This document shows positions 1 through 64,000 of a DNA stretch of 64,000 nucleotides, in pieces. The notes under the pieces were generated by a model, which ran no database searches, was not told where the DNA came from, and was given only the letters and a program-made list of their open reading frames with translations. Made by a program: the position numbers and the translations under genes. Source of the stretch: Pocillopora damicornis (taxonomy: Eukaryota); the NCBI RefSeq assembly GCF_003704095.1, contig NW_020844494.1, forward strand, positions 124,001 through 188,000. The letters are read 5' to 3'. How positions within the stretch are numbered: the stretch's first letter is position 1; every line of letters starts with the position of its first letter.

Positions 1-1487
1 GCACAATATACACCAAAAATTGGGCAACCTAAATTAAAAACGTTGACAGCTATCAAGCAACATCTGGCTATTTCCAGAGGGTGACCACTGAAAAGGGTTT
101 TTAACAGCTGTGTTGTACATAATCAACCAAATTCAGTCACATCCCTTTCACCTATGGTTAAAACTACTCAGGCATCAAACTTTCAAACACAAGCTTTAAT
201 GACCACAACTTTGTATTTTAAAATCAATGCGATATTTTTTGCACACAAACTTACATTCACAGGCAGTCCATCACTACATTTTTAAAATTGTTTTCAGGAT
301 TGCAATCCACTCTTGAAACTATGGATTTTGCAAGATGTCAAACAGTTTTTAAAAATGTACCTAAACTTTCCTGTGTACTGAAAGATCACAGAACAGCTAA
401 GAGAATAGGGAAAAGAGTAGATGTGTCTATTTACAGGTTTTCTTTTTGGTTTGAAAAATCCCACCTTTGAAGAGAATTCTATTCACAAAGTCTCAAGTTT
501 TAAGTTCCAATGATCATATTCTTAAATATTAACATTACAGAAATGACCAGCTACCCTTGAATAAACAAAAGCAACTTGCTAATCAGAAGCTACACATTTA
601 TACAAGAATTCTGGAAAATAATATCTATATGTTGCCTAGAGTATTCTTTTGACAGCAATAACTATTCTACCTGATAAGTGTCTCACACCTTTGGACTTAA
701 CCATGCACATTTTAAGGTAGCAAAATATTAGAAGGAATGCCAGTGCAATGTTGATGTTGCACAATTCTTAAATTAAAATACAGTAGCGCATCAGTCAAAG
801 CAAACAATTCTCTACCACATTTCACGATGGAAAAATTAACCTCATCTTGCCTTATGCAAATATTTTGCAAAATCAGAGAATTTTCCAAAAATCCTGCACA
901 TTACATTCACAACTTTGAATTCTACACAGAAAGGTTCCTTAGACTAATGCAAAACCCCCAACTTCCACAAATACACAGTGTCCTTGGCCTTAACTATATA
1001 GAACTCTAACATACAGCTGTTATTCTTGAACCTTCTGCTATTTAGATGCGATTTGCAAATCTCCCTACGAATAATACATTTTCCTGTAAGCTTTAGACAA
1101 AAGAATCTGACATTTTGCTTAATAACACCCTCCAGATCACAAGTTTGTCTATTCCCATGGTCTGCTTGCTGGAATATGCATTGAAAACATAGGGAGAAGA
1201 GCAAGCTGGTTACTTCCAGACATTAGATGTGCTATGAAAAACTTCCTAAATTATCAGTTTACTATAAAAACACCATTTCACAAAATGTTTTATAAATTGT
1301 CAGGAAATCTTCTTGGAAGCAAATTAATAAAACTTCTCACATGAAAAATTTTGTGCAGGTAATTGAGGCAACTTTTACCATACATAATACACAAGAAACA
1401 AGTTCATAAGAGCTACACAAAAGTAATGTTTCAGATTAGCCACTAAATTTGTTACTGCTATGGCAGGAAAGAAATTCCACCCTTTCT

Positions 1488-3299
1488 CTATGTTTCTTTT
1501 TCCTTTTTTACAGTGTATTCAGTTCCAAGAATGGTCGCAATTTCTCCTTGCATGAATGCCCAAGGCAAATCACTGCCTTGTAATGGGCATCTCTCTCCAC
1601 TTGGACAGAAAACTTCTGAGCCAGCTCCTTGCTTCTTGATACTGTCACGTGAACAAGGGAAACAGAATTTATGGTGAGCAACAGATGGGCACTGCACAAA
1701 GTGGGTGTCTTCAAGCTTGTCACGACAAAGACTGCAAGTCAGAATATTCACTGTGGAGCTCCTTCCCTTCATGTCACCTTCTGCTGCATCTGGGCCTTTA
1801 GCTCCACCAGAGCTAGGTAAGGGTCTAGGTGATTGATGTGGGCGTGGTGACAACCGCTCACTGCCAGGTGAACCAGCCACAAGGGTATTTGGACCATTCC
1901 TTGAATCTTCACGTAGCACTGAGGTGGGTGGTAATTCAAATCGATTCATCATGGTGCCCATGGGAGATTTCACTTGTGTACGGGCATGTTCAGACACTGC
2001 CAGGCTTGGTGCACCCTTTGAGACTGCCAGTGACACCATCGGTGGAACTGAGGCAGATGGTATGGAACTGACTGGGGTCCCTGGGGGCAGTGGTGTCCCT
2101 GGTAAATGAACTGGTAGTTTGACACCATCAGCTGTTTGGTTTTGCACCCAAACACTATGTAAGGCATCATCCCGAGTCATGCGCCCATGCATGGCTCCAG
2201 CACGTTTTCCAGCTGCTACTTCAAATTCTTCTAAATCAATTGCACCTTTTCGCTTTCGCCCATACTGGGGGCCGGACCGGTTGAAGCTGAGATTCACATT
2301 GGGTAGAACTGGAAATTCTGCATCAAGCTGAGGTTTGGCGAGAAATTCGGGATTGACAGCTTCCTTGAACAATCGCACCGGTTCAGGAAGAAATTCTCCC
2401 AGTAAACGCCATTCTCCTTTGGAGCGATCTTTCTCGTACTCTAAATACTTGAACCCAGAGGAAAGTGGCTTTGCAATTTCCTTCAAAGATTCTGTGTACA
2501 TCTGCTTGGCGACTCCAGATGCGCTTTGAAAAACGCAACCAGAGCCTCGAGGGTACTCGATGAAGATTTTGAGTTCGTAGTCAACCCCAGGCTTACAGCT
2601 AAGGTCGAAAGCAAACACGCGACCGACATAACCATGATCTTTCTTGAATCTGATATCAAATGGACAAGACCTGTTCAGAGTGGTTAGTGTTTCCCGTATA
2701 AGTTCCAACCGTGGCCCATCGACGACAAAATTCTGCTGAGGTCCGTTTGGGGTCAAGGGGGGATGATGTCTTTGTAACGCATTTCCGTTTGGCAGCGAAT
2801 GCCTAGCGTCTTCCATGTTGAAACTAGACCCTCGTCTTTCCATTTCGCGAGAACCAATATTTCCTGGAGGTCGATTTGCTTTCGAGCCAGGTCCGTTGAC
2901 AGCTTCGCCACTCCCGTGCCCATGAGAATTTTCCATGCCTTCCTCGCCATGCCTGGTAGCATTCTGATGTTTCCCAACTCCTTTCCTTTGCTCTGAATAC
3001 TGCGCCGTATAGTTAGTACCGTTGGCGGGTGGCGGACTCGGAGTGGAAGATATAGATGAACCCGCTGAATTCAAGCGCTCAGTTTTCACTCCCCGATTTC
3101 TGTGCGCTAACTCGTTATTTTCCCATGTTCGTCTTAAAATTCTCGAATAATGTATCACATCCTCAATTCGATCAGGCCCCTCGTAATTACAACAACCACG
3201 ACAAACAGGTTCGCTGAAATCTTGTAGAATTGCCCACGGTGAGTGCGGAAGATCGCATAAGAAACAGTGTTGTCGATGAAAGCGGGGGTTAGTCGTCAT
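1488..3299 (-). CDS. IRF2BP: Interferon regulatory factor 2-binding protein (IRF2BP1/IRF2BP2/IRF2BPL family), single exon
   Basis: N-terminal C4 zinc finger RQHCFLCDLPHSPWAILQDFSEPVCRGCCNYEGPDRIEDVI, middle domain (RFKKDH...GRVFAFD...EYPRGSG) and C-terminal C3HC4 RING CSLCRDKLEDTHFVQCPSVAHHKFCFPCS...CPSGERCPLQGSDLPWAFMQGEIATIL are diagnostic. The first ATG is at 3299; the ORF track starts at a GTG at 3308. Confidence 0.96.
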   Translation of the reverse strand: MTTNPRFHRQHCFLCDLPHSPWAILQDFSEPVCRGCCNYEGPDRIEDVIHYSRILRRTWENNELAHRNRGVKTERLNSAGSSISSTPSPPPANGTNYTAQYSEQRKGVGKHQNATRHGEEGMENSHGHGSGEAVNGPGSKANRPPGNIGSREMERRGSSFNMEDARHSLPNGNALQRHHPPLTPNGPQQNFVVDGPRLELIRETLTTLNRSCPFDIRFKKDHGYVGRVFAFDLSCKPGVDYELKIFIEYPRGSGCVFQSASGVAKQMYTESLKEIAKPLSSGFKYLEYEKDRSKGEWRLLGEFLPEPVRLFKEAVNPEFLAKPQLDAEFPVLPNVNLSFNRSGPQYGRKRKGAIDLEEFEVAAGKRAGAMHGRMTRDDALHSVWVQNQTADGVKLPVHLPGTPLPPGTPVSSIPSASVPPMVSLAVSKGAPSLAVSEHARTQVKSPMGTMMNRFELPPTSVLREDSRNGPNTLVAGSPGSERLSPRPHQSPRPLPSSGGAKGPDAAEGDMKGRSSTVNILTCSLCRDKLEDTHFVQCPSVAHHKFCFPCSRDSIKKQGAGSEVFCPSGERCPLQGSDLPWAFMQGEIATILGTEYTVKKEKET

Positions 3300-3787
3300 T
3301 TCGCGCACAACTGTTCACCAGAATCAAAATTTACGGTCGTTTTCCGCGAACACTCTTCAGTAGTAAACGAAACTACAGTCCTCTACCCAACAAACGTGAA
3401 ATTTCCTGTCAGGTTTATCCAGTTCCTTCTTCCATCACGAGCGCTACCGAGAAATATGAAGATGACAGTCTGCCTTCACGATGTTGCAATTGAAACGTTA
3501 TCCACGGCACGTGTGTTGGTTAAAAAAAAATCCTCGCCGTAAATCTACTAAATCGAAGAGGATTCCTTCTCGCAAAATTCCCTACAGAATGACCCAGAAC
3601 TCTTCTAGGCGAAACGAAGAAACGAGTTGAAACAATTGCCATCAAATAAATATGTGACGCGAAATTCGATCACCCCCCGAGCTCTCTAAAGTCTAAATTT
3701 AGGTTCGTTGTGAAATTAACATATCAGTGACCGAGCCGCGCACTAAGGTAATACGTCAAAACAATGAGTGAACTCACACACTTCCTG

Positions 3788-3795
3788 TGACGTCA
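3788..3795. promoter_or_regulatory. Palindromic CRE/ATF site TGACGTCA upstream of IRF2BP (second copy at 6251-6258)
   Basis: Exact TGACGTCA about 490 bp upstream of the ATG, in CpG-rich sequence. Function is untested. Confidence 0.4.
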
Positions 3796-6700
3796 CTGCA
3801 GTCATGATGGACTAAATTCACAGGGCGTGTCGTGTCAGAGACGGATAAATTACGAAATACTTCGACACCAGAACTAATCCCGCGGGAGTAAAAAAATCGG
3901 AAAAGTTTATTTACTGTACAGACACGATCTCGAAATCGAATTATACACGAATTTTCAGCCCAAACAACTGCTCAATTTAGGTTCTAAAACGCCGACAACA
4001 AATTGAATATTCAATTTTTTTTGTCTGCGTAGCATGTGATCACCTGACCTACAGCTCATTTCCGCCGTGACTTGACAACGAATTTGAGAAGAAAAATATC
4101 TGTCCTAGCAGAGGAAAGACAATTAGCTCCTGGAAAAGGAAATTTTACGTTACGAAAATAAAATCCAGTGAGAGAGTGTCATGCGAAGTGTTATAAGCAA
4201 CACAGGAATAAGACAAGGGAAGTGTTGTTTCAGCGTGTTCCGCGAAACAAAAAAGCACTTACGCATGTAAATTATGTATAGAATTCAATTGGATGACGTA
4301 AGTATTTCCACGGCTACCAACCCCAGGCAAGAGAGAAACGATTACAAAAAAACCACAAGCTCTTGGCTTAGTTTACATAAGCATTCTTTCCGGAAAATGA
4401 AAGGTCGTTATTATGCGCACCTTTGTATGGTTGAGCGCTTTGACGCCGGATACAATAAATTGCATTTGAAACAAATCCTGTTTAGCAATGAATAATTCTT
4501 TTGTCAGTGATGGCGTCACTTGATCTCTTGACAGAGATTGAGCAATATTGACTGTCATAAGGAAAGAATTTGAATCATCTATGGCGTGTTTACACTTTAT
4601 TCTAGGTAATTTGAACATGCAAATTCAGATCAAATTCCCTTGAGGAAGCGTTTCGGACCAGACGGCATTACACACGAGTTTCGTGTTATAGCGCCGAAGT
4701 GGATTTTCGTTACGGTTCTTTTTTCCACCGCATCAAATACGCAATATTTCTCATTCAGAGTTTATTATAAAAGGCGTCCTAGTCGACAGTGTATTACACA
4801 ACAGGTCATCGGCAATATTTATAGTTCATCTTTGTTTCAACTGAACCCACAAATGAATGAGCAAAGAGCAGAAATGAGCATGCGCAAAGAAAGGAATGTC
4901 AAATCGTGCCACGTTACGGTCTTTGTAAAGTAAAAATAATCGTATTCACGAAAAAAAAAACCTTCCGAGATTCCGGTTTTCGAAAATTAGAGATCTGTAA
5001 CAACAAGGAAGCAATCAAGTTTTCTAATTTACTTTTGACAGTCAGTATTTAGGAAGACGGAATTTCACGGGAAAAGGAAAGAAAATTTCTCCCTAAGGAC
5101 TGTGAATATGTAAGTCTATACAGAGCTTCTAATGTTACGCTCGACAACGCGCGAACACGATACTATGAAAGATAATATCTGGCTGACAAAACGAAAGATA
5201 GTTTTGTGCCCGTGTTTCCCACGAGAGCGGACATTGAACTTCCGATTTACCGAGAAGTCGTCACGCAAAACTGGCCCTAAGTGCCGACAGACGAAAGTTG
5301 GCAAATAAGCCATTGTTCTGGAAATATAATATGTTGTTCAAAGTAAACCTCATGCAAGTGCAGTAATGACCCTTTCGAGGCAGGCCAATCTTTCGGAAAC
5401 AAAACAGGAATTCTGCCCTCAAAAATCTATCATGTGGTTTAGATGCAAACCTGAACTTAACTTAAATATGGAAACCACATGACGATCAAGGATTTTTGGT
5501 AATAATAGTTTTTTTTTATAAACATCATGCGATCAGACAAACGCGCGCGCACATGACGGAGTAATTTAATCATTTTGATTCCAACGCAAAGCTTTTACCC
5601 TTGACCCAAGGAATACAAGATAAATATTACATTCCGGAATTTTTCGACCAAAAAAATGTCAGGCGTTTTATTATTTTGGATACCGAGTGGACGTGGTTTC
5701 ATTTTACTCCATAAGTGAGTTGAGCACATAGATCTCGCTGAATGTACAAATGTATTGGCCCAAGACTGGAATGTCACATGTCTGTAAGGGTGCAATGTAC
5801 GATCAACGCATGTGTCTTACAACACATGAGGAACATCTGCAGAAAAAACTTCCTGAGGTTTCTATAGTGTGACCAACACCCTGTTGTGTTGAGTAGCTAA
5901 TCCGCTGTTCGGGGAAATGAGCCCGCGTGGACCGCACTCAAGAGGGCAGCAGAAGTCAAGCTCAGTAGACCCACAGAAAAAAAAAAACTAAACCTATAAA
6001 TTTTTCTGTAGAGTCGTTGGCGACTATCCTCACTCCTCAGCTACTAATTACCTCTTTGAGGCGTCTAAATAACAAAATGTTCAAAATCAATTTTCCGCGT
6101 ATCGAGGTAACTTTTTCAATAGAGATTAATAGCCGTTGCTTTAAGCCGATTTTACACTAAAATTAAAACCTGTTCGTAATCTGTGAGAGCCCGTAGGATA
6201 GGTGAGAAAATAGGTAAAATCAGAGTTATTATTGGCCTATGACGCTCCCCTGACGTCATGATTTAACCCTATCAAGTTGTTTCATTAAAATTCATAAATA
6301 AGCGTTACTCGGGGACTTCGAGGTTCGGTTTCTTACCGCACCGGAAATAAAGTGGCTCGACCAAACTAAGGCTACTGAATCTACAAACCGCCAACGCAAA
6401 TAAAAATATGTATTCACAAGGATTTAAGAATTTAAGGATTCAGGAAGTGATAAATTCGACCTGCTAAAACGAACTCTTTTTCCTTCTTCAAAGGAAACTC
6501 TGACAGCTTTACTTCTCTTGACGTTGGATTAAATCTGCATCTTGGCAACGGTTCAGTTCGTTTGACAGTGATTGGCTTGAAATTCAAAGACGCACTTCGA
6601 AAACGATGAAAAAAATAACTTAACGAATTGATTATCTTCCCCAGATAAACCAAAATTAATAGGCACGATTTCAGAAACGAGGAACAAAACTAAACCAATA

Positions 6701-8537
6701 AAAAAGTCTAACGAATCCTCATTGAAAAACCAAAAAGAACGACCATGTGTTTGGTGGTTGTTTCGAGATGAGATGATACAAAATGATGACTTCACATTTA
6801 AGCGTATTTCCTCGAATTAATAGAAATTGATTTCACTTCCATGAAAACAGGAAAATTATGGAAAAAAGTGGAATCATTATTTTGTTTTAAGTTGACGGTT
6901 CAGTGACTTTGGAACCGCTAGAGGAATGTTCTAAGCTCTAATTAGAGTAATAATCGCAGTAATCGCATTTCACTAAGATAAAAATTTTACATTATCGTTT
7001 CGAACCAGCTTCAACAAAGAACTTCCTTCTGTATAAGCAATGAGAGGCTTAATCCAGGTGCGGTTTTTGAAGGAAAGTCAAGAACATGAGTTCTTTTTTT
7101 TGGTCTGGGTCGACACATCTAGCGTTATGGAATCATGACAGTGAGCAAGCGAAAAAATTTGGTCGCTCGTTGGCGACCGGAAGAACAAAACAAACCAGTA
7201 TACAGCTATACTTTGGATACTGATACGTGGTTGAGCGCACGACCAACAGAAACACGGAAAAATGCTAGAAGTATTGGCTGGCAATAGCAAGGATGACATA
7301 ATAAACGCTAAAAACAAAAGCCGTGAACCTGTTTTAGCTATGATGACAAACTTCCGCGAGGCCAAGTGAACACGTTTTTTTATGATGAATCAGGAAGCAT
7401 TCAAACTGAAATGTTTGTGCGTGGTTTAGAGTGAGCACGAACATGAATTTTTTTTTTCCGACGTGATTATTAGCTGGCACTCCTTTCAGCGATAGGGGAA
7501 AAGGTTACTTCAAGAAGGCGAAATATAACGGAAGTGAATATGGAAGCCCACTCGAATTAAATGGACGCACTCTCCGTAACCTCCACATAACAATGAAAAA
7601 ATATTTATAAGGACGCCCCGACGGCGACGCAAAAGGAAATGTTGTTTAAAAAATAAATTCACATTTGCCCTCAGAGTTAAGCGCATGACTAGACATCTTA
7701 ACCGACGGCGCCAAACTTCTTCTTTCAGGACAGCGTTCAGTTCGAAATCGAGGCAAAAATAGTCTGCCATCGCGGTTTCCGTTTTCAGACCATTAAAACT
7801 TTGGCATTTTCTCGCTGTTTGTTTGCCAAAGGATGGCGAGAAAATGCACAAAGTTTAAAACGCAAATGCAGAGCTGTTTTTCTGCCATTAAAATCTTTTC
7901 GCATTGCTATCGTCTCGTTTTCTATTGTGCTTCTCTACAAGTCGTGGTTGCCACTCGCTTTCGCGAAAATGGGAATTCACTCATCTAGCTACCTTTTTAA
8001 TTAATTCCGTCAAAAATAAAACCCACGTGCACAGAAAATTTCCTCATTCCATTATAATACAAAGGAGATACTTAACTGAATCTATTTCATTCTGTAAATT
8101 TGCAGACAGAGCCCTAAATCGCACCTTTACATGGATGCATGCGTAAAACTAAAAACACTGTTAAAAGGAAACTTCAAGGAAGGCGCTTTCGGAGACGAAC
8201 AATCTTAAGTAAGAGACAATCTCCTAATGTACACCTTTCTACATCATTTCTATCAAGTCTAGAAAGACTGAAAGAACAATGCGGTTCCCTTAAAACCGAT
8301 CCGCATATTTAAACTTGTCAAAATTCTCAGTTGGAATAGTATCTACCTGGCAGGCAGTGTGCGACTTTCCTTTCCAGGAACCTCAACTCTATACACCCCG
8401 TCATGAAAAGCGAGTTCGCTTAAAAGTCCTCTGCCTGGAAATAAAGGAAATAGCCATTAAAATACGGTTAATTTTTAGTAGTCGAGGGAAAAAAATTGGT
8501 ATTTTAGCTCAAATTTGTTGAGAGTAATTAATTCTCT

Positions 8538-8637
8538 NNNNNNNNNNNNNNNNNNNNNNNNNNNNNNNNNNNNNNNNNNNNNNNNNNNNNNNNNNNNNNN
8601 NNNNNNNNNNNNNNNNNNNNNNNNNNNNNNNNNNNNN
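8538..8637. other. Assembly gap (others: 32488-32587, 41817-41916, 43553-43652, 43984-44365, 47546-47645, 48551-48569, 51387-51486)
   Basis: Runs of N. The exactly 100-N gaps are likely of unknown true size. Confidence 0.99.
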
Positions 8638-8846
8638 CTAATTAGGAGAGCAGAAGTAAAAGGGCAGGGACCTCCAGTCAGGGCAAAGAGCTGCTAGAAG
8701 GGTTAGTGATTCTTCAAGTTCTTTAAGCAAAACCTTTGTCTTTTATTTAACAAAGAAAATGTCCTGGGTATTCTTGGCCCCTGAAAAGTTTTTAAAACTT
8801 TTTTAAAACAGAGAAGCAAACATCATCACACAAAATGAAATCTTAC

Positions 8847-11800
8847 CAAAGGCTGGAGTCGAGGAATGCCCTCTGGGCTGATTTGAAGGTTCAGCGGTAG
8901 TGTGAGGGTGATAATGATAGTGACCAGCTACAGAGTGTGGTGGTTGGGTAAATTCATCCTGCCTTGCTATCCCAGATACACCGCAGTAAGAAGATGCAAC
9001 ATGAGCTGGATGGTGAGCAGCCACAGTGGCCGTACAACTCACAGGTAGCATCCCACTGTCCATACTACTGGATGGTAGCACTGCTGCTGTTGCTTGTTGC
9101 ATGCCAGTTGGATAGGAGGCTGGTGCTGACTGAATGGATAAAGAATAGATTCATTGGCTTGCAGTTTTCTGGTAATAATAATCACAAGATTTCTCCGGAG
9201 AAAGTTCCACCTGGTTGCAATGTTCCACAGAAAGTTCCAAAATTGTATCAAGCAAGTGATTGTGATTGCAAGTCAGCCAAGAAGCTCATCCCATTACTGT
9301 AAGATATATCATCTACACTGTATGCTACTACTGGCTCCTTTGCTCTTAAACTTAAGCAGGCATGGAGAAGTGGGAAAAAAACTGATAGGAGAATAGTGCT
9401 TATAGAGGTAGTCTATTTGTCTTCTTTCACCTCCTTTGCACTTTTAACTTACCCTATCCCTTTTTAGTTACACATACTGGGCAAGCCTTGCTGAAAGCTC
9501 AGAATTGTGTCTCTGTTCAAAATCCAACCGTTCTGGAACTCTGTAAACTTACACATCATTGTACACAATAGCAGAAAACCTCAATTCTAAACTTTACATA
9601 CTTGAGTCTCCAACATCTTGGCTTGCAGATCTTCAAGCCTCTTCAGTCGTTCTTCAAGCTGTTGTTGTAGTTTCTGTTCCTTTTCCTTGTCCTGTAGCTC
9701 CTGTTGTCTGTTGTGATTCTGTTGTAGAACTTGTAAGTTGTTTACAAGAGCAGAAATCTGAGCTTCCAAGGTATGCTGCAACTAAGAACAGAGAGATAAA
9801 ATGCTAAATGATACTGCTGTGCCAAAGTAAATCTTCTAATTTAGTTCTACAAATCAATAATGAGACATTTATTAAATACAAACCGTAACTAATCACCTGT
9901 AGGAAAGGTCCAGTTGCTGCTGATGCAGCAGCAGCAGCAATTGCGGCTGCAGTAGCTACAGGATTTTCACTACTCACTGCACCTTGTGGGTTACTTGTCT
10001 CTCCAGCCTGGGACACCACAGTAGGTTGAACCAGTTTCTTTACTGGCCTTCTTTCATCTTTTCTATTGAAGTGCAAGTACACACAGGATAAAATAAGAGG
10101 TGAATTTAAAAATAAGTTACTGAAATGCCCTTCTTCCAACTTCAAGACAGCAAAAGACAGCATGTCTATTCCTTACAAATTTGACTTTTCATCAGGGTGA
10201 TAAATTAGGTGATATGTTTTAACCAGCATCCACTAAATGCAATATTTTGGTCTCATTGTCTAGTTAAGATTGACAGGGTCCAGCATAATAGGCACCACTT
10301 TGGGCAGGCGCAAAAAAACTTTGGAGATCTGTTGGGTTGTATTCAATGTCCTCCCCAAAGAATAGCTTTCTTTAAAGTATTTTATTCACAAATCAACCAC
10401 TGTTTAATTTGTCATGCAGTAAATGACTGTTTAAATTTAAAATAATACAGTACATCCCCATTGCAATCTATACATAAAGTTCACAGACCAGCCATTGCAT
10501 CAATAAAAAACTCTTCAAAAAAACTTAGGTTGGGAAACATCTGTTCAAACCTCTTCAAGAACTGTTCTTTTAAAGACTTTTCTTTGTCATTCAAAACAAA
10601 TCGTTTGATCTTGACATCACCTGGAAGGAAAATTCCAAACCAAAATTGTACGAGTAAATATGAATAAATTAAAGGAAGAACAACAACAGTAAAAGTGTAT
10701 TGTTAAATGGCTCTTGAAAGGAAATATATGATACCTACAATCTTTATATTTCCAAACTCACTTGCATTTTCTTTTGCAGGGTTGAAAATTGGGACTCCAC
10801 TCTTTGGCTGTCCTTGGTACAAGCCTTTGGTGGGAATGCTCTTCAATTCAAATGATAAATATCAATAATCAGTGTTCAGGATAAAGTGTTATGAAAGCAC
10901 AACAAGTAAGCTGTTATGCAGTGTTCTCCTTTTCAGGCAGTAACCGGTAACATTTACCACCTGTAATACCTCTTATTACCATTTAAAATTGCTTGGAATT
11001 CTTGAAAATTCAACAATTAAAAGGATTGCTTTACCAGTTTGAAAATTTGTGTTACCTGTCATACTTAAAATAAGGGAGAACACTGTTATGAGTACATTAG
11101 TTGGTACAATGCCTGCTTTTTAGTATAGCAGCAGGTTATTTTCTTTTTTATTTTATATTTGCAGGCAAAATTGATCTGAAAAGGGTTATTTTGCTTGAAC
11201 AAACTGTAATGCACCTTGCTTTAAACCAAGGTACCTTTGCGTGCAGTCTTGGCAAGTTTTTGTCATGCCAGTATGATGATGTGGCCTATGCCATTGTTGT
11301 GAGGTCACTTTAAGAGACCAATATGCTGCTATTGTGATTGCCATAACGTTTTAAAAGCAAGCTTCATCAAAATGTACCACTAGCAGACACAGAACCCTGG
11401 TCACATAATTTTCAAAGGTAATTTTGATTGTACCTCAAAGTTATTACCTTTCTTCCTTCATATGCTTTCTCTGCATGAGCTTCATCCTCAAGATGTCGCA
11501 CTGTGACTTGAGGTGCTTGTTCTGTGATCAGAGTTCCATCTTTAGTTCGACAAGAATCCACTCCATTCACATTACTATTTACAGAATGTTCTCTAATGAC
11601 AGGATCTGAAGGAATGTGACTGGAAGGATGATCAGCTGAGTTTAACTCAACCCAGGCTGATGGACCATTTACATGTCTGACAACTTTTACAGGAGATGGT
11701 CTTGTAACAACATGCTCATCAACTGAATGTAAATAAGAGAGCACCATATAATTAAGACCTTGGCAACAACTCCACTTTCAAATTGTCTAAGCCAGAAGAA

Positions 11801-12706
11801 ATGAAAAGTATTCTTTATATACAAGTTTGACCTGCACCATCTAAAGTAATATCTAAAACAGGTGAGGGGGACACTCACTCATGACAAGTGGCCCAAGGGG
11901 TGTCAGAGTGTATCCCAGTTTCAACAGCACAAAGCCACTTACAGCATTGCTTTTCCTCTTGGGTGGGGTGCCAGTCCATTGTAAGCTACCCCCCTAACAA
12001 TTCCCTTGTACCCCTTTGCACTCCTAAGCGAAGAGAAGTATTGTGGGAGATATTAGAGTATCATCCAAGAACACAATACACTGACCTGGTAAGGTCTTGA
12101 ACTCAGAATTAAAATTGGGGATTCTAGTGCACCTAACGTTTGGTGGATGACAAAACCCTGGAATACCTTCAACAGGATCATATGTTGTGGAATCCACTCA
12201 AGCATTAATTTACTGCTGACAATTTGCTACATCATCTGAAATGTTGCTCAGTTCTTAAATCCAAAGTGGCACTACCCACACATTTATGTCCAATACACAA
12301 CCATACCTATGTCCATTTCCTGTAAGGTTTGTCTGGAATTGCCCGACGAAGAACTCCTTTCCATTGGAGACTTAATTTCACGGAGTAATTTTGAAGGCAC
12401 TCTCACTCTCTGAGTTCCATTGAAAGTCAGATCAAGAAGTGAAGATGAAGACTGGTCTTGTAACTCCCCACTAACAGAGTCAACAGCTCTGTCATTCGTT
12501 GCGGAATTAGCCCTAGTAACAGGCGGATTCATGGCTGAAACAGGTTGAGTTGCATCTTGTACATGTCGTTTGCGTGGAGGTGTGTAAGTCCCCTGTGGCA
12601 ATCCTCCTATTGTTTTAGCTTTTTTGTCCTTGTGGAAGTCTTGAACGCTCGACAACGCATTTACAGCAGCGCCTGTCAGTGAGAGTATCTGTCTCGAATG
12701 CTCCAT
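8847..12706 (-). CDS. KIAA0586: TALPID3 / KIAA0586 homolog, 5' seven coding exons (~484 aa); 3' part lost in gap 8538-8637
   Basis: Phase-consistent GT-AG exons 12706-12307, 11722-11448, 10840-10762, 10620-10551, 10062-9897, 9781-9602, 9129-8847. The peptide DVKIKRFVLNDKEKSLKEQFLKR...VATAAAIAAAAASAATGPFLQLQHTLEAQISALVNNLQVLQ plus coiled coil resembles my recollection of the vertebrate TALPID3 block ([25 protein letters not shown]). Nearby TIMM9 supports the call. Confidence 0.78.
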
Positions 12707-13069
12707 TTTACAGAAAATCATAAACAAACTCGTCTTTCCGTTGCATACTCCTCAGACTTGTCAATAGTTCACAGCTAAAGTGAGACATCAATAAAATTTT
12801 CCTTCCTCTCTTCCATCCTCCAAATTATAAATTAAATCATTCATGAGAAATAGGTATTTTCCCAAGGTGATCACCTCCCGAAATGTTGTAAAATACCTCC
12901 TTTCACACCGAATGAGTAGACTTCAAATCCCCGCCATTTTTAAATTTGCAAAGATCTAGTGCCAGCGCTAAAAAATTCCTAGCACAGCGGTCTAGTAAAA
13001 ATAAGGAGCGGCTGCTAAGGTTATAGTTGCGTCGTCAGCAATTTGTAAACAATCTTACCTCAATCGAAC
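12707..13069. promoter_or_regulatory. Bidirectional promoter between TALPID3 (-) and UVSSA (+)
   Basis: The start codons are about 363 bp apart, head-to-head. A YY1-like CCGCCATTTT lies at 12931-12940 and CpGs are locally retained. Confidence 0.65.
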
Positions 13070-15474
13070 ATGGAGGTCACAGCCGAACTTTCTCTTCTAG
13101 AAGAACTGGGCGAAATTATTGGAACTCTTACCACTTCTGGTAGTCCATCGTTGAACAGTGATCTCCTGAAGAAGCTAAAGAACATATGTAAGAAATCTGA
13201 TGTTTACGTCAAACACGCTTACCACTTGATTCTGACACAGCTGAAGAAGAACCACGCAGAAATACGACTTTCATCATTTCAGATCATCAATGAGCTCTTT
13301 TTTCGTTCCCATGCTTTCAGAGAAATGTTGCTGATTGATTTCCAGATCTTCTTGGAACTTACATTAGAAACAGACTACAAGCAACTTTTGCCACCACCTG
13401 CATCTGCCGCAAAAATTTTGAAGGAGAAAGCCTTGGAGGCCATAGATAGCTGGCATCGGAAATTTGGATCTCATTACAAGAAACTAGATTTAGGTTACAG
13501 CTATTTAAAAAGGGTTAAAAACGTTGAGTTAAGTGATCACTTAGCTCGAAGTCAAGCTGAAAGTCGCCAAGTAGAGGATAGGGAAAGACGGAAAAGGAAT
13601 ATCATTAATGGACAGATTATTCGTGTTGAAAATGAGATGTCGGAGATGATCAGCGAAATGGAATTGTGTGCTACTGAAATAGAGAATTGTTTTAAGCTTT
13701 TGTTACCTCACCCAGATGAATATGAGGTTCACTGCACCAGGGAATCTGCCTTATCTGAGCTTGAACAGATTGCTGATACAGATGTTAACAAAAGTCAGGA
13801 TGGTACAGAGGTCACCAAGAATTTAATTGGAAACCAAACACCAGACAGTATGGAAGAAGACAAAATCACTGACAAAAGTCAGGAAAATGATCCTAAAGTG
13901 GATACTGATGAGGAGCTGGTGACTGATCATGGACTGGGAACAAGGTCATATCAGCTGACCATCAGATTAGACAAGACTGGACCAGAAATAAGAGAAACAT
14001 CTGACAACAGCATTGTGTTAAACACAGCTCGGGAGTTTTACAAAGAATTGACTCATAAACACTTACCCATGATCAACAAGTGGATTTCTGTGTTGAACAA
14101 AGGTGAAGGAACACAACAGAAAATTCAAGAACTTATTGATCTTAAGGAGACTTTAGATAATGCAAAAACTAAATTCCTTGAGTTGAAAATAACACCTCTT
14201 CCTGACACCAAAAATAGTCAAAGTGCTTCAACAGAGAGTAGCAGTGATGAAGAAGATGACATTGAAGATTTTGAAGATGTTCCAGAAAGGGAGGACATTG
14301 AATTTCTGGTTTCTCCGGGCCAAACAGCTGGAAAGGGTTCAAAACCACCAACTAGCACTCACAAGACATTCACTGGTAAATAATTGACATTAGATATGTT
14401 TTGTAAAGAAACCAAAAAATTTATTGATTGTGATGATGTCTGTTCTTGTGATAACAATGCCCCAGGATAGCTTTTTTTTCAACAGCTCTGTGGAATTAAA
14501 CCACTGTTCTTTTCTTTAAGGGCTCTACTGGAGGTTTGGCTAAAACACATGGGTTGCTGAGTGTAATTATCTCTTCTTTTTCTACAGAATCAAGTTCCAA
14601 AATATCTCAAAAGAATAAAGCTAGCTTACTGAAGAAGTTTGGTGCTAATCTTCGGGAACTGGGTGATCCCACTTCTCGTGCTACTGCTTTGTTTAAAGTG
14701 AGGGACAAACTATCAAACACTGATTCTTTGTCAGTTCCTGATAAAAGTTCTAAGGAACCAGTAGATGAAAGGAAACAGAGGTTACTTGAAAAAGCACCAG
14801 TTGTGCCATTTGACATGGATCTCTATTTCTGGGAAGACCCAACCGCTGAGTCGCACAAGGTTGTCAAAATGTATCTTGATAACAACTGGGCATCTAAGGA
14901 GCATGAAGGTGAATATCTTGTTGGTGATGAGAAAGAGGCCAGACCAACACGAATGGTCACATTTGCAGGTAGCTTTGAACCTGTCAAGTGGTCTTGCCGT
15001 GCACCTTTACCAAGTGGTAAACTTTGTCCCAGACACGATAGAGTGAAATGTCCTCTTCATGGCAAAATTATACCACGGGATGAAACTGGTAGCCCTGTGA
15101 TTCATGACAACACCACATCTGATGCCGCCTTTGAAACTTCAGAAAGAAAAAGCACCAGTGTTAATGCTGAAGAAGATAAAGGTTCGCCTGCAGTGGACTG
15201 GAAAGAGATTCAACTTGAGGTCGAAGCAGCTACTGGCTTGGACTTGGGAGGCAAAAAGAAACGAAAACGTAAAAGTCACTCGAAAGCAAATGGCAAAAAG
15301 GAGTCTGGTCTGACTGATATTAAAAAGCAAAAGAATACAGTAAGAAATCGTTTAGGAAAGATTGTGTTGAATAAGAAAGCTATGCGACGTGTGGCAGATC
15401 AAATGGATGCTATTGCAACAAAAAGATGTGAGGACAAATTTGCTAATCAATTTAATTATTCCTTGAGAAAGTAG
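13070..15474 (+). CDS. UVSSA: UV-stimulated scaffold protein A, 2 exons
   Basis: Exons 13070-14375 and 14588-15474 are joined by a phase-1 intron (G|AA = Glu). N-terminal VHS-like LTTSGSPSL..LKNICK..HAEIRLSSFQIINELFFRSHAFR, DUF2043 zinc motif CRAPLPSGKLCPRHDRVKCPLHGKIIPRD and C-terminal KFANQFNYSL are present. Confidence 0.95.
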
Positions 15475-15926
15475 CATGACTTGTCTTGAAAGAAAAGCCT
15501 AAGAAGACCTTACACATAATGCCTGATTTTCACTGGTTTCTAAAGCAAAGCAGTACATGAGAGACTTGTCTGTTAGACTCAACTTAAAAATTATTGCAGA
15601 AGGTTGCAAAAGACCTTATCCATTAATGCTGTTGATTTTGACACTCAAAGCATAAAATTTCAATTTTTTTTAATTTGTCCTGACTATCAAAGGTTTCAAA
15701 TGAAGAATAGTTGATGATGCATGAAGGACCTTTCTGTTTAACTCAGCTTAGAGATGACTGAAGAATTGTTTTTGTCATCAATCAAAAATTGTGCTCTACA
15801 AAAATGATTTTGATCAGTTTTATTATGTAATTATATACAACATATAAATATTAACTTACACTGTAGTTAGGGGATGATCAGATAATGTAACAGTGACAGT
15901 ATGAAAGAAGGAAAAGCAGTTAAGTG

Positions 15927-16138
15927 TCAACCCTTTAACTCCCATGAGTGACCAAGACAGAATTTCTTCTTACAATATCAATATAATATCAACCAGATAA
16001 GCGATGAGAATAAAGAAAAATATCAGTCAAGGGATTATAAGTTGATCCAAAACCAAATTCTGAAAACTAACATCACAAGAACTGTATGGCAGATAGTAAG
16101 GAGAATTACTAATGAAATCTTAGGAGTTAAAGGGTTAA
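15927..16138. mobile_element. MITE-like element with terminal inverted repeats (aaccctttaactcc...ggagttaaagggtt)
   Basis: About 210 bp with TIRs and TTAA-like ends. A full inverted copy is at 22819-23030; partial or diverged copies at about 18915-19018, 20895-20986, 39260-39416, 45845-46050 and 47860-47955. Confidence 0.75.
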
Positions 16139-16961
16139 CCTTGTTCAACAAGTTCACTCAAAATGTGAAGAAAAAATATTTAAAATTATCTGCCTAGGGT
16201 GAGGAAATATTTCCTTCACCTTTTATATCAATAGATAATTTATCACAAAGATTGCATTATTAAGTAGAGTAACTATAAATAAAACATAACTTGAAAAGGA
16301 TTTAATGAACATTGAGTTAATTTTTTAATCAGAGAGTTCTGCTGTGGAATTAGTCTAATTCAAGCACTTGTTTCTGAGGCAATCACCAGGAAGAAATGTC
16401 CGTTTCTATTTCCTCTGTTGTAGTTATGAATGAAAGGGTATTACTTGCAAGAAGTGGGCACGGATGATTTACATCTTGGTGGGGCATGGTGGAGTTCGAT
16501 TATTGGGACTGTTTAAACAATGTAACAATGACTATCACTCTGTCCTCTGGACAAGACAAACAGTGATGTCTGCTTCACAGCAATGATAGCATGTAACCAG
16601 TTTGACTCTGTGGTTCTTAAATTCAATATCAACCCAAAACTCTTGAAAACAAATAAAATTTATAAGCCATTTAAAGTAGTATTCTACACCCACGCTCTCC
16701 TCTCCCTGAGACCCTCTAACAGACCGACCACTAACTCAATCCTTGGGATGACAGGGAGGAACTGAGTATGACATATCCCATCAACCCTTTAAAGCTTTAA
16801 TCAATATGGCGGACCTCCATTAGGTAAAGGCACACTGAGATTTAGTATTTTCGAGCCTGTTTGCCAGCCGCTGATAAAAATAGTGTGCGAACCAAAGTAT
16901 TTGGGATCTTTTGCGAATACTTAAAAACCAAACTAGCCATATAGATCGAAAGTTGACCACA

Positions 16962-18068
16962 ATGCAGTCCGGCCCAACTCCAGGTCAACAACAGGCGATG
17001 GAAGTAAAACAGGTATAAACCAAAATAACTTTTTATTCGACTCGTTGATTTTATGATTCTTCAGAATATGGCTAACTTTGGTTTACTGGTCTTTTGCCCT
17101 GAAATTATTTCGATTTCTCTGGGCTTACTGGTAATGATATACATATTGCTTCAAACTTTTCTTTTCTTTTCTCTTTCTCAAGAGGGCCACTGGTTTGTTA
17201 GTATTTTTATACTATTTTAGTACTACTCTCTTTAAATAAAGTCTTTACTTACTTACTTAGAAATTATTTACCAAAGTAGTCGAAAAAAATCGGATATCTT
17301 TTCAACTTTATTTCAATACGAATGTGTCTGGAAGTAATTCTCGTCTTAGTTTAAGGGTAAATTCAGAAATTGTGAACTAAGAAAGGCGTATTTATTTAGA
17401 TGAAGCCATTCCTTCTGATTTGTGATAATTTTTAACCTCCTATATAGTATCTGCTAAACGCGATTTGTTGTGTCGTTGTTGTGGTTGTTTGTTAAACTAT
17501 GTCGTGGTACATTAATGTTGTACATTTTATGATTGCTTCTCTCTGAATGTGATGTCTTTTTTTTGCAGTTTCAGAACTTTTTGCAATACTACAACAAATT
17601 GACAGAGTTGTGCTTCACAGATTGCATTCATGACTTCACCAACAGAAAGATTTCAACAAATGAGGTAAAAAAAGATCACCTTCTACCTTTGTGGTAAATT
17701 CTTGGACATTTAACAAAAAGCTTCTGAAGCTACTCATTGGATGAGCACTTCTAAGGAAATATATGTCTTTTCAGCAGCCCCCTTTGTAGGAGAAAGGCTG
17801 GCTATACATACTCAAGTAGGCCAAATTAGGGAGGGCTTCCCATCCATGGGGTGAGAAGGTGCACAAGTGGGCTGAGATATAAGACTGAACAGTCAATGTA
17901 AATTTCTTATATCTTTTTTTCTTTTTCATTTTTGTCTCCCAGAATAATTGTGCCATACATTGTAGTGAGAAGTTTTTGAAAGTTATGCAAAGAATCGGAG
18001 TCAGAATACAAGAAGTTCAAGTGATGCAAAATGAGGGTATCCTTGGTGCTCCTGACCCTCCTAAATAA
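16962..18068 (+). CDS. TIMM9: Mitochondrial import inner membrane translocase subunit Tim9 (90 aa), 3 coding exons; absent from ORF track
   Basis: Exons 16962-17012, 17569-17664 and 17943-18068 give MQSGPTPGQQQAMEVKQ/FQNFLQYYNKLTELCFTDCIHDFTNRKISTNE/NNCAIHCSEKFLKVMQRIGVRIQEVQVMQNEGILGAPDPPK*. Twin CX3C motif and the YNKLTExCFxDC signature are present. Confidence 0.93.
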
Positions 18069-18741
18069 TACTTGAACATTCAGTGAGCTGGACTCTCAGC
18101 TACAGACTTAAGTCTTGATTAATACAGAATAGATATGATATTTTATAATTGAATCAAGAGATTTCACCTGGTTGGATTTGCTTGCGCATGGAAGCTTATG
18201 GTGCAATCATGTGCTTAGCCTGTTAAACTCAAGACAGCCTTTTGTTGAAAGTGAAACGAACACTCACTTGAGCCATGTTATTGGACAGATAATGAATAAA
18301 AGTGACCTTTTACTCTTTGCTTGTCAAAACATTTATTTATTTGTTGAGAAATATTCACTGATCTCGTCACAAATATTTATGTTGCTGACCAAGCCTATAA
18401 TTTTTATATATTAATATAAATTTTGTGTCTCCAAAATTCAAAAAATTATTTTAAAACAATATTTTTTTTCCACAAATTATTGAAAAAAAAAATGCTTTTC
18501 TCTGACTATACATAATAAAAATTTTAAGTTCCCTGAGACACACAAAAAGCTATATGAAAACTAAAAAAAAATATTTTACAATCTAATTATTGATAAAATT
18601 ACAGTGAGCACATACAATATTTCTGAGCATAATATGTATGCAGTCTCCTCAGCAGATGTTGTTTGGACTCCCCATGATGGGACTGGTAATTGTCACAATC
18701 TTGACCCAGTAATTCTTGTTACTGTCTGCCTTACAATTCTT

Positions 18742-18777
<36 letters not shown>

Positions 18778-19144
18778 ATCAGTGGGAGAGTATAACAGGT
18801 AATTTAGTGTTAACAACTGAGTTGAAAATGTAAATTGGCCACTGTAAAGGGTTAAAAAGCTAAATATAAAGCTAATGTTAGTTCTGAGAAGTTAACATTG
18901 GATAAAGTTAAGTCTCCTAATTGATATTTTTCTTTATTCTCATCACTTGTCTGCTTGATATTGCATTGATTTGGAAGGAGAAATTCTCTCTTGGTGGCTC
19001 GTGTTAATCAAAGGATAAATTAGTTCACATTTGCAGCTGTTTTTGGAATGTCACGCAATGTCAAAACATTGCCAAAACCATGACCCAAAAGAATTGCTGC
19101 AGGCGAAGGAGGCTACATTAAGCATGGTAATTTTGTGTTATCCT

Positions 19145-19296
19145 CTGAGTTGATAACATAAATTGGCCACTGCAAAGAGTTGAAAAGCTAACGTTTCATG
19201 AGTTAGCCCTTTGTCCATTGCTCTGTCAAAGGGTTAACACTCAAAACATCAGCTTTTTAAACTTTTTAATGTGGCCAATTTATGGTATCAACTCAG
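19145..19296. repeat. Imperfect ~150-bp palindromic dispersed repeat
   Basis: Arms read ctgagttgataacataaattggccac...gttagccctttg / caaagggttaac...gtggccaatttatggtatcaactcag. Related partial copies are at about 18800-18862 and 20325-20425 (ctctgacgaagggctaacgctcgaaacgtcagc). Confidence 0.7.
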
Positions 19297-19336
19297 TTGA
19301 TAATACTAAGTTACCCTTATATACTCTCCCACAGAT

Positions 19337-19376
<40 letters not shown>

Positions 19377-19427
19377 ATCAAGCATGTACAGTTACAAGCT
19401 AAAGCTATAATTTTAGTAGTCAAGTTG

Positions 19428-22400
19428 CTAGCCAGGACAACACTTTCTTTCCTTGGAGGGAGGGACAGCTTGACTATAAGATTCATCAGTTTGATATTTT
19501 TGTGAAAAGTCCACCATATAACGTGAGTCATAAGACATCAGAGTTGAAGATTGTAACACTGTTCCTCGCAAGGCTACACAATCATTCAAATTAGGTGTTT
19601 TGCTTTCACCAGACACACTTAAAATGGCTTGCACCAGTACCTGCATTGCTTCATCTGAAATGAAATTTCATTAACAACATTTTACATTTTACTTCAACTT
19701 TTAAGTCTGGTGCCTGTCGTTAAATGACAGAAGGAAGGAAATGTCAATTACCCTATATTTTTGTGGACCTTTGGCAAAAATAGAGTGGTAGACACTTCCT
19801 TGTGCCAATGCAGGCAATTCCTGCCCTTCTAATGCAAAATTATGCTTCTTAATGTCAGAATAAGGGACAATCAAATAGTACTCATTTCTGAAAGGATACT
19901 CAACTCAAACAGAATGGGGCAACTTTTGCCCCTTAAAGCACTTAAATGAAAATGCATTCTCCAAATCTCAATTACCCCACTTAGTACAGGAGAGACTATC
20001 ATCTACTGAAAATTTGGCAAACTTGTTTATTATGTTTTTAAATAATACTTTATACAATTAGCAATACTAAACTAAAATAAACACTAACCAATATTTTGGT
20101 CCTCTTTTGCTGATGTTGGAAACCTTATGGCCAAGATTCAAAGGAAAAATTTGTGTAAAGAATTGATGTCACAATAAACTATCTCATTTAAGAATCATGC
20201 AAAATTATAAATCCTGAACACTGCTAACTATTTTTAGTTTACTAATTAATACAGTACTGTTATATGTATCTTTCTTTCTGGGAAATGAAATGTAAAGTTA
20301 ATCGCTCGTTAATCGTTAATCCTAATCGCTCTGACGAAGGGCTAACGCTCGAAACGTCAGCTTTTTTACCCTTTATGGTGGCTAATTTACGTTTTCAACC
20401 CAGTTGTTAACACTAAATTACCTGCTAAACTTACTAGTCAGTTGGATATCAAATAAATTATTCCCCTTTGTTAATCTTTACTAAGACGAACTACAGTGTT
20501 TTTGTTTTGAAATTTAGCAACAATAGAATTATGAATCAAAACTGACAAGGAAGTACACCACCTCTGAATAGAAATTATCTCAGAAATTTAGCTGGTGGCC
20601 CAAAATTTATTTGATCTCCAATCTTCCAATTATAATAATTCACAAGATTTACTACATACAGGATATTTTCAAGTATAATATTTGCTACAATTACATCATG
20701 TATATACCGGCAAATTATAATCCTTACCAGCCAATGAATCCATGTTCTTGACAAAATTGATTCAATCTTTCCTCATCATAAGGATGTTCTTTCAAGTCAC
20801 ACTGCAATAAATTTAAAAGAAAACCATTATTCTTGCTATTCCTCTCCACTTTTAATTAAAGATGTAATCTAAATACTCTCATCTTTGAAACATTTTTCTT
20901 TATTCTCATCATGTGTCTGCATGATATTGTATAGATAAAGCAAGGAGAAATTCAGTCTTGATCAATCATGGGAGTTAAAGAGTTAAACAAATTAAATCAA
21001 ATGAATAACAGGGGCCAAAACCAGAACTTTTGACATCATTCTTGGAAAGGTAATTTGAAGTTTACTTCCATCACCAATAACACCTATTGATACTATTCAA
21101 TATAAGATGTTTTTGATAAGATTAAAGAGAAAATCATACTAACAAAATGAACATACTTCATTGTGCACAGTGAAAAAACTACATGCAGAATTAAATAATA
21201 TGGCTTAACTTGATCTACTTAAGAGTTATCATCAGCAATAAATTTGAACAATCTGCCTTTGAATTAATACAACAATGTGATTTATACAAAAATTCCTAAA
21301 TCACCACTATTTAAAGGTGGTTTCTTTATTACTTGCACAGCATGTGCCTTACTTTATTTGCTAGTAAGAGAACTGGAATTGGTTTTTCATTAGTCAGCAT
21401 AACTTTTTGGTTTACATCCCAGTGCCACTGAAATGAAAGAAAAAAAAGCACACAAAATAGTTAACATTAAAATATCAAAATAACTGTGATGTTTTAAAAT
21501 TAATGGTTAAAAGAACAGACATCACTCCAATATTGAATTATAAATAAATTCATAAATTTACTGATATACCCAATGTGATAATTCAAACAAAAACATACAT
21601 GTACCTTAAGAACTGCATCAAATGTTGGTGGTCTGTTGAAACAAAATGAAAAACTTGAAATATTTCAATACTTTACTTTTTAAAAGTGTTTAGAATGAGA
21701 ATTAATTAAACTATTTCAATGAAACCAGGCTTTGTTTAACATTTCAAAACTGAGATAAATTTATTTGTAGATAAAAGCAACAGTTTACCTTGTCAAGTCA
21801 AATACAATTATGGCAGCAATTCTGCAAAGAGAACACTTGGGTTGTAATTGCGCATGGCTGATAAATTCATATCGAGTATTCCATTAATATCTCTAAATAT
21901 TTCATATAGTTATTGGAGCAACTACACAATACAGGGCTACTGGGGTCCCACTTGTCAGCATTCTTTGTAGGAAAAAAGGATGTATTGTATAACACAAAAG
22001 GATGTAATTGTGATCCAATGAGAGGTAAAAAAAAAAAAAAATTTGAGGAAAAATTTGAGACAGCATGAAGCCCTGCCATAAACATAAAGTCAACTTAAAT
22101 TCAAGATATAGACAATCAAAACAAGTCTTACGCATATTTATAATACACCCTTGTCATGTGACCAAATCTCTCATGGCCAGCAACATCCCTGAAAACATGA
22201 TAACATAAATAAATTACACCAAAGAATCTGCAAGCGAGTCCACAAAGCTTATTCTCAAAGTTTCTTTATTTTGACTATCAAAAGACCTGTTTGAGACCTT
22301 GTCAAAGCTAAAACATTCAGAGAACTTAATTTTTCAAGTGAACCTTGGCTAGACAATAGAAAGTAGCTAAACTGAAATTACATGATAATTTCTTGTTCCA

Positions 22401-24238
22401 GTCAAAGGGTAGTTAAAAATCTCCTGAAATTTAACTTTATTTCTTTCTGCTGGATATTTCTCTTCTCAGTCAAAGACAACTGTGATTCCAGAAAGCAAAA
22501 GTTACTAATAACTAGCTTTCTCCATAAATACCATCTACTTACCAAAGCTGAAGATTAATCTTTGTCATTTCATCCCAGTAGAGAACTTTCAAAGCAAAAT
22601 CAACTCCTATTGTAAGCTTGTAGTTTGGTGTGAAGGACCCTGGCATAAAAAATCAAGTAGAGGTGAGCTCAAATATAAGTAAAACTCATTTGAGCTCACA
22701 GATGTCACCAAATTATACAACAGATTTCACAAATAGATTCATTTTTGCTATGTGTCTGTCCAGTAATAGATCACCAGAAGACATCAAAATGCAGTAAGAG
22801 TAAAAAAGCAAAATGTTGTTAACCCTTTCACTCCCAAGATCTCATTAGTAATTCTCCTTACTATCTGCTATACAGTTCTTGTAATGTTAGTTTGGAGAAT
22901 TTGGTATTGAATCAACTAATAATCCCCTAATTTATATTTTCCTTTATTCTCATCACTTGTCTGCTTCATATTGTATTGATATTGTTAGGAGAAATTCAGT
23001 CTTGGTCACTCATAGGAGTTAAAGGATTAACAGCAAGTTGTCATCTATATATCTGTTTTCCAGTATCACATGATAAGCTTAATTATATACTATTTCTGAT
23101 TGGATCTGACTGATGATCTATTGGAGGGCAGATACAAAAATGATGTCATCATTAACAGCTCAGCATTCTGCTTTTTTAGCAGATGAAACAAATGGATTCC
23201 ATTTGGCATAAGTCTACAGTAGTAGTTCGTGGAAGGTATAAAAATGCAATAAAAATATCAGTGACACACTCAGCTGCACCTTGTGTGCCACTTTAATTGT
23301 TCTTATAAATTTTGATGTCATTGGTGGGTGATTTATTACTGAACAGATACAAGGCAAAATGTAACTTATTTGTTTATCATGTATTGTTGAAATACCTCTT
23401 GCCTTAGTTTGTCAATTAGAAAAAACAACTTGAGGTTGATGGGGTTGAAAACCTCGATCTCTCAAGAGTCTTATCCTGATAATTATTAAAATTGAAATAA
23501 TTATTGAATTAATAATGATCAATAAATCATGAACCAATTTTTCAAAAATCATGTGATTACCAATGGAATGTAATACGAAAAGTGACTTTTTTTCAACATT
23601 TTATTTTCAAACAAAAAATTAGATCGAATAACCTACAAACACGACATATTTATATGCACCATCGATAAAACAGCAATTTTTTATTTCGAGGGTTGCCGGT
23701 TTGTTGGCAGAATTGTAGCTAAAAACACACACACTTGAAAAAGGAACAATCATTAGCAACATTCTTAATCCCTCAATTGATAAATCAACGAAAATTACTG
23801 ATATCACATTCAAGTCACTTGATATTGTGTAGCTGGATATCACGAATTAGGAAAACTGACTCCGTGATCAACTGACTCTCGTGACAAACAACCCGGTAAA
23901 TTACAAATAGCCTCGTTTTCACAAACCTTCAGTGTATCTCCGGATAATGGACGTCTTTGGTGATAAACCATGAGGGAAACAAAGGAATTATGATTAGGCA
24001 ATCAAAATATAAGCAACAACATCCAAGAACAATACCGAAAGTGGGCAAAAACCACGGCACACGGAAGTCCTCAAGAGCTGAACGACCATCATCCTCGCTT
24101 ACCTTCCCTGGTGAAAAAAGACAAAGAGAACAACGATCAGTAGGAGATATATTCAAAGTAAAGAGGATCGTTAAAAGACCCACCAACTCCATATTCTCCA
24201 ATAACAAGTACTTTGTAAAGGTGTTCTTTCGCGTCCAT
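19428..24238 (-). CDS. RAB32: Rab32/Rab38/Rab29-family small GTPase (237 aa), 11 exons
   Basis: Exons 24238-24184, 24107-24103, 23954-23927, 22639-22543, 22188-22132, 21821-21789, 21632-21605, 21427-21353, 20801-20728, 20123-20089 and 19654-19428 are all GT-AG and in phase. They give MDAKEHLYKVLVIGEYGVGKTSIIRRY..TIGVDFALKVL..LQLWDVAGHERFGHMTRVYYK..LLLANKCD..FPTSAK..CCPG*. The FALK motif marks the Rab32/38 group; the exact ortholog is uncertain. Confidence 0.9.
22819..23030. mobile_element. Second full MITE copy (inverted), inside a Rab intron
   Basis: Reverse-complement match to 15927-16138, bounded by ttaa at both ends. Confidence 0.75.
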
Positions 24239-26987
24239 TATAATTTACATTTTCAGCAGCTGATGCAAGCCGGGACTGGTTCCCAGGTGATGAAGAGTCA
24301 TTTTCCCCAGTGGTGTCCCCACAGTCAATCTGTTGCCATAAATAGCAGCTTGCGTTGCATACGGCTTCGAAAGTGAAGAGGAAAACATTCTTTTTCGTTT
24401 TTGAAAGTTCCTGAACCGGGAAACTTATTCTAAAGTGGACCTGAATTGGAGTAGACATCAAAGTTGACCTGGGCCTGGAACAGAGCGTTTTTTTTTTTCC
24501 TTTTACGCGCACAGGTGCGGAAAAGGTTATTTCTAACTAAATTGACACACTGAACTTGGGAAAAAGGACTCCTTGTAATCTGTACAATTTAAGCTAAGAG
24601 TTTCAGGCAGACGAAGTTGTCCATGCCCTTCACTTAACTACATTTATTTCCGTTCGCAAACGGCAAGAATTATTGAAAGTTTCGGCTTTCTACTTCGAAA
24701 GATAGTTGCATTTATAAATGAAAAGAAGACGATTTTTCCGATCTGTTTTCTCTGTTGGAGCTCAGTCAAGGGTTGCAAATATAATTTTATTTCAGGGTAT
24801 TCGTGTTTACAATGTTGGAAGTAACTGGAGCTACTTTCAAATTGGCTGTAGCTTTAATCCTGTCGGGCCATCCCCGTTCATGGTTAGAGATAAATTTTAA
24901 TAGCATTACCGCCAATTTACGCGTATTACGAATTACCGTTAAGGGGATTGCACATGACCCAATAAATACCAGGAACATACGTCAGTCTCACAAATTTTGC
25001 AGCGTTTTATCAGTTACCTTAAATCTATCCGCCTTTAGCACAAAGGAACATTCAGCTTTTCTAATTTCCGGGGTACAGGTCAATCAAGATTGAGAGGTTT
25101 TCTAGTCTTACAAAAATAACATTAATATTCATAACATTTTAACTCGCCATATATGCAAATCCAGCTGTTTTAACACTGTGAATAAATAATTTAATGTTAC
25201 GCTTCCACGAGTAAACTCCAGTAGTTTGTACTCCAGCTTTCAATGACGTTCTTGCGTAAGTAGGTAAGTCTGATTTAAGTGTTTTTCAAACTTTGATAAG
25301 CAATACTCCATATCAGGACAAAAATATCATGCGAAGACCAGGTTAATTGCACTGTTACAGATTCGTTGGGCAAGTTTCGACGTCAACTATTATTCAAAAT
25401 TTTGCAGACGTTGTCTTCTTTATGTAACATTTTGTACACAGTTCGTGTTCTGAGCCAATTTTCTGTTATCAACCTTGTGAAAATATAACGCCTTAATCCA
25501 GCGAGCTGTGCATATTCACAGTGAACTTTGCACCCACTTCAAGACTATCATTTTGTCGATGTGGAAGATAATACGATAGATCACAACAATTCAATATTAT
25601 GTTTTTCGAAAGCCAGTTGACTATGCAACGTTTCTCCTCGTCACTAACAATTTTAGGTTTGATTGATTTCGGCTTCATGAACGGAAGTTTAAAATGCATG
25701 GGTGAAAAACTCGTTCAAAACAAGCTGATCAGAGGCATGTCCTCAGAGGTTCATAACAATCAACTATAGTATAGTTTGATTTTCATATCGGCAAGAAGTT
25801 GACGATAAAGAATTGGTTCGCTTACTTCCGCTGACTCATTCTCAAATATAAAATCGAAAAAAAAAGGTAAGACTTGGACTGATGAATAATTTGAGTAAAA
25901 GTCTTACCATCAGAGACATATCTAGTTAATTTCTATGAAATTTGAGCTCTCGTGAAAACGAAAATACTAAAGTAAATACTGTAGAAATCCAACGCCAATT
26001 ACGTAATCGCAAAAATGATGAGTTCTTTCGCAAATTTCAAAAAGAATTGTTACAAATGTTAATAACAATAATACAAGCTCACAAAAGATGATTATCAACT
26101 GAGGGTATATAATTCTCATTCTGCAAAACAACTTTAAAAGTTATTGAGAACGCGTTCAGGTGAATGTGTTCTGAATGGTGGAAGAAGATACTGTTCATTA
26201 AGCAGATTAAGTCACGGCAACAGATAACAAGTGGTTGTCAAGGCAGTTGTATCTACAGAATCAGGAAACTAATGATTTCTATTCTTTTAGAACATCATGA
26301 AGATACTAACTGGTATTCTCCATGTTAGTCCAGCATACACGAAAGAAAAACGCGAAAAAAAAAACACGCGCGTTCGTCTAAAGGGAGCTCAGTAATCAAT
26401 AGTTGCATTGTTGTTAGCTGATAACAAAAAAATCCCATGAATTACATCTTTTCGATCTTCCCAAGCCGGATCGCATTATTGAGGAAGGCATTTTTTCACC
26501 GTTATCTCTTGACAAATCGAAGCTATATTCGTTGAAAGGTTTTTTTATCCCTCTGTTTTGTGAGCATGTTGCTTCAACGCCCAAAAGTAGTACACTTATG
26601 ACGATAAGTACCTGGTCTTTTCTTCGCTTTTCTTTTACATTTTATATCTTTTTATGAATTTGTCTGCATTTTTGCTTCATTCGCTCATTTGTCCGTGTAT
26701 TTGTTTGTTTTTTTTCCTTGTTTGTTTTTTTTTGGTCAGTTTGTCATCTTGTTTGCGGTTACATTCACTTGCGCCTTTTTGTGTGATTGCTAGTCATCTG
26801 CTTTAACCCGAAGTTAGTCTGATTGTTTGATTCGGTTGTTGGCATGCGTTGGTTGGCTGTCAAATTCGGATGAATTTTTCGTGTTAGTATCGTTGCATAT
26901 GATCTTATATGCGGCATGAGTGATATTGGTGAAACTAAACATATATCTTTTAAGTGCATTTTTAATGATTTCTTTCCAGCTTACAGG

Positions 26988-28699
26988 ATGGAGAAACCAG
27001 TGATAATAATTTCTCAAGTTGCGATCATTCTGACAGCCTTAGTTTCTTTTATAGCAGGTAAATAACATTGTTACGATTCATTCACAGGTTGCCTTTAACT
27101 GTGTCTGTTAAAGCAAATTAATTTTTAAGATAATCACTAGCAACCTCTGTTTAGAAAGTTGCATCAGAGTTACTTATTTCCAATTCAGTTACACTGGTTC
27201 TGATTTCCCCATCTCTTTGACTGGTCCAAAAAAACAATCGCGCGCGACCCTGGGCAAAACTAAAACCAATTACAACTGCCACCCGCGTTTTCTCAAACTT
27301 TGGGCAGTTGGCTCAATGCTTTTATTCTGACCTGTTTGGGTTGTCCTTGAGATGTTTTCTTCGTTCTGCATGATCAGACAATCAATCCAAAAAGCGCTGC
27401 ACACGTCTGACTCAGGCACAGGGTCTGTAAGACAGCACATGAGAGGCTCCTGCGGGTTTCATTACACGGTAGCGAAATCATAAGAACAAGCGACGTCAAG
27501 TTTACGTGAGAGTCATTCGCCAACCTGATTTAAATCTACTCATCAGGGAAACCAACAGGCTCATCTTCTAATCTTTTGTAACTTTAGCGAAAATGTTTGC
27601 ATTTAAAGTCAAAGCTCAGATAACTTTCTTTCCTTTACTGGGCTAATTTTGACCACAAATACCCCTCTTTTTTCTTTCTCAATAGCACAATCCACGTCTT
27701 TCAGCCCAACACCATCCATTCAACAAACATTTGCTGTTTCAAATCAGACTGAGATGCTTAACGCTTCAATGACAACAGTTCAACATCAAATAACATCCGT
27801 TCATGTCCAACCTTCATCAACGGAAGTCAGTCGTCCAAACAGCAAAATAATGAGTACTCCTCCCAGCTCTACAGCAAGTAAGTATATAAATTCTAATTCT
27901 AACAAAGTAGCACAGGAAACATCCCAACCACAAAGCAAGCTTGCAAGGATGAATGTTCAAATATCTTAAACAACGCAAACATATCAATATATTGATACAC
28001 ACCAAAAACTAAGGGGGTGGGGATCTGCGTTTTCATGGCTGCTTCAAGTGCGTTGCTTAGGGCTTCTAAGACACGTGACCTCCATCCCAACTTCCCCACC
28101 CCGTCCTTTTGAAGAATCTTGTAACCGTCTCTTCTTGCCCAAATCTATCCGTTTTAAGAATATTCCAATCTTTCTCATCAACTTTCTTTCATAGCTAGCT
28201 AACCTTGTGTTCCATTTCTGGGTTTTCATACAGTTTGAAGAATTTACCGCTTTGTTCAGCCTCTCCGTTCTTTTTTGATGCCCGATAAAATAACCTTGAG
28301 ATTCTTTAACGATGTTGCAATAATTTTGCCTTGACACGCAGTCACATATGCGTCCAGAAATCTCCCCCAACCCAACTAATCAGACGAAACACTTACATTA
28401 ATCACAATTTAGTCCTGTTTGAGACAAAAACGAACATTTGAAATGAGTTGCCACTGGCTCTCTCTAGCCTTTTCCTTTGTTCTGATTGGCCGTCAAAATC
28501 CTTCATCAAACTGCCCATTAACTGCAATTTTTGTATCATTTTAATTAAAACAGAAGTCAACGAAGAAGACAAAATAGAAGAGGATGAGGATAAAAAGAAA
28601 GAGACGGCGATTATAGCGGCTAGTTGCGGAGGAGCAGCCGTCGTGTTTATTGGTTTAACGTTAGTAATATGGAATCACAGAAAAGAGGGCAACACATAA
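26988..28699 (+). CDS. Small type-I membrane protein (135 aa): signal peptide, Ser/Thr-rich ectodomain, acidic stalk, TM helix, short tail
   Basis: Phase-1 linked exons 26988-27057 (MEKPVIIISQVAIILTALVSFIA), 27686-27877 (S/T/P-rich, with NQT and NAS sequons) and 28554-28699 (VNEEDKIEEDEDKKKE-TAIIAASCGGAAVVFIGLTLVIW-NHRKEGNT*). Confidence 0.75.
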
Positions 28700-29769
28700 C
28701 TAAATGAAGTACGACAGAAACCTAAGATCCTCTGAGTAGCGAGTAGCCAAGTATTATAAACACAAGTTATTTTCCTGATCAATAGTTGCACTTAAAGCTC
28801 AGCAAAGTAGTTGGCTAAGCCAAGATAAATCTCGCGTCAAACTGACGCAAAGTCGAAACACGACCTGGGTGCTTTCAGGAAAATCTTGATGGTCGTTATT
28901 TTATTGCTAGACTGTTTTCGTTTTTGTTTTTTTTGTTTGTTTTTATTTGTGAATGGCAGTTTAGGCTAATACCAGTTCCCACATAAATAGAGAGAAAAAA
29001 AATAATTTTTGTAGCATTCGAAAACTGTGATCATAACTACAGTAGCTATCTTATAGATGGACAGATAGACAGACTGATCTTCTTTGTAGGCTTCTGCTTA
29101 GAATTGTCAGGGTTTTTTTGTTTGTTTGTTTCGCTTTTGTAAAGCTTTATTGTCAACCACTCTCAGTTACCTTTAAAATGTATCAGGAGGATAAAAACTA
29201 CTTAACTTGTTTCTAAATTATGTTTTTTCATAATGCATCAATCTGCGATCAGTGTCAAATTTAATTGACGCATCATTTTTGAAGAGTTCTATTTGTGTAG
29301 AGTAACACTCATGTTTCTACCACAGTCTAAATCAATGACAAAAGGCAAATAAATATTTTAACCAAGAAGAGGGTGAATATGTTGACCTGAGAAGAGCAAA
29401 AAAGATAAAATTGAAGTAATAGGGGGTTGAAAAGGTCAATGTATCAATAATTTTCATGCCAAAAATTTGGCTCAAAACTGTAATAAATAAAATTGAAAAC
29501 TGTTGACACTCAATTAAATATGTACCATCTTACCTGCCTATTGATTAAAAAACTATCATTTGTGTATTTTTTCTTCTTTTTCATAATTCAAGAGTTCTCT
29601 GCATTATCCAAAACTAATGCTTAAATCAAAACTTCACAAGATATCACAATTTGACGGAATCTGGCAGAAAATAAATTACCCCATTTTCTAGCTTAGTTTT
29701 GGCTCTCTGTTCACCATACACAGATCATGTTATTTTGCTCACACTTGCCTTACAATTGTTACTTGTGTA

Positions 29770-29945
29770 CATTAACATTGCACCACTAATGATCACTCAC
29801 TGTGTGAGTAATCACATTAACATTGCACCACTCATGATCACTCACTGTGTGAGTAATCACATTAACATTGCACCACTCATGATCACTCACTGTGTGAGTA
29901 ATCACATTAACATTGCACCACTCACAATCACTCACTGTGTGAGTA
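29770..29945. repeat. Minisatellite, ~4 x 45 bp
   Basis: The unit attaacattgcaccactcatgatcactcactgtgtgagtaatcac starts at 29771, 29816, 29861 and 29906. Confidence 0.95.
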
Positions 29946-30534
29946 GCTGAGGTTAACTTGATCATGGCAGATGAGATACCAGTAATCCACTAAACATTAA
30001 GTAGCAAGGATACTGGTAAATTACATGTACACCTTACTGACACAATAACCAGTGTTTACATTTCAGTAGCCAGTCTAAGATGGTTCATAATGGTAATTGA
30101 ACTGAGTGGAATACAATTTGATCAGAAATTATATGCATGATTTGAAATCACAAGTTAGTATGATTTGAGACCAAAATTGCACCACACAAAGATCAATTAC
30201 CACTTTATTACCAGTACATCCTATGTAATAAATACAATTGCTCAGTTCAAGTTTTTTTACTCTGAATAAATATTTTATTGATTCAGTATACTGAGCTGGT
30301 TTATAAAAAAATGCAAAAGTTGTCTCTCATTCTCCTGTGATTTGATTCATACCTATTAACAAGCACTGAAATTTGATTGGTTGTTGTGTTTTAGTAAAGC
30401 TGTCTCATTAGCTTGCAAGGTAACATTATACAGGTGTGTCCATACAGAGCAGGAAGACTTCATCCCTTGTCCTTCCTGGCCTCCTTTCACTTATGATTTT
30501 GTTGAGAAAGAAGACAAAATGCATTCTACTAAGC

Positions 30535-32217
30535 CTACAATTCAAATTCAAACAGTTCCTTTGTTCCCTTTCCAACTTTTTGAAAGCTCCTCTTTATAGA
30601 AATCAGCTGCTTCTCGTTAAACTTATATTTCTCATTATTGAAGATTTCTTTTTCCAGAGTGTCAAAGATTGCCCTTGTTTCAACATCCACATGAGAGAGA
30701 CACCAAGCAAATTGCTGTATATCTCTTTCATAAAAATCAGACAATTCATTGGCTAAAAGGGAAGAACATAAAAGCCGGTAAAACTTTTTGCTTCCTTTGT
30801 TTGCCTCAACAAATCCTTGAAAGAGCAAAAGTTTTTCCTCCTTAGAAAACACACTTAAGCCGCGTCGAGATACTTCAGCTTCTATTGAGTCAAACAGCTC
30901 ACTATCTGACTTCTCTGTTCTTGCCAGACACCACGCAACCTGACATAAATGAGTACTGGCAATTTGTTTTACACTCCTGACACACAACTCGCCTTCAATT
31001 TCACTGATTAATTTGTCATCATATCTCTGAGCTGAAAAGAATGAAAGCAAGATCAATACAAGTTCATGTGTGTGGAGAGTTTGAACACCTCGGTCAAACA
31101 ACTCTTCCTTCACAACATCAAATATGGCTCCTTCCAAAAAATGTCTTGTACTGAAAGTCCACACAATATCCAAGAGTTCAGCATTGCGTAAACATCCTGC
31201 ACCCTGGGAGACAAGTTTACCATCCAGTGATCGGAAAAATTTCTTGCTTCCTTTCTCAGCTTTCCCAAATGCCCATAGAATTTTAAAAAAATCAATTTTG
31301 TTTAATTCAGTCATGTCTTGGCTTATTATTTCTGCCTCAACTTTGTCAAACAGTTTATCAGCATCCTGTTCCTTCCTTGCAAATGACCAGACAAACTCTG
31401 CTATAGGTTGACTGTTCATTGAATTTATATCTCTTGACAGAAATTCTTCCAAAAAAGCCTCAAATAACTGTACAGAACCATTACTGGTTTCAGCAAATGA
31501 ATATAATATCCCAGATAAATGAGGATTCTCAAGATCACAAATTTTAACATCACCATCTAAAATGGCTTGTTCAAACTTTGGAAATATTGGACTTTTTGTC
31601 ATTTTGAGGTTTGCACATCCATTTAAAATCTGAAAGATGTTTTCATAGGTAAAAACTGACATGCCACAAGCCAGAATCTTTTTCTCACAGAGTTGGAGCA
31701 GCTTTTTATGCTTTTCTCCATTAATTCCCAGACTCCACATCAAAATGGCAAGATTCTGAGGAAGGCATCTGTATAGTTTCTCCAAAATGCTATCCAGTAA
31801 TTCAGTGTATGCATTGCTTTTTTCTTGTTTCAGAACTTTCTTCTGTTCTTCATCTTTTTCTGTGATCTTGGCAATGTTGTAGAGTATAGCAATGCGATTC
31901 ACAATATCAGTCATATATTTAACCTCCATGAAAAAATCAAGTTGCTTGTCAACTGTTTCCAGCGTGTCAATTTTTCTCTCAATTATCATTTTCACTTTGG
32001 TTGGACGGAGGGATTTTAAATCTGTTGAATATTCCATGGATGGACGGAACACTAAAACACTTTTTGTGTTCCCTGTCACTTTCCTAACTCTTCTTGATCC
32101 ACATGAAGCACTGTACATGACACTGGAATCTTGGAATAAATTTGAGGAAAACTTGCGAATCAGAAGTGGAAACACATACATGGGTCGAAAAATTCTAGAG
32201 AAACCCAACATCATCAT
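30535..32217 (-). CDS. Intronless helical-repeat protein with ~11 tandem ~38-aa repeats (OPR/HPR/FASTK-like), probable mitochondrial presequence
   Basis: 560-aa ORF with repeats such as QNLAILMWSLG, QPIAEFVWSFAR, IDFFKILWAFGK, AELLDIVWTFST, THLCQVAWCLAR and RDIQQFAWCLSH in a 38-aa register. The N-terminus is Arg/Ser-rich and acid-poor. No C-terminal RAP domain is evident. Confidence 0.75.
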   Translation of the reverse strand: MMMLGFSRIFRPMYVFPLLIRKFSSNLFQDSSVMYSASCGSRRVRKVTGNTKSVLVFRPSMEYSTDLKSLRPTKVKMIIERKIDTLETVDKQLDFFMEVKYMTDIVNRIAILYNIAKITEKDEEQKKVLKQEKSNAYTELLDSILEKLYRCLPQNLAILMWSLGINGEKHKKLLQLCEKKILACGMSVFTYENIFQILNGCANLKMTKSPIFPKFEQAILDGDVKICDLENPHLSGILYSFAETSNGSVQLFEAFLEEFLSRDINSMNSQPIAEFVWSFARKEQDADKLFDKVEAEIISQDMTELNKIDFFKILWAFGKAEKGSKKFFRSLDGKLVSQGAGCLRNAELLDIVWTFSTRHFLEGAIFDVVKEELFDRGVQTLHTHELVLILLSFFSAQRYDDKLISEIEGELCVRSVKQIASTHLCQVAWCLARTEKSDSELFDSIEAEVSRRGLSVFSKEEKLLLFQGFVEANKGSKKFYRLLCSSLLANELSDFYERDIQQFAWCLSHVDVETRAIFDTLEKEIFNNEKYKFNEKQLISIKRSFQKVGKGTKELFEFEL

Positions 32218-32587
32218 TTTTCTTGCCTCATAAAATCGTCAGCCTCCCTCAATACACTTACTCTAAAAAAAATAAATCACAAATTATCAAACAAATGACT
32301 TAATAACTACGAAGCAATTAATTATGATAAGAAATACACAGCCAGCTTTTCTGAGCTCTGTAAATCAAATGTAGTCAATCGGAGATCATATCAACATGGC
32401 TCGCTCTTGAGGGTTTCGAGATACCTTGCTAGAAGTTTGTTTGTTTATTTTTAATACATGTTTACCTCAAGATGAATCTGATATAATNNNNNNNNNNNNN
32501 NNNNNNNNNNNNNNNNNNNNNNNNNNNNNNNNNNNNNNNNNNNNNNNNNNNNNNNNNNNNNNNNNNNNNNNNNNNNNNNNNNNNNNN

Positions 32588-33219
32588 GGATGTGGCTCGA
32601 GCATTAAACTACCTTCACCTAAAGAAACCATCTCCTATCATTCACCGCGATGTTAGCAGTGCCAATGTGTTGTTATGGCGACAAGGTGATCAATGGCGAG
32701 GCAAAGTGTCAGATTATGGCACAGCTAAATTTATGCAGCAGACCATGACAGTTTGTCCTGGTGCCAGGATATACAGTGCACCCGAGGCATTTACTACAAA
32801 TCAGACTGAGAAGGTATTTCTGATATATATGTTTGTCATTGTCATTTTTCAGGCTTGTATTTGGTTTTTACATTCTCTAATACTCGTGTAAAGATTAGAA
32901 CGATGCCAGTTAGCGGACATGCGATGAATGATAAGACTATCCTGACATGTAACTTCTGTTACCAAAAAAAAAAACTTAGTGAAGTGCTGTATCCTTTATT
33001 CCTCTTTGTGCATTGTTTCTTTTGCAGGTTGATGTGTACAGTTTTGGTGTTCTTCTGTGTGAGATTTGCACCCGGGAACAGCCAGACCCTGAACGGCGTA
33101 AAGAACAAGTTGTTAGGGTTAAAAACCGTGCGACTCGAGCTCTTATTAGAAGATGTTTGCATCAAGATCCTAAAGCGAGACCCAGTATGGAAGACATCAT
33201 TCGTGAACTACAAAAATAG
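32588..33219 (+). CDS. TKL-like Ser/Thr protein kinase, last two exons (5' part in gap 32488-32587)
   Basis: Exons (gap)-32813 and 33028-33219 encode LNYLH..IIHRDVSSANVLL..KVSDYG..YSAPE..K/VDVYSFGVLLCEI..C..DPKARPSM. Confidence 0.9.
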
Positions 33220-36091
33220 TTTGACTTTTCAATCTAACTGCATGAATCCTCAACGTTGTTTAATTTTGACATTTTTGAAGGTAGCAGCATCATTGTACAA
33301 ACATCTATTAAGTTATGAAAATTTTTAAAGCTAAAAAAACCGCCTTTTTTAGCAATGAATTGCTCCCACGAAAACACTTAAAATACATCAAAATGTAAAC
33401 TTTGAAGAAAGAATGGAATACCTTGCCTTTCTACACGAGCTTCAAAACAGTTAAGGTTTTAAGATCTTGTAATCTGCCAAAGTTCATCATCCTCAAAATC
33501 ATCACTTTTAGTTCATCTCTATCGTTTATACCGATATGATAACTTACCGTAGAGGAAAAAATCACTTTGACAAAAGAGACTGAACTTTGACAAGACACCA
33601 TCGTGAAACGGTTTTAAACTTGTTTCGTTTGGTTCAGTACATCGGTCTAAATTTTTTTCGTGTAATCATGTTTTGATCTTGAGTGAGTGTTTAAACATTA
33701 AAGAAAATACCATTAGAAAAATCTTAGATTTCTTTGTTTGGAGAAGAACTCTGTCTTTTTCAGTCAATTGAAAAAATAGCTGATGCAAAAAGTAAAGTGA
33801 TCAATATCATTCTGAGATTCTGTAAATTGATAGTTTTTTTGGATTCTTAAATATATTCTTTAATAAATTCATATTTCGTTGATTTTAAGCAGTTGTTCAG
33901 TCGTTTCAATTTGATTTAAGACTGAAGCTGTAATTTAACCAAAATATCTCATCCCATTTAGTTTTTCTCCAAGTTGTCAGCTGGCGCTCCACTTTAGAAT
34001 TTGGGGTTAAAACGCTCAAAGCTCTAATGCCTTTGATTATTCCTTTGTCACCACGTACTCCATAAGAAAAAAAGGCTATCTTGAAATGAAATTTGGCTCT
34101 TAAATACGCGACCATGACAACAACTCGTTCAAACAAGGAATTTCTTTGTTTTTATTTGCAGACGTCTCCGTCATGGACCATGTCCCAACGAATTCCTTAC
34201 TCCCCCCCCTCCCCCTACCTCCGAGATAAAAAAAAAAAAAACTACATCGATCCGGTTTACGGAAAGAATACGGCGTAAGAAGAAAATTTATTGAATTTGA
34301 AATTTTGAAATTGAATTTAGCTTTATCATTTTGCAACTGCGCATAAGACTGATAATTTTGATTCAATCGTAAATTCTCCCCACTGACCCTTAGTGATGTA
34401 TCAAGTAAAAATTAGTTTCGATAAACAATAATTAGCGAGGTTATAAAAATAAACGCACTGGGAGATTTGTGTTCATCGGTTATTGGTGCTAACATGTTCA
34501 CCAGGTAACATTAAAATGTATTTTGCAATTGAACTCTTTCTTCCGAGCAATTTATTGCCGTATTGCGGAATCAAAGTTGAAACCAAAGGTACGTTTACAA
34601 GGTATTCTTAAAAGTTCATCGTCAATCATATTGAACAGGATTTTACTTTTGTAACTTCTAGAATTTGAGCTAGTAAATTCAATATTTAACACCATCGAAT
34701 CATCTTCAAAATTGGTGATGACTGTCTTGCTGTGTATGAGAGGAAATTCGTGATACGAACCCGCTAGCTTATTCTTCCAGTGTCAGGTCCGTTGCAATAC
34801 TTAACTATAGTTTACATTCATCCTATAAAAGAGCAGGTGATGCGCTTTTCGAAAAAAATGGTTTAAGGCGTTTCGTTCGAAGTACAATCTTTTGAAAATC
34901 GGGATCCGGAGGGGTGAGGTATGTTGACTTGAATGGGGCACAGAGAACTTACCCCCCAACTCCCTCCTCTGGTCCGCCTGCTTCTCTGGGCTTGCAATTT
35001 GAGCATCTTCCTTGCACTCTTTCCACTTTTCCTCTCTCGACTCAATATAAAGCGGACGAACAAAGCAACGGGTTTTTTGTGAGAGAACAATTTCAACTTT
35101 TTGGCGTTACGCAGTCAAAGAGAAAAATGATCGTGATTGTTATCTTTGGAGCACGAGCAGGGATAAAGGTTGATATCATTAAAAGATCATCTCTGAAAAA
35201 TTATTCGAGGGCTCGAAGTCCCTGAAATTAACGCACGACTCTTTGGTAGCTGTCGGTCAAACATTTTCCCAGACTTAACATGCTCATGATGCTACTCGTT
35301 CTAAACCTCTGACTATAATCTTGACAAAATGCTTTTAGGAAGGAAATGCCTTATTTCAAAGTGTAACCCACATTGATGAGTCCTTGTCAGTATTCATGAT
35401 TATTTTGGAGGCCGCTGTATTTGGGAGAATCAGCGGGCAAAAGTTGCCTTTCATTATTAGGGAATAATCGGTTCTACCAGAAGAGTTTACTTATAACAGG
35501 AACGGTGCACGATTTTCAGGAATTATTAAGAAACGAGAATAAAAATACATTTGTAATCATTTTGTTATTGCTTCCAGTCCATGGTAGGAAAAGGGTTATT
35601 TTGTTTAATTAAAATTTTGCCGCATGTGATTGTTTAATTTCATGCAATACACTTCGTTGCTTTTCCGAAGTGTCTTTATTAGATACATTTAAAGGTCCAT
35701 TTTTATTATTCCTCCCCTATACAAACAAAAAGAAACACAAACAGGTGGCCACTTGTTAAATATTCATAGTTGCCCTCAAAGAAACAAGTAGCGATCAGTT
35801 TGTTATGAAAACATTGATCTTTCTCTTGTCTCAGTGAGGTAACAGTCATCAATTAAAAAGAGCGAGCGAGCCAGGAAAGGAATAAGAATCTCCACCTTAA
35901 AAGTGGTAAACACCTGTGAATTGTTACACCTCCACACTTACACCGGCGTCACTAACTTTCATGTATGTGCTGTAACGCAAAAGCAAAGCTAAGAATTTAA
36001 TAAATTGTAACCAAATTTTGAATATCAACATAACAATTTGATTGTATTTCTAAATTTATTTTCTAATTACTCTTCATTCCACAGAATAAGG

Positions 36092-39000
36092 ATGTTGTCA
36101 GCTGCTGTACTGTTGGCACTGGTGACTGTATCTGTGGCTTCTGAAGGTAAAATGACTTGTTTTCTGAAGAAACGTGTTATCTCTTGCTAAAGTTTAAGAG
36201 TCTACTTGAGGGGACCATTTTTGAAAGACTTGAAAATTTATTTCTTGTTTATTTTAATGTAATTGATCATTGAAAGTCGCCACCCTTTAAAAACACTCTT
36301 GGAAACAATGGGGGAAAATACCCCTCGTAGAAGCAAGATGAGAAAAGGCACGAATAGGTCACTGATTGATCCCTTTAGCTGTCTTTGAAACTAGAAAATA
36401 CTTGTTCTCGTTTTTTTTCAATTTTCATTTCATCAAATGAGATGTGTTCATCCAGTTGTATGACTTTGGTGTGAGTGAAAGTGCATCCTGACAATGACTG
36501 CTGTGAACAGCAACACCGTTGCCTGGATACATTTCAACGATACTTGCAATGTTTGATGCTCACTTGAAGTGTCATCTCTTTTTTCTAATTTATCTCGCGA
36601 TACTCGTAAAATTTAAAGCCTTTCTTTCATCCAGACGTCGAACAAGAAACTGGTACCAGCAATTTTGAAAGGCAACCCCATCAAAACGATCAAGGCAACC
36701 TGTAATGGCATGGCACTCTGTTCAAGGGGGGTCAAAACTTTTCACCCTGAGGAAAGCCACAATCAAGAAACCCACCAACTTGTTCCTCGAATGAATGTTG
36801 AGAAGAGGGTAAAGCTGGAGTTTCTGATCTAAAAGTCTCCAATCATCATAAGACCTTCTCTAGCTGGGGAAAACTTAAGAAATTCTCGTTTTAAACCCTT
36901 TGAATCCAGCTTGATCTTAATTAGCTTAAAAAGAAGCGACTTTCTGCGGCGTGATTGTATCTGATGACATATGTTTCATTCCTTCTTCATCTCAACAGGA
37001 GCAAAGTGGAAGTACGGGGAAACAGACCGTCACGGTACAGACAACAGAGTCTTGAAGTATAGATTAACAATTCATTTGCTGTATGCTGGTTTATTCCAGA
37101 TATTCAAGATTTTTCGCATGCTTTAAAACTATTGTAAATAAATCTCGTACCCAGATTCTACCGAGTAATTAACTGAAATGTATCCGCTCGGCCGTGGAAT
37201 GTCTGGGTACGAGACTATAATACTACTCATACAAACAAATGAAAACATAGTATTTACTTTGTGCTCAAAAATCTATTTAATATAATCCCTTATTTTCCTA
37301 TTAACGCTGATATTCCTAACAGGTTATGGTCCACCTGACTGGGGTAAAGTTTCAAAATACTGCGATTACACCGCCCAGTCCCCCATAAATATCGAGACTC
37401 CGGTTAAGAAAGATGCAAGTCTCAAGGGACTCAGAATTACAACCAAGAATAGAAATGGAAGGGTCAGCGGAGACATAAAAAACAATGGTCATGCGCCTAC
37501 CCTAACTATTGACAAAGGCAAGGCTAGACTCACCGGGGGTCCCCTTGGAGATAGCGTGTATATGCTCCAGCAGTTCCACTTTCATTTCGGTTGTGATTAC
37601 GACGAAGGATCAGAACACCTCGTGAACGGAAAGGCATATCCTGGAGAGGTACGCAATGGTAGCTCTTGTTTTCCATACGTAATCACGGCGGGAGGCGTCA
37701 GCACTACGACCACTAACTGAAAGCACCCGTGACAAATTGTTCCTCTGCTACAGGTGCATAAGGACTAGTCATCATTGATCACCTCACCTGGGGAGAGAGT
37801 GACGGTTTTTATTGTTGGAGGATGGATTACATGGTTTTCAGGGGTAACGGAGGGGGAATTAGTCGTCGTTAAAAAATCGACCGCCATTAACCGCCAATGA
37901 GGGGGAAATATAGACATATTCACAGAGCCTTCGGAGGGGTCGACAAATTTAATTATGACCCAATCAAAATCCTCCAGCTCCCATCCCCCCTCAACTCCAT
38001 ACCATCCCCCCTCCACCCCCTCCCATCCCCCCTCAGGCGATAACGACCGGTCTCTTAAGTCGTTCCGTCAGTCTCTAATTTTGAGATTGGATTTCTTACT
38101 GCAATTTAATTAAGTCAAGTCAGTCAAAGCAAGATGACATTTACTAATCACAATCGAGGAAAATATCTAATCTCGTGTCCAGGTTCTACCGTTAAGTGCT
38201 TGTCCGTGGAAGGTCTGGGTACAAGACCTGAAAATGTCACTGGCTATGAAGCAAACTGTGTGAAGCGTGGAATACGCGAGTGGCTATTAATCTTGTATGG
38301 CTCTAGTTTGGCATCTGGTCGGCAGATCAGCGAGGAACTATTTACAATATTGTACTTCATGTATAATTTTAATTTATCGTCTTGTAGCTCCATTTGGTGA
38401 CTTATAACACAAAGTACGCTGATTTTGATACCGCTGCGTCCCAATCCGATGGACTGGCTGTGATTGGCGTTTTCTTTGAGGTATGTCTGGAAATATCATA
38501 CATGTTGCTATATTAACTTTACCAGGTATTTTGTTAGTGATGAATTTGGAAAAAAAGAAAATTTTTCCTGGAATAGCAACTGTTCCTAAAATGAAAGGAA
38601 TCAGCCGCATGGTGGAATCGGTAAGGGTTGGGGAAGACTGGGGTAGAGAGGTAAAGTTGAAGTTGAAGTCATCGCAATTGAGGAAATTGAAAATTGGATT
38701 GATTGAAGAAAAATGTACATCAACAGCTTTTCTTTAGTGAGATCATTTGCATACCTGTAAAAAATACCTCGTACAGTTGCAAGGGATTTATTTCTGCTCC
38801 ACGACAAACATTAGAGTTGGCAACGCTCGACATTAGTGCACTAGTATACTTCATACAGCACATTGTACAAAAGGCAGCAACAAGGGTCAGATTTCAATGG
38901 TTAGGGAACTAACGCTAAGTATTGGCTTGGGAGATGGAGTGAATCATTCTAAGAGGAACATCTTTCAGTTAAAAACTTCTAAGACGATGATATCTTTAAT

Positions 39001-40162
39001 GTGAAAACATGCTTCCTGTTTCAGGAAACGAAGAAAAGAGAAAAAGGGAAAGGAAAAAAGCACTATACCATCCGCAAACTTTACTCAGCTCTGAAAAAAA
39101 TAAAGGACGTTGGTGAGGCTTTAGCAACTTACATCATCTTATATATCCACTTATAAATCCGTTTGTCTCGCGCCGTAGAGCCTGTTAATTCAAGAGTAAA
39201 GCTATCAATCAGAGATAAAGATGTTTCCACTGCTCTACTTTCTTTTCTCCCAAGACCATCCATAGATTTTCAAGCAGAAGTTTCATGAAGTAACACAACA
39301 TCAACGGAAGGGTATTTTTTTATTTGAAACTAGATTTTCAGAACCAAAATTAAACGAAATGTATGGCAGACAGTGTCGAGAATTTATACATAGATATTGG
39401 AAGCAAAAAGGTTAAACATTTATAACATCAGGGCAGCTAATACAATCACTTTCTCTCCCAGGTGCCGAAGCTTCAGTCAAAAACATAGCGCTGCTCGACT
39501 TGGTTCCAGAACTGAAAGATCTCTCATCGTTCTACTCCTACAAGGGTTCCCTTACCACCCCTCCCTGTTATCAATCAGTTAACTGGATTGTACTGAAAGA
39601 ACCCATCAAACTCCGTAGTTTTGTGGTAAGAACATTTTTATGCTATTTTTCTGCTTGTTAACATTTAAACACTATTTAAGTGCCTGAAAAATTAGCACTT
39701 ACGCGTTTCACATATCGCCTACTAAAGCATTCAAACGCACTAGAGTCCAATTTTAGACACTAGTGTCTGAATTAAGAAACTTGTGTCCGATTTTAGATTT
39801 TAGACACAAGTGTCCGTTATTAGATTCTAGTGTCCCATTTTAGATATTAGTGTCTGGTTTTTCAGATTTTATACACTAATGTCCGATTTTAGGACGATAA
39901 GCAGCACCTGACGTGTCTAAATTGGACCCTTTTTTCTTTCGTGATGCTACTGACACTTGTGTTTAAAGTTATCTATACCCAAAAAGTCCCCAGCCTTCTA
40001 TAACTTTTGTTTTTTCCGATCTTCTATCCACAGTTAATGTGATTTTTTTTTCAGTTCGGCGCCATGAGGAGACTGAAAAACGGAGAGGGAGGCCTTATGT
40101 GTGGAAACTTCAGACCACCTCAGAAACTCAACGGACGTGTTGTTTCTGAACTCGACGGATGA
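36092..40162 (+). CDS. Secreted alpha-carbonic anhydrase, paralog A (complete)
   Basis: Exons 36092-36146 (signal peptide [18 protein letters not shown]), possible 36635-36652, 36999-37034, 37323-37648, 38388-38480, 39025-39112, 39462-39625 and 40055-40162. Motifs [51 protein letters not shown] and [11 protein letters not shown] are present, with all three Zn-ligand His intact. Confidence 0.93.
39750..39895. repeat. Degenerate ~20-bp tandem repeat (ttttagacactagtgtccga) in CA intron; counterpart at 46380-46540
   Basis: Repeated self-complementary core gacac(t/a)agtgtc. Confidence 0.7.
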
Positions 40163-41916
40163 GCCCAAGAATCAACTTGCAACTACTTAACACTATAGTA
40201 GCTAATTTACATCCTGCAAGAGAATATAAACTCTTATAATCGCCTAGATACTCTTAGCTAGATTGTGACGTATTCTGGGGGTTTCTTTCTTAAGCAAGGA
40301 TTGTTAGCGACATCCAAATAAATTGCATTTATCGGATTTGTTTGACTATTACTGTTTATTCAAAAGAAAATTATTTAAATCGCCAAGAAAATTATGATGG
40401 TAGACTTAATGACTCTTTAAAAGAAAGGAACATTTATCACAAATCTCTACCGAATGGGGATCAGTTCCTTAGAGCAAGATACCGTATCCCAAAGACATTT
40501 CAGTCATAATGATAATAAACGTTGTGAATAATTTATTATTATTGTTCATATGGTTCCATTTCTTAAAAAAAAAAACGAACAAAACAAGATATTCTTAGTC
40601 CAGGAAGAAATTATTATGAAACCCGATGAAATGGCAAAGAGATATTTTGCGTTTATCGTGATTTGGAAGTAAAAACCTTCTTCCTTCTGAAGAAAGAATG
40701 GAATGCTTGCCTTTCTACACGAGCTTCAAAACAGTTAAGGTTTTAAGGATCTGGATCTGGAAAAGTTCATCATCCTTAAAATCATAACTCTTTAGTGTCA
40801 CCTCTTTCGTCTATACTTATATGCTAACTTACCGTAGAGAAAAAAATTACTTTGACACAAGAGTGAACTTTGACAAGATACCTTCGTGAAACGGTTTTAG
40901 ACTTGCTTCGTTTGGTTCAGTTTCATCGGTCTAAAAATTGTTTGTTTGACCATGATTTTATCTTGAGTGAGTGTTTAAAAATTAAAGAAAATACCATTAG
41001 ACAAATCTTAGATTTCTTTGTTTGGAGAAGAACTCTGTCTTTTTTAGTCAATCGAAAACAGCTGATGCAAAAAAGGAAAGTGATCTATGTCATTCTGAGA
41101 TTCTGAAAAAAAACAAGCAGCAAATTGATAGTTACTTTGTAAAAATTAGATTATTATTCTTTGATTAATTCACAATTCGTTTCGGCAATTTTGTAGTTTA
41201 CTTACTTGATAAAGTTTCTTATCAGCCTTGATTAAGCGGTTGTTCAGTCGTTTCAGATTGATTTAAGACTATAGCTGTAATTTAACCAATATATCGAAAA
41301 AATCATGCCTCACTGTAAAAACACAAAACCTCTGATTTGACAATTTTTTAGCATCCTGGCTCTCATCCCATTTATTTCTTCTCCAAGTTGAAAGCTGGCG
41401 CTCGATTTTAGAGTTTAGATTTAAAACTCTCAAAGCTCTAGTCCCTTTGATTATTCCTTTGTCACCACCTACTCTGTAAGAAGAAAAATTTGATCTTGAA
41501 ATGAAATTTGGCTATAAAATACGCGACTATGACAAAAATTCGTTCAAACAAGAAATTTATTTGATCGTGATTGTTATCTGTGAAGCACAAGTAGGGATAA
41601 AGTTTGATATCATTAAAAGATCCTCTCTGCAAAATTATTCGACGGCTTAAAGTCCCTGAAATTAACGCACGACTCCTTAGTAGCTGTCGGTCAAATATTT
41701 TCCCAGGCTGAACATGCTCATGATGCTACTTGTTCCAAACCTCTGACTATAATCTTGACAAAATGCTTTCAGGAAGCAAATGCCTTATTTCAAGCTGTAA
41801 CCCACATTGATGAGTCNNNNNNNNNNNNNNNNNNNNNNNNNNNNNNNNNNNNNNNNNNNNNNNNNNNNNNNNNNNNNNNNNNNNNNNNNNNNNNNNNNNN
41901 NNNNNNNNNNNNNNNN

Positions 41917-43552
41917 ATGCTGGCTGGCTGCACTGTTCTGGCTTTGCTGTCTGCACAGGGTGTTCTTGCTTGTCCGATTCCTCCATTTCAATGGTTACGA
42001 GCTCAACAAATTTCTTCATGTGAGCTACATTACGCATTTCGTTGTTGCCATTGGCGTCTCGTACGAGAACAGCATTTCCATCCTTGTGAGTGACAACAGA
42101 CGGATCTAGCTCGTAATTAGGCGGGAGCTTGTCGTCTAGCGTCTGCTTCAATAACACTTTGTCTTCTGCTTTAATGTCACTGTATTTAGCTGCTCGTGTC
42201 TTGTCCGCATATTCTTTTTGTCGAAGTTTCGCACGTGCATCTCTTTCTCTTAGCTGCTGCTGCTAATATGGCTCTGTTGCTCGCTCTTTGTAGAATTCAA
42301 CTTGAGGAAGTTTGTCTCGCAGTTTCCTCCCCATAAGCAGTTCTGCAGGGGACATTCCAGTAACAGTGTATGGAGTAACTCTGTACTGAAACGGAAAGTC
42401 CTGAAGGGCCTTCCGCCAGTCTCTCGCTTCAAGTCGGGAAATCCGCACAATTTTCAAAAGGGTCTCATTGCAACGTTCCACTTCTCCATTGCTTTGCGGC
42501 CAGTACGGTACACCCTTCTTGTGTTCAATCCCCAGATATTCCAAGAAGGCTTCAAACTCTTTCACTCCGAATGGGGGTCCATTATCGCTACGGACGGTTC
42601 CTGGTAATCCATGTGTTCTGAAGATAGCTTCCATAGACTTAATCACGTGTTGAGCATCTGTTTTCTTCAGAAGGATAGCTTCCATCCAACGGGAACGGTA
42701 ATCCACCACTACCAGGAGGTGCTCGCCATCTGATATGTCAAGGAGATCGATTGAAATATCTTGCCACGGTCCCTCAGGCAGTTTTATCGATCTCACAGGT
42801 TCTGGTTTGGCTCTTGGTCCTACAAGCTGGCTGGGATAACAAGCTAGTATCAACTCTTCCACCTGCTTATAAATCCATTTGAGGCCATCACACTTTCTCT
42901 CGCAATCTGGCCTTGGTTCTGACCATTCCCTGGTGACCTTCATGAGCCAGCACAATGATTTGCTTCCAAAGGTTCTCAGGCATCTTAATACGATTTCTCC
43001 TCATCACAGTTTGTCCTATCAGCCACAGCTCATCTTGTACTGCTTTGTAAATGGTTCCTGACAATCGGTTCCAGTCACCGGTGATAATGGCCTGGCGCAC
43101 TAGCTGCAAGGTTGGGTCATTTTCTAAGGCAATCACTACTTGCTTTGGTACTAATGCAGCCGGCACAGCTTCTCTTGCAACGCTGTGTGCAAATCTTTCG
43201 TGCTTTCATCTTGGGTCTGGCCAACAGAGAGACAGCTGAGAACATCTGCTGCATTATCTTTTCCCCTAATGTGAGTCAACTCGTACTGGTACTGCTGCAA
43301 ATAAAGGAGCCACCTCTGTGTTCGGGCTGATGGAGGTTTGGACTTTGGGCTGAGGACTATCACTAAGGGTTTGTGATCTGTACAGATCTCGAACTTAATC
43401 CCATATGGGTACAGGTGGAACTTCTCGCAAGCCCAACTGACGGCTAAGGCTTCTCTTTCAAACTGTGAGTATCGTTTTTCAACCTTACTGAGTTTGCGAC
43501 TGGCGTAATAGATAGGCCTGTAACTCCCATCCTCTTGCTCTTGTTCAAGTAT
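41917..43552 (-). mobile_element. Degenerate Ty3/Gypsy LTR-retrotransposon pol fragment (RNase H - integrase)
   Basis: RNase H YASRKLSKVEKRYSQFEREALA..TDHKPL, integrase zinc finger AHEGHQGMVRTKARLR and core IDLL..VVDYRSRW..SDNGPPF..PQSNGEVER. It is broken by frameshifts and stops and flanked by gaps, so LTRs are not visible. Confidence 0.92.
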
Positions 43553-43652
43553 NNNNNNNNNNNNNNNNNNNNNNNNNNNNNNNNNNNNNNNNNNNNNNNN
43601 NNNNNNNNNNNNNNNNNNNNNNNNNNNNNNNNNNNNNNNNNNNNNNNNNNNN

Positions 43653-46600
43653 CACCGGGGGTCCCCTTGGATATAGCGTGTTTATGCTCCAGCAGTTCCA
43701 CTTTCATTTCGGTTGTGATTACGACGCGGGATCAGAACACCTTGTGAACGGAAAGCCATATCCTGGAGAGGTGCGCAATAGTAGCTCTCGAAACTTTTTG
43801 TTTTCCATACGTTAGCATTACGACCACTAACTGAAAACATTCGTGACAAATTGTTCCTCTCTCTCACAGGTGCTTAGGGACTAGTCATTATATATTGATC
43901 ACCTCACCTAGGGAAGGAGTGAAGGTTTTTTTGTTGGAGGATGGATTACATGGTTTTCAGGGGAAACGGAGGGGGGAATTAGGNNNNNNNNNNNNNNNNN
44001 NNNNNNNNNNNNNNNNNNNNNNNNNNNNNNNNNNNNNNNNNNNNNNNNNNNNNNNNNNNNNNNNNNNNNNNNNNNNNNNNNNNNNNNNNNNNNNNNNNNN
44101 NNNNNNNNNNNNNNNNNNNNNNNNNNNNNNNNNNNNNNNNNNNNNNNNNNNNNNNNNNNNNNNNNNNNNNNNNNNNNNNNNNNNNNNNNNNNNNNNNNNN
44201 NNNNNNNNNNNNNNNNNNNNNNNNNNNNNNNNNNNNNNNNNNNNNNNNNNNNNNNNNNNNNNNNNNNNNNNNNNNNNNNNNNNNNNNNNNNNNNNNNNNN
44301 NNNNNNNNNNNNNNNNNNNNNNNNNNNNNNNNNNNNNNNNNNNNNNNNNNNNNNNNNNNNNNNNNTCAATTTGATTGAGTACCGTCAGTCAAAGCAAGAT
44401 GACATTTACCAATCACAACAGAGGAAAATATCTAATATCGTGCCCGAGTCTATCACCGTTTAGTGCTTATCCGTGGAAGGTCTGGGTACAACACTTGAAA
44501 ATATGACTGGCTATGAAGCAAACTGTGTGAAGCGTGGAAAACGCGAGTGGCTATTAATCGTGTATGGCTCTAGTCTGGTATCTGGTCGGCAGATCAGAGA
44601 GGAACTATTTACAATATTGTACTTCATGTATAATTTCAATTTATCGTCTTTTAGCTCCATTTGGTGACTTATAACACAAAGTACGCTGATTTTGATACCG
44701 CTGCGTCCCAATCCGATGGACTGGCTGTGATTGGCGTTTTCTTTGAGGTATGTATGGAAATATCATATATGTTGCTATATTAACTTTACCAGGTATTTTG
44801 TTAGTGATGAATTTGGAAAAATAAAAAATTTTTCCTGGAATAGCATCTGTTCCTAAAATGAAAGGAATCAGCCGCATGGTGGAATAGGTAAGGGTTGGGG
44901 AAGACTGGGGTAGAGAGGTAAAGTTGAAGTTGAAGTCATCGCAATTGAGGAAATTGAAAATTGGATTGATTGAAGAAAAATGTACAGCAACAGCTTTTCT
45001 TCAGTGAGATCATTTGCATACCTATAAAAAATACCCCGTACAGTTGCAAGGGATTCATTCCCGCTCCACAACAAACATTATAGTTGGTAACGCTTGACGT
45101 TGGCGCGCAAGTAAGACTTCATACTGCATATTGTACAAAAGGCAGCAACAAGGGTCAGATTTCAATAGTTAGGGGACTAACGCTAAATATTTGCTTGGGA
45201 GATGAAGTTCATCACTCCAAGAGGAACATCTTTCAGTTAAAAACTTCTAAGACGATGAGATCTTTAATGTGAAAACATGCTACCTATTTCAGGAAAAGAA
45301 GAAAGGAGAAAAAGGGAAAGGAAAAAAGCACTATTATGCCCTCCTCAAACTTTACTATGCTCTGAGAAGAATAAGGGATTTTGGTAAGGCCTTAGCAGCT
45401 TGTATCATTTTATATATCCGCTTACATATTCGTTTGTGTCACGCCAAAGAGTCTCTATAAATTCAATGGTCAAGGTATCAATTAGAGATAACGAAGTTTC
45501 CACTGTTCTACTGTTAGTCTTCGTCACGTGATGAGGTTCAATGATTGCGCGTCGCTATAAAGGGATAGTTAGCTGCTATTGGTGCGTTTTGGCGATATCT
45601 TATTAGGGCATTTTGATCCTCGTTGCATTTCGACAAGTAGATGTTGGTTCCTCGCAGGAGTTCTAATGTTGTCATTTCATTGCCCACTGTGCGGGTATCG
45701 TGCAAGGAATAAAAACAAAAAAGTTTTAAATAACAATACCCTATACGAAACATAACTTAAATACGAAGATCGTTAACACGACGATATCTTGAGAATATCC
45801 TTCTCCCATCACGGATCCAGAGTGTCCACACTACTCAGCCAAACTCATTACTCCTAATAGTGACCAAAAGAGAATTTCTCCCTAGAACATCCATAGATTT
45901 TCAAGCAGAAGTTTCATGAGAAGTAACACAACATCAACGGAAGGGTATTTTTTGATTTGAAAGTAAATTTTCAGAACCAAAACTAAACGAAATGTATGGC
46001 AGACAGTGTCGAGTATTTATACCTAGATATTGGAAGCGAAAAGGTTAACCATTTATAACATTAGGGCAGCTAATACAACCACTTTCTCTCTCAGGTGCCG
46101 AAGCTTCAGTCAGATACATAGCACTGCTCGACTTGGTTCCTGAACTGAAAGACCTCTCATCGTTCTACTCCTACAAGGGTTCCCTTACCACCCCTCCCTG
46201 TTATCAATCAGTTCGCTGGATTGTACTGAAAGAACCCATTAAATTCCCTGGTCCTTTGGTAAGAATATTTTTATGCTATTTTTCTGCTTTTTAACATTTA
46301 AACACTATTTAAGATCCTGAAAAATTAGTGCTTGCGCGTTTCACATATCCTACTAAAGCATTCAAACGCACTAAAGTCCAATTTAAGACAAGAGTGTCCG
46401 AAATCGGAAATTTGCGTTCGATTTTAGATTTTAGACACAAGTGTCCGATTTAAGACACAAGTGTCCGTTACTAGACACTAGTGTTCTATTTTAGATACCA
46501 GTGTCTGATTTTATATTTTAGACATAAGTGTTCGATTTTAGGACGATAAGCAGTACCTGACGTGTCTAAATTGGACCCTTTTTCCTTTGTGAAAGTTATG

Positions 46601-46833
46601 CTATTAACAGTTCACAGAGCACAAACGTTTGCGTTTAAAGTTATCTATACCTAAACAGTCCCCAACCCTCTGTAACTGTAGTTTTTTCCGATCTTCTATT
46701 CACAATTAATGTGATTTTTTTCCAGTTCGGCGCCATGAGGAGATTGAAAAACGGAGAGGGAGGCCCCATGTGTGGGAACTTCAGACCACCTCAGAAACTC
46801 AACGGACGTGTGGTTTCTGAATTCGACGGATGA
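43653..46833 (+). CDS. Alpha-carbonic anhydrase, paralog B (5' exons missing in gaps)
   Basis: Exons (gap)-43770, 44655-44747, 45293-45383, 46095-46258 and 46726-46833 form an open frame with intact [18 protein letters not shown]; close copy of paralog A. Confidence 0.9.
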
Positions 46834-47996
46834 GCTCAAGAATCAACTCGCAATAGCTTAACACTACAGTAGTTGATTTAGATTCTCCAAGAGAATATAA
46901 ACAGTTTATAATCTCCTAGATACTCTTAGCTAGATTGAGTGACGTATTTTGGAGGTTTCTTTCTTAAGCGAGGATTGTTTGTAACAACGAAATAAACTGC
47001 ATTTATCGGATATGTTTGACTATTACTGTTTATTCAAAAGGAAATGAGTCAAATCCCCGCGAAAATTATGATAGTAGACTTAATTATTCTTGAAAAGAAA
47101 GAAATATTTGTCATGAATCTCCATCGAATGGGGATTCCCCACAGTAAGGCACCGTATCCCAAAGACATCTCAGTGGTAATGACGACGGATAGAAACGAGC
47201 GAAGCGTTTTGCTTTAAACTTGATCACCTTTCCTTGTTCCTCTGTTAAGAAATTGACAAACCATACCCTTTTGTTCACACCAGTGGCAACTTTCTTACCT
47301 TCCTTTGCAACTCAGCTCTTTTTATTCTCACCGCTGAGTTCACATATACCTCTTTCGTGAAATAAGTATTCTTTAGGGACAACCCTGAAAACCCTTTTAC
47401 GGTGTGCGAAACCTCACGAACGAAATGCTGAGCGGGGGGGACAAAACTCACAGACACTTTTGGTGGAGAGAGTTTGGATAAGCTTTAGCACCGCTGGCTA
47501 TAACTGCTAACTTTTCCCTTTTTAACCCTCTTCCTCGAGAGTCAGNNNNNNNNNNNNNNNNNNNNNNNNNNNNNNNNNNNNNNNNNNNNNNNNNNNNNNN
47601 NNNNNNNNNNNNNNNNNNNNNNNNNNNNNNNNNNNNNNNNNNNNNACAGAAACAATATAATCTCATTCCCTGTATACAAGACAGTAACATTTGGTATTCA
47701 TACAAACCCTAGTACGGAAATATCTTCTTCTGTTTGACTTCGAGAACATAGGAAATCGTGAATGATACATCGGTGAAATACGTTATCATCTGTTCATCAT
47801 TTTATGTCTAACACAGTAATTATCAGATTATGGTAAAATGTTGAATAAAGGAAATGTTCGCTTATGATTATTAAACAAATTCTCCCTGTCATTAACATAT
47901 GAAATGTGTTGAGTTGAGTATGGAGAATATGCATACTGATGTTAGAGTGTAAAGGATTCTAGTTCTTCATGGGAAGTTACTTTATCCGTGTCTTAC

Positions 47997-50202
47997 CAGC
48001 CTTCCTTATGTATCGCGTTGCTCCACTTATAATTTTTAACGAATAACTTGAGTCATCCTCATCATCTCCCTTCGATTCAAAACAAAAAACCGTCGCTGGG
48101 TCAAAACTGTGTCGAAATATCTATAAGACCTGCTGGTACGGTAACCAGCTGCTGTTCGGGAAATGGGCTTATGCTCCTCCCCTGAAGTCACTCTACTCGG
48201 GAGAATCGAAAACCGAACTCGAAAGTGAGGCGGAAATCAAGTTGAGTAACTATAATAACGGTGTGAAATCGAATCTTGAAAGTTTTAAACGTGTTTTTAT
48301 CTCGATCAGACAGAGTCTCCATGTTCATGATGTAGTATTCATATTTTCCGCTCAGACCTTACTATCGTTTTATTATACAAGTTAAAGAATGGTAAGGTGC
48401 AGTTGTTAAAATAAAGAACAACACTGTTCACAGAAATTGGTGTTCAGTGGATGATTGCTGAGAAACTAAACTACATTTGATTCCCGAAGACCGGGCCATG
48501 GTTGTTAAATATGACTCGTTGACTCGTTAGAAAACCAAGGGCGTAGCTGGNNNNNNNNNNNNNNNNNNNACTAAGTAAAACACTGTGTGGAGAAGGACAT
48601 GAAAATCTGCTGAGTACCCTCTGTTTAACGAAGTGTGAACTCCCCCTTGGAAAAATTCTGGTTACGCCCCTGCCGACGGATTTGTCTGTTGACTATGCAC
48701 TTCGTTCAAAAGCATTCCAACCTTTTTGAGTGGACGGACCAATAAAGAAATCCCATCGATTTATTTAGTCAGCGTGTGTGAACACAAAACAAAAGTAGAG
48801 CTCAATAAGAAAAATTGAAACATAAATTGCAGCACTTCTGTTTTCACCGTTGATTTTTGCTGGCTTTCCTCACCATTCATCAGCGCTAGGTTGACTTGAA
48901 ACAAAATGATAACATCTTTTTTACCTGTAAAAAGACACCAATCACAGCCAGTCCGTCTCGTTTGTCCACAGCAGTTTTAAAATCTCCATACTTCGTGTTA
49001 TAGTGCACCAAATGAAGCTGAAAAGGAAAAGCATGTTTTACCATTTACCTTGAACTTAAACAACAAAGATGTTCAACTATAAAATACTTATACTTTTAGG
49101 AAAACTGAGTATTTGGCAACTCACACTAAAACTGTGATCTCGTTCGGATATGGACAGAAATTTTCTCGTTTCGTTGCTTTATAGATATCGTTCGCAAAGG
49201 CAACCTTTTTTATACAGGCTCGCTACATAAATTCGATCATCTCCTTATTGCCCCTCCAGATAATGCTCTAATCACTAATTGTGTCCCATTACCTCTCCTG
49301 AGAATGCCTTTCCGTTGACAGTGTGTTCAGATCCTTTGTTGTTCTTACAACCAAAATGAATGTGCAACTGCTGAAGCTTATACACGCTGTTCCCCAAGGG
49401 ACCTCCGGTGAGTGTTGAAGTACCCCTTGGTTTATCTATTGCCAGGGTAGGAGCATGACCATTGTTCTCTAGAACACCGCTGACTCTTCCATACCGATTC
49501 TCAGCTAAAAACCGGAGTGCCTTCAGACTTCCGTCATTTTCCACCGAGCGGGTTTCAATATTTATTGGGGACTGGGCGCTCCCGTCACAAAACTTTGAAA
49601 CCTTTCCCCAGTCTTTCGGACCATAGATTTTATGGACTTTGTCTGCGTATAAAATTAAATACATGTTTGCAAAGACTCGTGATCACTTTATGTTTAGATG
49701 AAAAGATAATTGCCATTAATACGTTTTGCGAATTTCAAGTTCAATTCTTAACATTACAGTTCAGTTGAGTATTCTAAATTTATTATTAATAACATATCCA
49801 CATATATCTATATATCAAGTCAGTAAAAAACTCCAAGGACGTCTTTTAAAAGAAGCAACTCATAATACCTGTTTCACCATATTTCCACTTGGTCCCTGGG
49901 AAGTAGAAAAGAAAGGAAAAATAAATTATTGTTTCTGTCTTTTGAGTATTTACGCGCACAAGTTAAAGTTAAGTTATCCCTAACATTTTTATATTCCACT
50001 CGTAGAAAGAAAAACTAAACACCAAAGCATAAGTTTTGTACAAGTGTAATTTAATTTAATTTATTCAAAAGATAGATTTAATTTCTGCAATTCTCTAATG
50101 CTAGCAAATAGTTGTTAAACAATCCTAAGCCCATATGAGCATCATACCTTGTGCGGTCAGGGCTGAACCCACGAGAACAGATAATATAACGATTTGGAAC
50201 AT
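47997..50202 (-). CDS. Secreted alpha-carbonic anhydrase, paralog C (last two exons not seen, probably in gap 47546-47645)
   Basis: Exons 50202-50148 ([18 protein letters not shown]), 49895-49869, 49642-49293 (QSPINI, NNGH, QLHIHFG, GSEH), 49017-48925 (LHLVHYN..DGLAVIG) and 48069-47997. Confidence 0.9.
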
Positions 50203-52626
50203 TGTGTTTTGCGTCTGTAAATAGGAACAAATCGGTAAGTAGTTAAAACATTCTCAAAGATATACCTTCAATCAACTTTGCATCACTCAACCATCCCGGT
50301 AACGTTAACCTTAGCCTCTCAAGATTTGCCCACCGAAATTGGTGAACTGGATTGATAAAACACGGAGGAGTGAGGAGAAGCAGCAAAATGCAATTCAATG
50401 TTTGTTTGTTTGTTTTTTCATTGGAACGATCGTCCCAACAGGAATTAAAGAAAATATTTCACCTTAAACTGATCAAAAAGTGATGGTTTTCACTTCAGAA
50501 TGAGTATAAAATGAAAAAAGTTAAGCAAAAGTACGTCTACAGCATGTACTTTTTTCTCGAACTGAATTTCTTTAATTAGTATTCGAGGCCTTAATCTCAT
50601 ATGGCAGGGAGCAAATTGGAGTATTCTAGCACGGTTGGTGGAAAGACTGCAACATTAGTTAGACAGATGTGTTGGGTAGGAATTTACAGCACTTGTAAAG
50701 TTGGTCTTCAAGTTTGCAGGTGAAAAAGCTACGCAGAGTAAATATTTATTCTCAGAAAATGAGATGCTCGACATTTCTCGTGAGTTTATTTTGCGTGTTT
50801 GACCAGAGTTTTACCTACCTGCGTAAATTCATGGATGGTAATGTTTTGGTAGTGACAAATATCACACATTTTCCGTCTTGTCTCTCTATTATTTTTTCTC
50901 ACTTAATTTTAAAATCGTTACCAAAGGAAGCGTTTTTTTATTGTAAGAAAGCAAGTTTTGATTTTACTGTATGACTCATCTGGAACTAGCGTTATTAACT
51001 TAGTTCTATTATGCAATGTTGAAATAAAATCAAACCATTGAATTGTGTACCTTTGCTCAGCTTGAGCTCAGGGAGGATTTTCATGACTAACAGAAAACTG
51101 GAAAGTAATTTTCCTTTCTAAAGAGCGACACTGGCGACCGCTAACCAATCGAATTCCACAGGAAAAATCCTGCAGGAAAGATTTTACACCAAACAACTCA
51201 GATATCGCTGATGGCAACAGAATTTCATTGTTGTCATTCACGTCATTATATAACCATGTATACCAAAATACTTTGAATTTTGTACAAAGCTGCTAAGTCC
51301 AATATGATCTGGTGACAGTGATGATATTGATGATTCCTTGATTCTCTAAGCCAGTGAAGGTCATCGATAAAATTTGAATGAAAAAAANNNNNNNNNNNNN
51401 NNNNNNNNNNNNNNNNNNNNNNNNNNNNNNNNNNNNNNNNNNNNNNNNNNNNNNNNNNNNNNNNNNNNNNNNNNNNNNNNNNNNNNNTCAGATGTCTACA
51501 GACGTCAATCTGGCTACACTGTTTCAGAAGCTTTATCTAACTAGAAAAAGATACGCAACACAATAAGTTTGCAGCTCCGTAAACCCCAGCGTAGAATTTG
51601 GCCAATCTTTGACAAACTTGTTAGCAGAACGTTTGCTTAGATCTCAAGATCGTAGGCCGAAGGAAATGTGAATTATCAGGTTGAGCATTTTTATCAACTT
51701 TCAGGCTAGAAGTGGGTGAGGTTTTAAAAAAATCTCGGAGTGCGCCTGACGCGGCACAAACCAACCTAGGGAAAAACCTTATAAAAATTGGTTATATCAT
51801 TTTCTTGTATCAAATGGAAAACAGCACCAACTTTGGTAGTGGTGAAAATTTTCCAGCAGCCATGAAAATGTCAGCAAGCCGTCAGATAATATGATCTTAT
51901 GAAGGTTTGTAACTGAAAATGGACTAAATTAAGAGAAAATACATGGGTTCGAAAAAAAAAGCCACGGTCAACATACCCAACTCACAAGCATGCAAAACGA
52001 CCTTAATCAGAGGAATCAGTAGCAAATAATGATCTCCGTGTTAGAATCAAAATCATCAGGGAGTATAGGCCTTACTCAGTGTGTAACACTTTAATCGAGG
52101 TCGCATTTAGTCCCCAAAATAACACACGTACAACCTTATGGTATAGCTAACTCTCTGATAATCGCAAAAGAGAGCGAGATAGCGTTTAAAGGCGTCGACT
52201 CCCTCTCGTACAAACTCAATACACCTCCTTACGACTCACCGGAATCCACTGGTGAACCCAGGATACCGAGAATATTTTCCTGCCAATTCCAGAGAAAAAA
52301 CCATAAAGAAACGCAGAGGACAGGCTTGGTAATTTAGGACTCTTAGTGTGATTTTTACCAATATAACGCAAAGATAATATAAGGATCACAAAAAGTAATG
52401 GCAAATGATTCATATAAAGCCCAAAAGGTTACACGGTCGTTTCAGCTTAGTGTTATGGTGAAAGCCCGCTTTTTATTAACTTTTCTGACTTTTTTTGCAA
52501 CCTTCGGTGAACTACCATTTAATTAAGATAGATATTTGCTAAAAAGGAAACGAGTTCAAATTATGATACGGCTTTCTATTGGTAATCGTATAGACCTCGT
52601 TATGTCTTAGTGACACTATTGGATCG

Positions 52627-55325
52627 TCAATGGTAAAAGGGGACATTCAGCAGGCCAGACAGCTTTTCCTTTCCAGGCCACGTGAAAATCTTGCGGCCAT
52701 TCAGCGGTTTCACAGGCCTGAAGTTGTTGCACAGAGGGTCGTCGCTAATAGTGGATAACGATCGCAGTAATTCCAGCTGAAAAGAAATTGCTAGATTGCA
52801 TTAATATGCTAAAAATTGGAAAATAAATACATGGTTTTTACACCTCTTTGTATAAAATCCGTCTGAGCAGTGGCATCAACACCAAATTTTCTCGGCTTGA
52901 GCGGTAACTATATTCTCTTACCTACGGCGCTACGCTGTGCGCACTCTAAGCACTGCGAGCTCCGCTACTAACCTGGGATTCGGTGATCGGTATTGGGTTC
53001 TTCATTACGATCCATTGCACGGATTCGTAGCAGGGAGGGGTGGTAAGGGAACCTTTGTACGTGTAGTAAGGAGCGCTTTTTGACATCAAGTCTGGAACAA
53101 GCTGTGTCAGCGGTATACCGCCATCAAGACTGTAGCTGTCACCTTCAAAAAACACAACAAGCTGAAATTCGTACCAGTCTCACTAGAAGTAAGGGCGTAA
53201 TCGCAAATGACACAAGTGTATGTTTAATTACCATTGGGAGTTACGACATTGGTTGAGGCCAGAGCAATTTTCTCCATCCATTTGTTGAATCCTCCGTTCA
53301 CCTTCGAAAAAAAATAAGAACGAAAAGGTAATCGGTTAACTTCTGGGTGGAGACGAATCTGTTGGAAGCGTCTCCGCTTGCAAAAGTAATGACGATATGC
53401 AATATGAATTCCGTAATCTGTCAATTTATCCACCAAAGCCTCAAAGGGTCAAAAGTTAAACAAATTAATAAGTATGGTTAAGAAAAACACAACACAAAAA
53501 CTACCTGCAGAAACACTCCGATAACCACCAACCCATCGGGCTTGGAGACGGCGTCCTTGAAATTTCCATAGATGTCATTATAAAACACCAAGTGCATCTG
53601 CCAGAGGAAACGCAAGTAAAAAGCACTAGAGTATCTCATTCGTAAACTCTGTGTCTGAACAGGCAAGGGCCAATTCGACGAAAACAACAAAACGAGGCCT
53701 CAGCAAATGTTTTACTGTAATGTGTCAGAAAAAAGTAAATTCCTACGAAGCGCAAAAAATAGCAATTACTACCAGACAAACTACCTAAAAACCACTGCAA
53801 CCGAAATTAAAGAAAACGATGAAAATGAAGCTGCTCACCAAATGCTGAAGATACCTAGGGTTGGTGATTGGGAAAACCGAGTAAGGGAAAAATCTACTTC
53901 TACCAACACTATTTCACGGTTAGGCACAAAAAACTCTGGTAAAAAGAAAGGGGCGAGATAACAAACTATATAACTAAATTACTAAATTTACATACAGCAC
54001 GTAACAAAAGAGTGTAATTAACAAAATACCGAAGAGCAAAAAAGTATACGATAACAAGTAAGTGACGAAACGAAAAAGAAAATGAAAAATTTCCCCAACA
54101 GTATCGTTCTTCAGTTGGAAAGAACTAACGTCAATAGAAATTCACACTAGTGGACTATCATTTTGATTGTATGCTGGACAGCCTTCGCGAGAGTGTATAA
54201 GTCTCAAGGGAAAAAAAACCTTTTTTCTCCTCTAGCTTAACAATCGTTCTTTTGAAGGAAGTCTTACAAGATTCATTCCTTTGCTTACTTATTGTAATTT
54301 TTTCATGTGGGTCCTTAATTCGTGCAGCTTTAGCATTAATTCATGTTAGATACCTCTGATGCAAAAGAGTTTCCATCCACGGTATGTTCAGAGCCAACAT
54401 TGCTTTCGCATCCAAAATGAAAGTAAAACTGTTCCAGACGAAAGGTGTTTTGACCAAGAGGACCTGCCGTGAGGGTTACACCGCCTTGGGTTTTATCCAG
54501 AGTAACTATAGGGGCGTGGCCATTGTTGGACAAGACACCACTCACTGTTCCATCCTCATTATCAAAGATCGGCACTAGGCCACCATAAGAAGAATTTGTC
54601 TGAGACAAACTAGTAACTATGTCGATGGGAGACTGGAACTGACCACTGCATGACGGCACCGCTAGACCCCAGTCTGCCGGACCGAACTCTAGAGAAAGTT
54701 TTGAAAGAAGACAGTGAATGTGTTGATGGGCAACGAAGGACTAAGCTATGAGACTCAAACTGGCATCTAGAAGTTTTTGCGAATGTATTGATTTCTGTGT
54801 GTTGTCTCATCACTCAGCTATTGAAAGTTAATGGAGAAAAAGGACGACAACTGGGCATAACGAAGCATAATTTGAATCATACCTGTTTCTTCGTATCCCC
54901 ACCGGCGTCCTCCTAGTAAAAAAAAAAAATTAGAGATCGATAGAAACGTTTTAGAGTTTAGATCATTTTAAACTGATCTTGAATTACATCTCTTCGCCAT
55001 CTCTGCATTTTCACCCAGGGCTGCCAAATTCAAGCGACAAAAACAAAAAAAATTGACGTCCCAATGTGCAGATTGTCTCGATGGTATACTTCATGGGCTC
55101 TTACTCAGATAAGGTCAAGGAATCAGTTGTTCTTAGTTTGATTTAATATGAATGCGAGACAAGAATTGCTGTGACTTACTTACTTACTTGTGTTGCAAGG
55201 GAAATTCTCACTGGTTTTAGTTGTTTGATTTCGGATCATAAATGTGAGGAAGTAGAGATCTTACCTTGGTCAGCAAACGCGTTGTTGAAAATTGCCACCA
55301 AAACAACAACAAACAGGCATCCCAT
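52627..55325 (-). CDS. Secreted alpha-carbonic anhydrase-like protein, paralog D (complete; first Zn-ligand His replaced by Tyr)
   Basis: Exons 55325-55265 ([20 protein letters not shown]), 54912-54883, 54688-54354, 53597-53505, 53301-53232, 53142-52973 and 52776-52627. Motifs [36 protein letters not shown] and [11 protein letters not shown]. Confidence 0.92.
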
Positions 55326-57112
55326 GATGCTGGATAAATCTGTCACCTGCGTTTAATAACAATGAGCCTTAGAAATTCGGTTGTGTATGAGGTTGTTACA
55401 GACCGATACATCAAAATCGACGAATTCTCTGGTATCATAGTTCTTAGACTGAAGTTTTTTTTGTTATAATTAAATGATCATTGTATCATAATCAGATTTT
55501 GTCTTTGTTGAATCCTGGTTGTTGTATCATTAAAGATTCGTTTGTTGATCAAGAAAATCAGTGCTAAATATATTTGAATAGCACCCTTTTCTAAACTATC
55601 GTCATCAAACTCTGAAAAATTTTGACAAGAATTTTCTTTAAATTTTTAATTACCGCATTTTGTTAGAAAAAAAGATCCCTTTCTCTCTTCTGTTTAAATA
55701 TGGTTGGGCAAAAATTGATACAAGAGCTTGAGGAATCATGAACTCCAGAGTTTACGTCAATTCATGAAGACCTTACAAAGTGAAGAGTTTGCAATGAAGC
55801 TAAAGTTCTATCTTCTTTTCCCTCAGTCGTTCCTTAAAAATTTAGCAGGACTATTTTCCGTAAGATATAGTGAGCTCTAGGTTAAATATACCGAAAGGGC
55901 GAAGTTATCAAAGATTTCCAGCTGTCTCCAAGACACGGATACAATTGAAATATTTACCAAAAAGTTTTTAAGTATCGAAACTTACCCGTTTGCTTTCTTC
56001 CTCTCTAAAATGAATACTTCCTCAGCGTATGCAAGTACAAACAGTAAATAATTGATCACAAGTTATCTCAATTAGAGCCAAAACCACAAAATACCATTGT
56101 AATTGTGAAGATTTAGCCAATGGTTTCCATAGCCCTTTTTGTTTCGTTGTCTTTAGCAGAGAGAATTTAATTATTTGAGTCAGATGACGAGAGATACTCC
56201 AATTGTTCAACAATTTCGCTGTTCTTCCATTATTCCCTGTTGTCTGCAACGATAAAAAAAATTCGACAAAAAGAGTAAATATTTAATTTCAGTGGAAATC
56301 AGAATTACTGTAGAAAAGCTAGTTGCCGAACAAAGACATGCATTGCTATGAAGCGTGATCAACCCGGGCGATGGGAACGAAATAAAAAGCTTCCCATATT
56401 TGGGTCAACGTGTTTCAAGACTTACCTGCTCTAGTAGATATTGTAAATGTATAACAAATTAAACAGGATGTTGCGAAACTGTGTATCACTTTCCACTGTT
56501 ACTGATCTCAGTAAACAAGAGGTAGGAAACATCGATCACGCTACAACAAATCGTTTCCGTTTTTCCACACGAAAACTATTTTTTTAGCGAAGATTTCAGG
56601 TTCCTTTAACTTTTTCGAATTCTCTGCCTCAATAAAACACGGTCCCTCGAAAAGTTGTGTTTGTAAATTAATGTAATAAAGAAATTGAGGTGAAATTTGG
56701 AATGAAACTCGGAGAATCGTCGTGCATTTTACTTTTTAACCGTCATACCGAAGGCACATAATTAATTTAGTCGCGAAAGGAAACAGCTGAAATATGAACC
56801 AATATGTGTTTCAATCTCGCATTTAAATTTTATGAATGGATCGAAAATGGAGAAAGAAGAGAAGAGCTGCAATGGTTGAGTTCGAAGTATCGAAATATGT
56901 CATTTTGGAACTCAATTTTCGTTGGGTGATCACAGGTGCTAAAGCTATTTCACGGAAACACGGAGATCTCTGACGCATAATCAATCCAGCAATCCTTCAT
57001 GAAACTGAATTTATTTGGAAAAACAAGAAAGTTGGGAATCCTTCCTGTATCGAAATGAAAGTTCAGACGAGGTCAACCGTGCCCTGGAGAACCTGGGAGC
57101 CACTCGAAGGAG

Positions 57113-57126
57113 GTAACCTTGGAAAC
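57113..57126. promoter_or_regulatory. RFX X-box-like element GTAACCTTGGAAAC just upstream of STPG4
   Basis: Near match to GTNRCC-N2-RGYAAC, 26 bp before the ATG of a cilia/flagella-type gene. Confidence 0.55.
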
Positions 57127-57152
57127 ATGCTAGCACGCTAGAATTCCACAAA

Positions 57153-60040
57153 ATGGCGAACGCTGCGAATGGGATGCTTTTGCAAGAGCCAAAATCTGGC
57201 CCCACTGGCTATCCTTCGCAACCTCGATCACCCATAAGAATTTTAGTAAGTCTTCAAGCTTCTCAACAGCTATAAATTAAGTCAAGCCGAATTATTTTAT
57301 CGTTTTCCATGGTCACTGGTTGCTGTAAACGTCTTTGATCCGGAAATGAGAGCTCTTCTGTATAATTTGTTTACATTTCAATTACACCAAACTGATGAGC
57401 GATATGTTAAGCAATTCTTTAATGTTTATAGTCTGGAAGAAGAAGTAAGAGCCCGTACTATGAAGACCCAGTGTCGGATAGAGAAGAGTGGTGGCGATCC
57501 ACGCTAAAGGTGAGTTGAAATTCTGAATAATTTATTTGATAGTTTGGGCAAACACGCGATAATTGAAGCCATAATTTATAAAACTAACACTGGTTTTATT
57601 TCTTGGTACATAGCTTAGAAAGCTATTTTGGATATACTCTTGAAGTCAGCTTACTTTCGCAAACGCCAGTCTCTGTGTGATGTTAAGTTGGTAGTAAAAT
57701 GATGAGATGTATTTAAGTCTGCCGATATCTGACGTGTTGCGATAGAAGAGCACAAAATGTAATTGTTCAAGGGAGGTAAAATAGGCAAAACTTGACATGA
57801 CTGGACTATTGACAACCTGAATGGTGTATTTGGGGAGGTAATCAATGTAATATATTGATGAGAAAATCAAATTGCTAATCAAAATCAATCTACAAAAATG
57901 ATCAGTTCTTAATTTCATAGTTACTGATTAATTGTTAATCATTCAGTAGTCATGGCAATATGTTCAGACACACTTGACAATGGGTTGAGAAGCCCTGATT
58001 TAAGGCCCAGCCAGGTTGCTGTGTTGTGTTTTTAGGCAAGATACCTCAGTGCCTCTCCATCCAGGCATATAAAATTGGGGAGGGTAGGGTAGGATGGTGG
58101 TGATCAACTTCAATGGAGTCTGCTACATATTTTCTTTTTCTTTTCTTTTTTAATGTGTTGCTGTGAACAACAACGAGACACATATTAAGCCATTTTAACA
58201 ATGGAATAGTGTCTGTTTCTGTTTCCTCTGAAGACTTATATTCTATGTTATGGTTTCAGGACACACCTGTTCCTGGAAGTTATGAACTGAAAGATTTTGT
58301 CAAGGAAATGCATGGAAAACGTGTGATAACTACATATGGATTTAAGAATGCAGGAAGAAAAAGAAATGCTGACCCATCACGCAAGGGTGACAAATTAATG
58401 CCAGGACTGTACAAACATGGAACATCCATTGATGAGCTGAATAAACAACATGTGACATACAGTTTTAAGTCTTGCGACAGATATCATACTCCAACAGCAC
58501 TAGTGGGATACATGGACAAGGTATTCTGTAGATCTTGGCTGGGATTCAAATTTTTGATTGGTTTTTAAACATTTTGAAAAGTATTTTGAATTCATGCTTA
58601 CTACATTGATTAACTTTCATTGCAGGAGTTTGTGAAGAGTCAAATCAGCCCAAACACATATTACACTGGGTACAAGTATGTGCCTAAGTTACCTTCGAAG
58701 TAAGTAACTCAGTTTAAGATGGAAAGAATAAATCCGCATCCATTGGTCATGCAATGTAAATCTTGTCATTGAAAATATACAGGGAAATAACTACCTGCTC
58801 AAACATAGACAAGACTCTCTCATTACTGTGTATTTACTATCTTGACACGACATTCTTTTTAATAGGCACCCAGCTTTCAAGTCTCAAGAGCGCAGATTCC
58901 CAACCATCTACTTTAAACCAGTGAGTGATTCCTTAAAAAAATACTGTGTTTGTATTGAGAAACCAGGGGAATTCAAGTTTTATTCACCAGGGATACTGTA
59001 ATGAGAAATTAGATACTTATAGTCACTCGTAGGGGTTGAGGAGTAAACAATGACACAGTGTGTAGATTTTGGTAAATTTATATCACAGTGCTCTGTCAGT
59101 TCCATATATCTTTCCTTTTTGCTTCACAGGCTACTAGACCTTTTGTGATAATTGATATTAATGGCATAATTTTTTGTGTCTACTTTTTGTCTCCACAGAG
59201 AGAAGGTCCCCCTCCTGGAGAGTACAAACTCTCCAAGGACCCAATTTTACCAAAAGGACCAAATGTTACATCTCCATTCAAGTCAAAAACTCCAAGATTT
59301 GTCCAACCTCATGTGCTGGTATGTAATGGCAAACATATAAGTTTAGAAAGAGTTCTATGGCAATGGCACACAGCTCTAACTCAGTGAGCAAGAAATCCCT
59401 GAGAATTCTTAATTGAGTTGTAGTACTAGCTTTTATAGATCAAAATCCTCAAAATCATATCAGAATTTAGTGTCAGGAAAATCAATGTAAGGGCATGAAT
59501 TGCTTTTCTTTTGGTTCACCATTATACTACTGAAAGACCATTAGTAGTAACATTGATACTTCATACTCTTGAATGTGTTGGGTTTAAATGTAATTTTAAA
59601 TTTATTTTAAGAATGTATTAAAACCAATGAAAATTCCTGGAATTTTATGAGTTATACCTTGTGTGATTTTTCTCAGGTTGAAGACAAGAACAGTAGATTT
59701 TGTGCTATTTATTTTCTTGTTTCTAGGGGAATGTGATAGCCAAGTTTTTCGCACAATGCACTCTGAATTGAAAGGTTCAAGGGTGTAGTCACTTTGGAGG
59801 TACAAAAACAGGGAAAAAGCTCAAGATCTAAAGATGTATATGACTTGTACACAAAAGAAATACCCAGAATACTGGCATTTATTGTTGTCCATATTGTTTT
59901 CTTTCTTTTTCTCAAAATAGAAAACACCTGGTCCTGGAACATATTGCAAGACATACCAAACACCAATGCCAGATACAATCAAGAAAATGGCAAGAAATTA
60001 TGGATTGTTCTTTACCTCAGGGACTTATGGAGATTATTAA
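57153..60040 (+). CDS. STPG4: Sperm-tail PG-rich repeat-containing protein 4 (SHIPPO-repeat family), 7 exons, 266 aa
   Basis: Exons 57153-57245, 57432-57509, 58260-58520, 58626-58699, 58866-58920, 59199-59318 and 59921-60040. Motifs REEWWRSTLKDTPVPGSY, TYGFKNAGRK, RFPTIYFKPREGPPPGEY, KTPGPGTY and KMARNYGLFF match STPG4 as I recall it. Confidence 0.88.
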
Positions 60041-60675
60041 CAATATATTTTTCTTATGAATTAAAAATGGGAAGGATATGATGTCAGACACAAAGGAAGG
60101 TGAAGGAGATACAAATGAACCACCAACCAATACTCCTGCTGATGCACTTGAACATCTGTAAATTATAATTATAAAACCTGGCTTTTTGAAATTGCATTTG
60201 TTTTTTTATAAGAGTATGTGAGGTAGAAATAAAACAAATTGATACGTGTGACATGTTGAAGTTTATTTATTTGGATGACCTTTCCAAGCAGAAAGAACAC
60301 TTGATACAGAAGTTTGACTTAAGTTTTGCACTTAACAAACTCAGATTTTTATGATGTACATACTGTGATACAGACCCCAAAAGTCATAGACATGCATCTT
60401 CTCCCTACAATTTTAATACATTATCTAACAAGCAGGTAATGATAGTATACATACTCATCAGAAAGAGGATATTGCCAGCATGAACTACATATTCTTGTAA
60501 CAAATTCACAAGGAACTGTAGAACTCATCAAAGGTAGAATTACTTTCTGATCTGGGAAATGGAGTAAAGATGCACATCTGCACTGTGCAACCTTTACAAA
60601 TATTGAAGAGATGTTAACCAAGGGGATTAAAAACCACTCTTAGAAACAGTAATGTTGTGTCAAAAGTGACCAGAG

Positions 60676-61290
60676 TTAGCGCACCTTTAAAAGAACAATC
60701 TTTCCTTTATCAAACCTCCTGTACAGACGATGATTGGTCTCTCCAATTCTTTCAAGAGACCAGAGAATTGTGGACACCAGTTTATCATCTAAATTTGATT
60801 CTTCTACACTATCAGCAATATGGTTTAACAATCGTCGAAACATACTGCAACCTTCTGCGGATGCTGCCCTGATCTTCTGCAGTTCTAGCCTCTGGTTATC
60901 GTCATGCCAAACAGCTCTTGCAATCTTGCGCAACAACTCAATACATTCCTCTTTTTCTAATGAATCTTTTGATGCTGCAAATATGTCAAGAAGTTCTTGG
61001 ACAGTTTTGTGAGCTATAGTTTCCTCTTTGAGTGGAAAGGCAGTGGAAACTGATGAAAAATTGCAGAACCGAACACATTGTAAAGTAACGCTTTCACCTG
61101 GTAGAGTAAACTTGTTTGTTGTCCCAGAGAGACACTTCGTATTAGCTGCATTTATATTTTGAGGGAATATTGACAGAGCTCTTAGAGTTGATGAGCAAAG
61201 AACAGTTCTTTGCATCACTTTTCTTGTCATGGTGCCCACGAACAAGTTTGGAAGCTTCTTGGTCAGAAGCACACTCAGCTGGTTTACCAT
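60676..61290 (-). CDS. Short paralog of the 38-aa-repeat protein (204 aa; one repeat only), possibly truncated
   Basis: TVQELLDIF..ELLRKIARAV..QRLELQK..LLNHI..STILWSLERIGETNHRLY aligns by eye with TVDKQLDFF..ILYNIAKIT..QKKVLKQ..LLDSI..AILMWSLGINGEKHKKLL of 30535-32217. The N-terminus looks like a mitochondrial presequence. Confidence 0.65.
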   Translation of the reverse strand: MVNQLSVLLTKKLPNLFVGTMTRKVMQRTVLCSSTLRALSIFPQNINAANTKCLSGTTNKFTLPGESVTLQCVRFCNFSSVSTAFPLKEETIAHKTVQELLDIFAASKDSLEKEECIELLRKIARAVWHDDNQRLELQKIRAASAEGCSMFRRLLNHIADSVEESNLDDKLVSTILWSLERIGETNHRLYRRFDKGKIVLLKVR

Positions 61291-63108
61291 TCTTTAGACC
61301 TTACAAGAATTATTCCCAGTTATTTCCTTAGGAAAGAACAAGAGAGAAAGTGTGAAAAACTGCGATTACTACAAATTTTGTGTCACAGCAGATTACAACT
61401 GACTCTGAACTAGAAAAAGCTGTTTTCTAACTAGTGTTACACATGTTGAATTGTCATGACTTGACAATAATTGATAACAGATCGAGTGAACGCAATTAAG
61501 GGTTAACAGACGGTTCAAGCCCTGACATTTTCAACTTTTTAATTTTACATTAATTAAGCTTGAATCAAACTCCAAGGATTATCTCTTCTACATGTTTCAA
61601 CCCACAGTGCATGATATGTGAGTACGAGGTTGGTTCACTCCGCTTGGATTTCTGAGGTGCTGGGAATTTATCTTAAAATTCACATTAATGTATTGACTGA
61701 AAAATCCCACAAATAAAGCTTAACAAATTCTTATTCAACAAATAAACGGAGAAGTTAAAAACACAATAGCGTAGCTAGAAAACTAACCGTTTAGAACAGT
61801 TTGATTTATGGCCTTTCCCACTCTGTTTCAGAAAGCACTTTGGAGATGCAGCTTTGTTGTGGATGGATACTTCGTATAAAAATACTGATTTATCTTAACA
61901 AACTTATTTGAGCGGGGCGAAGGATCAGCTGAGAGATTTGATGGTTAACTGAACACGGCGTACCTGACACAATCAGAAAGTTACATATATAGATGTAAAT
62001 ATGTTAACTTTATTAGAATATAATTTAAAAACAGCAACTGACAAGGTACATGTAAACATGACTTAAATTTTCCATAGTTGGAAGTAAAAACAGTTAGGTC
62101 TGGTCAGCTCACAGCCTTTGTGAGTGAGGTTGCATAATTAAATAGAAGGCACAATAATTTATACTCCATAACTTGAGATAGTCAAATTAATCTTTAAGTC
62201 ATCCAAATTTCATAATATTAATTGATAGAATGTATATCTGATTCTAAAGTATGTCGCAGTTCTTGCAACATTCAAGGCATATCAATTTAAACCCCATTGA
62301 ATCTAGTTATTGATGAGAAATCTTGCCACAATCAAATTCAAATCTAAAATCTTGAAAGTTTAACAAAATAGATGAGTATATTTAGAGGGCAAATTTCTTC
62401 CACTTCAGGATTCCTTTGAAACGTTTTTACAGCCATTTACACTCTTTTAATTGACTTGAGTTGAGACTCCAAATAAAGACATATATCAAACAGATTTTAA
62501 AATTTGTCATTTGAAAATATCAATAAATTCATGGTTCATAATTTACCCCAGTGCCTCCAGCTCTCTGGAAACCACAAAAGATGAGGCAGGAATTCTAACT
62601 ACATATCAAAATAAGTATCATAATCAATGTTGCCAGCATTATCATAATTGTTATTATCACAATTATTACTATTAACTTCATCACCTTCATCAATATTATC
62701 AGCATTAAAAAACAACCAATATGTGGGGGCTATTATGCTGGATGAGAATAAATTATAAACAAATTATATGTTTTCATTATCACAGGATACTAAATAAATG
62801 TTTTTTTTAACATTGTCATTAGTTGAGTATTAGTAATTCTAATGAGAACTTGCCACCTTTGAATTAATTTTCTGTAATGAATATCTTGAGATTACTGACA
62901 TACATGGTATAGCTGTAACTCTCCTCAAGGCACTATAAAGCAGCAATTGCCACTATTAACCAACACACATTCTTCTTAAAGGTTTCTCTCCAAAATTTTA
63001 CTTGCTACTGTAAATTATCATTGAATATATTACTAAACAACAATGACAAAATCCTTAAATTATCAAAGTCTTCAGTTTGCATCCATTTTTTACATGATCA
63101 CTCTTTTG

Positions 63109-63985
63109 CTATTGAATGGCACAAACAGCACTCTTGTTCTGTTGTAAGGCAGTTGGCAGATCAGTGCTTTTGTTTAGTCGTACCATCTCTAAAATCTGAG
63201 GATGACAAGAAAAGGAAAACTAGGTTTTATTGAAAGTTCTTGCTGGTAGCAAAAATGAAGACCCCCGAAAGCTAAGACCTAAGACCTAAGACCCAAAAGT
63301 GAAGACCTGAAAACCAAGACCAAGAAACCAAGACCCAAACAAAAAGACCTGTGGTACCTCTTACTATTCCCTAAAATTCCTTGTAATTCTTGAAAATTCA
63401 ACAGGTAACATGATTGTTCTACTGAGGTCTAAAATTTTCTTTTACCTATCATTCTTGAAATAAGAGAGAAAACTGCTTGATTCTCCTTTTTTCCCCTGAC
63501 CTAGTGTCCCGTTGCTCTGCTAGAGCTGTACTGAATTTCAGGAGAAGACCTTAAGTTCAATTATTTCTTTTGGAAACACGCTCCAAAGAGAAGAGACCCA
63601 TTTGATGATTTTACTATGTTTGAATCAGTTAATGTATCATACAGCTCAGGGGAACACTTTCCTAAAATACCTCTCCAATCATACACTGAGGCAGCACCTA
63701 TTTAACTTAATTAACTTAATTTTACCCTTAATACTGCTTTTAACTCAGAACTAAAACAGCAACCAGCATTTCTTTACCAAATAGCTTTCTCTTTTATAAG
63801 TCAAGAGAGAAGGAAATCAGATTTCAACTTACCCCTATACATTCAAAGAAGTCTATGGAATTTGTATTGTCCACATCTATCTTCTTAAATATCTTTTCCC
63901 TTATATCTGCCTTTGTGTACATCATAGAGTTCCCCTGCTGAGCTATTAAATCCAACATCTTTTCTAGTTCATCACTGTCTATGGT
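63109..63985 (-). CDS. EF-hand calcium-binding protein, last two exons, ending in CaaX (gene continues beyond the window); absent from ORF track
   Basis: Exon 63985-63833 gives TIDSDELEKMLDLIAQQGNSMMYTKADIREKIFKKIDVDNTNSIDFFECIG (canonical loop DVDNTNSIDFFE). Exon 63195-63109 gives ILEMVRLNKSTDLPTALQQNKSAVCAIQ*. Both are phase 0 with good splice sites. Confidence 0.82.
63258..63350. repeat. Short degenerate AAGACC(T/C/A) tandem repeat
   Basis: About 9 aagacc cores at irregular short spacing, in the EF-hand gene intron. Confidence 0.7.
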
Positions 63986-64000
63986 CTGAGAAAAAATTAT

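What the first reader, a model, noticed from the sequence alone, without database searches (positions are those of the whole stretch)
39025..45383. Near-exclusively non-synonymous divergence in one exon between the recent CA duplicates
Codon-by-codon comparison of 39025-39112 with 45293-45383 gives 10 amino-acid-changing codons, 1 synonymous change and 1 extra codon ([15 protein letters not shown] vs [16 protein letters not shown]). The preceding exon (38388-38480 vs 44655-44747) appears nucleotide-identical. A second hotspot is KLRSFV vs KFPGPL at the end of the next exon. This suggests localised positive selection on a surface patch, and/or gene conversion homogenising the catalytic exon.
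Basis: partly seen in the sequence, partly recalled or inferred. Interest (0 to 1): 0.7.

Follow-up and report, generated by a model that had tools for sequence, protein, structure and literature searches.

The report
Coral carbonic anhydrase twins, patchily homogenised
Two neighbouring, expressed copies of a coral carbonic anhydrase gene are almost identical in one stretch and very different in the next, likely because DNA was copied between them in patches, while the amino-acid changes fall in a predicted surface helix that usually varies in this family, so positive selection is not shown.

Summary
The counts are right: coding exon 5 of copies A and B differs at 10 amino-acid codons, 1 synonymous codon and 1 extra codon, and exon 4 is identical. 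The genes are tandem copies of a secreted alpha-carbonic anhydrase (SpiCA8 ortholog) in a Pocillopora coral. B is spliced in 3 of 4 RNA runs, so it is not a silent pseudogene.

Gene conversion is well supported. The near-identical tract extends far into intron 4 (14 of 400 non-coding columns differ, against 12% elsewhere), including a 100-nt identical intron run.

Positive selection is not shown. Exon-5 omega is 2.0 against all introns (one-sided p about 0.03, best of five exons) but 0.9-1.4 against its own flanks, because the intron just after it is 20% diverged. A site-mixture test is negative (p about 0.7). Three of the 10 changes and the indel vary between alleles. This exon is typically about 3 times more variable in other coral CA pairs too.

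Verdict: an ordinary tandem duplicate with a conversion mosaic. A selection-maintained divergence island remains possible (about 25%).

The parts
36092..40162 (+). Copy A: secreted alpha-carbonic anhydrase, 289 aa, 7 coding exons (36092-36146, 36999-37034, 37323-37648, 38388-38480, 39025-39112, 39462-39625, 40055-40162)
   Evidence: Open frame with GT-AG junctions; identical to P0034; PF00194 E=2.8e-72; 83% to Stylophora alpha-CA 8
43653..46833 (+). Copy B, 3' two thirds (43653-43770 partial exon 3, 44655-44747, 45293-45383, 46095-46258, 46726-46833); 5' exons not present in the window, likely in an assembly gap
   Evidence: Open frame; spliced 957-nt RNA contig with B-diagnostic exon-3 bases and 0 differences on B exons 6-7
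39025..39112 (+). A exon 5: Lys-rich loop (pLDDT 69 for residues 171-180) plus predicted helix 181-195
45293..45383 (+). B exon 5; seven changes at codons 186-199, where A's residue is uniform in all 13 A-type sequences examined
38239..38731 (.). Low-divergence tract in A (end of intron 3, exon 4, first half of intron 4); inferred gene-conversion tract; identical runs 38385-38486 and 38620-38719
   Evidence: 14 of 400 non-coding columns differ; none of 4000 permutations reached this; longest-run p=0.0036
44506..44998 (.). Matching low-divergence tract in B (approximate ends); identical runs 44652-44753 and 44887-44986
   Evidence: an independent contig matches B 44723-44988 with 0 differences
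39113..39239 (.). Divergence peak at the start of intron 5 (B 45384-45512): 25 of 127 columns differ
   Evidence: as a genome-scan maximum it is only borderline (p about 0.05)
45513..45874 (.). About 360-nt insertion found only in B intron 5, at the right edge of the divergence peak
   Evidence: only weak partial matches elsewhere in the genome; covered in 4 of 4 DNA runs
39607..39625 (+). Second hotspot, end of A exon 6 (LRSFV, residues 250-254; B reads FPGPL at about 46240-46258)
   Evidence: strand-to-helix junction in the model
40688..41816 (.). Duplicated upstream region of B (matches 33403-35382 upstream of A, 86-92%), joined without a gap to A's 3' flank

Best explanation
A and B are tandem copies of a secreted carbonic anhydrase gene, both spliced in RNA data, that likely exchanged DNA by gene conversion in patches, so exon 4 and its introns are nearly identical while exon 5 sits in a likely unconverted, older-looking patch. 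Exon 5 encodes a flexible loop and a predicted surface helix that tolerate change across coral CAs, so amino-acid differences likely built up there at about the neutral rate (omega near 1). The catalytic core stayed under purifying selection in both copies. Shown: sequence counts, the divergence mosaic, splicing of B, family-wide variability of the exon. Inferred: conversion as the cause of the low tract, and relaxed constraint as the cause of the exon-5 excess.
For: Non-coding divergence runs from 3% (8 of 260, first half of intron 4) to 20% (25 of 127, start of intron 5). The low tract differs from the rest at p=5e-8 (window chosen post hoc; permutation-corrected 0 of 4000). It is unique to A and B in the genome search (2 matches). 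An independent contig carries B bases at the 7 diagnostic sites it spans (one 2 nt from its end) and the identical run. A named P. verrucosa model (P0027) joins B-type exon-3 residues (A125, P135) to A-type exons 5-7, and P0036 has P135 alone. Exon-5 omega drops to 1.4 (CI 0.75-2.6) against both flanks and 0.9 (0.5-1.8) against the 3' flank. M1a vs M2a p=0.66-0.72. Exon 5 is the least conserved of the five exons scored among 30 CAs (0.41 vs 0.61-0.74). Its enrichment in A-B (4.6x) lies inside the range of 13 other pairs (0.9-7.5x, median 3.1). 23 of 24 amino-acid differences avoid conserved columns.
Against: Against all introns pooled, exon-5 omega is 2.0-2.5 with nominal one-sided p=0.026-0.037. 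Five consecutive changed codons at 250-254 have scan P=0.01-0.03 even if all sites are neutral, under uniform divergence. Both hotspots border high-divergence intron stretches, which is also the signature of selection resisting conversion. Codons 186-199 are invariant at the seven sites in 13 of 13 A-type sequences, and the B-type contigs that cover them in X2 and X11 show no listed amino-acid change there (11 rows hidden). Changes are skewed to B (11 B-derived, 6 A-derived, 7 ambiguous; 11 vs 3 fixed, p=0.057). A low-divergence intron could also be a conserved regulatory element.
Confidence: 0.6

Rival explanations
1. Selection keeps exon 5 and residues 250-254 different while conversion homogenises the rest (opsin-like divergence island). 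B would have gained a new hydrophobic surface (L187, Y191, with Y184/Y190) for a different partner, matrix or oligomer state.
For: The divergence peak is centred on the 3' half of exon 5 and the adjoining intron (17-24 differences per 100 columns), between low tracts. R187L, S191Y, K194R and K195R lie 120-160 degrees from the hydrophobic moment. B-derived changes often add aromatic residues (D107Y, S191Y, N207Y, V199F). Nominal omega 2.0. The pattern is the one described for red/green opsins (PMC3924837, passages).
Against: No test survives correction or local calibration. The peak abuts a 360-nt insertion, and large indels alone block conversion (PMC3924837, passages). The peak is borderline in a scan (p about 0.05), and the 3' flank is nearly as diverged (15%). 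Three of the seven changes are Lys/Arg swaps and one is Ile/Leu. B's branch (0.12) is no longer than the Stylophora ortholog's (0.14), so A may be slow rather than B fast.
Confidence: 0.27
2. There was no conversion: the copies are uniformly about 9-10% diverged, intron 4 holds a conserved regulatory element, exon 4 is simply constrained, and exon 5 is relaxed or mildly selected.
For: Exon 4 is the most conserved exon in the family (0.74), and zero synonymous changes there has P=0.11. PMC10236652 (passages) states that conversion is very rare in coral tandem arrays.
Against: A 100-nt identical run and about 400 nt at 3.5% in non-coding DNA. The stretch is not detectably shared with the neighbouring CA genes. 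Mosaic proteins exist (P0027, P0036), although gene-model or assembly chimeras could explain them.
Confidence: 0.1
3. B is an allele assembled twice, an assembly chimera or a silent pseudogene.
For: B is flanked by N gaps, lacks its 5' exons in the window and lies beside a retroelement fragment. No stand-alone B-type protein was found.
Against: B's duplicated upstream region follows A without a gap. A-type and B-type sequence co-occur in 4 of 4 DNA runs, and X1 and X11 hold two alleles inside the B-only insertion (X11: 13.1 + 10.4, equal to the B depth of about 23). B junctions are spliced in 3 of 4 RNA runs from 2 studies. There are no stops or frameshifts.
Confidence: 0.03

Closest known systems
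Stylophora pistillata alpha carbonic anhydrase 8 (SpiCA8, ANJ59768.1; P0039) in the SpiCA8/9/12 cluster
   Same: 83% identical to A; same Lys-rich loop and the same four cysteines; clustered with CA12 (PMC4981384 section 21).
   Different: Here it is present as two copies. Only one SpiCA8-type cluster was seen for Stylophora. The A+B node is weakly supported (87/41), so the date of the duplication relative to the genus split is open.
Human carbonic anhydrase II fold (PF00194)
   Same: Model matches at E about 1e-29, TM-score 0.78-0.89; catalytic motifs align.
   Different: Signal-peptide-like N-terminus, extra cysteines and an 8-residue basic insertion before the exon-5 helix.
Duplicates under gene conversion with a peak of divergence (human red/green opsins; Teshima-Innan model as reviewed in PMC3924837)
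   Same: Tandem copies with homogenised introns next to a divergent exon.
   Different: Background divergence here is high (about 12%), the peak is borderline and abuts an insertion, and no functional difference is known.

Membership tests
alpha-carbonic anhydrase (catalytic type) | PF00194 domain and CA fold | tested here: met
   (fold modelled for A only)
alpha-carbonic anhydrase (catalytic type) | Three Zn-binding His plus Glu/Thr gatekeepers (H116, H118, H141, E128, T231; roles recalled from human CA II) | tested here: met
   Motifs present in A and B; alignment to CA II
alpha-carbonic anhydrase (catalytic type) | Proton-shuttle His (H87; role recalled) | tested here: inconclusive
   Present in A. 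B's codon is not in the window; no change is listed in the B RNA contig, but only 16 of its 18 exon-3 differences were shown
alpha-carbonic anhydrase (catalytic type) | CO2 hydration activity | not testable with these tools
   needs an assay
Cnidarian secreted alpha-CA cluster with two disulfides (PMC4981384) | Signal peptide and two cysteine pairs | tested here: met
   A has a hydrophobic N-terminus (read by eye, no predictor run) and C44, C121, C235, C270; B shows C121, C235, C270. Bond formation itself was not tested
Positively selected paralog region | dN/dS significantly above 1 against a local neutral yardstick | tested here: not met
   omega 0.9-1.6, p 0.09-0.40 for four of five calibrations; 2.0, p=0.036 uncorrected for the fifth; M1a/M2a p about 0.7; two sequences only, low power
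Interlocus gene conversion tract | Run of near-identity in neutral sites beyond chance | tested here: met
Interlocus gene conversion tract | Paralogs group by species within the tract | not testable with these tools
   no phased A and B intron sequences from other species could be fetched (one search found none)
Pseudogene | Stops, frameshifts or no transcript | tested here: not met

The most novel reading that the evidence does not exclude
Copy B is a neofunctionalised, Pocillopora-specific secreted carbonic anhydrase: selection holds a new hydrophobic, aromatic surface (helix 181-195 plus residues 250-254, and an extra Cys43 seen in one RNA contig) apart from copy A against ongoing gene conversion, an opsin-like divergence island in a coral carbon-handling enzyme that public gene models hide by fusing the two genes.
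Probability: 0.25. Interest if true: 0.55.

Novelty: new member of a known kind. Interest (0 to 1): 0.3.

Why it matters
Coral CAs feed inorganic carbon to calcification and symbiosis, and lineage-specific CA duplications are common (PMC8382919, passages). A documented conversion tract is a modest counter-example to the statement that conversion is very rare in coral tandem arrays (PMC10236652, passages). It is also a clear caution: conversion lowers the apparent neutral divergence and inflates dN/dS in unconverted exons. In practice, the named gene models P0026 and P0028 fuse A and B into one two-domain protein, so expression studies that use them cannot tell the copies apart. If selection does hold exon 5 apart, the pair would give a small, testable set of residues for how a secreted CA changes partner or location.

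Tried and rejected
Searching for B-type proteins found no separate cluster at 263-839 aa (best hit 86%) and none shorter at E<=1e-30; 6 of the 21 members of the A cluster were never listed. The metagenome scan gave 2 distant loci and no usable coral coding DNA, so multi-species codon models could not be run. Spatial closeness of the two hotspots could not be measured, because no model coordinates were returned; that the equivalent CA II helices pack together is recalled only. RNA depths were not used to rank A and B (contigs only). X18 showed no spliced joint, which is no evidence of absence. No complex prediction was sent: no full-length B sequence was available. The net-charge line was misaligned and is ignored. 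Exon 4's identity alone was rejected as evidence of conversion (P=0.11). Literature: searches found no paper on selection or conversion in this pair in the held library (joined the accession terms, which may miss some spellings); supplements of PMC10236652 and PMC4981384 were not opened and may list the copies. Earlier scan notes: none.
Full report
WHAT IS THERE. The window holds four alpha-carbonic anhydrase (CA) genes. Copy A (36092-40162, +) has 7 coding exons and encodes 289 aa with a hydrophobic N-terminus. It is identical to P0034, 83% identical to Stylophora alpha-CA 8, and folds as a CA (pLDDT 91.7; TM 0.78-0.89 to human CA II). Named Pocillopora damicornis gene models P0026 and P0028 contain A followed by B, by inspection, so the organism is a Pocillopora coral. 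Copy B (43653-46833) starts at an N gap within exon 3. Its upstream region (40688-41816) matches A's upstream region and follows A without a gap.

OBSERVATION. Confirmed as counted: 10 amino-acid codons, 1 synonymous codon and 1 extra codon in exon 5; exon 4 identical; five consecutive changed codons at 250-254. Over the 189 shared codons pN=0.060 and pS=0.088; in exon 5 pN=0.148 and pS=0.103. Amino-acid divergence is uneven among exons (p=0.003). The N:S ratio inside exon 5 is what neutrality predicts (P=0.48).

B IS A REAL, EXPRESSED PARALOG. I laid 4 of the 6 RNA runs listed. Spliced B junctions appear in 3 of 4 (X15, X16, X17; two studies), and an A junction in X16. One 957-nt contig runs from exon 2 to B's 3' end, carries B-diagnostic exon-3 bases and has 0 differences on exons 6-7. 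It also shows B's missing part of exon 3, with six further amino-acid changes among the 16 of 18 differences listed, including Y43C. I laid 4 of the 14 DNA-type or unlabelled holders with a share of at least 0.5. All 4 hold B's intron insertion and A-type sequence, and X1 and X11 hold two alleles within the B-only insertion.

SOME DIFFERENCES ARE ALLELIC. Among the 13 stand-alone A-type proteins listed (of 21 cluster members; the two fused models left out), K172 occurs in 11 and A185 in 10, as in B, and most have the extra codon. B-like contigs in X2, X7 and X11 read R175, as in A; X1's B contig was not shown there. X2's B contig also has A's synonymous base at D198. Seven changes at 186-199 remain.

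SELECTION TESTS. A pairwise codon model gave exon omegas of 0.5, 0, 2.0, 1.0 and 0.3 for exons 3 (part) to 7 with introns as the neutral rate, and 0.7-0.8 for the gene. Exon 5 above 1 has one-sided p=0.026-0.037, which is about 0.13-0.19 after allowing for five exons (my Bonferroni arithmetic). The M1a vs M2a mixture test is negative, p=0.66-0.72. Simulations at uniform divergence with all sites neutral gave P=0.11-0.27 for 7 changes in 14 codons, 0.17-0.41 for 10 in 29, and 0.01-0.03 for five in a row; these fall to 0.02-0.09 and 0.002-0.009 if only the 116 variable codons may change, a null under which the whole gene shows 23 changes against 18-22 expected. So the signal is borderline before local calibration.

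THE NEUTRAL YARDSTICK IS NOT UNIFORM. Non-coding divergence is 12.5%, 5.7%, 3.1%, 10.2%, 19.7%, 5.9%, 11.8% and 14.7% in successive segments. The tract A 38239-38731 has 14 differences in 400 non-coding columns (0 of 4000 permutations), with a 100-nt identical run inside intron 4 (p=0.0036). Protein constraint cannot explain that. The stretch matched only A and B in the genome. An independent contig matches B 44723-44988 with no difference across 7 diagnostic sites, which argues against an assembly collapse. Mosaic proteins P0027 and P0036 point the same way, though they could be chimeric models. The intron right after exon 5 is the most diverged segment. Against local yardsticks, exon-5 omega is 1.6 (low tract excluded, p=0.09), 1.4 (both flanks, p=0.21; intron 6, p=0.16) and 0.9 (3' flank, p=0.40).

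THE REGION IS VARIABLE IN THE FAMILY. Mean column conservation among 30 CAs is 0.41 for exon 5, 0.74 for exon 4 and 0.61-0.65 for exons 3, 6 and 7. In 13 other pairs (not fully independent), exon 5 diverges 0.9-7.5 times faster than the rest (median 3.1); A-B is 4.6. Stylophora differs from A at all five residues 250-254 and from B at four. In the model, exon 5 is a low-confidence basic loop plus helix 181-195. On a sequence-based wheel, 187, 191, 194 and 195 face away from the hydrophobic side, 185 and 186 face it, and 197 is intermediate. With SpiCA8 as outgroup, 11 changes are B-derived, 6 A-derived and 7 ambiguous (p=0.33; 11 vs 3 fixed, p=0.057). In the tree B's branch is 0.12 against about 0.04 for A, but SpiCA8's is 0.14 and the A+B node is weak (87/41). 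The duplication may therefore be older than 9% divergence suggests.

HOW IT MOST LIKELY WORKS. Tandem duplication (shown), patchy conversion (inferred from the mosaic), purifying selection on the core of both copies (shown by 23 of 24 changes avoiding conserved columns and an intact frame), and near-neutral drift of a tolerant surface in an unconverted patch, perhaps shielded by B's 360-nt insertion (inferred). I give this 0.6. The rival, that selection keeps these residues out of conversion, predicts much the same picture (PMC3924837, passages on peaks of divergence and on indels blocking conversion) and gets 0.27. It has in its favour the five-codon run, the one-face hydrophobic changes and the uniformity of the seven sites among A-type sequences. 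Two sequences cannot separate the two readings.

COMPARISON WITH WHAT IS KNOWN. PMC4981384 (passages and section 21) places SpiCA8, 9 and 12 on one contig and defines a secreted cnidarian CA group with two disulfides; A has both cysteine pairs. PMC8382919 (passages) reports frequent lineage-specific CA duplications. PMC10236652 (passages) reports pervasive tandem duplication, more CAs in Pocillopora than in Porites, and calls conversion very rare. Other papers were seen only as search listings. Searches found nothing on selection or conversion in this pair; supplements were not opened. Human CA II residue roles are recalled.

VERDICT. Observation confirmed, interpretation partly supported. New member of a known kind; interest 0.3.

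Noticed in passing
36092-46833: Named gene models P0026 (459 aa) and P0028 (479 aa) fuse A and B into one two-domain CA; A has its own stop and B its own spliced transcript, so the fusion is likely an annotation artefact.
   Followed up: yes
50202-47953 (-): SpiCA12-like CA (about 80% in matched exons) with an acidic stretch where A and B have a Lys-rich loop; its last two exons were not found in the window and may lie in the gap at 47546-47645.
   Followed up: partly
about 55325-52630 (-): Fourth CA gene whose first zinc-binding His is replaced by Tyr (QFYFH), so likely a catalytically inactive CA-related protein; possibly the SpiCA9 counterpart, not tested.
   Followed up: partly
41917-43552 (-): Retroelement fragment (RT RNase H and integrase domains) between two N gaps upstream of B's exon 3; contigs from 3 RNA runs cover it and continue past both ends.
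   Followed up: partly
B exon 3 (not in the window; laid on 37322-37646): The B RNA contig has Y43C next to the conserved C44, giving an extra cysteine, and the 6-nt insertion that most A-type sequences also have. Seen in one run only.
   Followed up: partly
45230-45330, run X11: Summed depth is about three times the B-only depth, a weak hint of a third, A-like or mosaic copy in that sample; P. verrucosa also has more than one A-type model.
   Followed up: no
1488-3314 (-); 13049-15474 (+): IRF2BP-like gene and UVSSA-like gene.
   Followed up: no
30535-32238 (-): 567-aa open frame with no Pfam match.
   Followed up: no
32588-33220 (+): Exons that look by eye like the C-terminal part of a protein kinase; the last exon alone gave no Pfam hit.
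   Followed up: no

Follow-up and report, generated by a model that had tools for sequence, protein, structure and literature searches.

Loops of opposite charge at one site in tandem, predicted secreted carbonic anhydrases of Pocillopora damicornis

Corals run carbonic anhydrases (CAs) in the calcifying medium, the gastric cavity, the mucus and the space around the symbionts. What does it mean when neighbouring CA genes of one coral encode loops of opposite charge at the same position? This question is raised by a 64,000-nucleotide stretch of Pocillopora damicornis DNA (the window; contig NW_020844494.1, positions 124,001 to 188,000, numbered below from its first letter), which contains four tandem alpha-CA genes, A, B, C and D. 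A and B are recent duplicates and both orthologs of Stylophora SpiCA8, C is the SpiCA12 ortholog and D the SpiCA9 ortholog. The initial annotation had noticed that one exon begins with a basic, acidic or neutral loop depending on the paralog, and had proposed that this exon may act as an address tag, partitioning one enzyme among extracellular compartments. We spliced gene models from the window sequence for frame checks and used identical or orthologous database proteins (P0271, P0289, P0262, P0163 and P0282) for searches and folding. The genes are as follows.

36092-40162, plus strand: gene A, complete, seven exons, 289 amino acids, SpiCA8 ortholog; canonical splice sites and open frame (spliced model, exons 36092-36146, 36999-37034, 37323-37648, 38388-38480, 39025-39112, 39462-39625 and 40055-40162).
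43654-46833, plus strand: gene B, 3' part alone; 85-91% identical to A in nucleotides over exons and introns alike, with RNA joints and an open frame (exons 43654-43770, 44655-44747, 45293-45383, 46095-46258 and 46726-46833; 5' exons under the gap at 43553-43652).
47997-50202, minus strand: gene C, exons 1-5 alone, SpiCA12 ortholog; the four introns between these exons all confirmed by RNA joints (exons 50148-50202, 49869-49895, 49293-49642, 48925-49017 and 47997-48069; exons 6-7 absent from the assembled sequence).
52627-55325, minus strand: gene D, complete, seven exons, 302 amino acids, SpiCA9 ortholog; translation equal to P0289, pdam_00002836 (spliced model, exons 55265-55325, 54883-54912, 54354-54688, 53505-53597, 53232-53301, 52973-53142 and 52627-52776).

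The product of gene A is identical to the Logan cDNA-like protein P0271, encoded by a 984-nucleotide contig, and to the first 289 amino acids of NCBI model P0265, a fusion: the public annotation of P. damicornis runs A and B together as a single protein. Six assembly gaps bear on the models.

41817-41916: intergenic gap, between A and a retroelement fragment.
43553-43652: gap that cuts B exon 3 and hides B exons 1 and 2 and about 209 nucleotides of exon 3.
43984-44365: gap within B intron 3.
47546-47645: gap, candidate site of C exons 6-7.
48551-48569: gap within C intron 4; RNA splices over it.
51388-51487: intergenic gap, between C and D.

The retroelement fragment sits between genes A and B. 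Similarity between A and B picks up at 43653, exactly at a gap edge, and a B transcript contig reaches about 550 nucleotides upstream of exon 6, beyond what the assembled exons explain. For C, a scan of 46831-47996 found no CA-like frame, and a transcript contig continues about 374 nucleotides beyond exon 5; the gap at 47546-47645 probably hides exons 6-7. Because A and B are fused in the annotation and gaps leave C without its 3' exons in the assembly, CA counts and expression values at this locus need care. All gaps were checked, and none touches the variable exons or their splice sites.

The variable exon is the fifth of seven, and its first 6-13 codons encode the loop that precedes a surface helix. 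All four copies are bounded by AG acceptors and GT donors, lie exactly where the initial annotation had put them and begin with the basic, acidic or neutral loop it described.

39025-39112, plus strand: variable exon 5 of A, 88 nucleotides.
45293-45383, plus strand: variable exon 5 of B, 91 nucleotides; acceptor and donor both used in RNA contigs X1, X5 and X17.
47997-48069, minus strand: variable exon 5 of C, 73 nucleotides.
53232-53301, minus strand: variable exon 5 of D, 70 nucleotides.

In each gene, exon 5 starts in phase 0 after a 93-nucleotide exon 4 and ends in phase 1. We counted net charge as the number of Lys and Arg residues less the number of Asp and Glu residues. The 13-residue loop of A (codons 1-13, 39025-39063) is of Lys/Gly/Glu type with a net charge of +5, and the remainder of the exon encodes a basic helix; the 13-residue loop of B (45293-45331) is likewise +5. 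The eight residues of the C loop (48046-48069) sum to -5, and the six of the D loop (53284-53301) are uncharged. Over the whole exon, the net charges are +9 in A, +8 in B, -1 in C and +1 in D. At this position, eight further paralogs of the secreted CAs in this genome have an exon of 61-79 nucleotides, with loops of 7-10 residues and net charges of -2 to +1, which makes A/B and C the charge extremes. The description of C as the Asp/Glu form holds for its loop. The exon is not simply acidic, since a basic +4 helix adjoins the loop and the protein has a pI of about 9.

RNA bears out the acceptors on which the charge contrast depends. Contigs from three independent studies splice B at 44747 to 45293 and 45383 to 46095 and C at 48925 to 48069, and cDNA-length contigs encode A and D, including the D loop, exactly. 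Among the RNA contigs none skips exon 5; the sole variants retain introns. We therefore rejected a switch exon or alternative cassette: exon 5 occurs once per gene and is constitutive in the RNA contigs, and the variation lies between paralogous genes. The purine content of the exon raises another RNA-level explanation, in which the polypurine tract of A and B is an exonic splicing enhancer and the peptide is merely what an all-purine tract encodes. The first 30 nucleotides of exon 5 are 97-100% purine in A (97%) and B versus 52% in the other exons of A, Stylophora DNA retains the tract, and all-purine codons specify only Lys, Glu, Gly and Arg. However, the A and B acceptors already have good polypyrimidine tracts, the even shorter exons of C and D are correctly spliced with 63% and 73% purine in the same interval, and paralogs with exons of 61-67 nucleotides have no such tract, so we consider this explanation very unlikely. 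Three further candidates were dropped. Read in either alternative frame, 39025-39063 does not become acidic and 48046-48069 does not become basic, which argues against a frameshift origin of the charge change; Tandem Repeats Finder reported no array in the A or C loop, which argues against replication slippage; and the Lys-Arg pair of a potential proprotein-convertase site occurs in the loop of A but not in B or SpiCA8.

All four genes belong to the alpha-CA family, with exon-wise matches to Pfam PF00194 that beat the curated cut-off, and the best solved relative is human CA II (E about 1e-47). The zinc-binding histidines (CA II positions 94, 96 and 119) are all present in A, B and C, whereas D has Tyr at position 94. 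Because Tyr replaces the first zinc-ligand histidine, D is a CA-related protein (CARP) and not an enzyme; as read from its residues, it is a catalytically dead CA-type protein. In the A-type protein the gatekeepers Glu106 and Thr199 and the proton-shuttle His64 align with CA II and are conserved, and these positions are invariant or nearly so in a 50-sequence alignment. As for the putative secretion of these proteins, all four genes would begin with a hydrophobic exon resembling a signal peptide; the models of A and D show such an exon and place four Cys where the two-disulfide secreted group would have them, with AF2 pLDDT under 50 for residues 1-17. The initial annotation had also placed exon 5 on the surface, away from the zinc site, and its loop-and-helix layout is supported: the segment aligns to human CA II positions of about 150-167, contains no catalytic residue and is modelled by AF2 as a loop and then a helix with pLDDT of 85-97. 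The notion of one enzyme being re-addressed did not survive, as identity between the paralogs A/B and C is only about 56%, and D, lacking one zinc ligand, is the ortholog of a published CA-related protein.

The position of the loop also bears on whether its charge tunes the enzyme, adjusting solubility, stability, pH optimum or long-range proton-transfer electrostatics for each compartment without deciding destination. Overall pI spreads widely (about 9.4 for A, 9.0 for SpiCA12 and 5.0 for D), and the exon 5 helix presumably leads into the CA II 170 region, near the active-site rim. Against such tuning, exon 5 is free of catalytic residues and the most constrained loop is that of D, which is unable to bind zinc normally. 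We regard it as unlikely.

We found the charge differences to be older than the genus. The Stylophora genes match those of Pocillopora in order and orientation (+, -, -), with 81-94% identity in the large exon, and SpiCA8, SpiCA12 and SpiCA9 are recovered as orthologs both by closest sequence match and by conserved gene neighbourhood. A Pocilloporidae-specific sister relation of SpiCA8 and SpiCA12 was not rejected (p-AU 0.47). The Stylophora loops, encoded by homologous DNA behind the same acceptor, have charges equal to those in Pocillopora, and the D loop is identical in SpiCA9. Between the genera, exon 5 pN/pS is 0.16 in C and 0.07 in D, at or below the values of those genes' other long exons, and 0.53 in A, the highest of that gene yet below 1; all of these come from small substitution counts. 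These ratios indicate that exon 5 of C and D is under purifying selection and that A is more relaxed, with its charge retained. The 13-codon loops of A and B differ by two replacements that leave net charge unchanged, and the helix shows three Lys-to-Arg changes. Across Pocillopora alleles and species the Lys/Arg-rich loop is strongly retained.

Beyond these two genera the site is less stable. On a tree of 42 relatives the loop moved between charge classes no fewer than 11 times, and the SpiCA12-like clade has neutral or basic loops in some corals; together these fit a weakly constrained site. Asp-rich loops are common across stony corals and frequently changing. The Lys-rich loop is restricted to Pocilloporidae. 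A non-calcifying anemone CA has a poly-Asp insertion in a different loop. These observations give weight to tolerated drift, in which a permissive loop gathers indels and low-complexity runs and the charges are accidents of history that do little or nothing. Under drift one would also understand loop lengths of 6 to 17 residues across corals, the confinement of the Lys-rich form to one coral family, the charged runs in other loops of other paralogs and the roughly neutral rate between A and B in exon 5 (10 nonsynonymous and two synonymous differences, pN/pS about 1.3, small counts). Against drift, the ratios for C and D point to purifying selection at pS of about 0.25-0.35, the replacements among A, B, Pocillopora alleles and Stylophora leave net charge in place, and the D-type loop is nearly invariant in eight coral sequences. 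Drift is a substantial possibility, if a somewhat doubtful one.

Our tentative preference, held with rather less than even confidence, is that the loops are maintained electrostatic patches that may alter the extracellular adhesion of each secreted paralog and not catalysis. Across the family, the first codons of exon 5 are prone to small insertions and to changes of charge, and in this cluster each paralog fixed its own loop state and kept it since before the split of Pocillopora and Stylophora. The SpiCA8 type adds a 13-residue Lys-rich loop, encoded by a polypurine tract, to a helix and a protein that are basic anyway; the SpiCA12 type has an Asp run directly beside the basic helix of a basic protein; and in the SpiCA9 type the loop is short and uncharged and the protein acidic. 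The basic form may bind polyanionic glycans or acidic matrix; for the acidic form the targets may be cations or basic partners, or the loop may mask the adjoining basic helix of its own protein. In favour of maintained patches, the C-type protein has a net charge of +13 without the loop, and the loop, at -6 in this comparison, has the opposite sign. The charges shared with Stylophora, the exon 5 ratios between the genera and the charge retained by the A-type loops also speak for them, with STPCA-2 and the mollusc nacrein-like CAs, described below, as precedents. The repeated changes of charge class and the near-neutral A-B ratio count against them, as do the heparin-binding motifs, which are inconsistent among orthologs: the Cardin-Weintraub consensus (XBBXBX or XBBBXXBX) has a single match in A, in B and in the ortholog of P. 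verrucosa and none in SpiCA8, with charge density high.

A broader proposal is that scleractinian secreted CAs share a modular electrostatic label site, with neighbouring paralogs set at opposite charges. A basic and a dipolar form, both active, and an inactive acidic scaffold would then take up separate places outside the cell, for example mucus or glycocalyx versus calcifying matrix, or would pair. We think this improbable; if true, loop swaps would genetically dissect how inorganic carbon is partitioned around coral tissue. Complementary pairing in itself, as a heterodimer of the SpiCA8 and SpiCA12 types or as basic active enzymes binding the acidic inactive D, is most improbable. The geometry of opposite charges and the genes being neighbours are all that speaks for it, and a modelled complex of mature SpiCA8 and mature SpiCA12 scored 0.00, which is neutral for or against binding. 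Three closely linked paralogs that differ at one site mainly in charge, in two genera, offer a defined handle for loop-swap and localisation work.

Neither the gene cluster nor the occurrence of charged insertions in coral CAs is new to the literature. The accessible part of Le Goff et al. 2016 (PMC4981384) puts SpiCA8, SpiCA12 and SpiCA9 of Stylophora pistillata on one contig and in the secreted two-disulfide group and classes SpiCA9 as an inactive CARP; we found no mention there of the charge contrast of the exon 5 loop. That cluster has the same orthologs and gene order; Pocillopora differs from it in having two SpiCA8 copies (A and B). Our literature search found no paper citing the cluster accessions or locus tags, and the accessions are absent from the accessible supplements of the Stylophora cell atlas. 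The binding to mineral proposed for the acidic form gained nothing from the Stylophora skeletal proteome as tabulated in the main text of one paper; SpiCA8, SpiCA12 and SpiCA9 are absent from those tables. The only CA listed there, STPCA-2 (SpiCA2, ACE95141.1), is a partial precedent. It is likewise a secreted coral alpha-CA, occluded in the skeleton according to these tables, with a low-complexity charged surface-loop insertion. However, its insertion, of about 30 acidic residues, sits one loop further on, in the region of exon 6; its exon 5 loop, a short one, sums to +1; and the protein belongs to another paralog group.

Mollusc nacrein and nacrein-like proteins are also secreted CA domains of calcifiers, and the runs of Gly-X-Asn or Asp/Glu that break them up are believed to contact carbonate mineral. 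Whereas those insertions are long repeat domains, the coral exon 5 loop has only 2-9 extra residues and no tandem repeat; with an insertion of at most nine residues relative to CA II, we rejected a nacrein-like CA with an inserted repeat domain. A counterpart in layout is human CA II, whose loop at 150-155 and helix at about 154-167 occupy the same alignment position in the same loop-then-helix order. The exon sizes of vertebrate CA2 (a 93-nucleotide preceding exon and an exon of roughly 63 nucleotides) match those of the coral genes. Human CA II is cytosolic and its loop is short and weakly charged, whereas the coral A type has nine residues more, inserted outside the catalytic motifs.

We built models of the four tandem alpha-carbonic-anhydrase (CA) genes, A to D, from splice signals, open frames and orthologous proteins, and ran searches and folds with database proteins identical or orthologous to these models. 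A search with the alpha-CA family profile gave exon-wise matches for all four window genes; outside the window, it detected at least 20 further paralogs in the genome (234-Mb assembly, 4393 contigs). The P. damicornis proteins RMX50025.1, XP_027038806.1 and RMX50023.1 matched the window at 97-100% per exon. The genes and the six assembly gaps among them are as follows.

36092-40162, + strand: gene A, complete, 7 exons, 289 aa, every intron GT..AG
41817-41916 and 51388-51487: gaps, intergenic
43553-43652: gap, takes out B exons 1-2 and some 209 nt of exon 3; the match to A restarts at 43653
43654-46833, + strand: gene B, 3' part only
43984-44365: gap, within B intron 3
47546-47645: gap, most likely covers C exons 6-7
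47997-50202, - strand: gene C, exons 1-5 only
48551-48569: gap, within C intron 4, spliced across by RNA contigs
52627-55325, - strand: gene D, complete, 7 exons, 302 aa, identical to the annotated protein pdam_00002836 (P0289)

None of the gaps touches the variable exons or their splice sites. A short, hydrophobic exon 1 of signal-peptide type followed by a tiny exon is given for all four genes (exons 1-2 of B lie in a gap), which makes the variable exon the fifth of seven. The product of a 984-nt Logan cDNA-like contig (P0271) is identical to the gene A protein. Because the 5' exons of B are lost in a gap, public P. damicornis models merge A and B into one gene (36092-46833; XP_027038806.1, 479 aa, and RMX50025.1, 459 aa). 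For the C exons most likely concealed, we found no CA-like frame between 46831 and 47996 and no complete model of this gene among the database matches; one C transcript contig runs about 374 nt past exon 5, and the continuation of a second matched the paralogous exon 6 of B on the opposite strand.

Judged by sequence, A and B arose by a recent tandem duplication, their nucleotide identity being 85-91%, introns included. Exon 4 is identical between them across all 93 nt (38388-38480 and 44655-44747), and the surrounding introns differ by about 9%; this could reflect local gene conversion or strong constraint, the numbers being too small to decide. Between A and B, the sequence bounded by two gaps (41917-43552) has a higher G+C content (0.44) and contains a 230-aa open frame resembling a retroelement integrase core (42263-42955, - strand), and is probably a retrotransposon fragment. 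Within C intron 5, a segment of about 40-60 nt (47917-47955) reached summed word depths of about 2,500-16,000 in four RNA runs, with many RNA contigs diverging to both sides; this segment forms the core of a dispersed repeat, for which the genome contains at least 291 candidate copies.

Best matches and a cluster look-up identified A and B with Stylophora pistillata alpha-CA 8 (SpiCA8), C with SpiCA12 and D with SpiCA9. Order and orientation are shared by the Stylophora locus (CA8, +; CA12, -; CA9, -), where one CA8 stands in place of the two copies in Pocillopora. According to Le Goff et al. 2016 (PMC4981384), the three Stylophora genes share one contig and belong to the secreted two-disulfide group, and SpiCA9, in tandem with SpiCA12, is an inactive CA-related protein. 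Consistent with this, the first zinc-binding His is replaced by Tyr in gene D (exon 54354-54688), which retains both remaining ligands and the gatekeepers. Exons 3-7 of D are under purifying selection relative to Stylophora (pN/pS 0.07-0.29), which indicates that the inactive protein is maintained. Elsewhere in the genome, contigs C3622 and C2888 (loci L033-L036 and L044-L047) carry further CA clusters, orthologs of the STPCA-2 group, with an Asp/Glu-rich insertion of about 30 residues in the exon 6 loop, and contig C4317 carries SpiCA13/14-type genes, one with an in-frame stop in exon 4.

Exon 5 follows a 93-nt exon, with its start in phase 0 and its end in phase 1; the coordinates and peptides that the initial annotation assigned to it in A-D are exact. 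The net charge of its loop is +5 in A and in B (13 residues each), -5 in C (8 residues) and 0 in D (6 residues); for the whole exon, it is +9, +8, -1 and +1, respectively. The description of the C exon as acidic is thus too simple: an acidic loop beside a basic helix makes it a dipole. Eight further paralogs in the genome have an exon of 61-79 nt at the same place with loop charges of -2 to +1, against which A/B and C are outliers. The loop charge pattern is thereby confirmed, and it goes beyond chance. Mature A and SpiCA8 are basic (pI 9.3-9.4), SpiCA12 is also basic (pI 9.0; net +13 without its -6 loop) and D is acidic (pI 5.0). The C-type loop is therefore opposite in sign to its own protein.

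AlphaFold2 models of a P. verrucosa A-type protein and of SpiCA12 were confident (mean pLDDT 90-91). In the predicted A-type structure, a strand is followed by the loop (174-182) and a helix (183-198), and the SpiCA12 model places them at 177-183 and 184-193 (local pLDDT 85-97). Alignment to human CA II equated the loop with residues ~150-155, the A type having 9 inserted residues, and located no catalytic residue inside exon 5. From the known CA II fold, we take the loop region to lie about 25 Å from the zinc.

RNA contigs (four runs, four studies) were mapped to 44600-50599. Three runs (X1, X5 and X17) contained the B joints 44747 to 45293, 45383 to 46095 and 46258 to 46726, and the C joints 49293 to 49017 and 48925 to 48069 together with two upstream introns. 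One X1 contig matched B with zero mismatches, so B itself is expressed. A non-canonical, low-depth joint seen in X17 only (45334 to 46094) appears to be an artefact. In many runs, full-length cDNA-like contigs encode A-type and D-type proteins, loop included. RNA joints and cDNA-like contigs keep the charged segment, and an alternative acceptor excluding it, which the initial annotation had named as evidence against its reading, was not seen in them, so that this test does not refute the reading. The only variants among the transcript contigs were intron retentions. Each gene has a single exon 5, and this is not an alternative-splicing switch. The first 30 nt of the Lys-rich loop exons are 97-100% purine, and the tract is kept in Stylophora. 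All-purine codons encode Lys, Glu, Gly and Arg only, almost exactly the composition of this loop, so its origin in a splicing-enhancer role of the tract is a minor rival; C and D, with 63% and 73% purine over their first 30 nt, are spliced well.

All three loop states recur in Stylophora, where the DNA is homologous and the acceptors are shared. Between the genera, exon 5 pN/pS was 0.16 for C, 0.07 for D and 0.53 for A (pS ~0.25-0.35); the remaining exons in which over 20 codons were aligned gave 0.12-0.38. Exon 5 of A differs from that of B by 10 nonsynonymous and 2 synonymous changes (pN/pS ~1.3); only two replacements fall in the loop, leaving its net charge equal, and the helix has three Lys-to-Arg changes. 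With SpiCA8 as query against 5.8 billion proteins, the Lys-rich type was found in Pocillopora and Stylophora only. A tree of 42 sequences, from which the loop columns had been left out, places the Lys-rich clade beside a scleractinian sister clade with Asp/Glu-rich loops in Desmophyllum, Oculina, Stylophora and several coral transcripts, along with neutral and mildly basic loops, and the short loop of the D clade is nearly invariant. A sister relation of SpiCA8 and SpiCA12, equivalent to local duplication, was not rejected (p-AU 0.47). Loop charge class changed at least 11 times on this tree. Tolerated drift is a serious rival explanation, possible if on the doubtful side. Our tentative preference, somewhat short of an even chance, is that exon 5 would encode an electrostatic patch, specific to each paralog and maintained, which lies away from the catalytic centre and may alter extracellular interactions.

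The initial annotation proposed that exon 5 may act as a charge-based address tag partitioning one enzyme among extracellular compartments. The notion of one enzyme is inexact, as A/B and C share only about 56% identity and D is a CA-related protein instead of an enzyme. Against an address stand the evolutionary lability of the loop, the lack of conservation of heparin-binding consensus motifs, the absence of SpiCA8, SpiCA12 and SpiCA9 from the main-text tables of one Stylophora skeletal proteome, and a poly-Asp insertion in another loop of a CA from the anemone Actinostola, which indicates that acidic runs are not exclusive to calcifiers. In its favour, the A-D proteins appear to be secreted and the loop charges are maintained. 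Neither these genes and their clustering nor charged insertions in coral CAs are new; the specific charge contrast at the exon 5 loop appears to be undescribed in the papers searched and is a modest addition. By analogy, two known systems may lend the address idea support: in STPCA-2 (ACE95141.1), the sole CA in those proteome tables, a long acidic insertion occupies the neighbouring loop, and D/E or Gly-X-Asn insertions occur in the nacrein-like CAs of molluscs.
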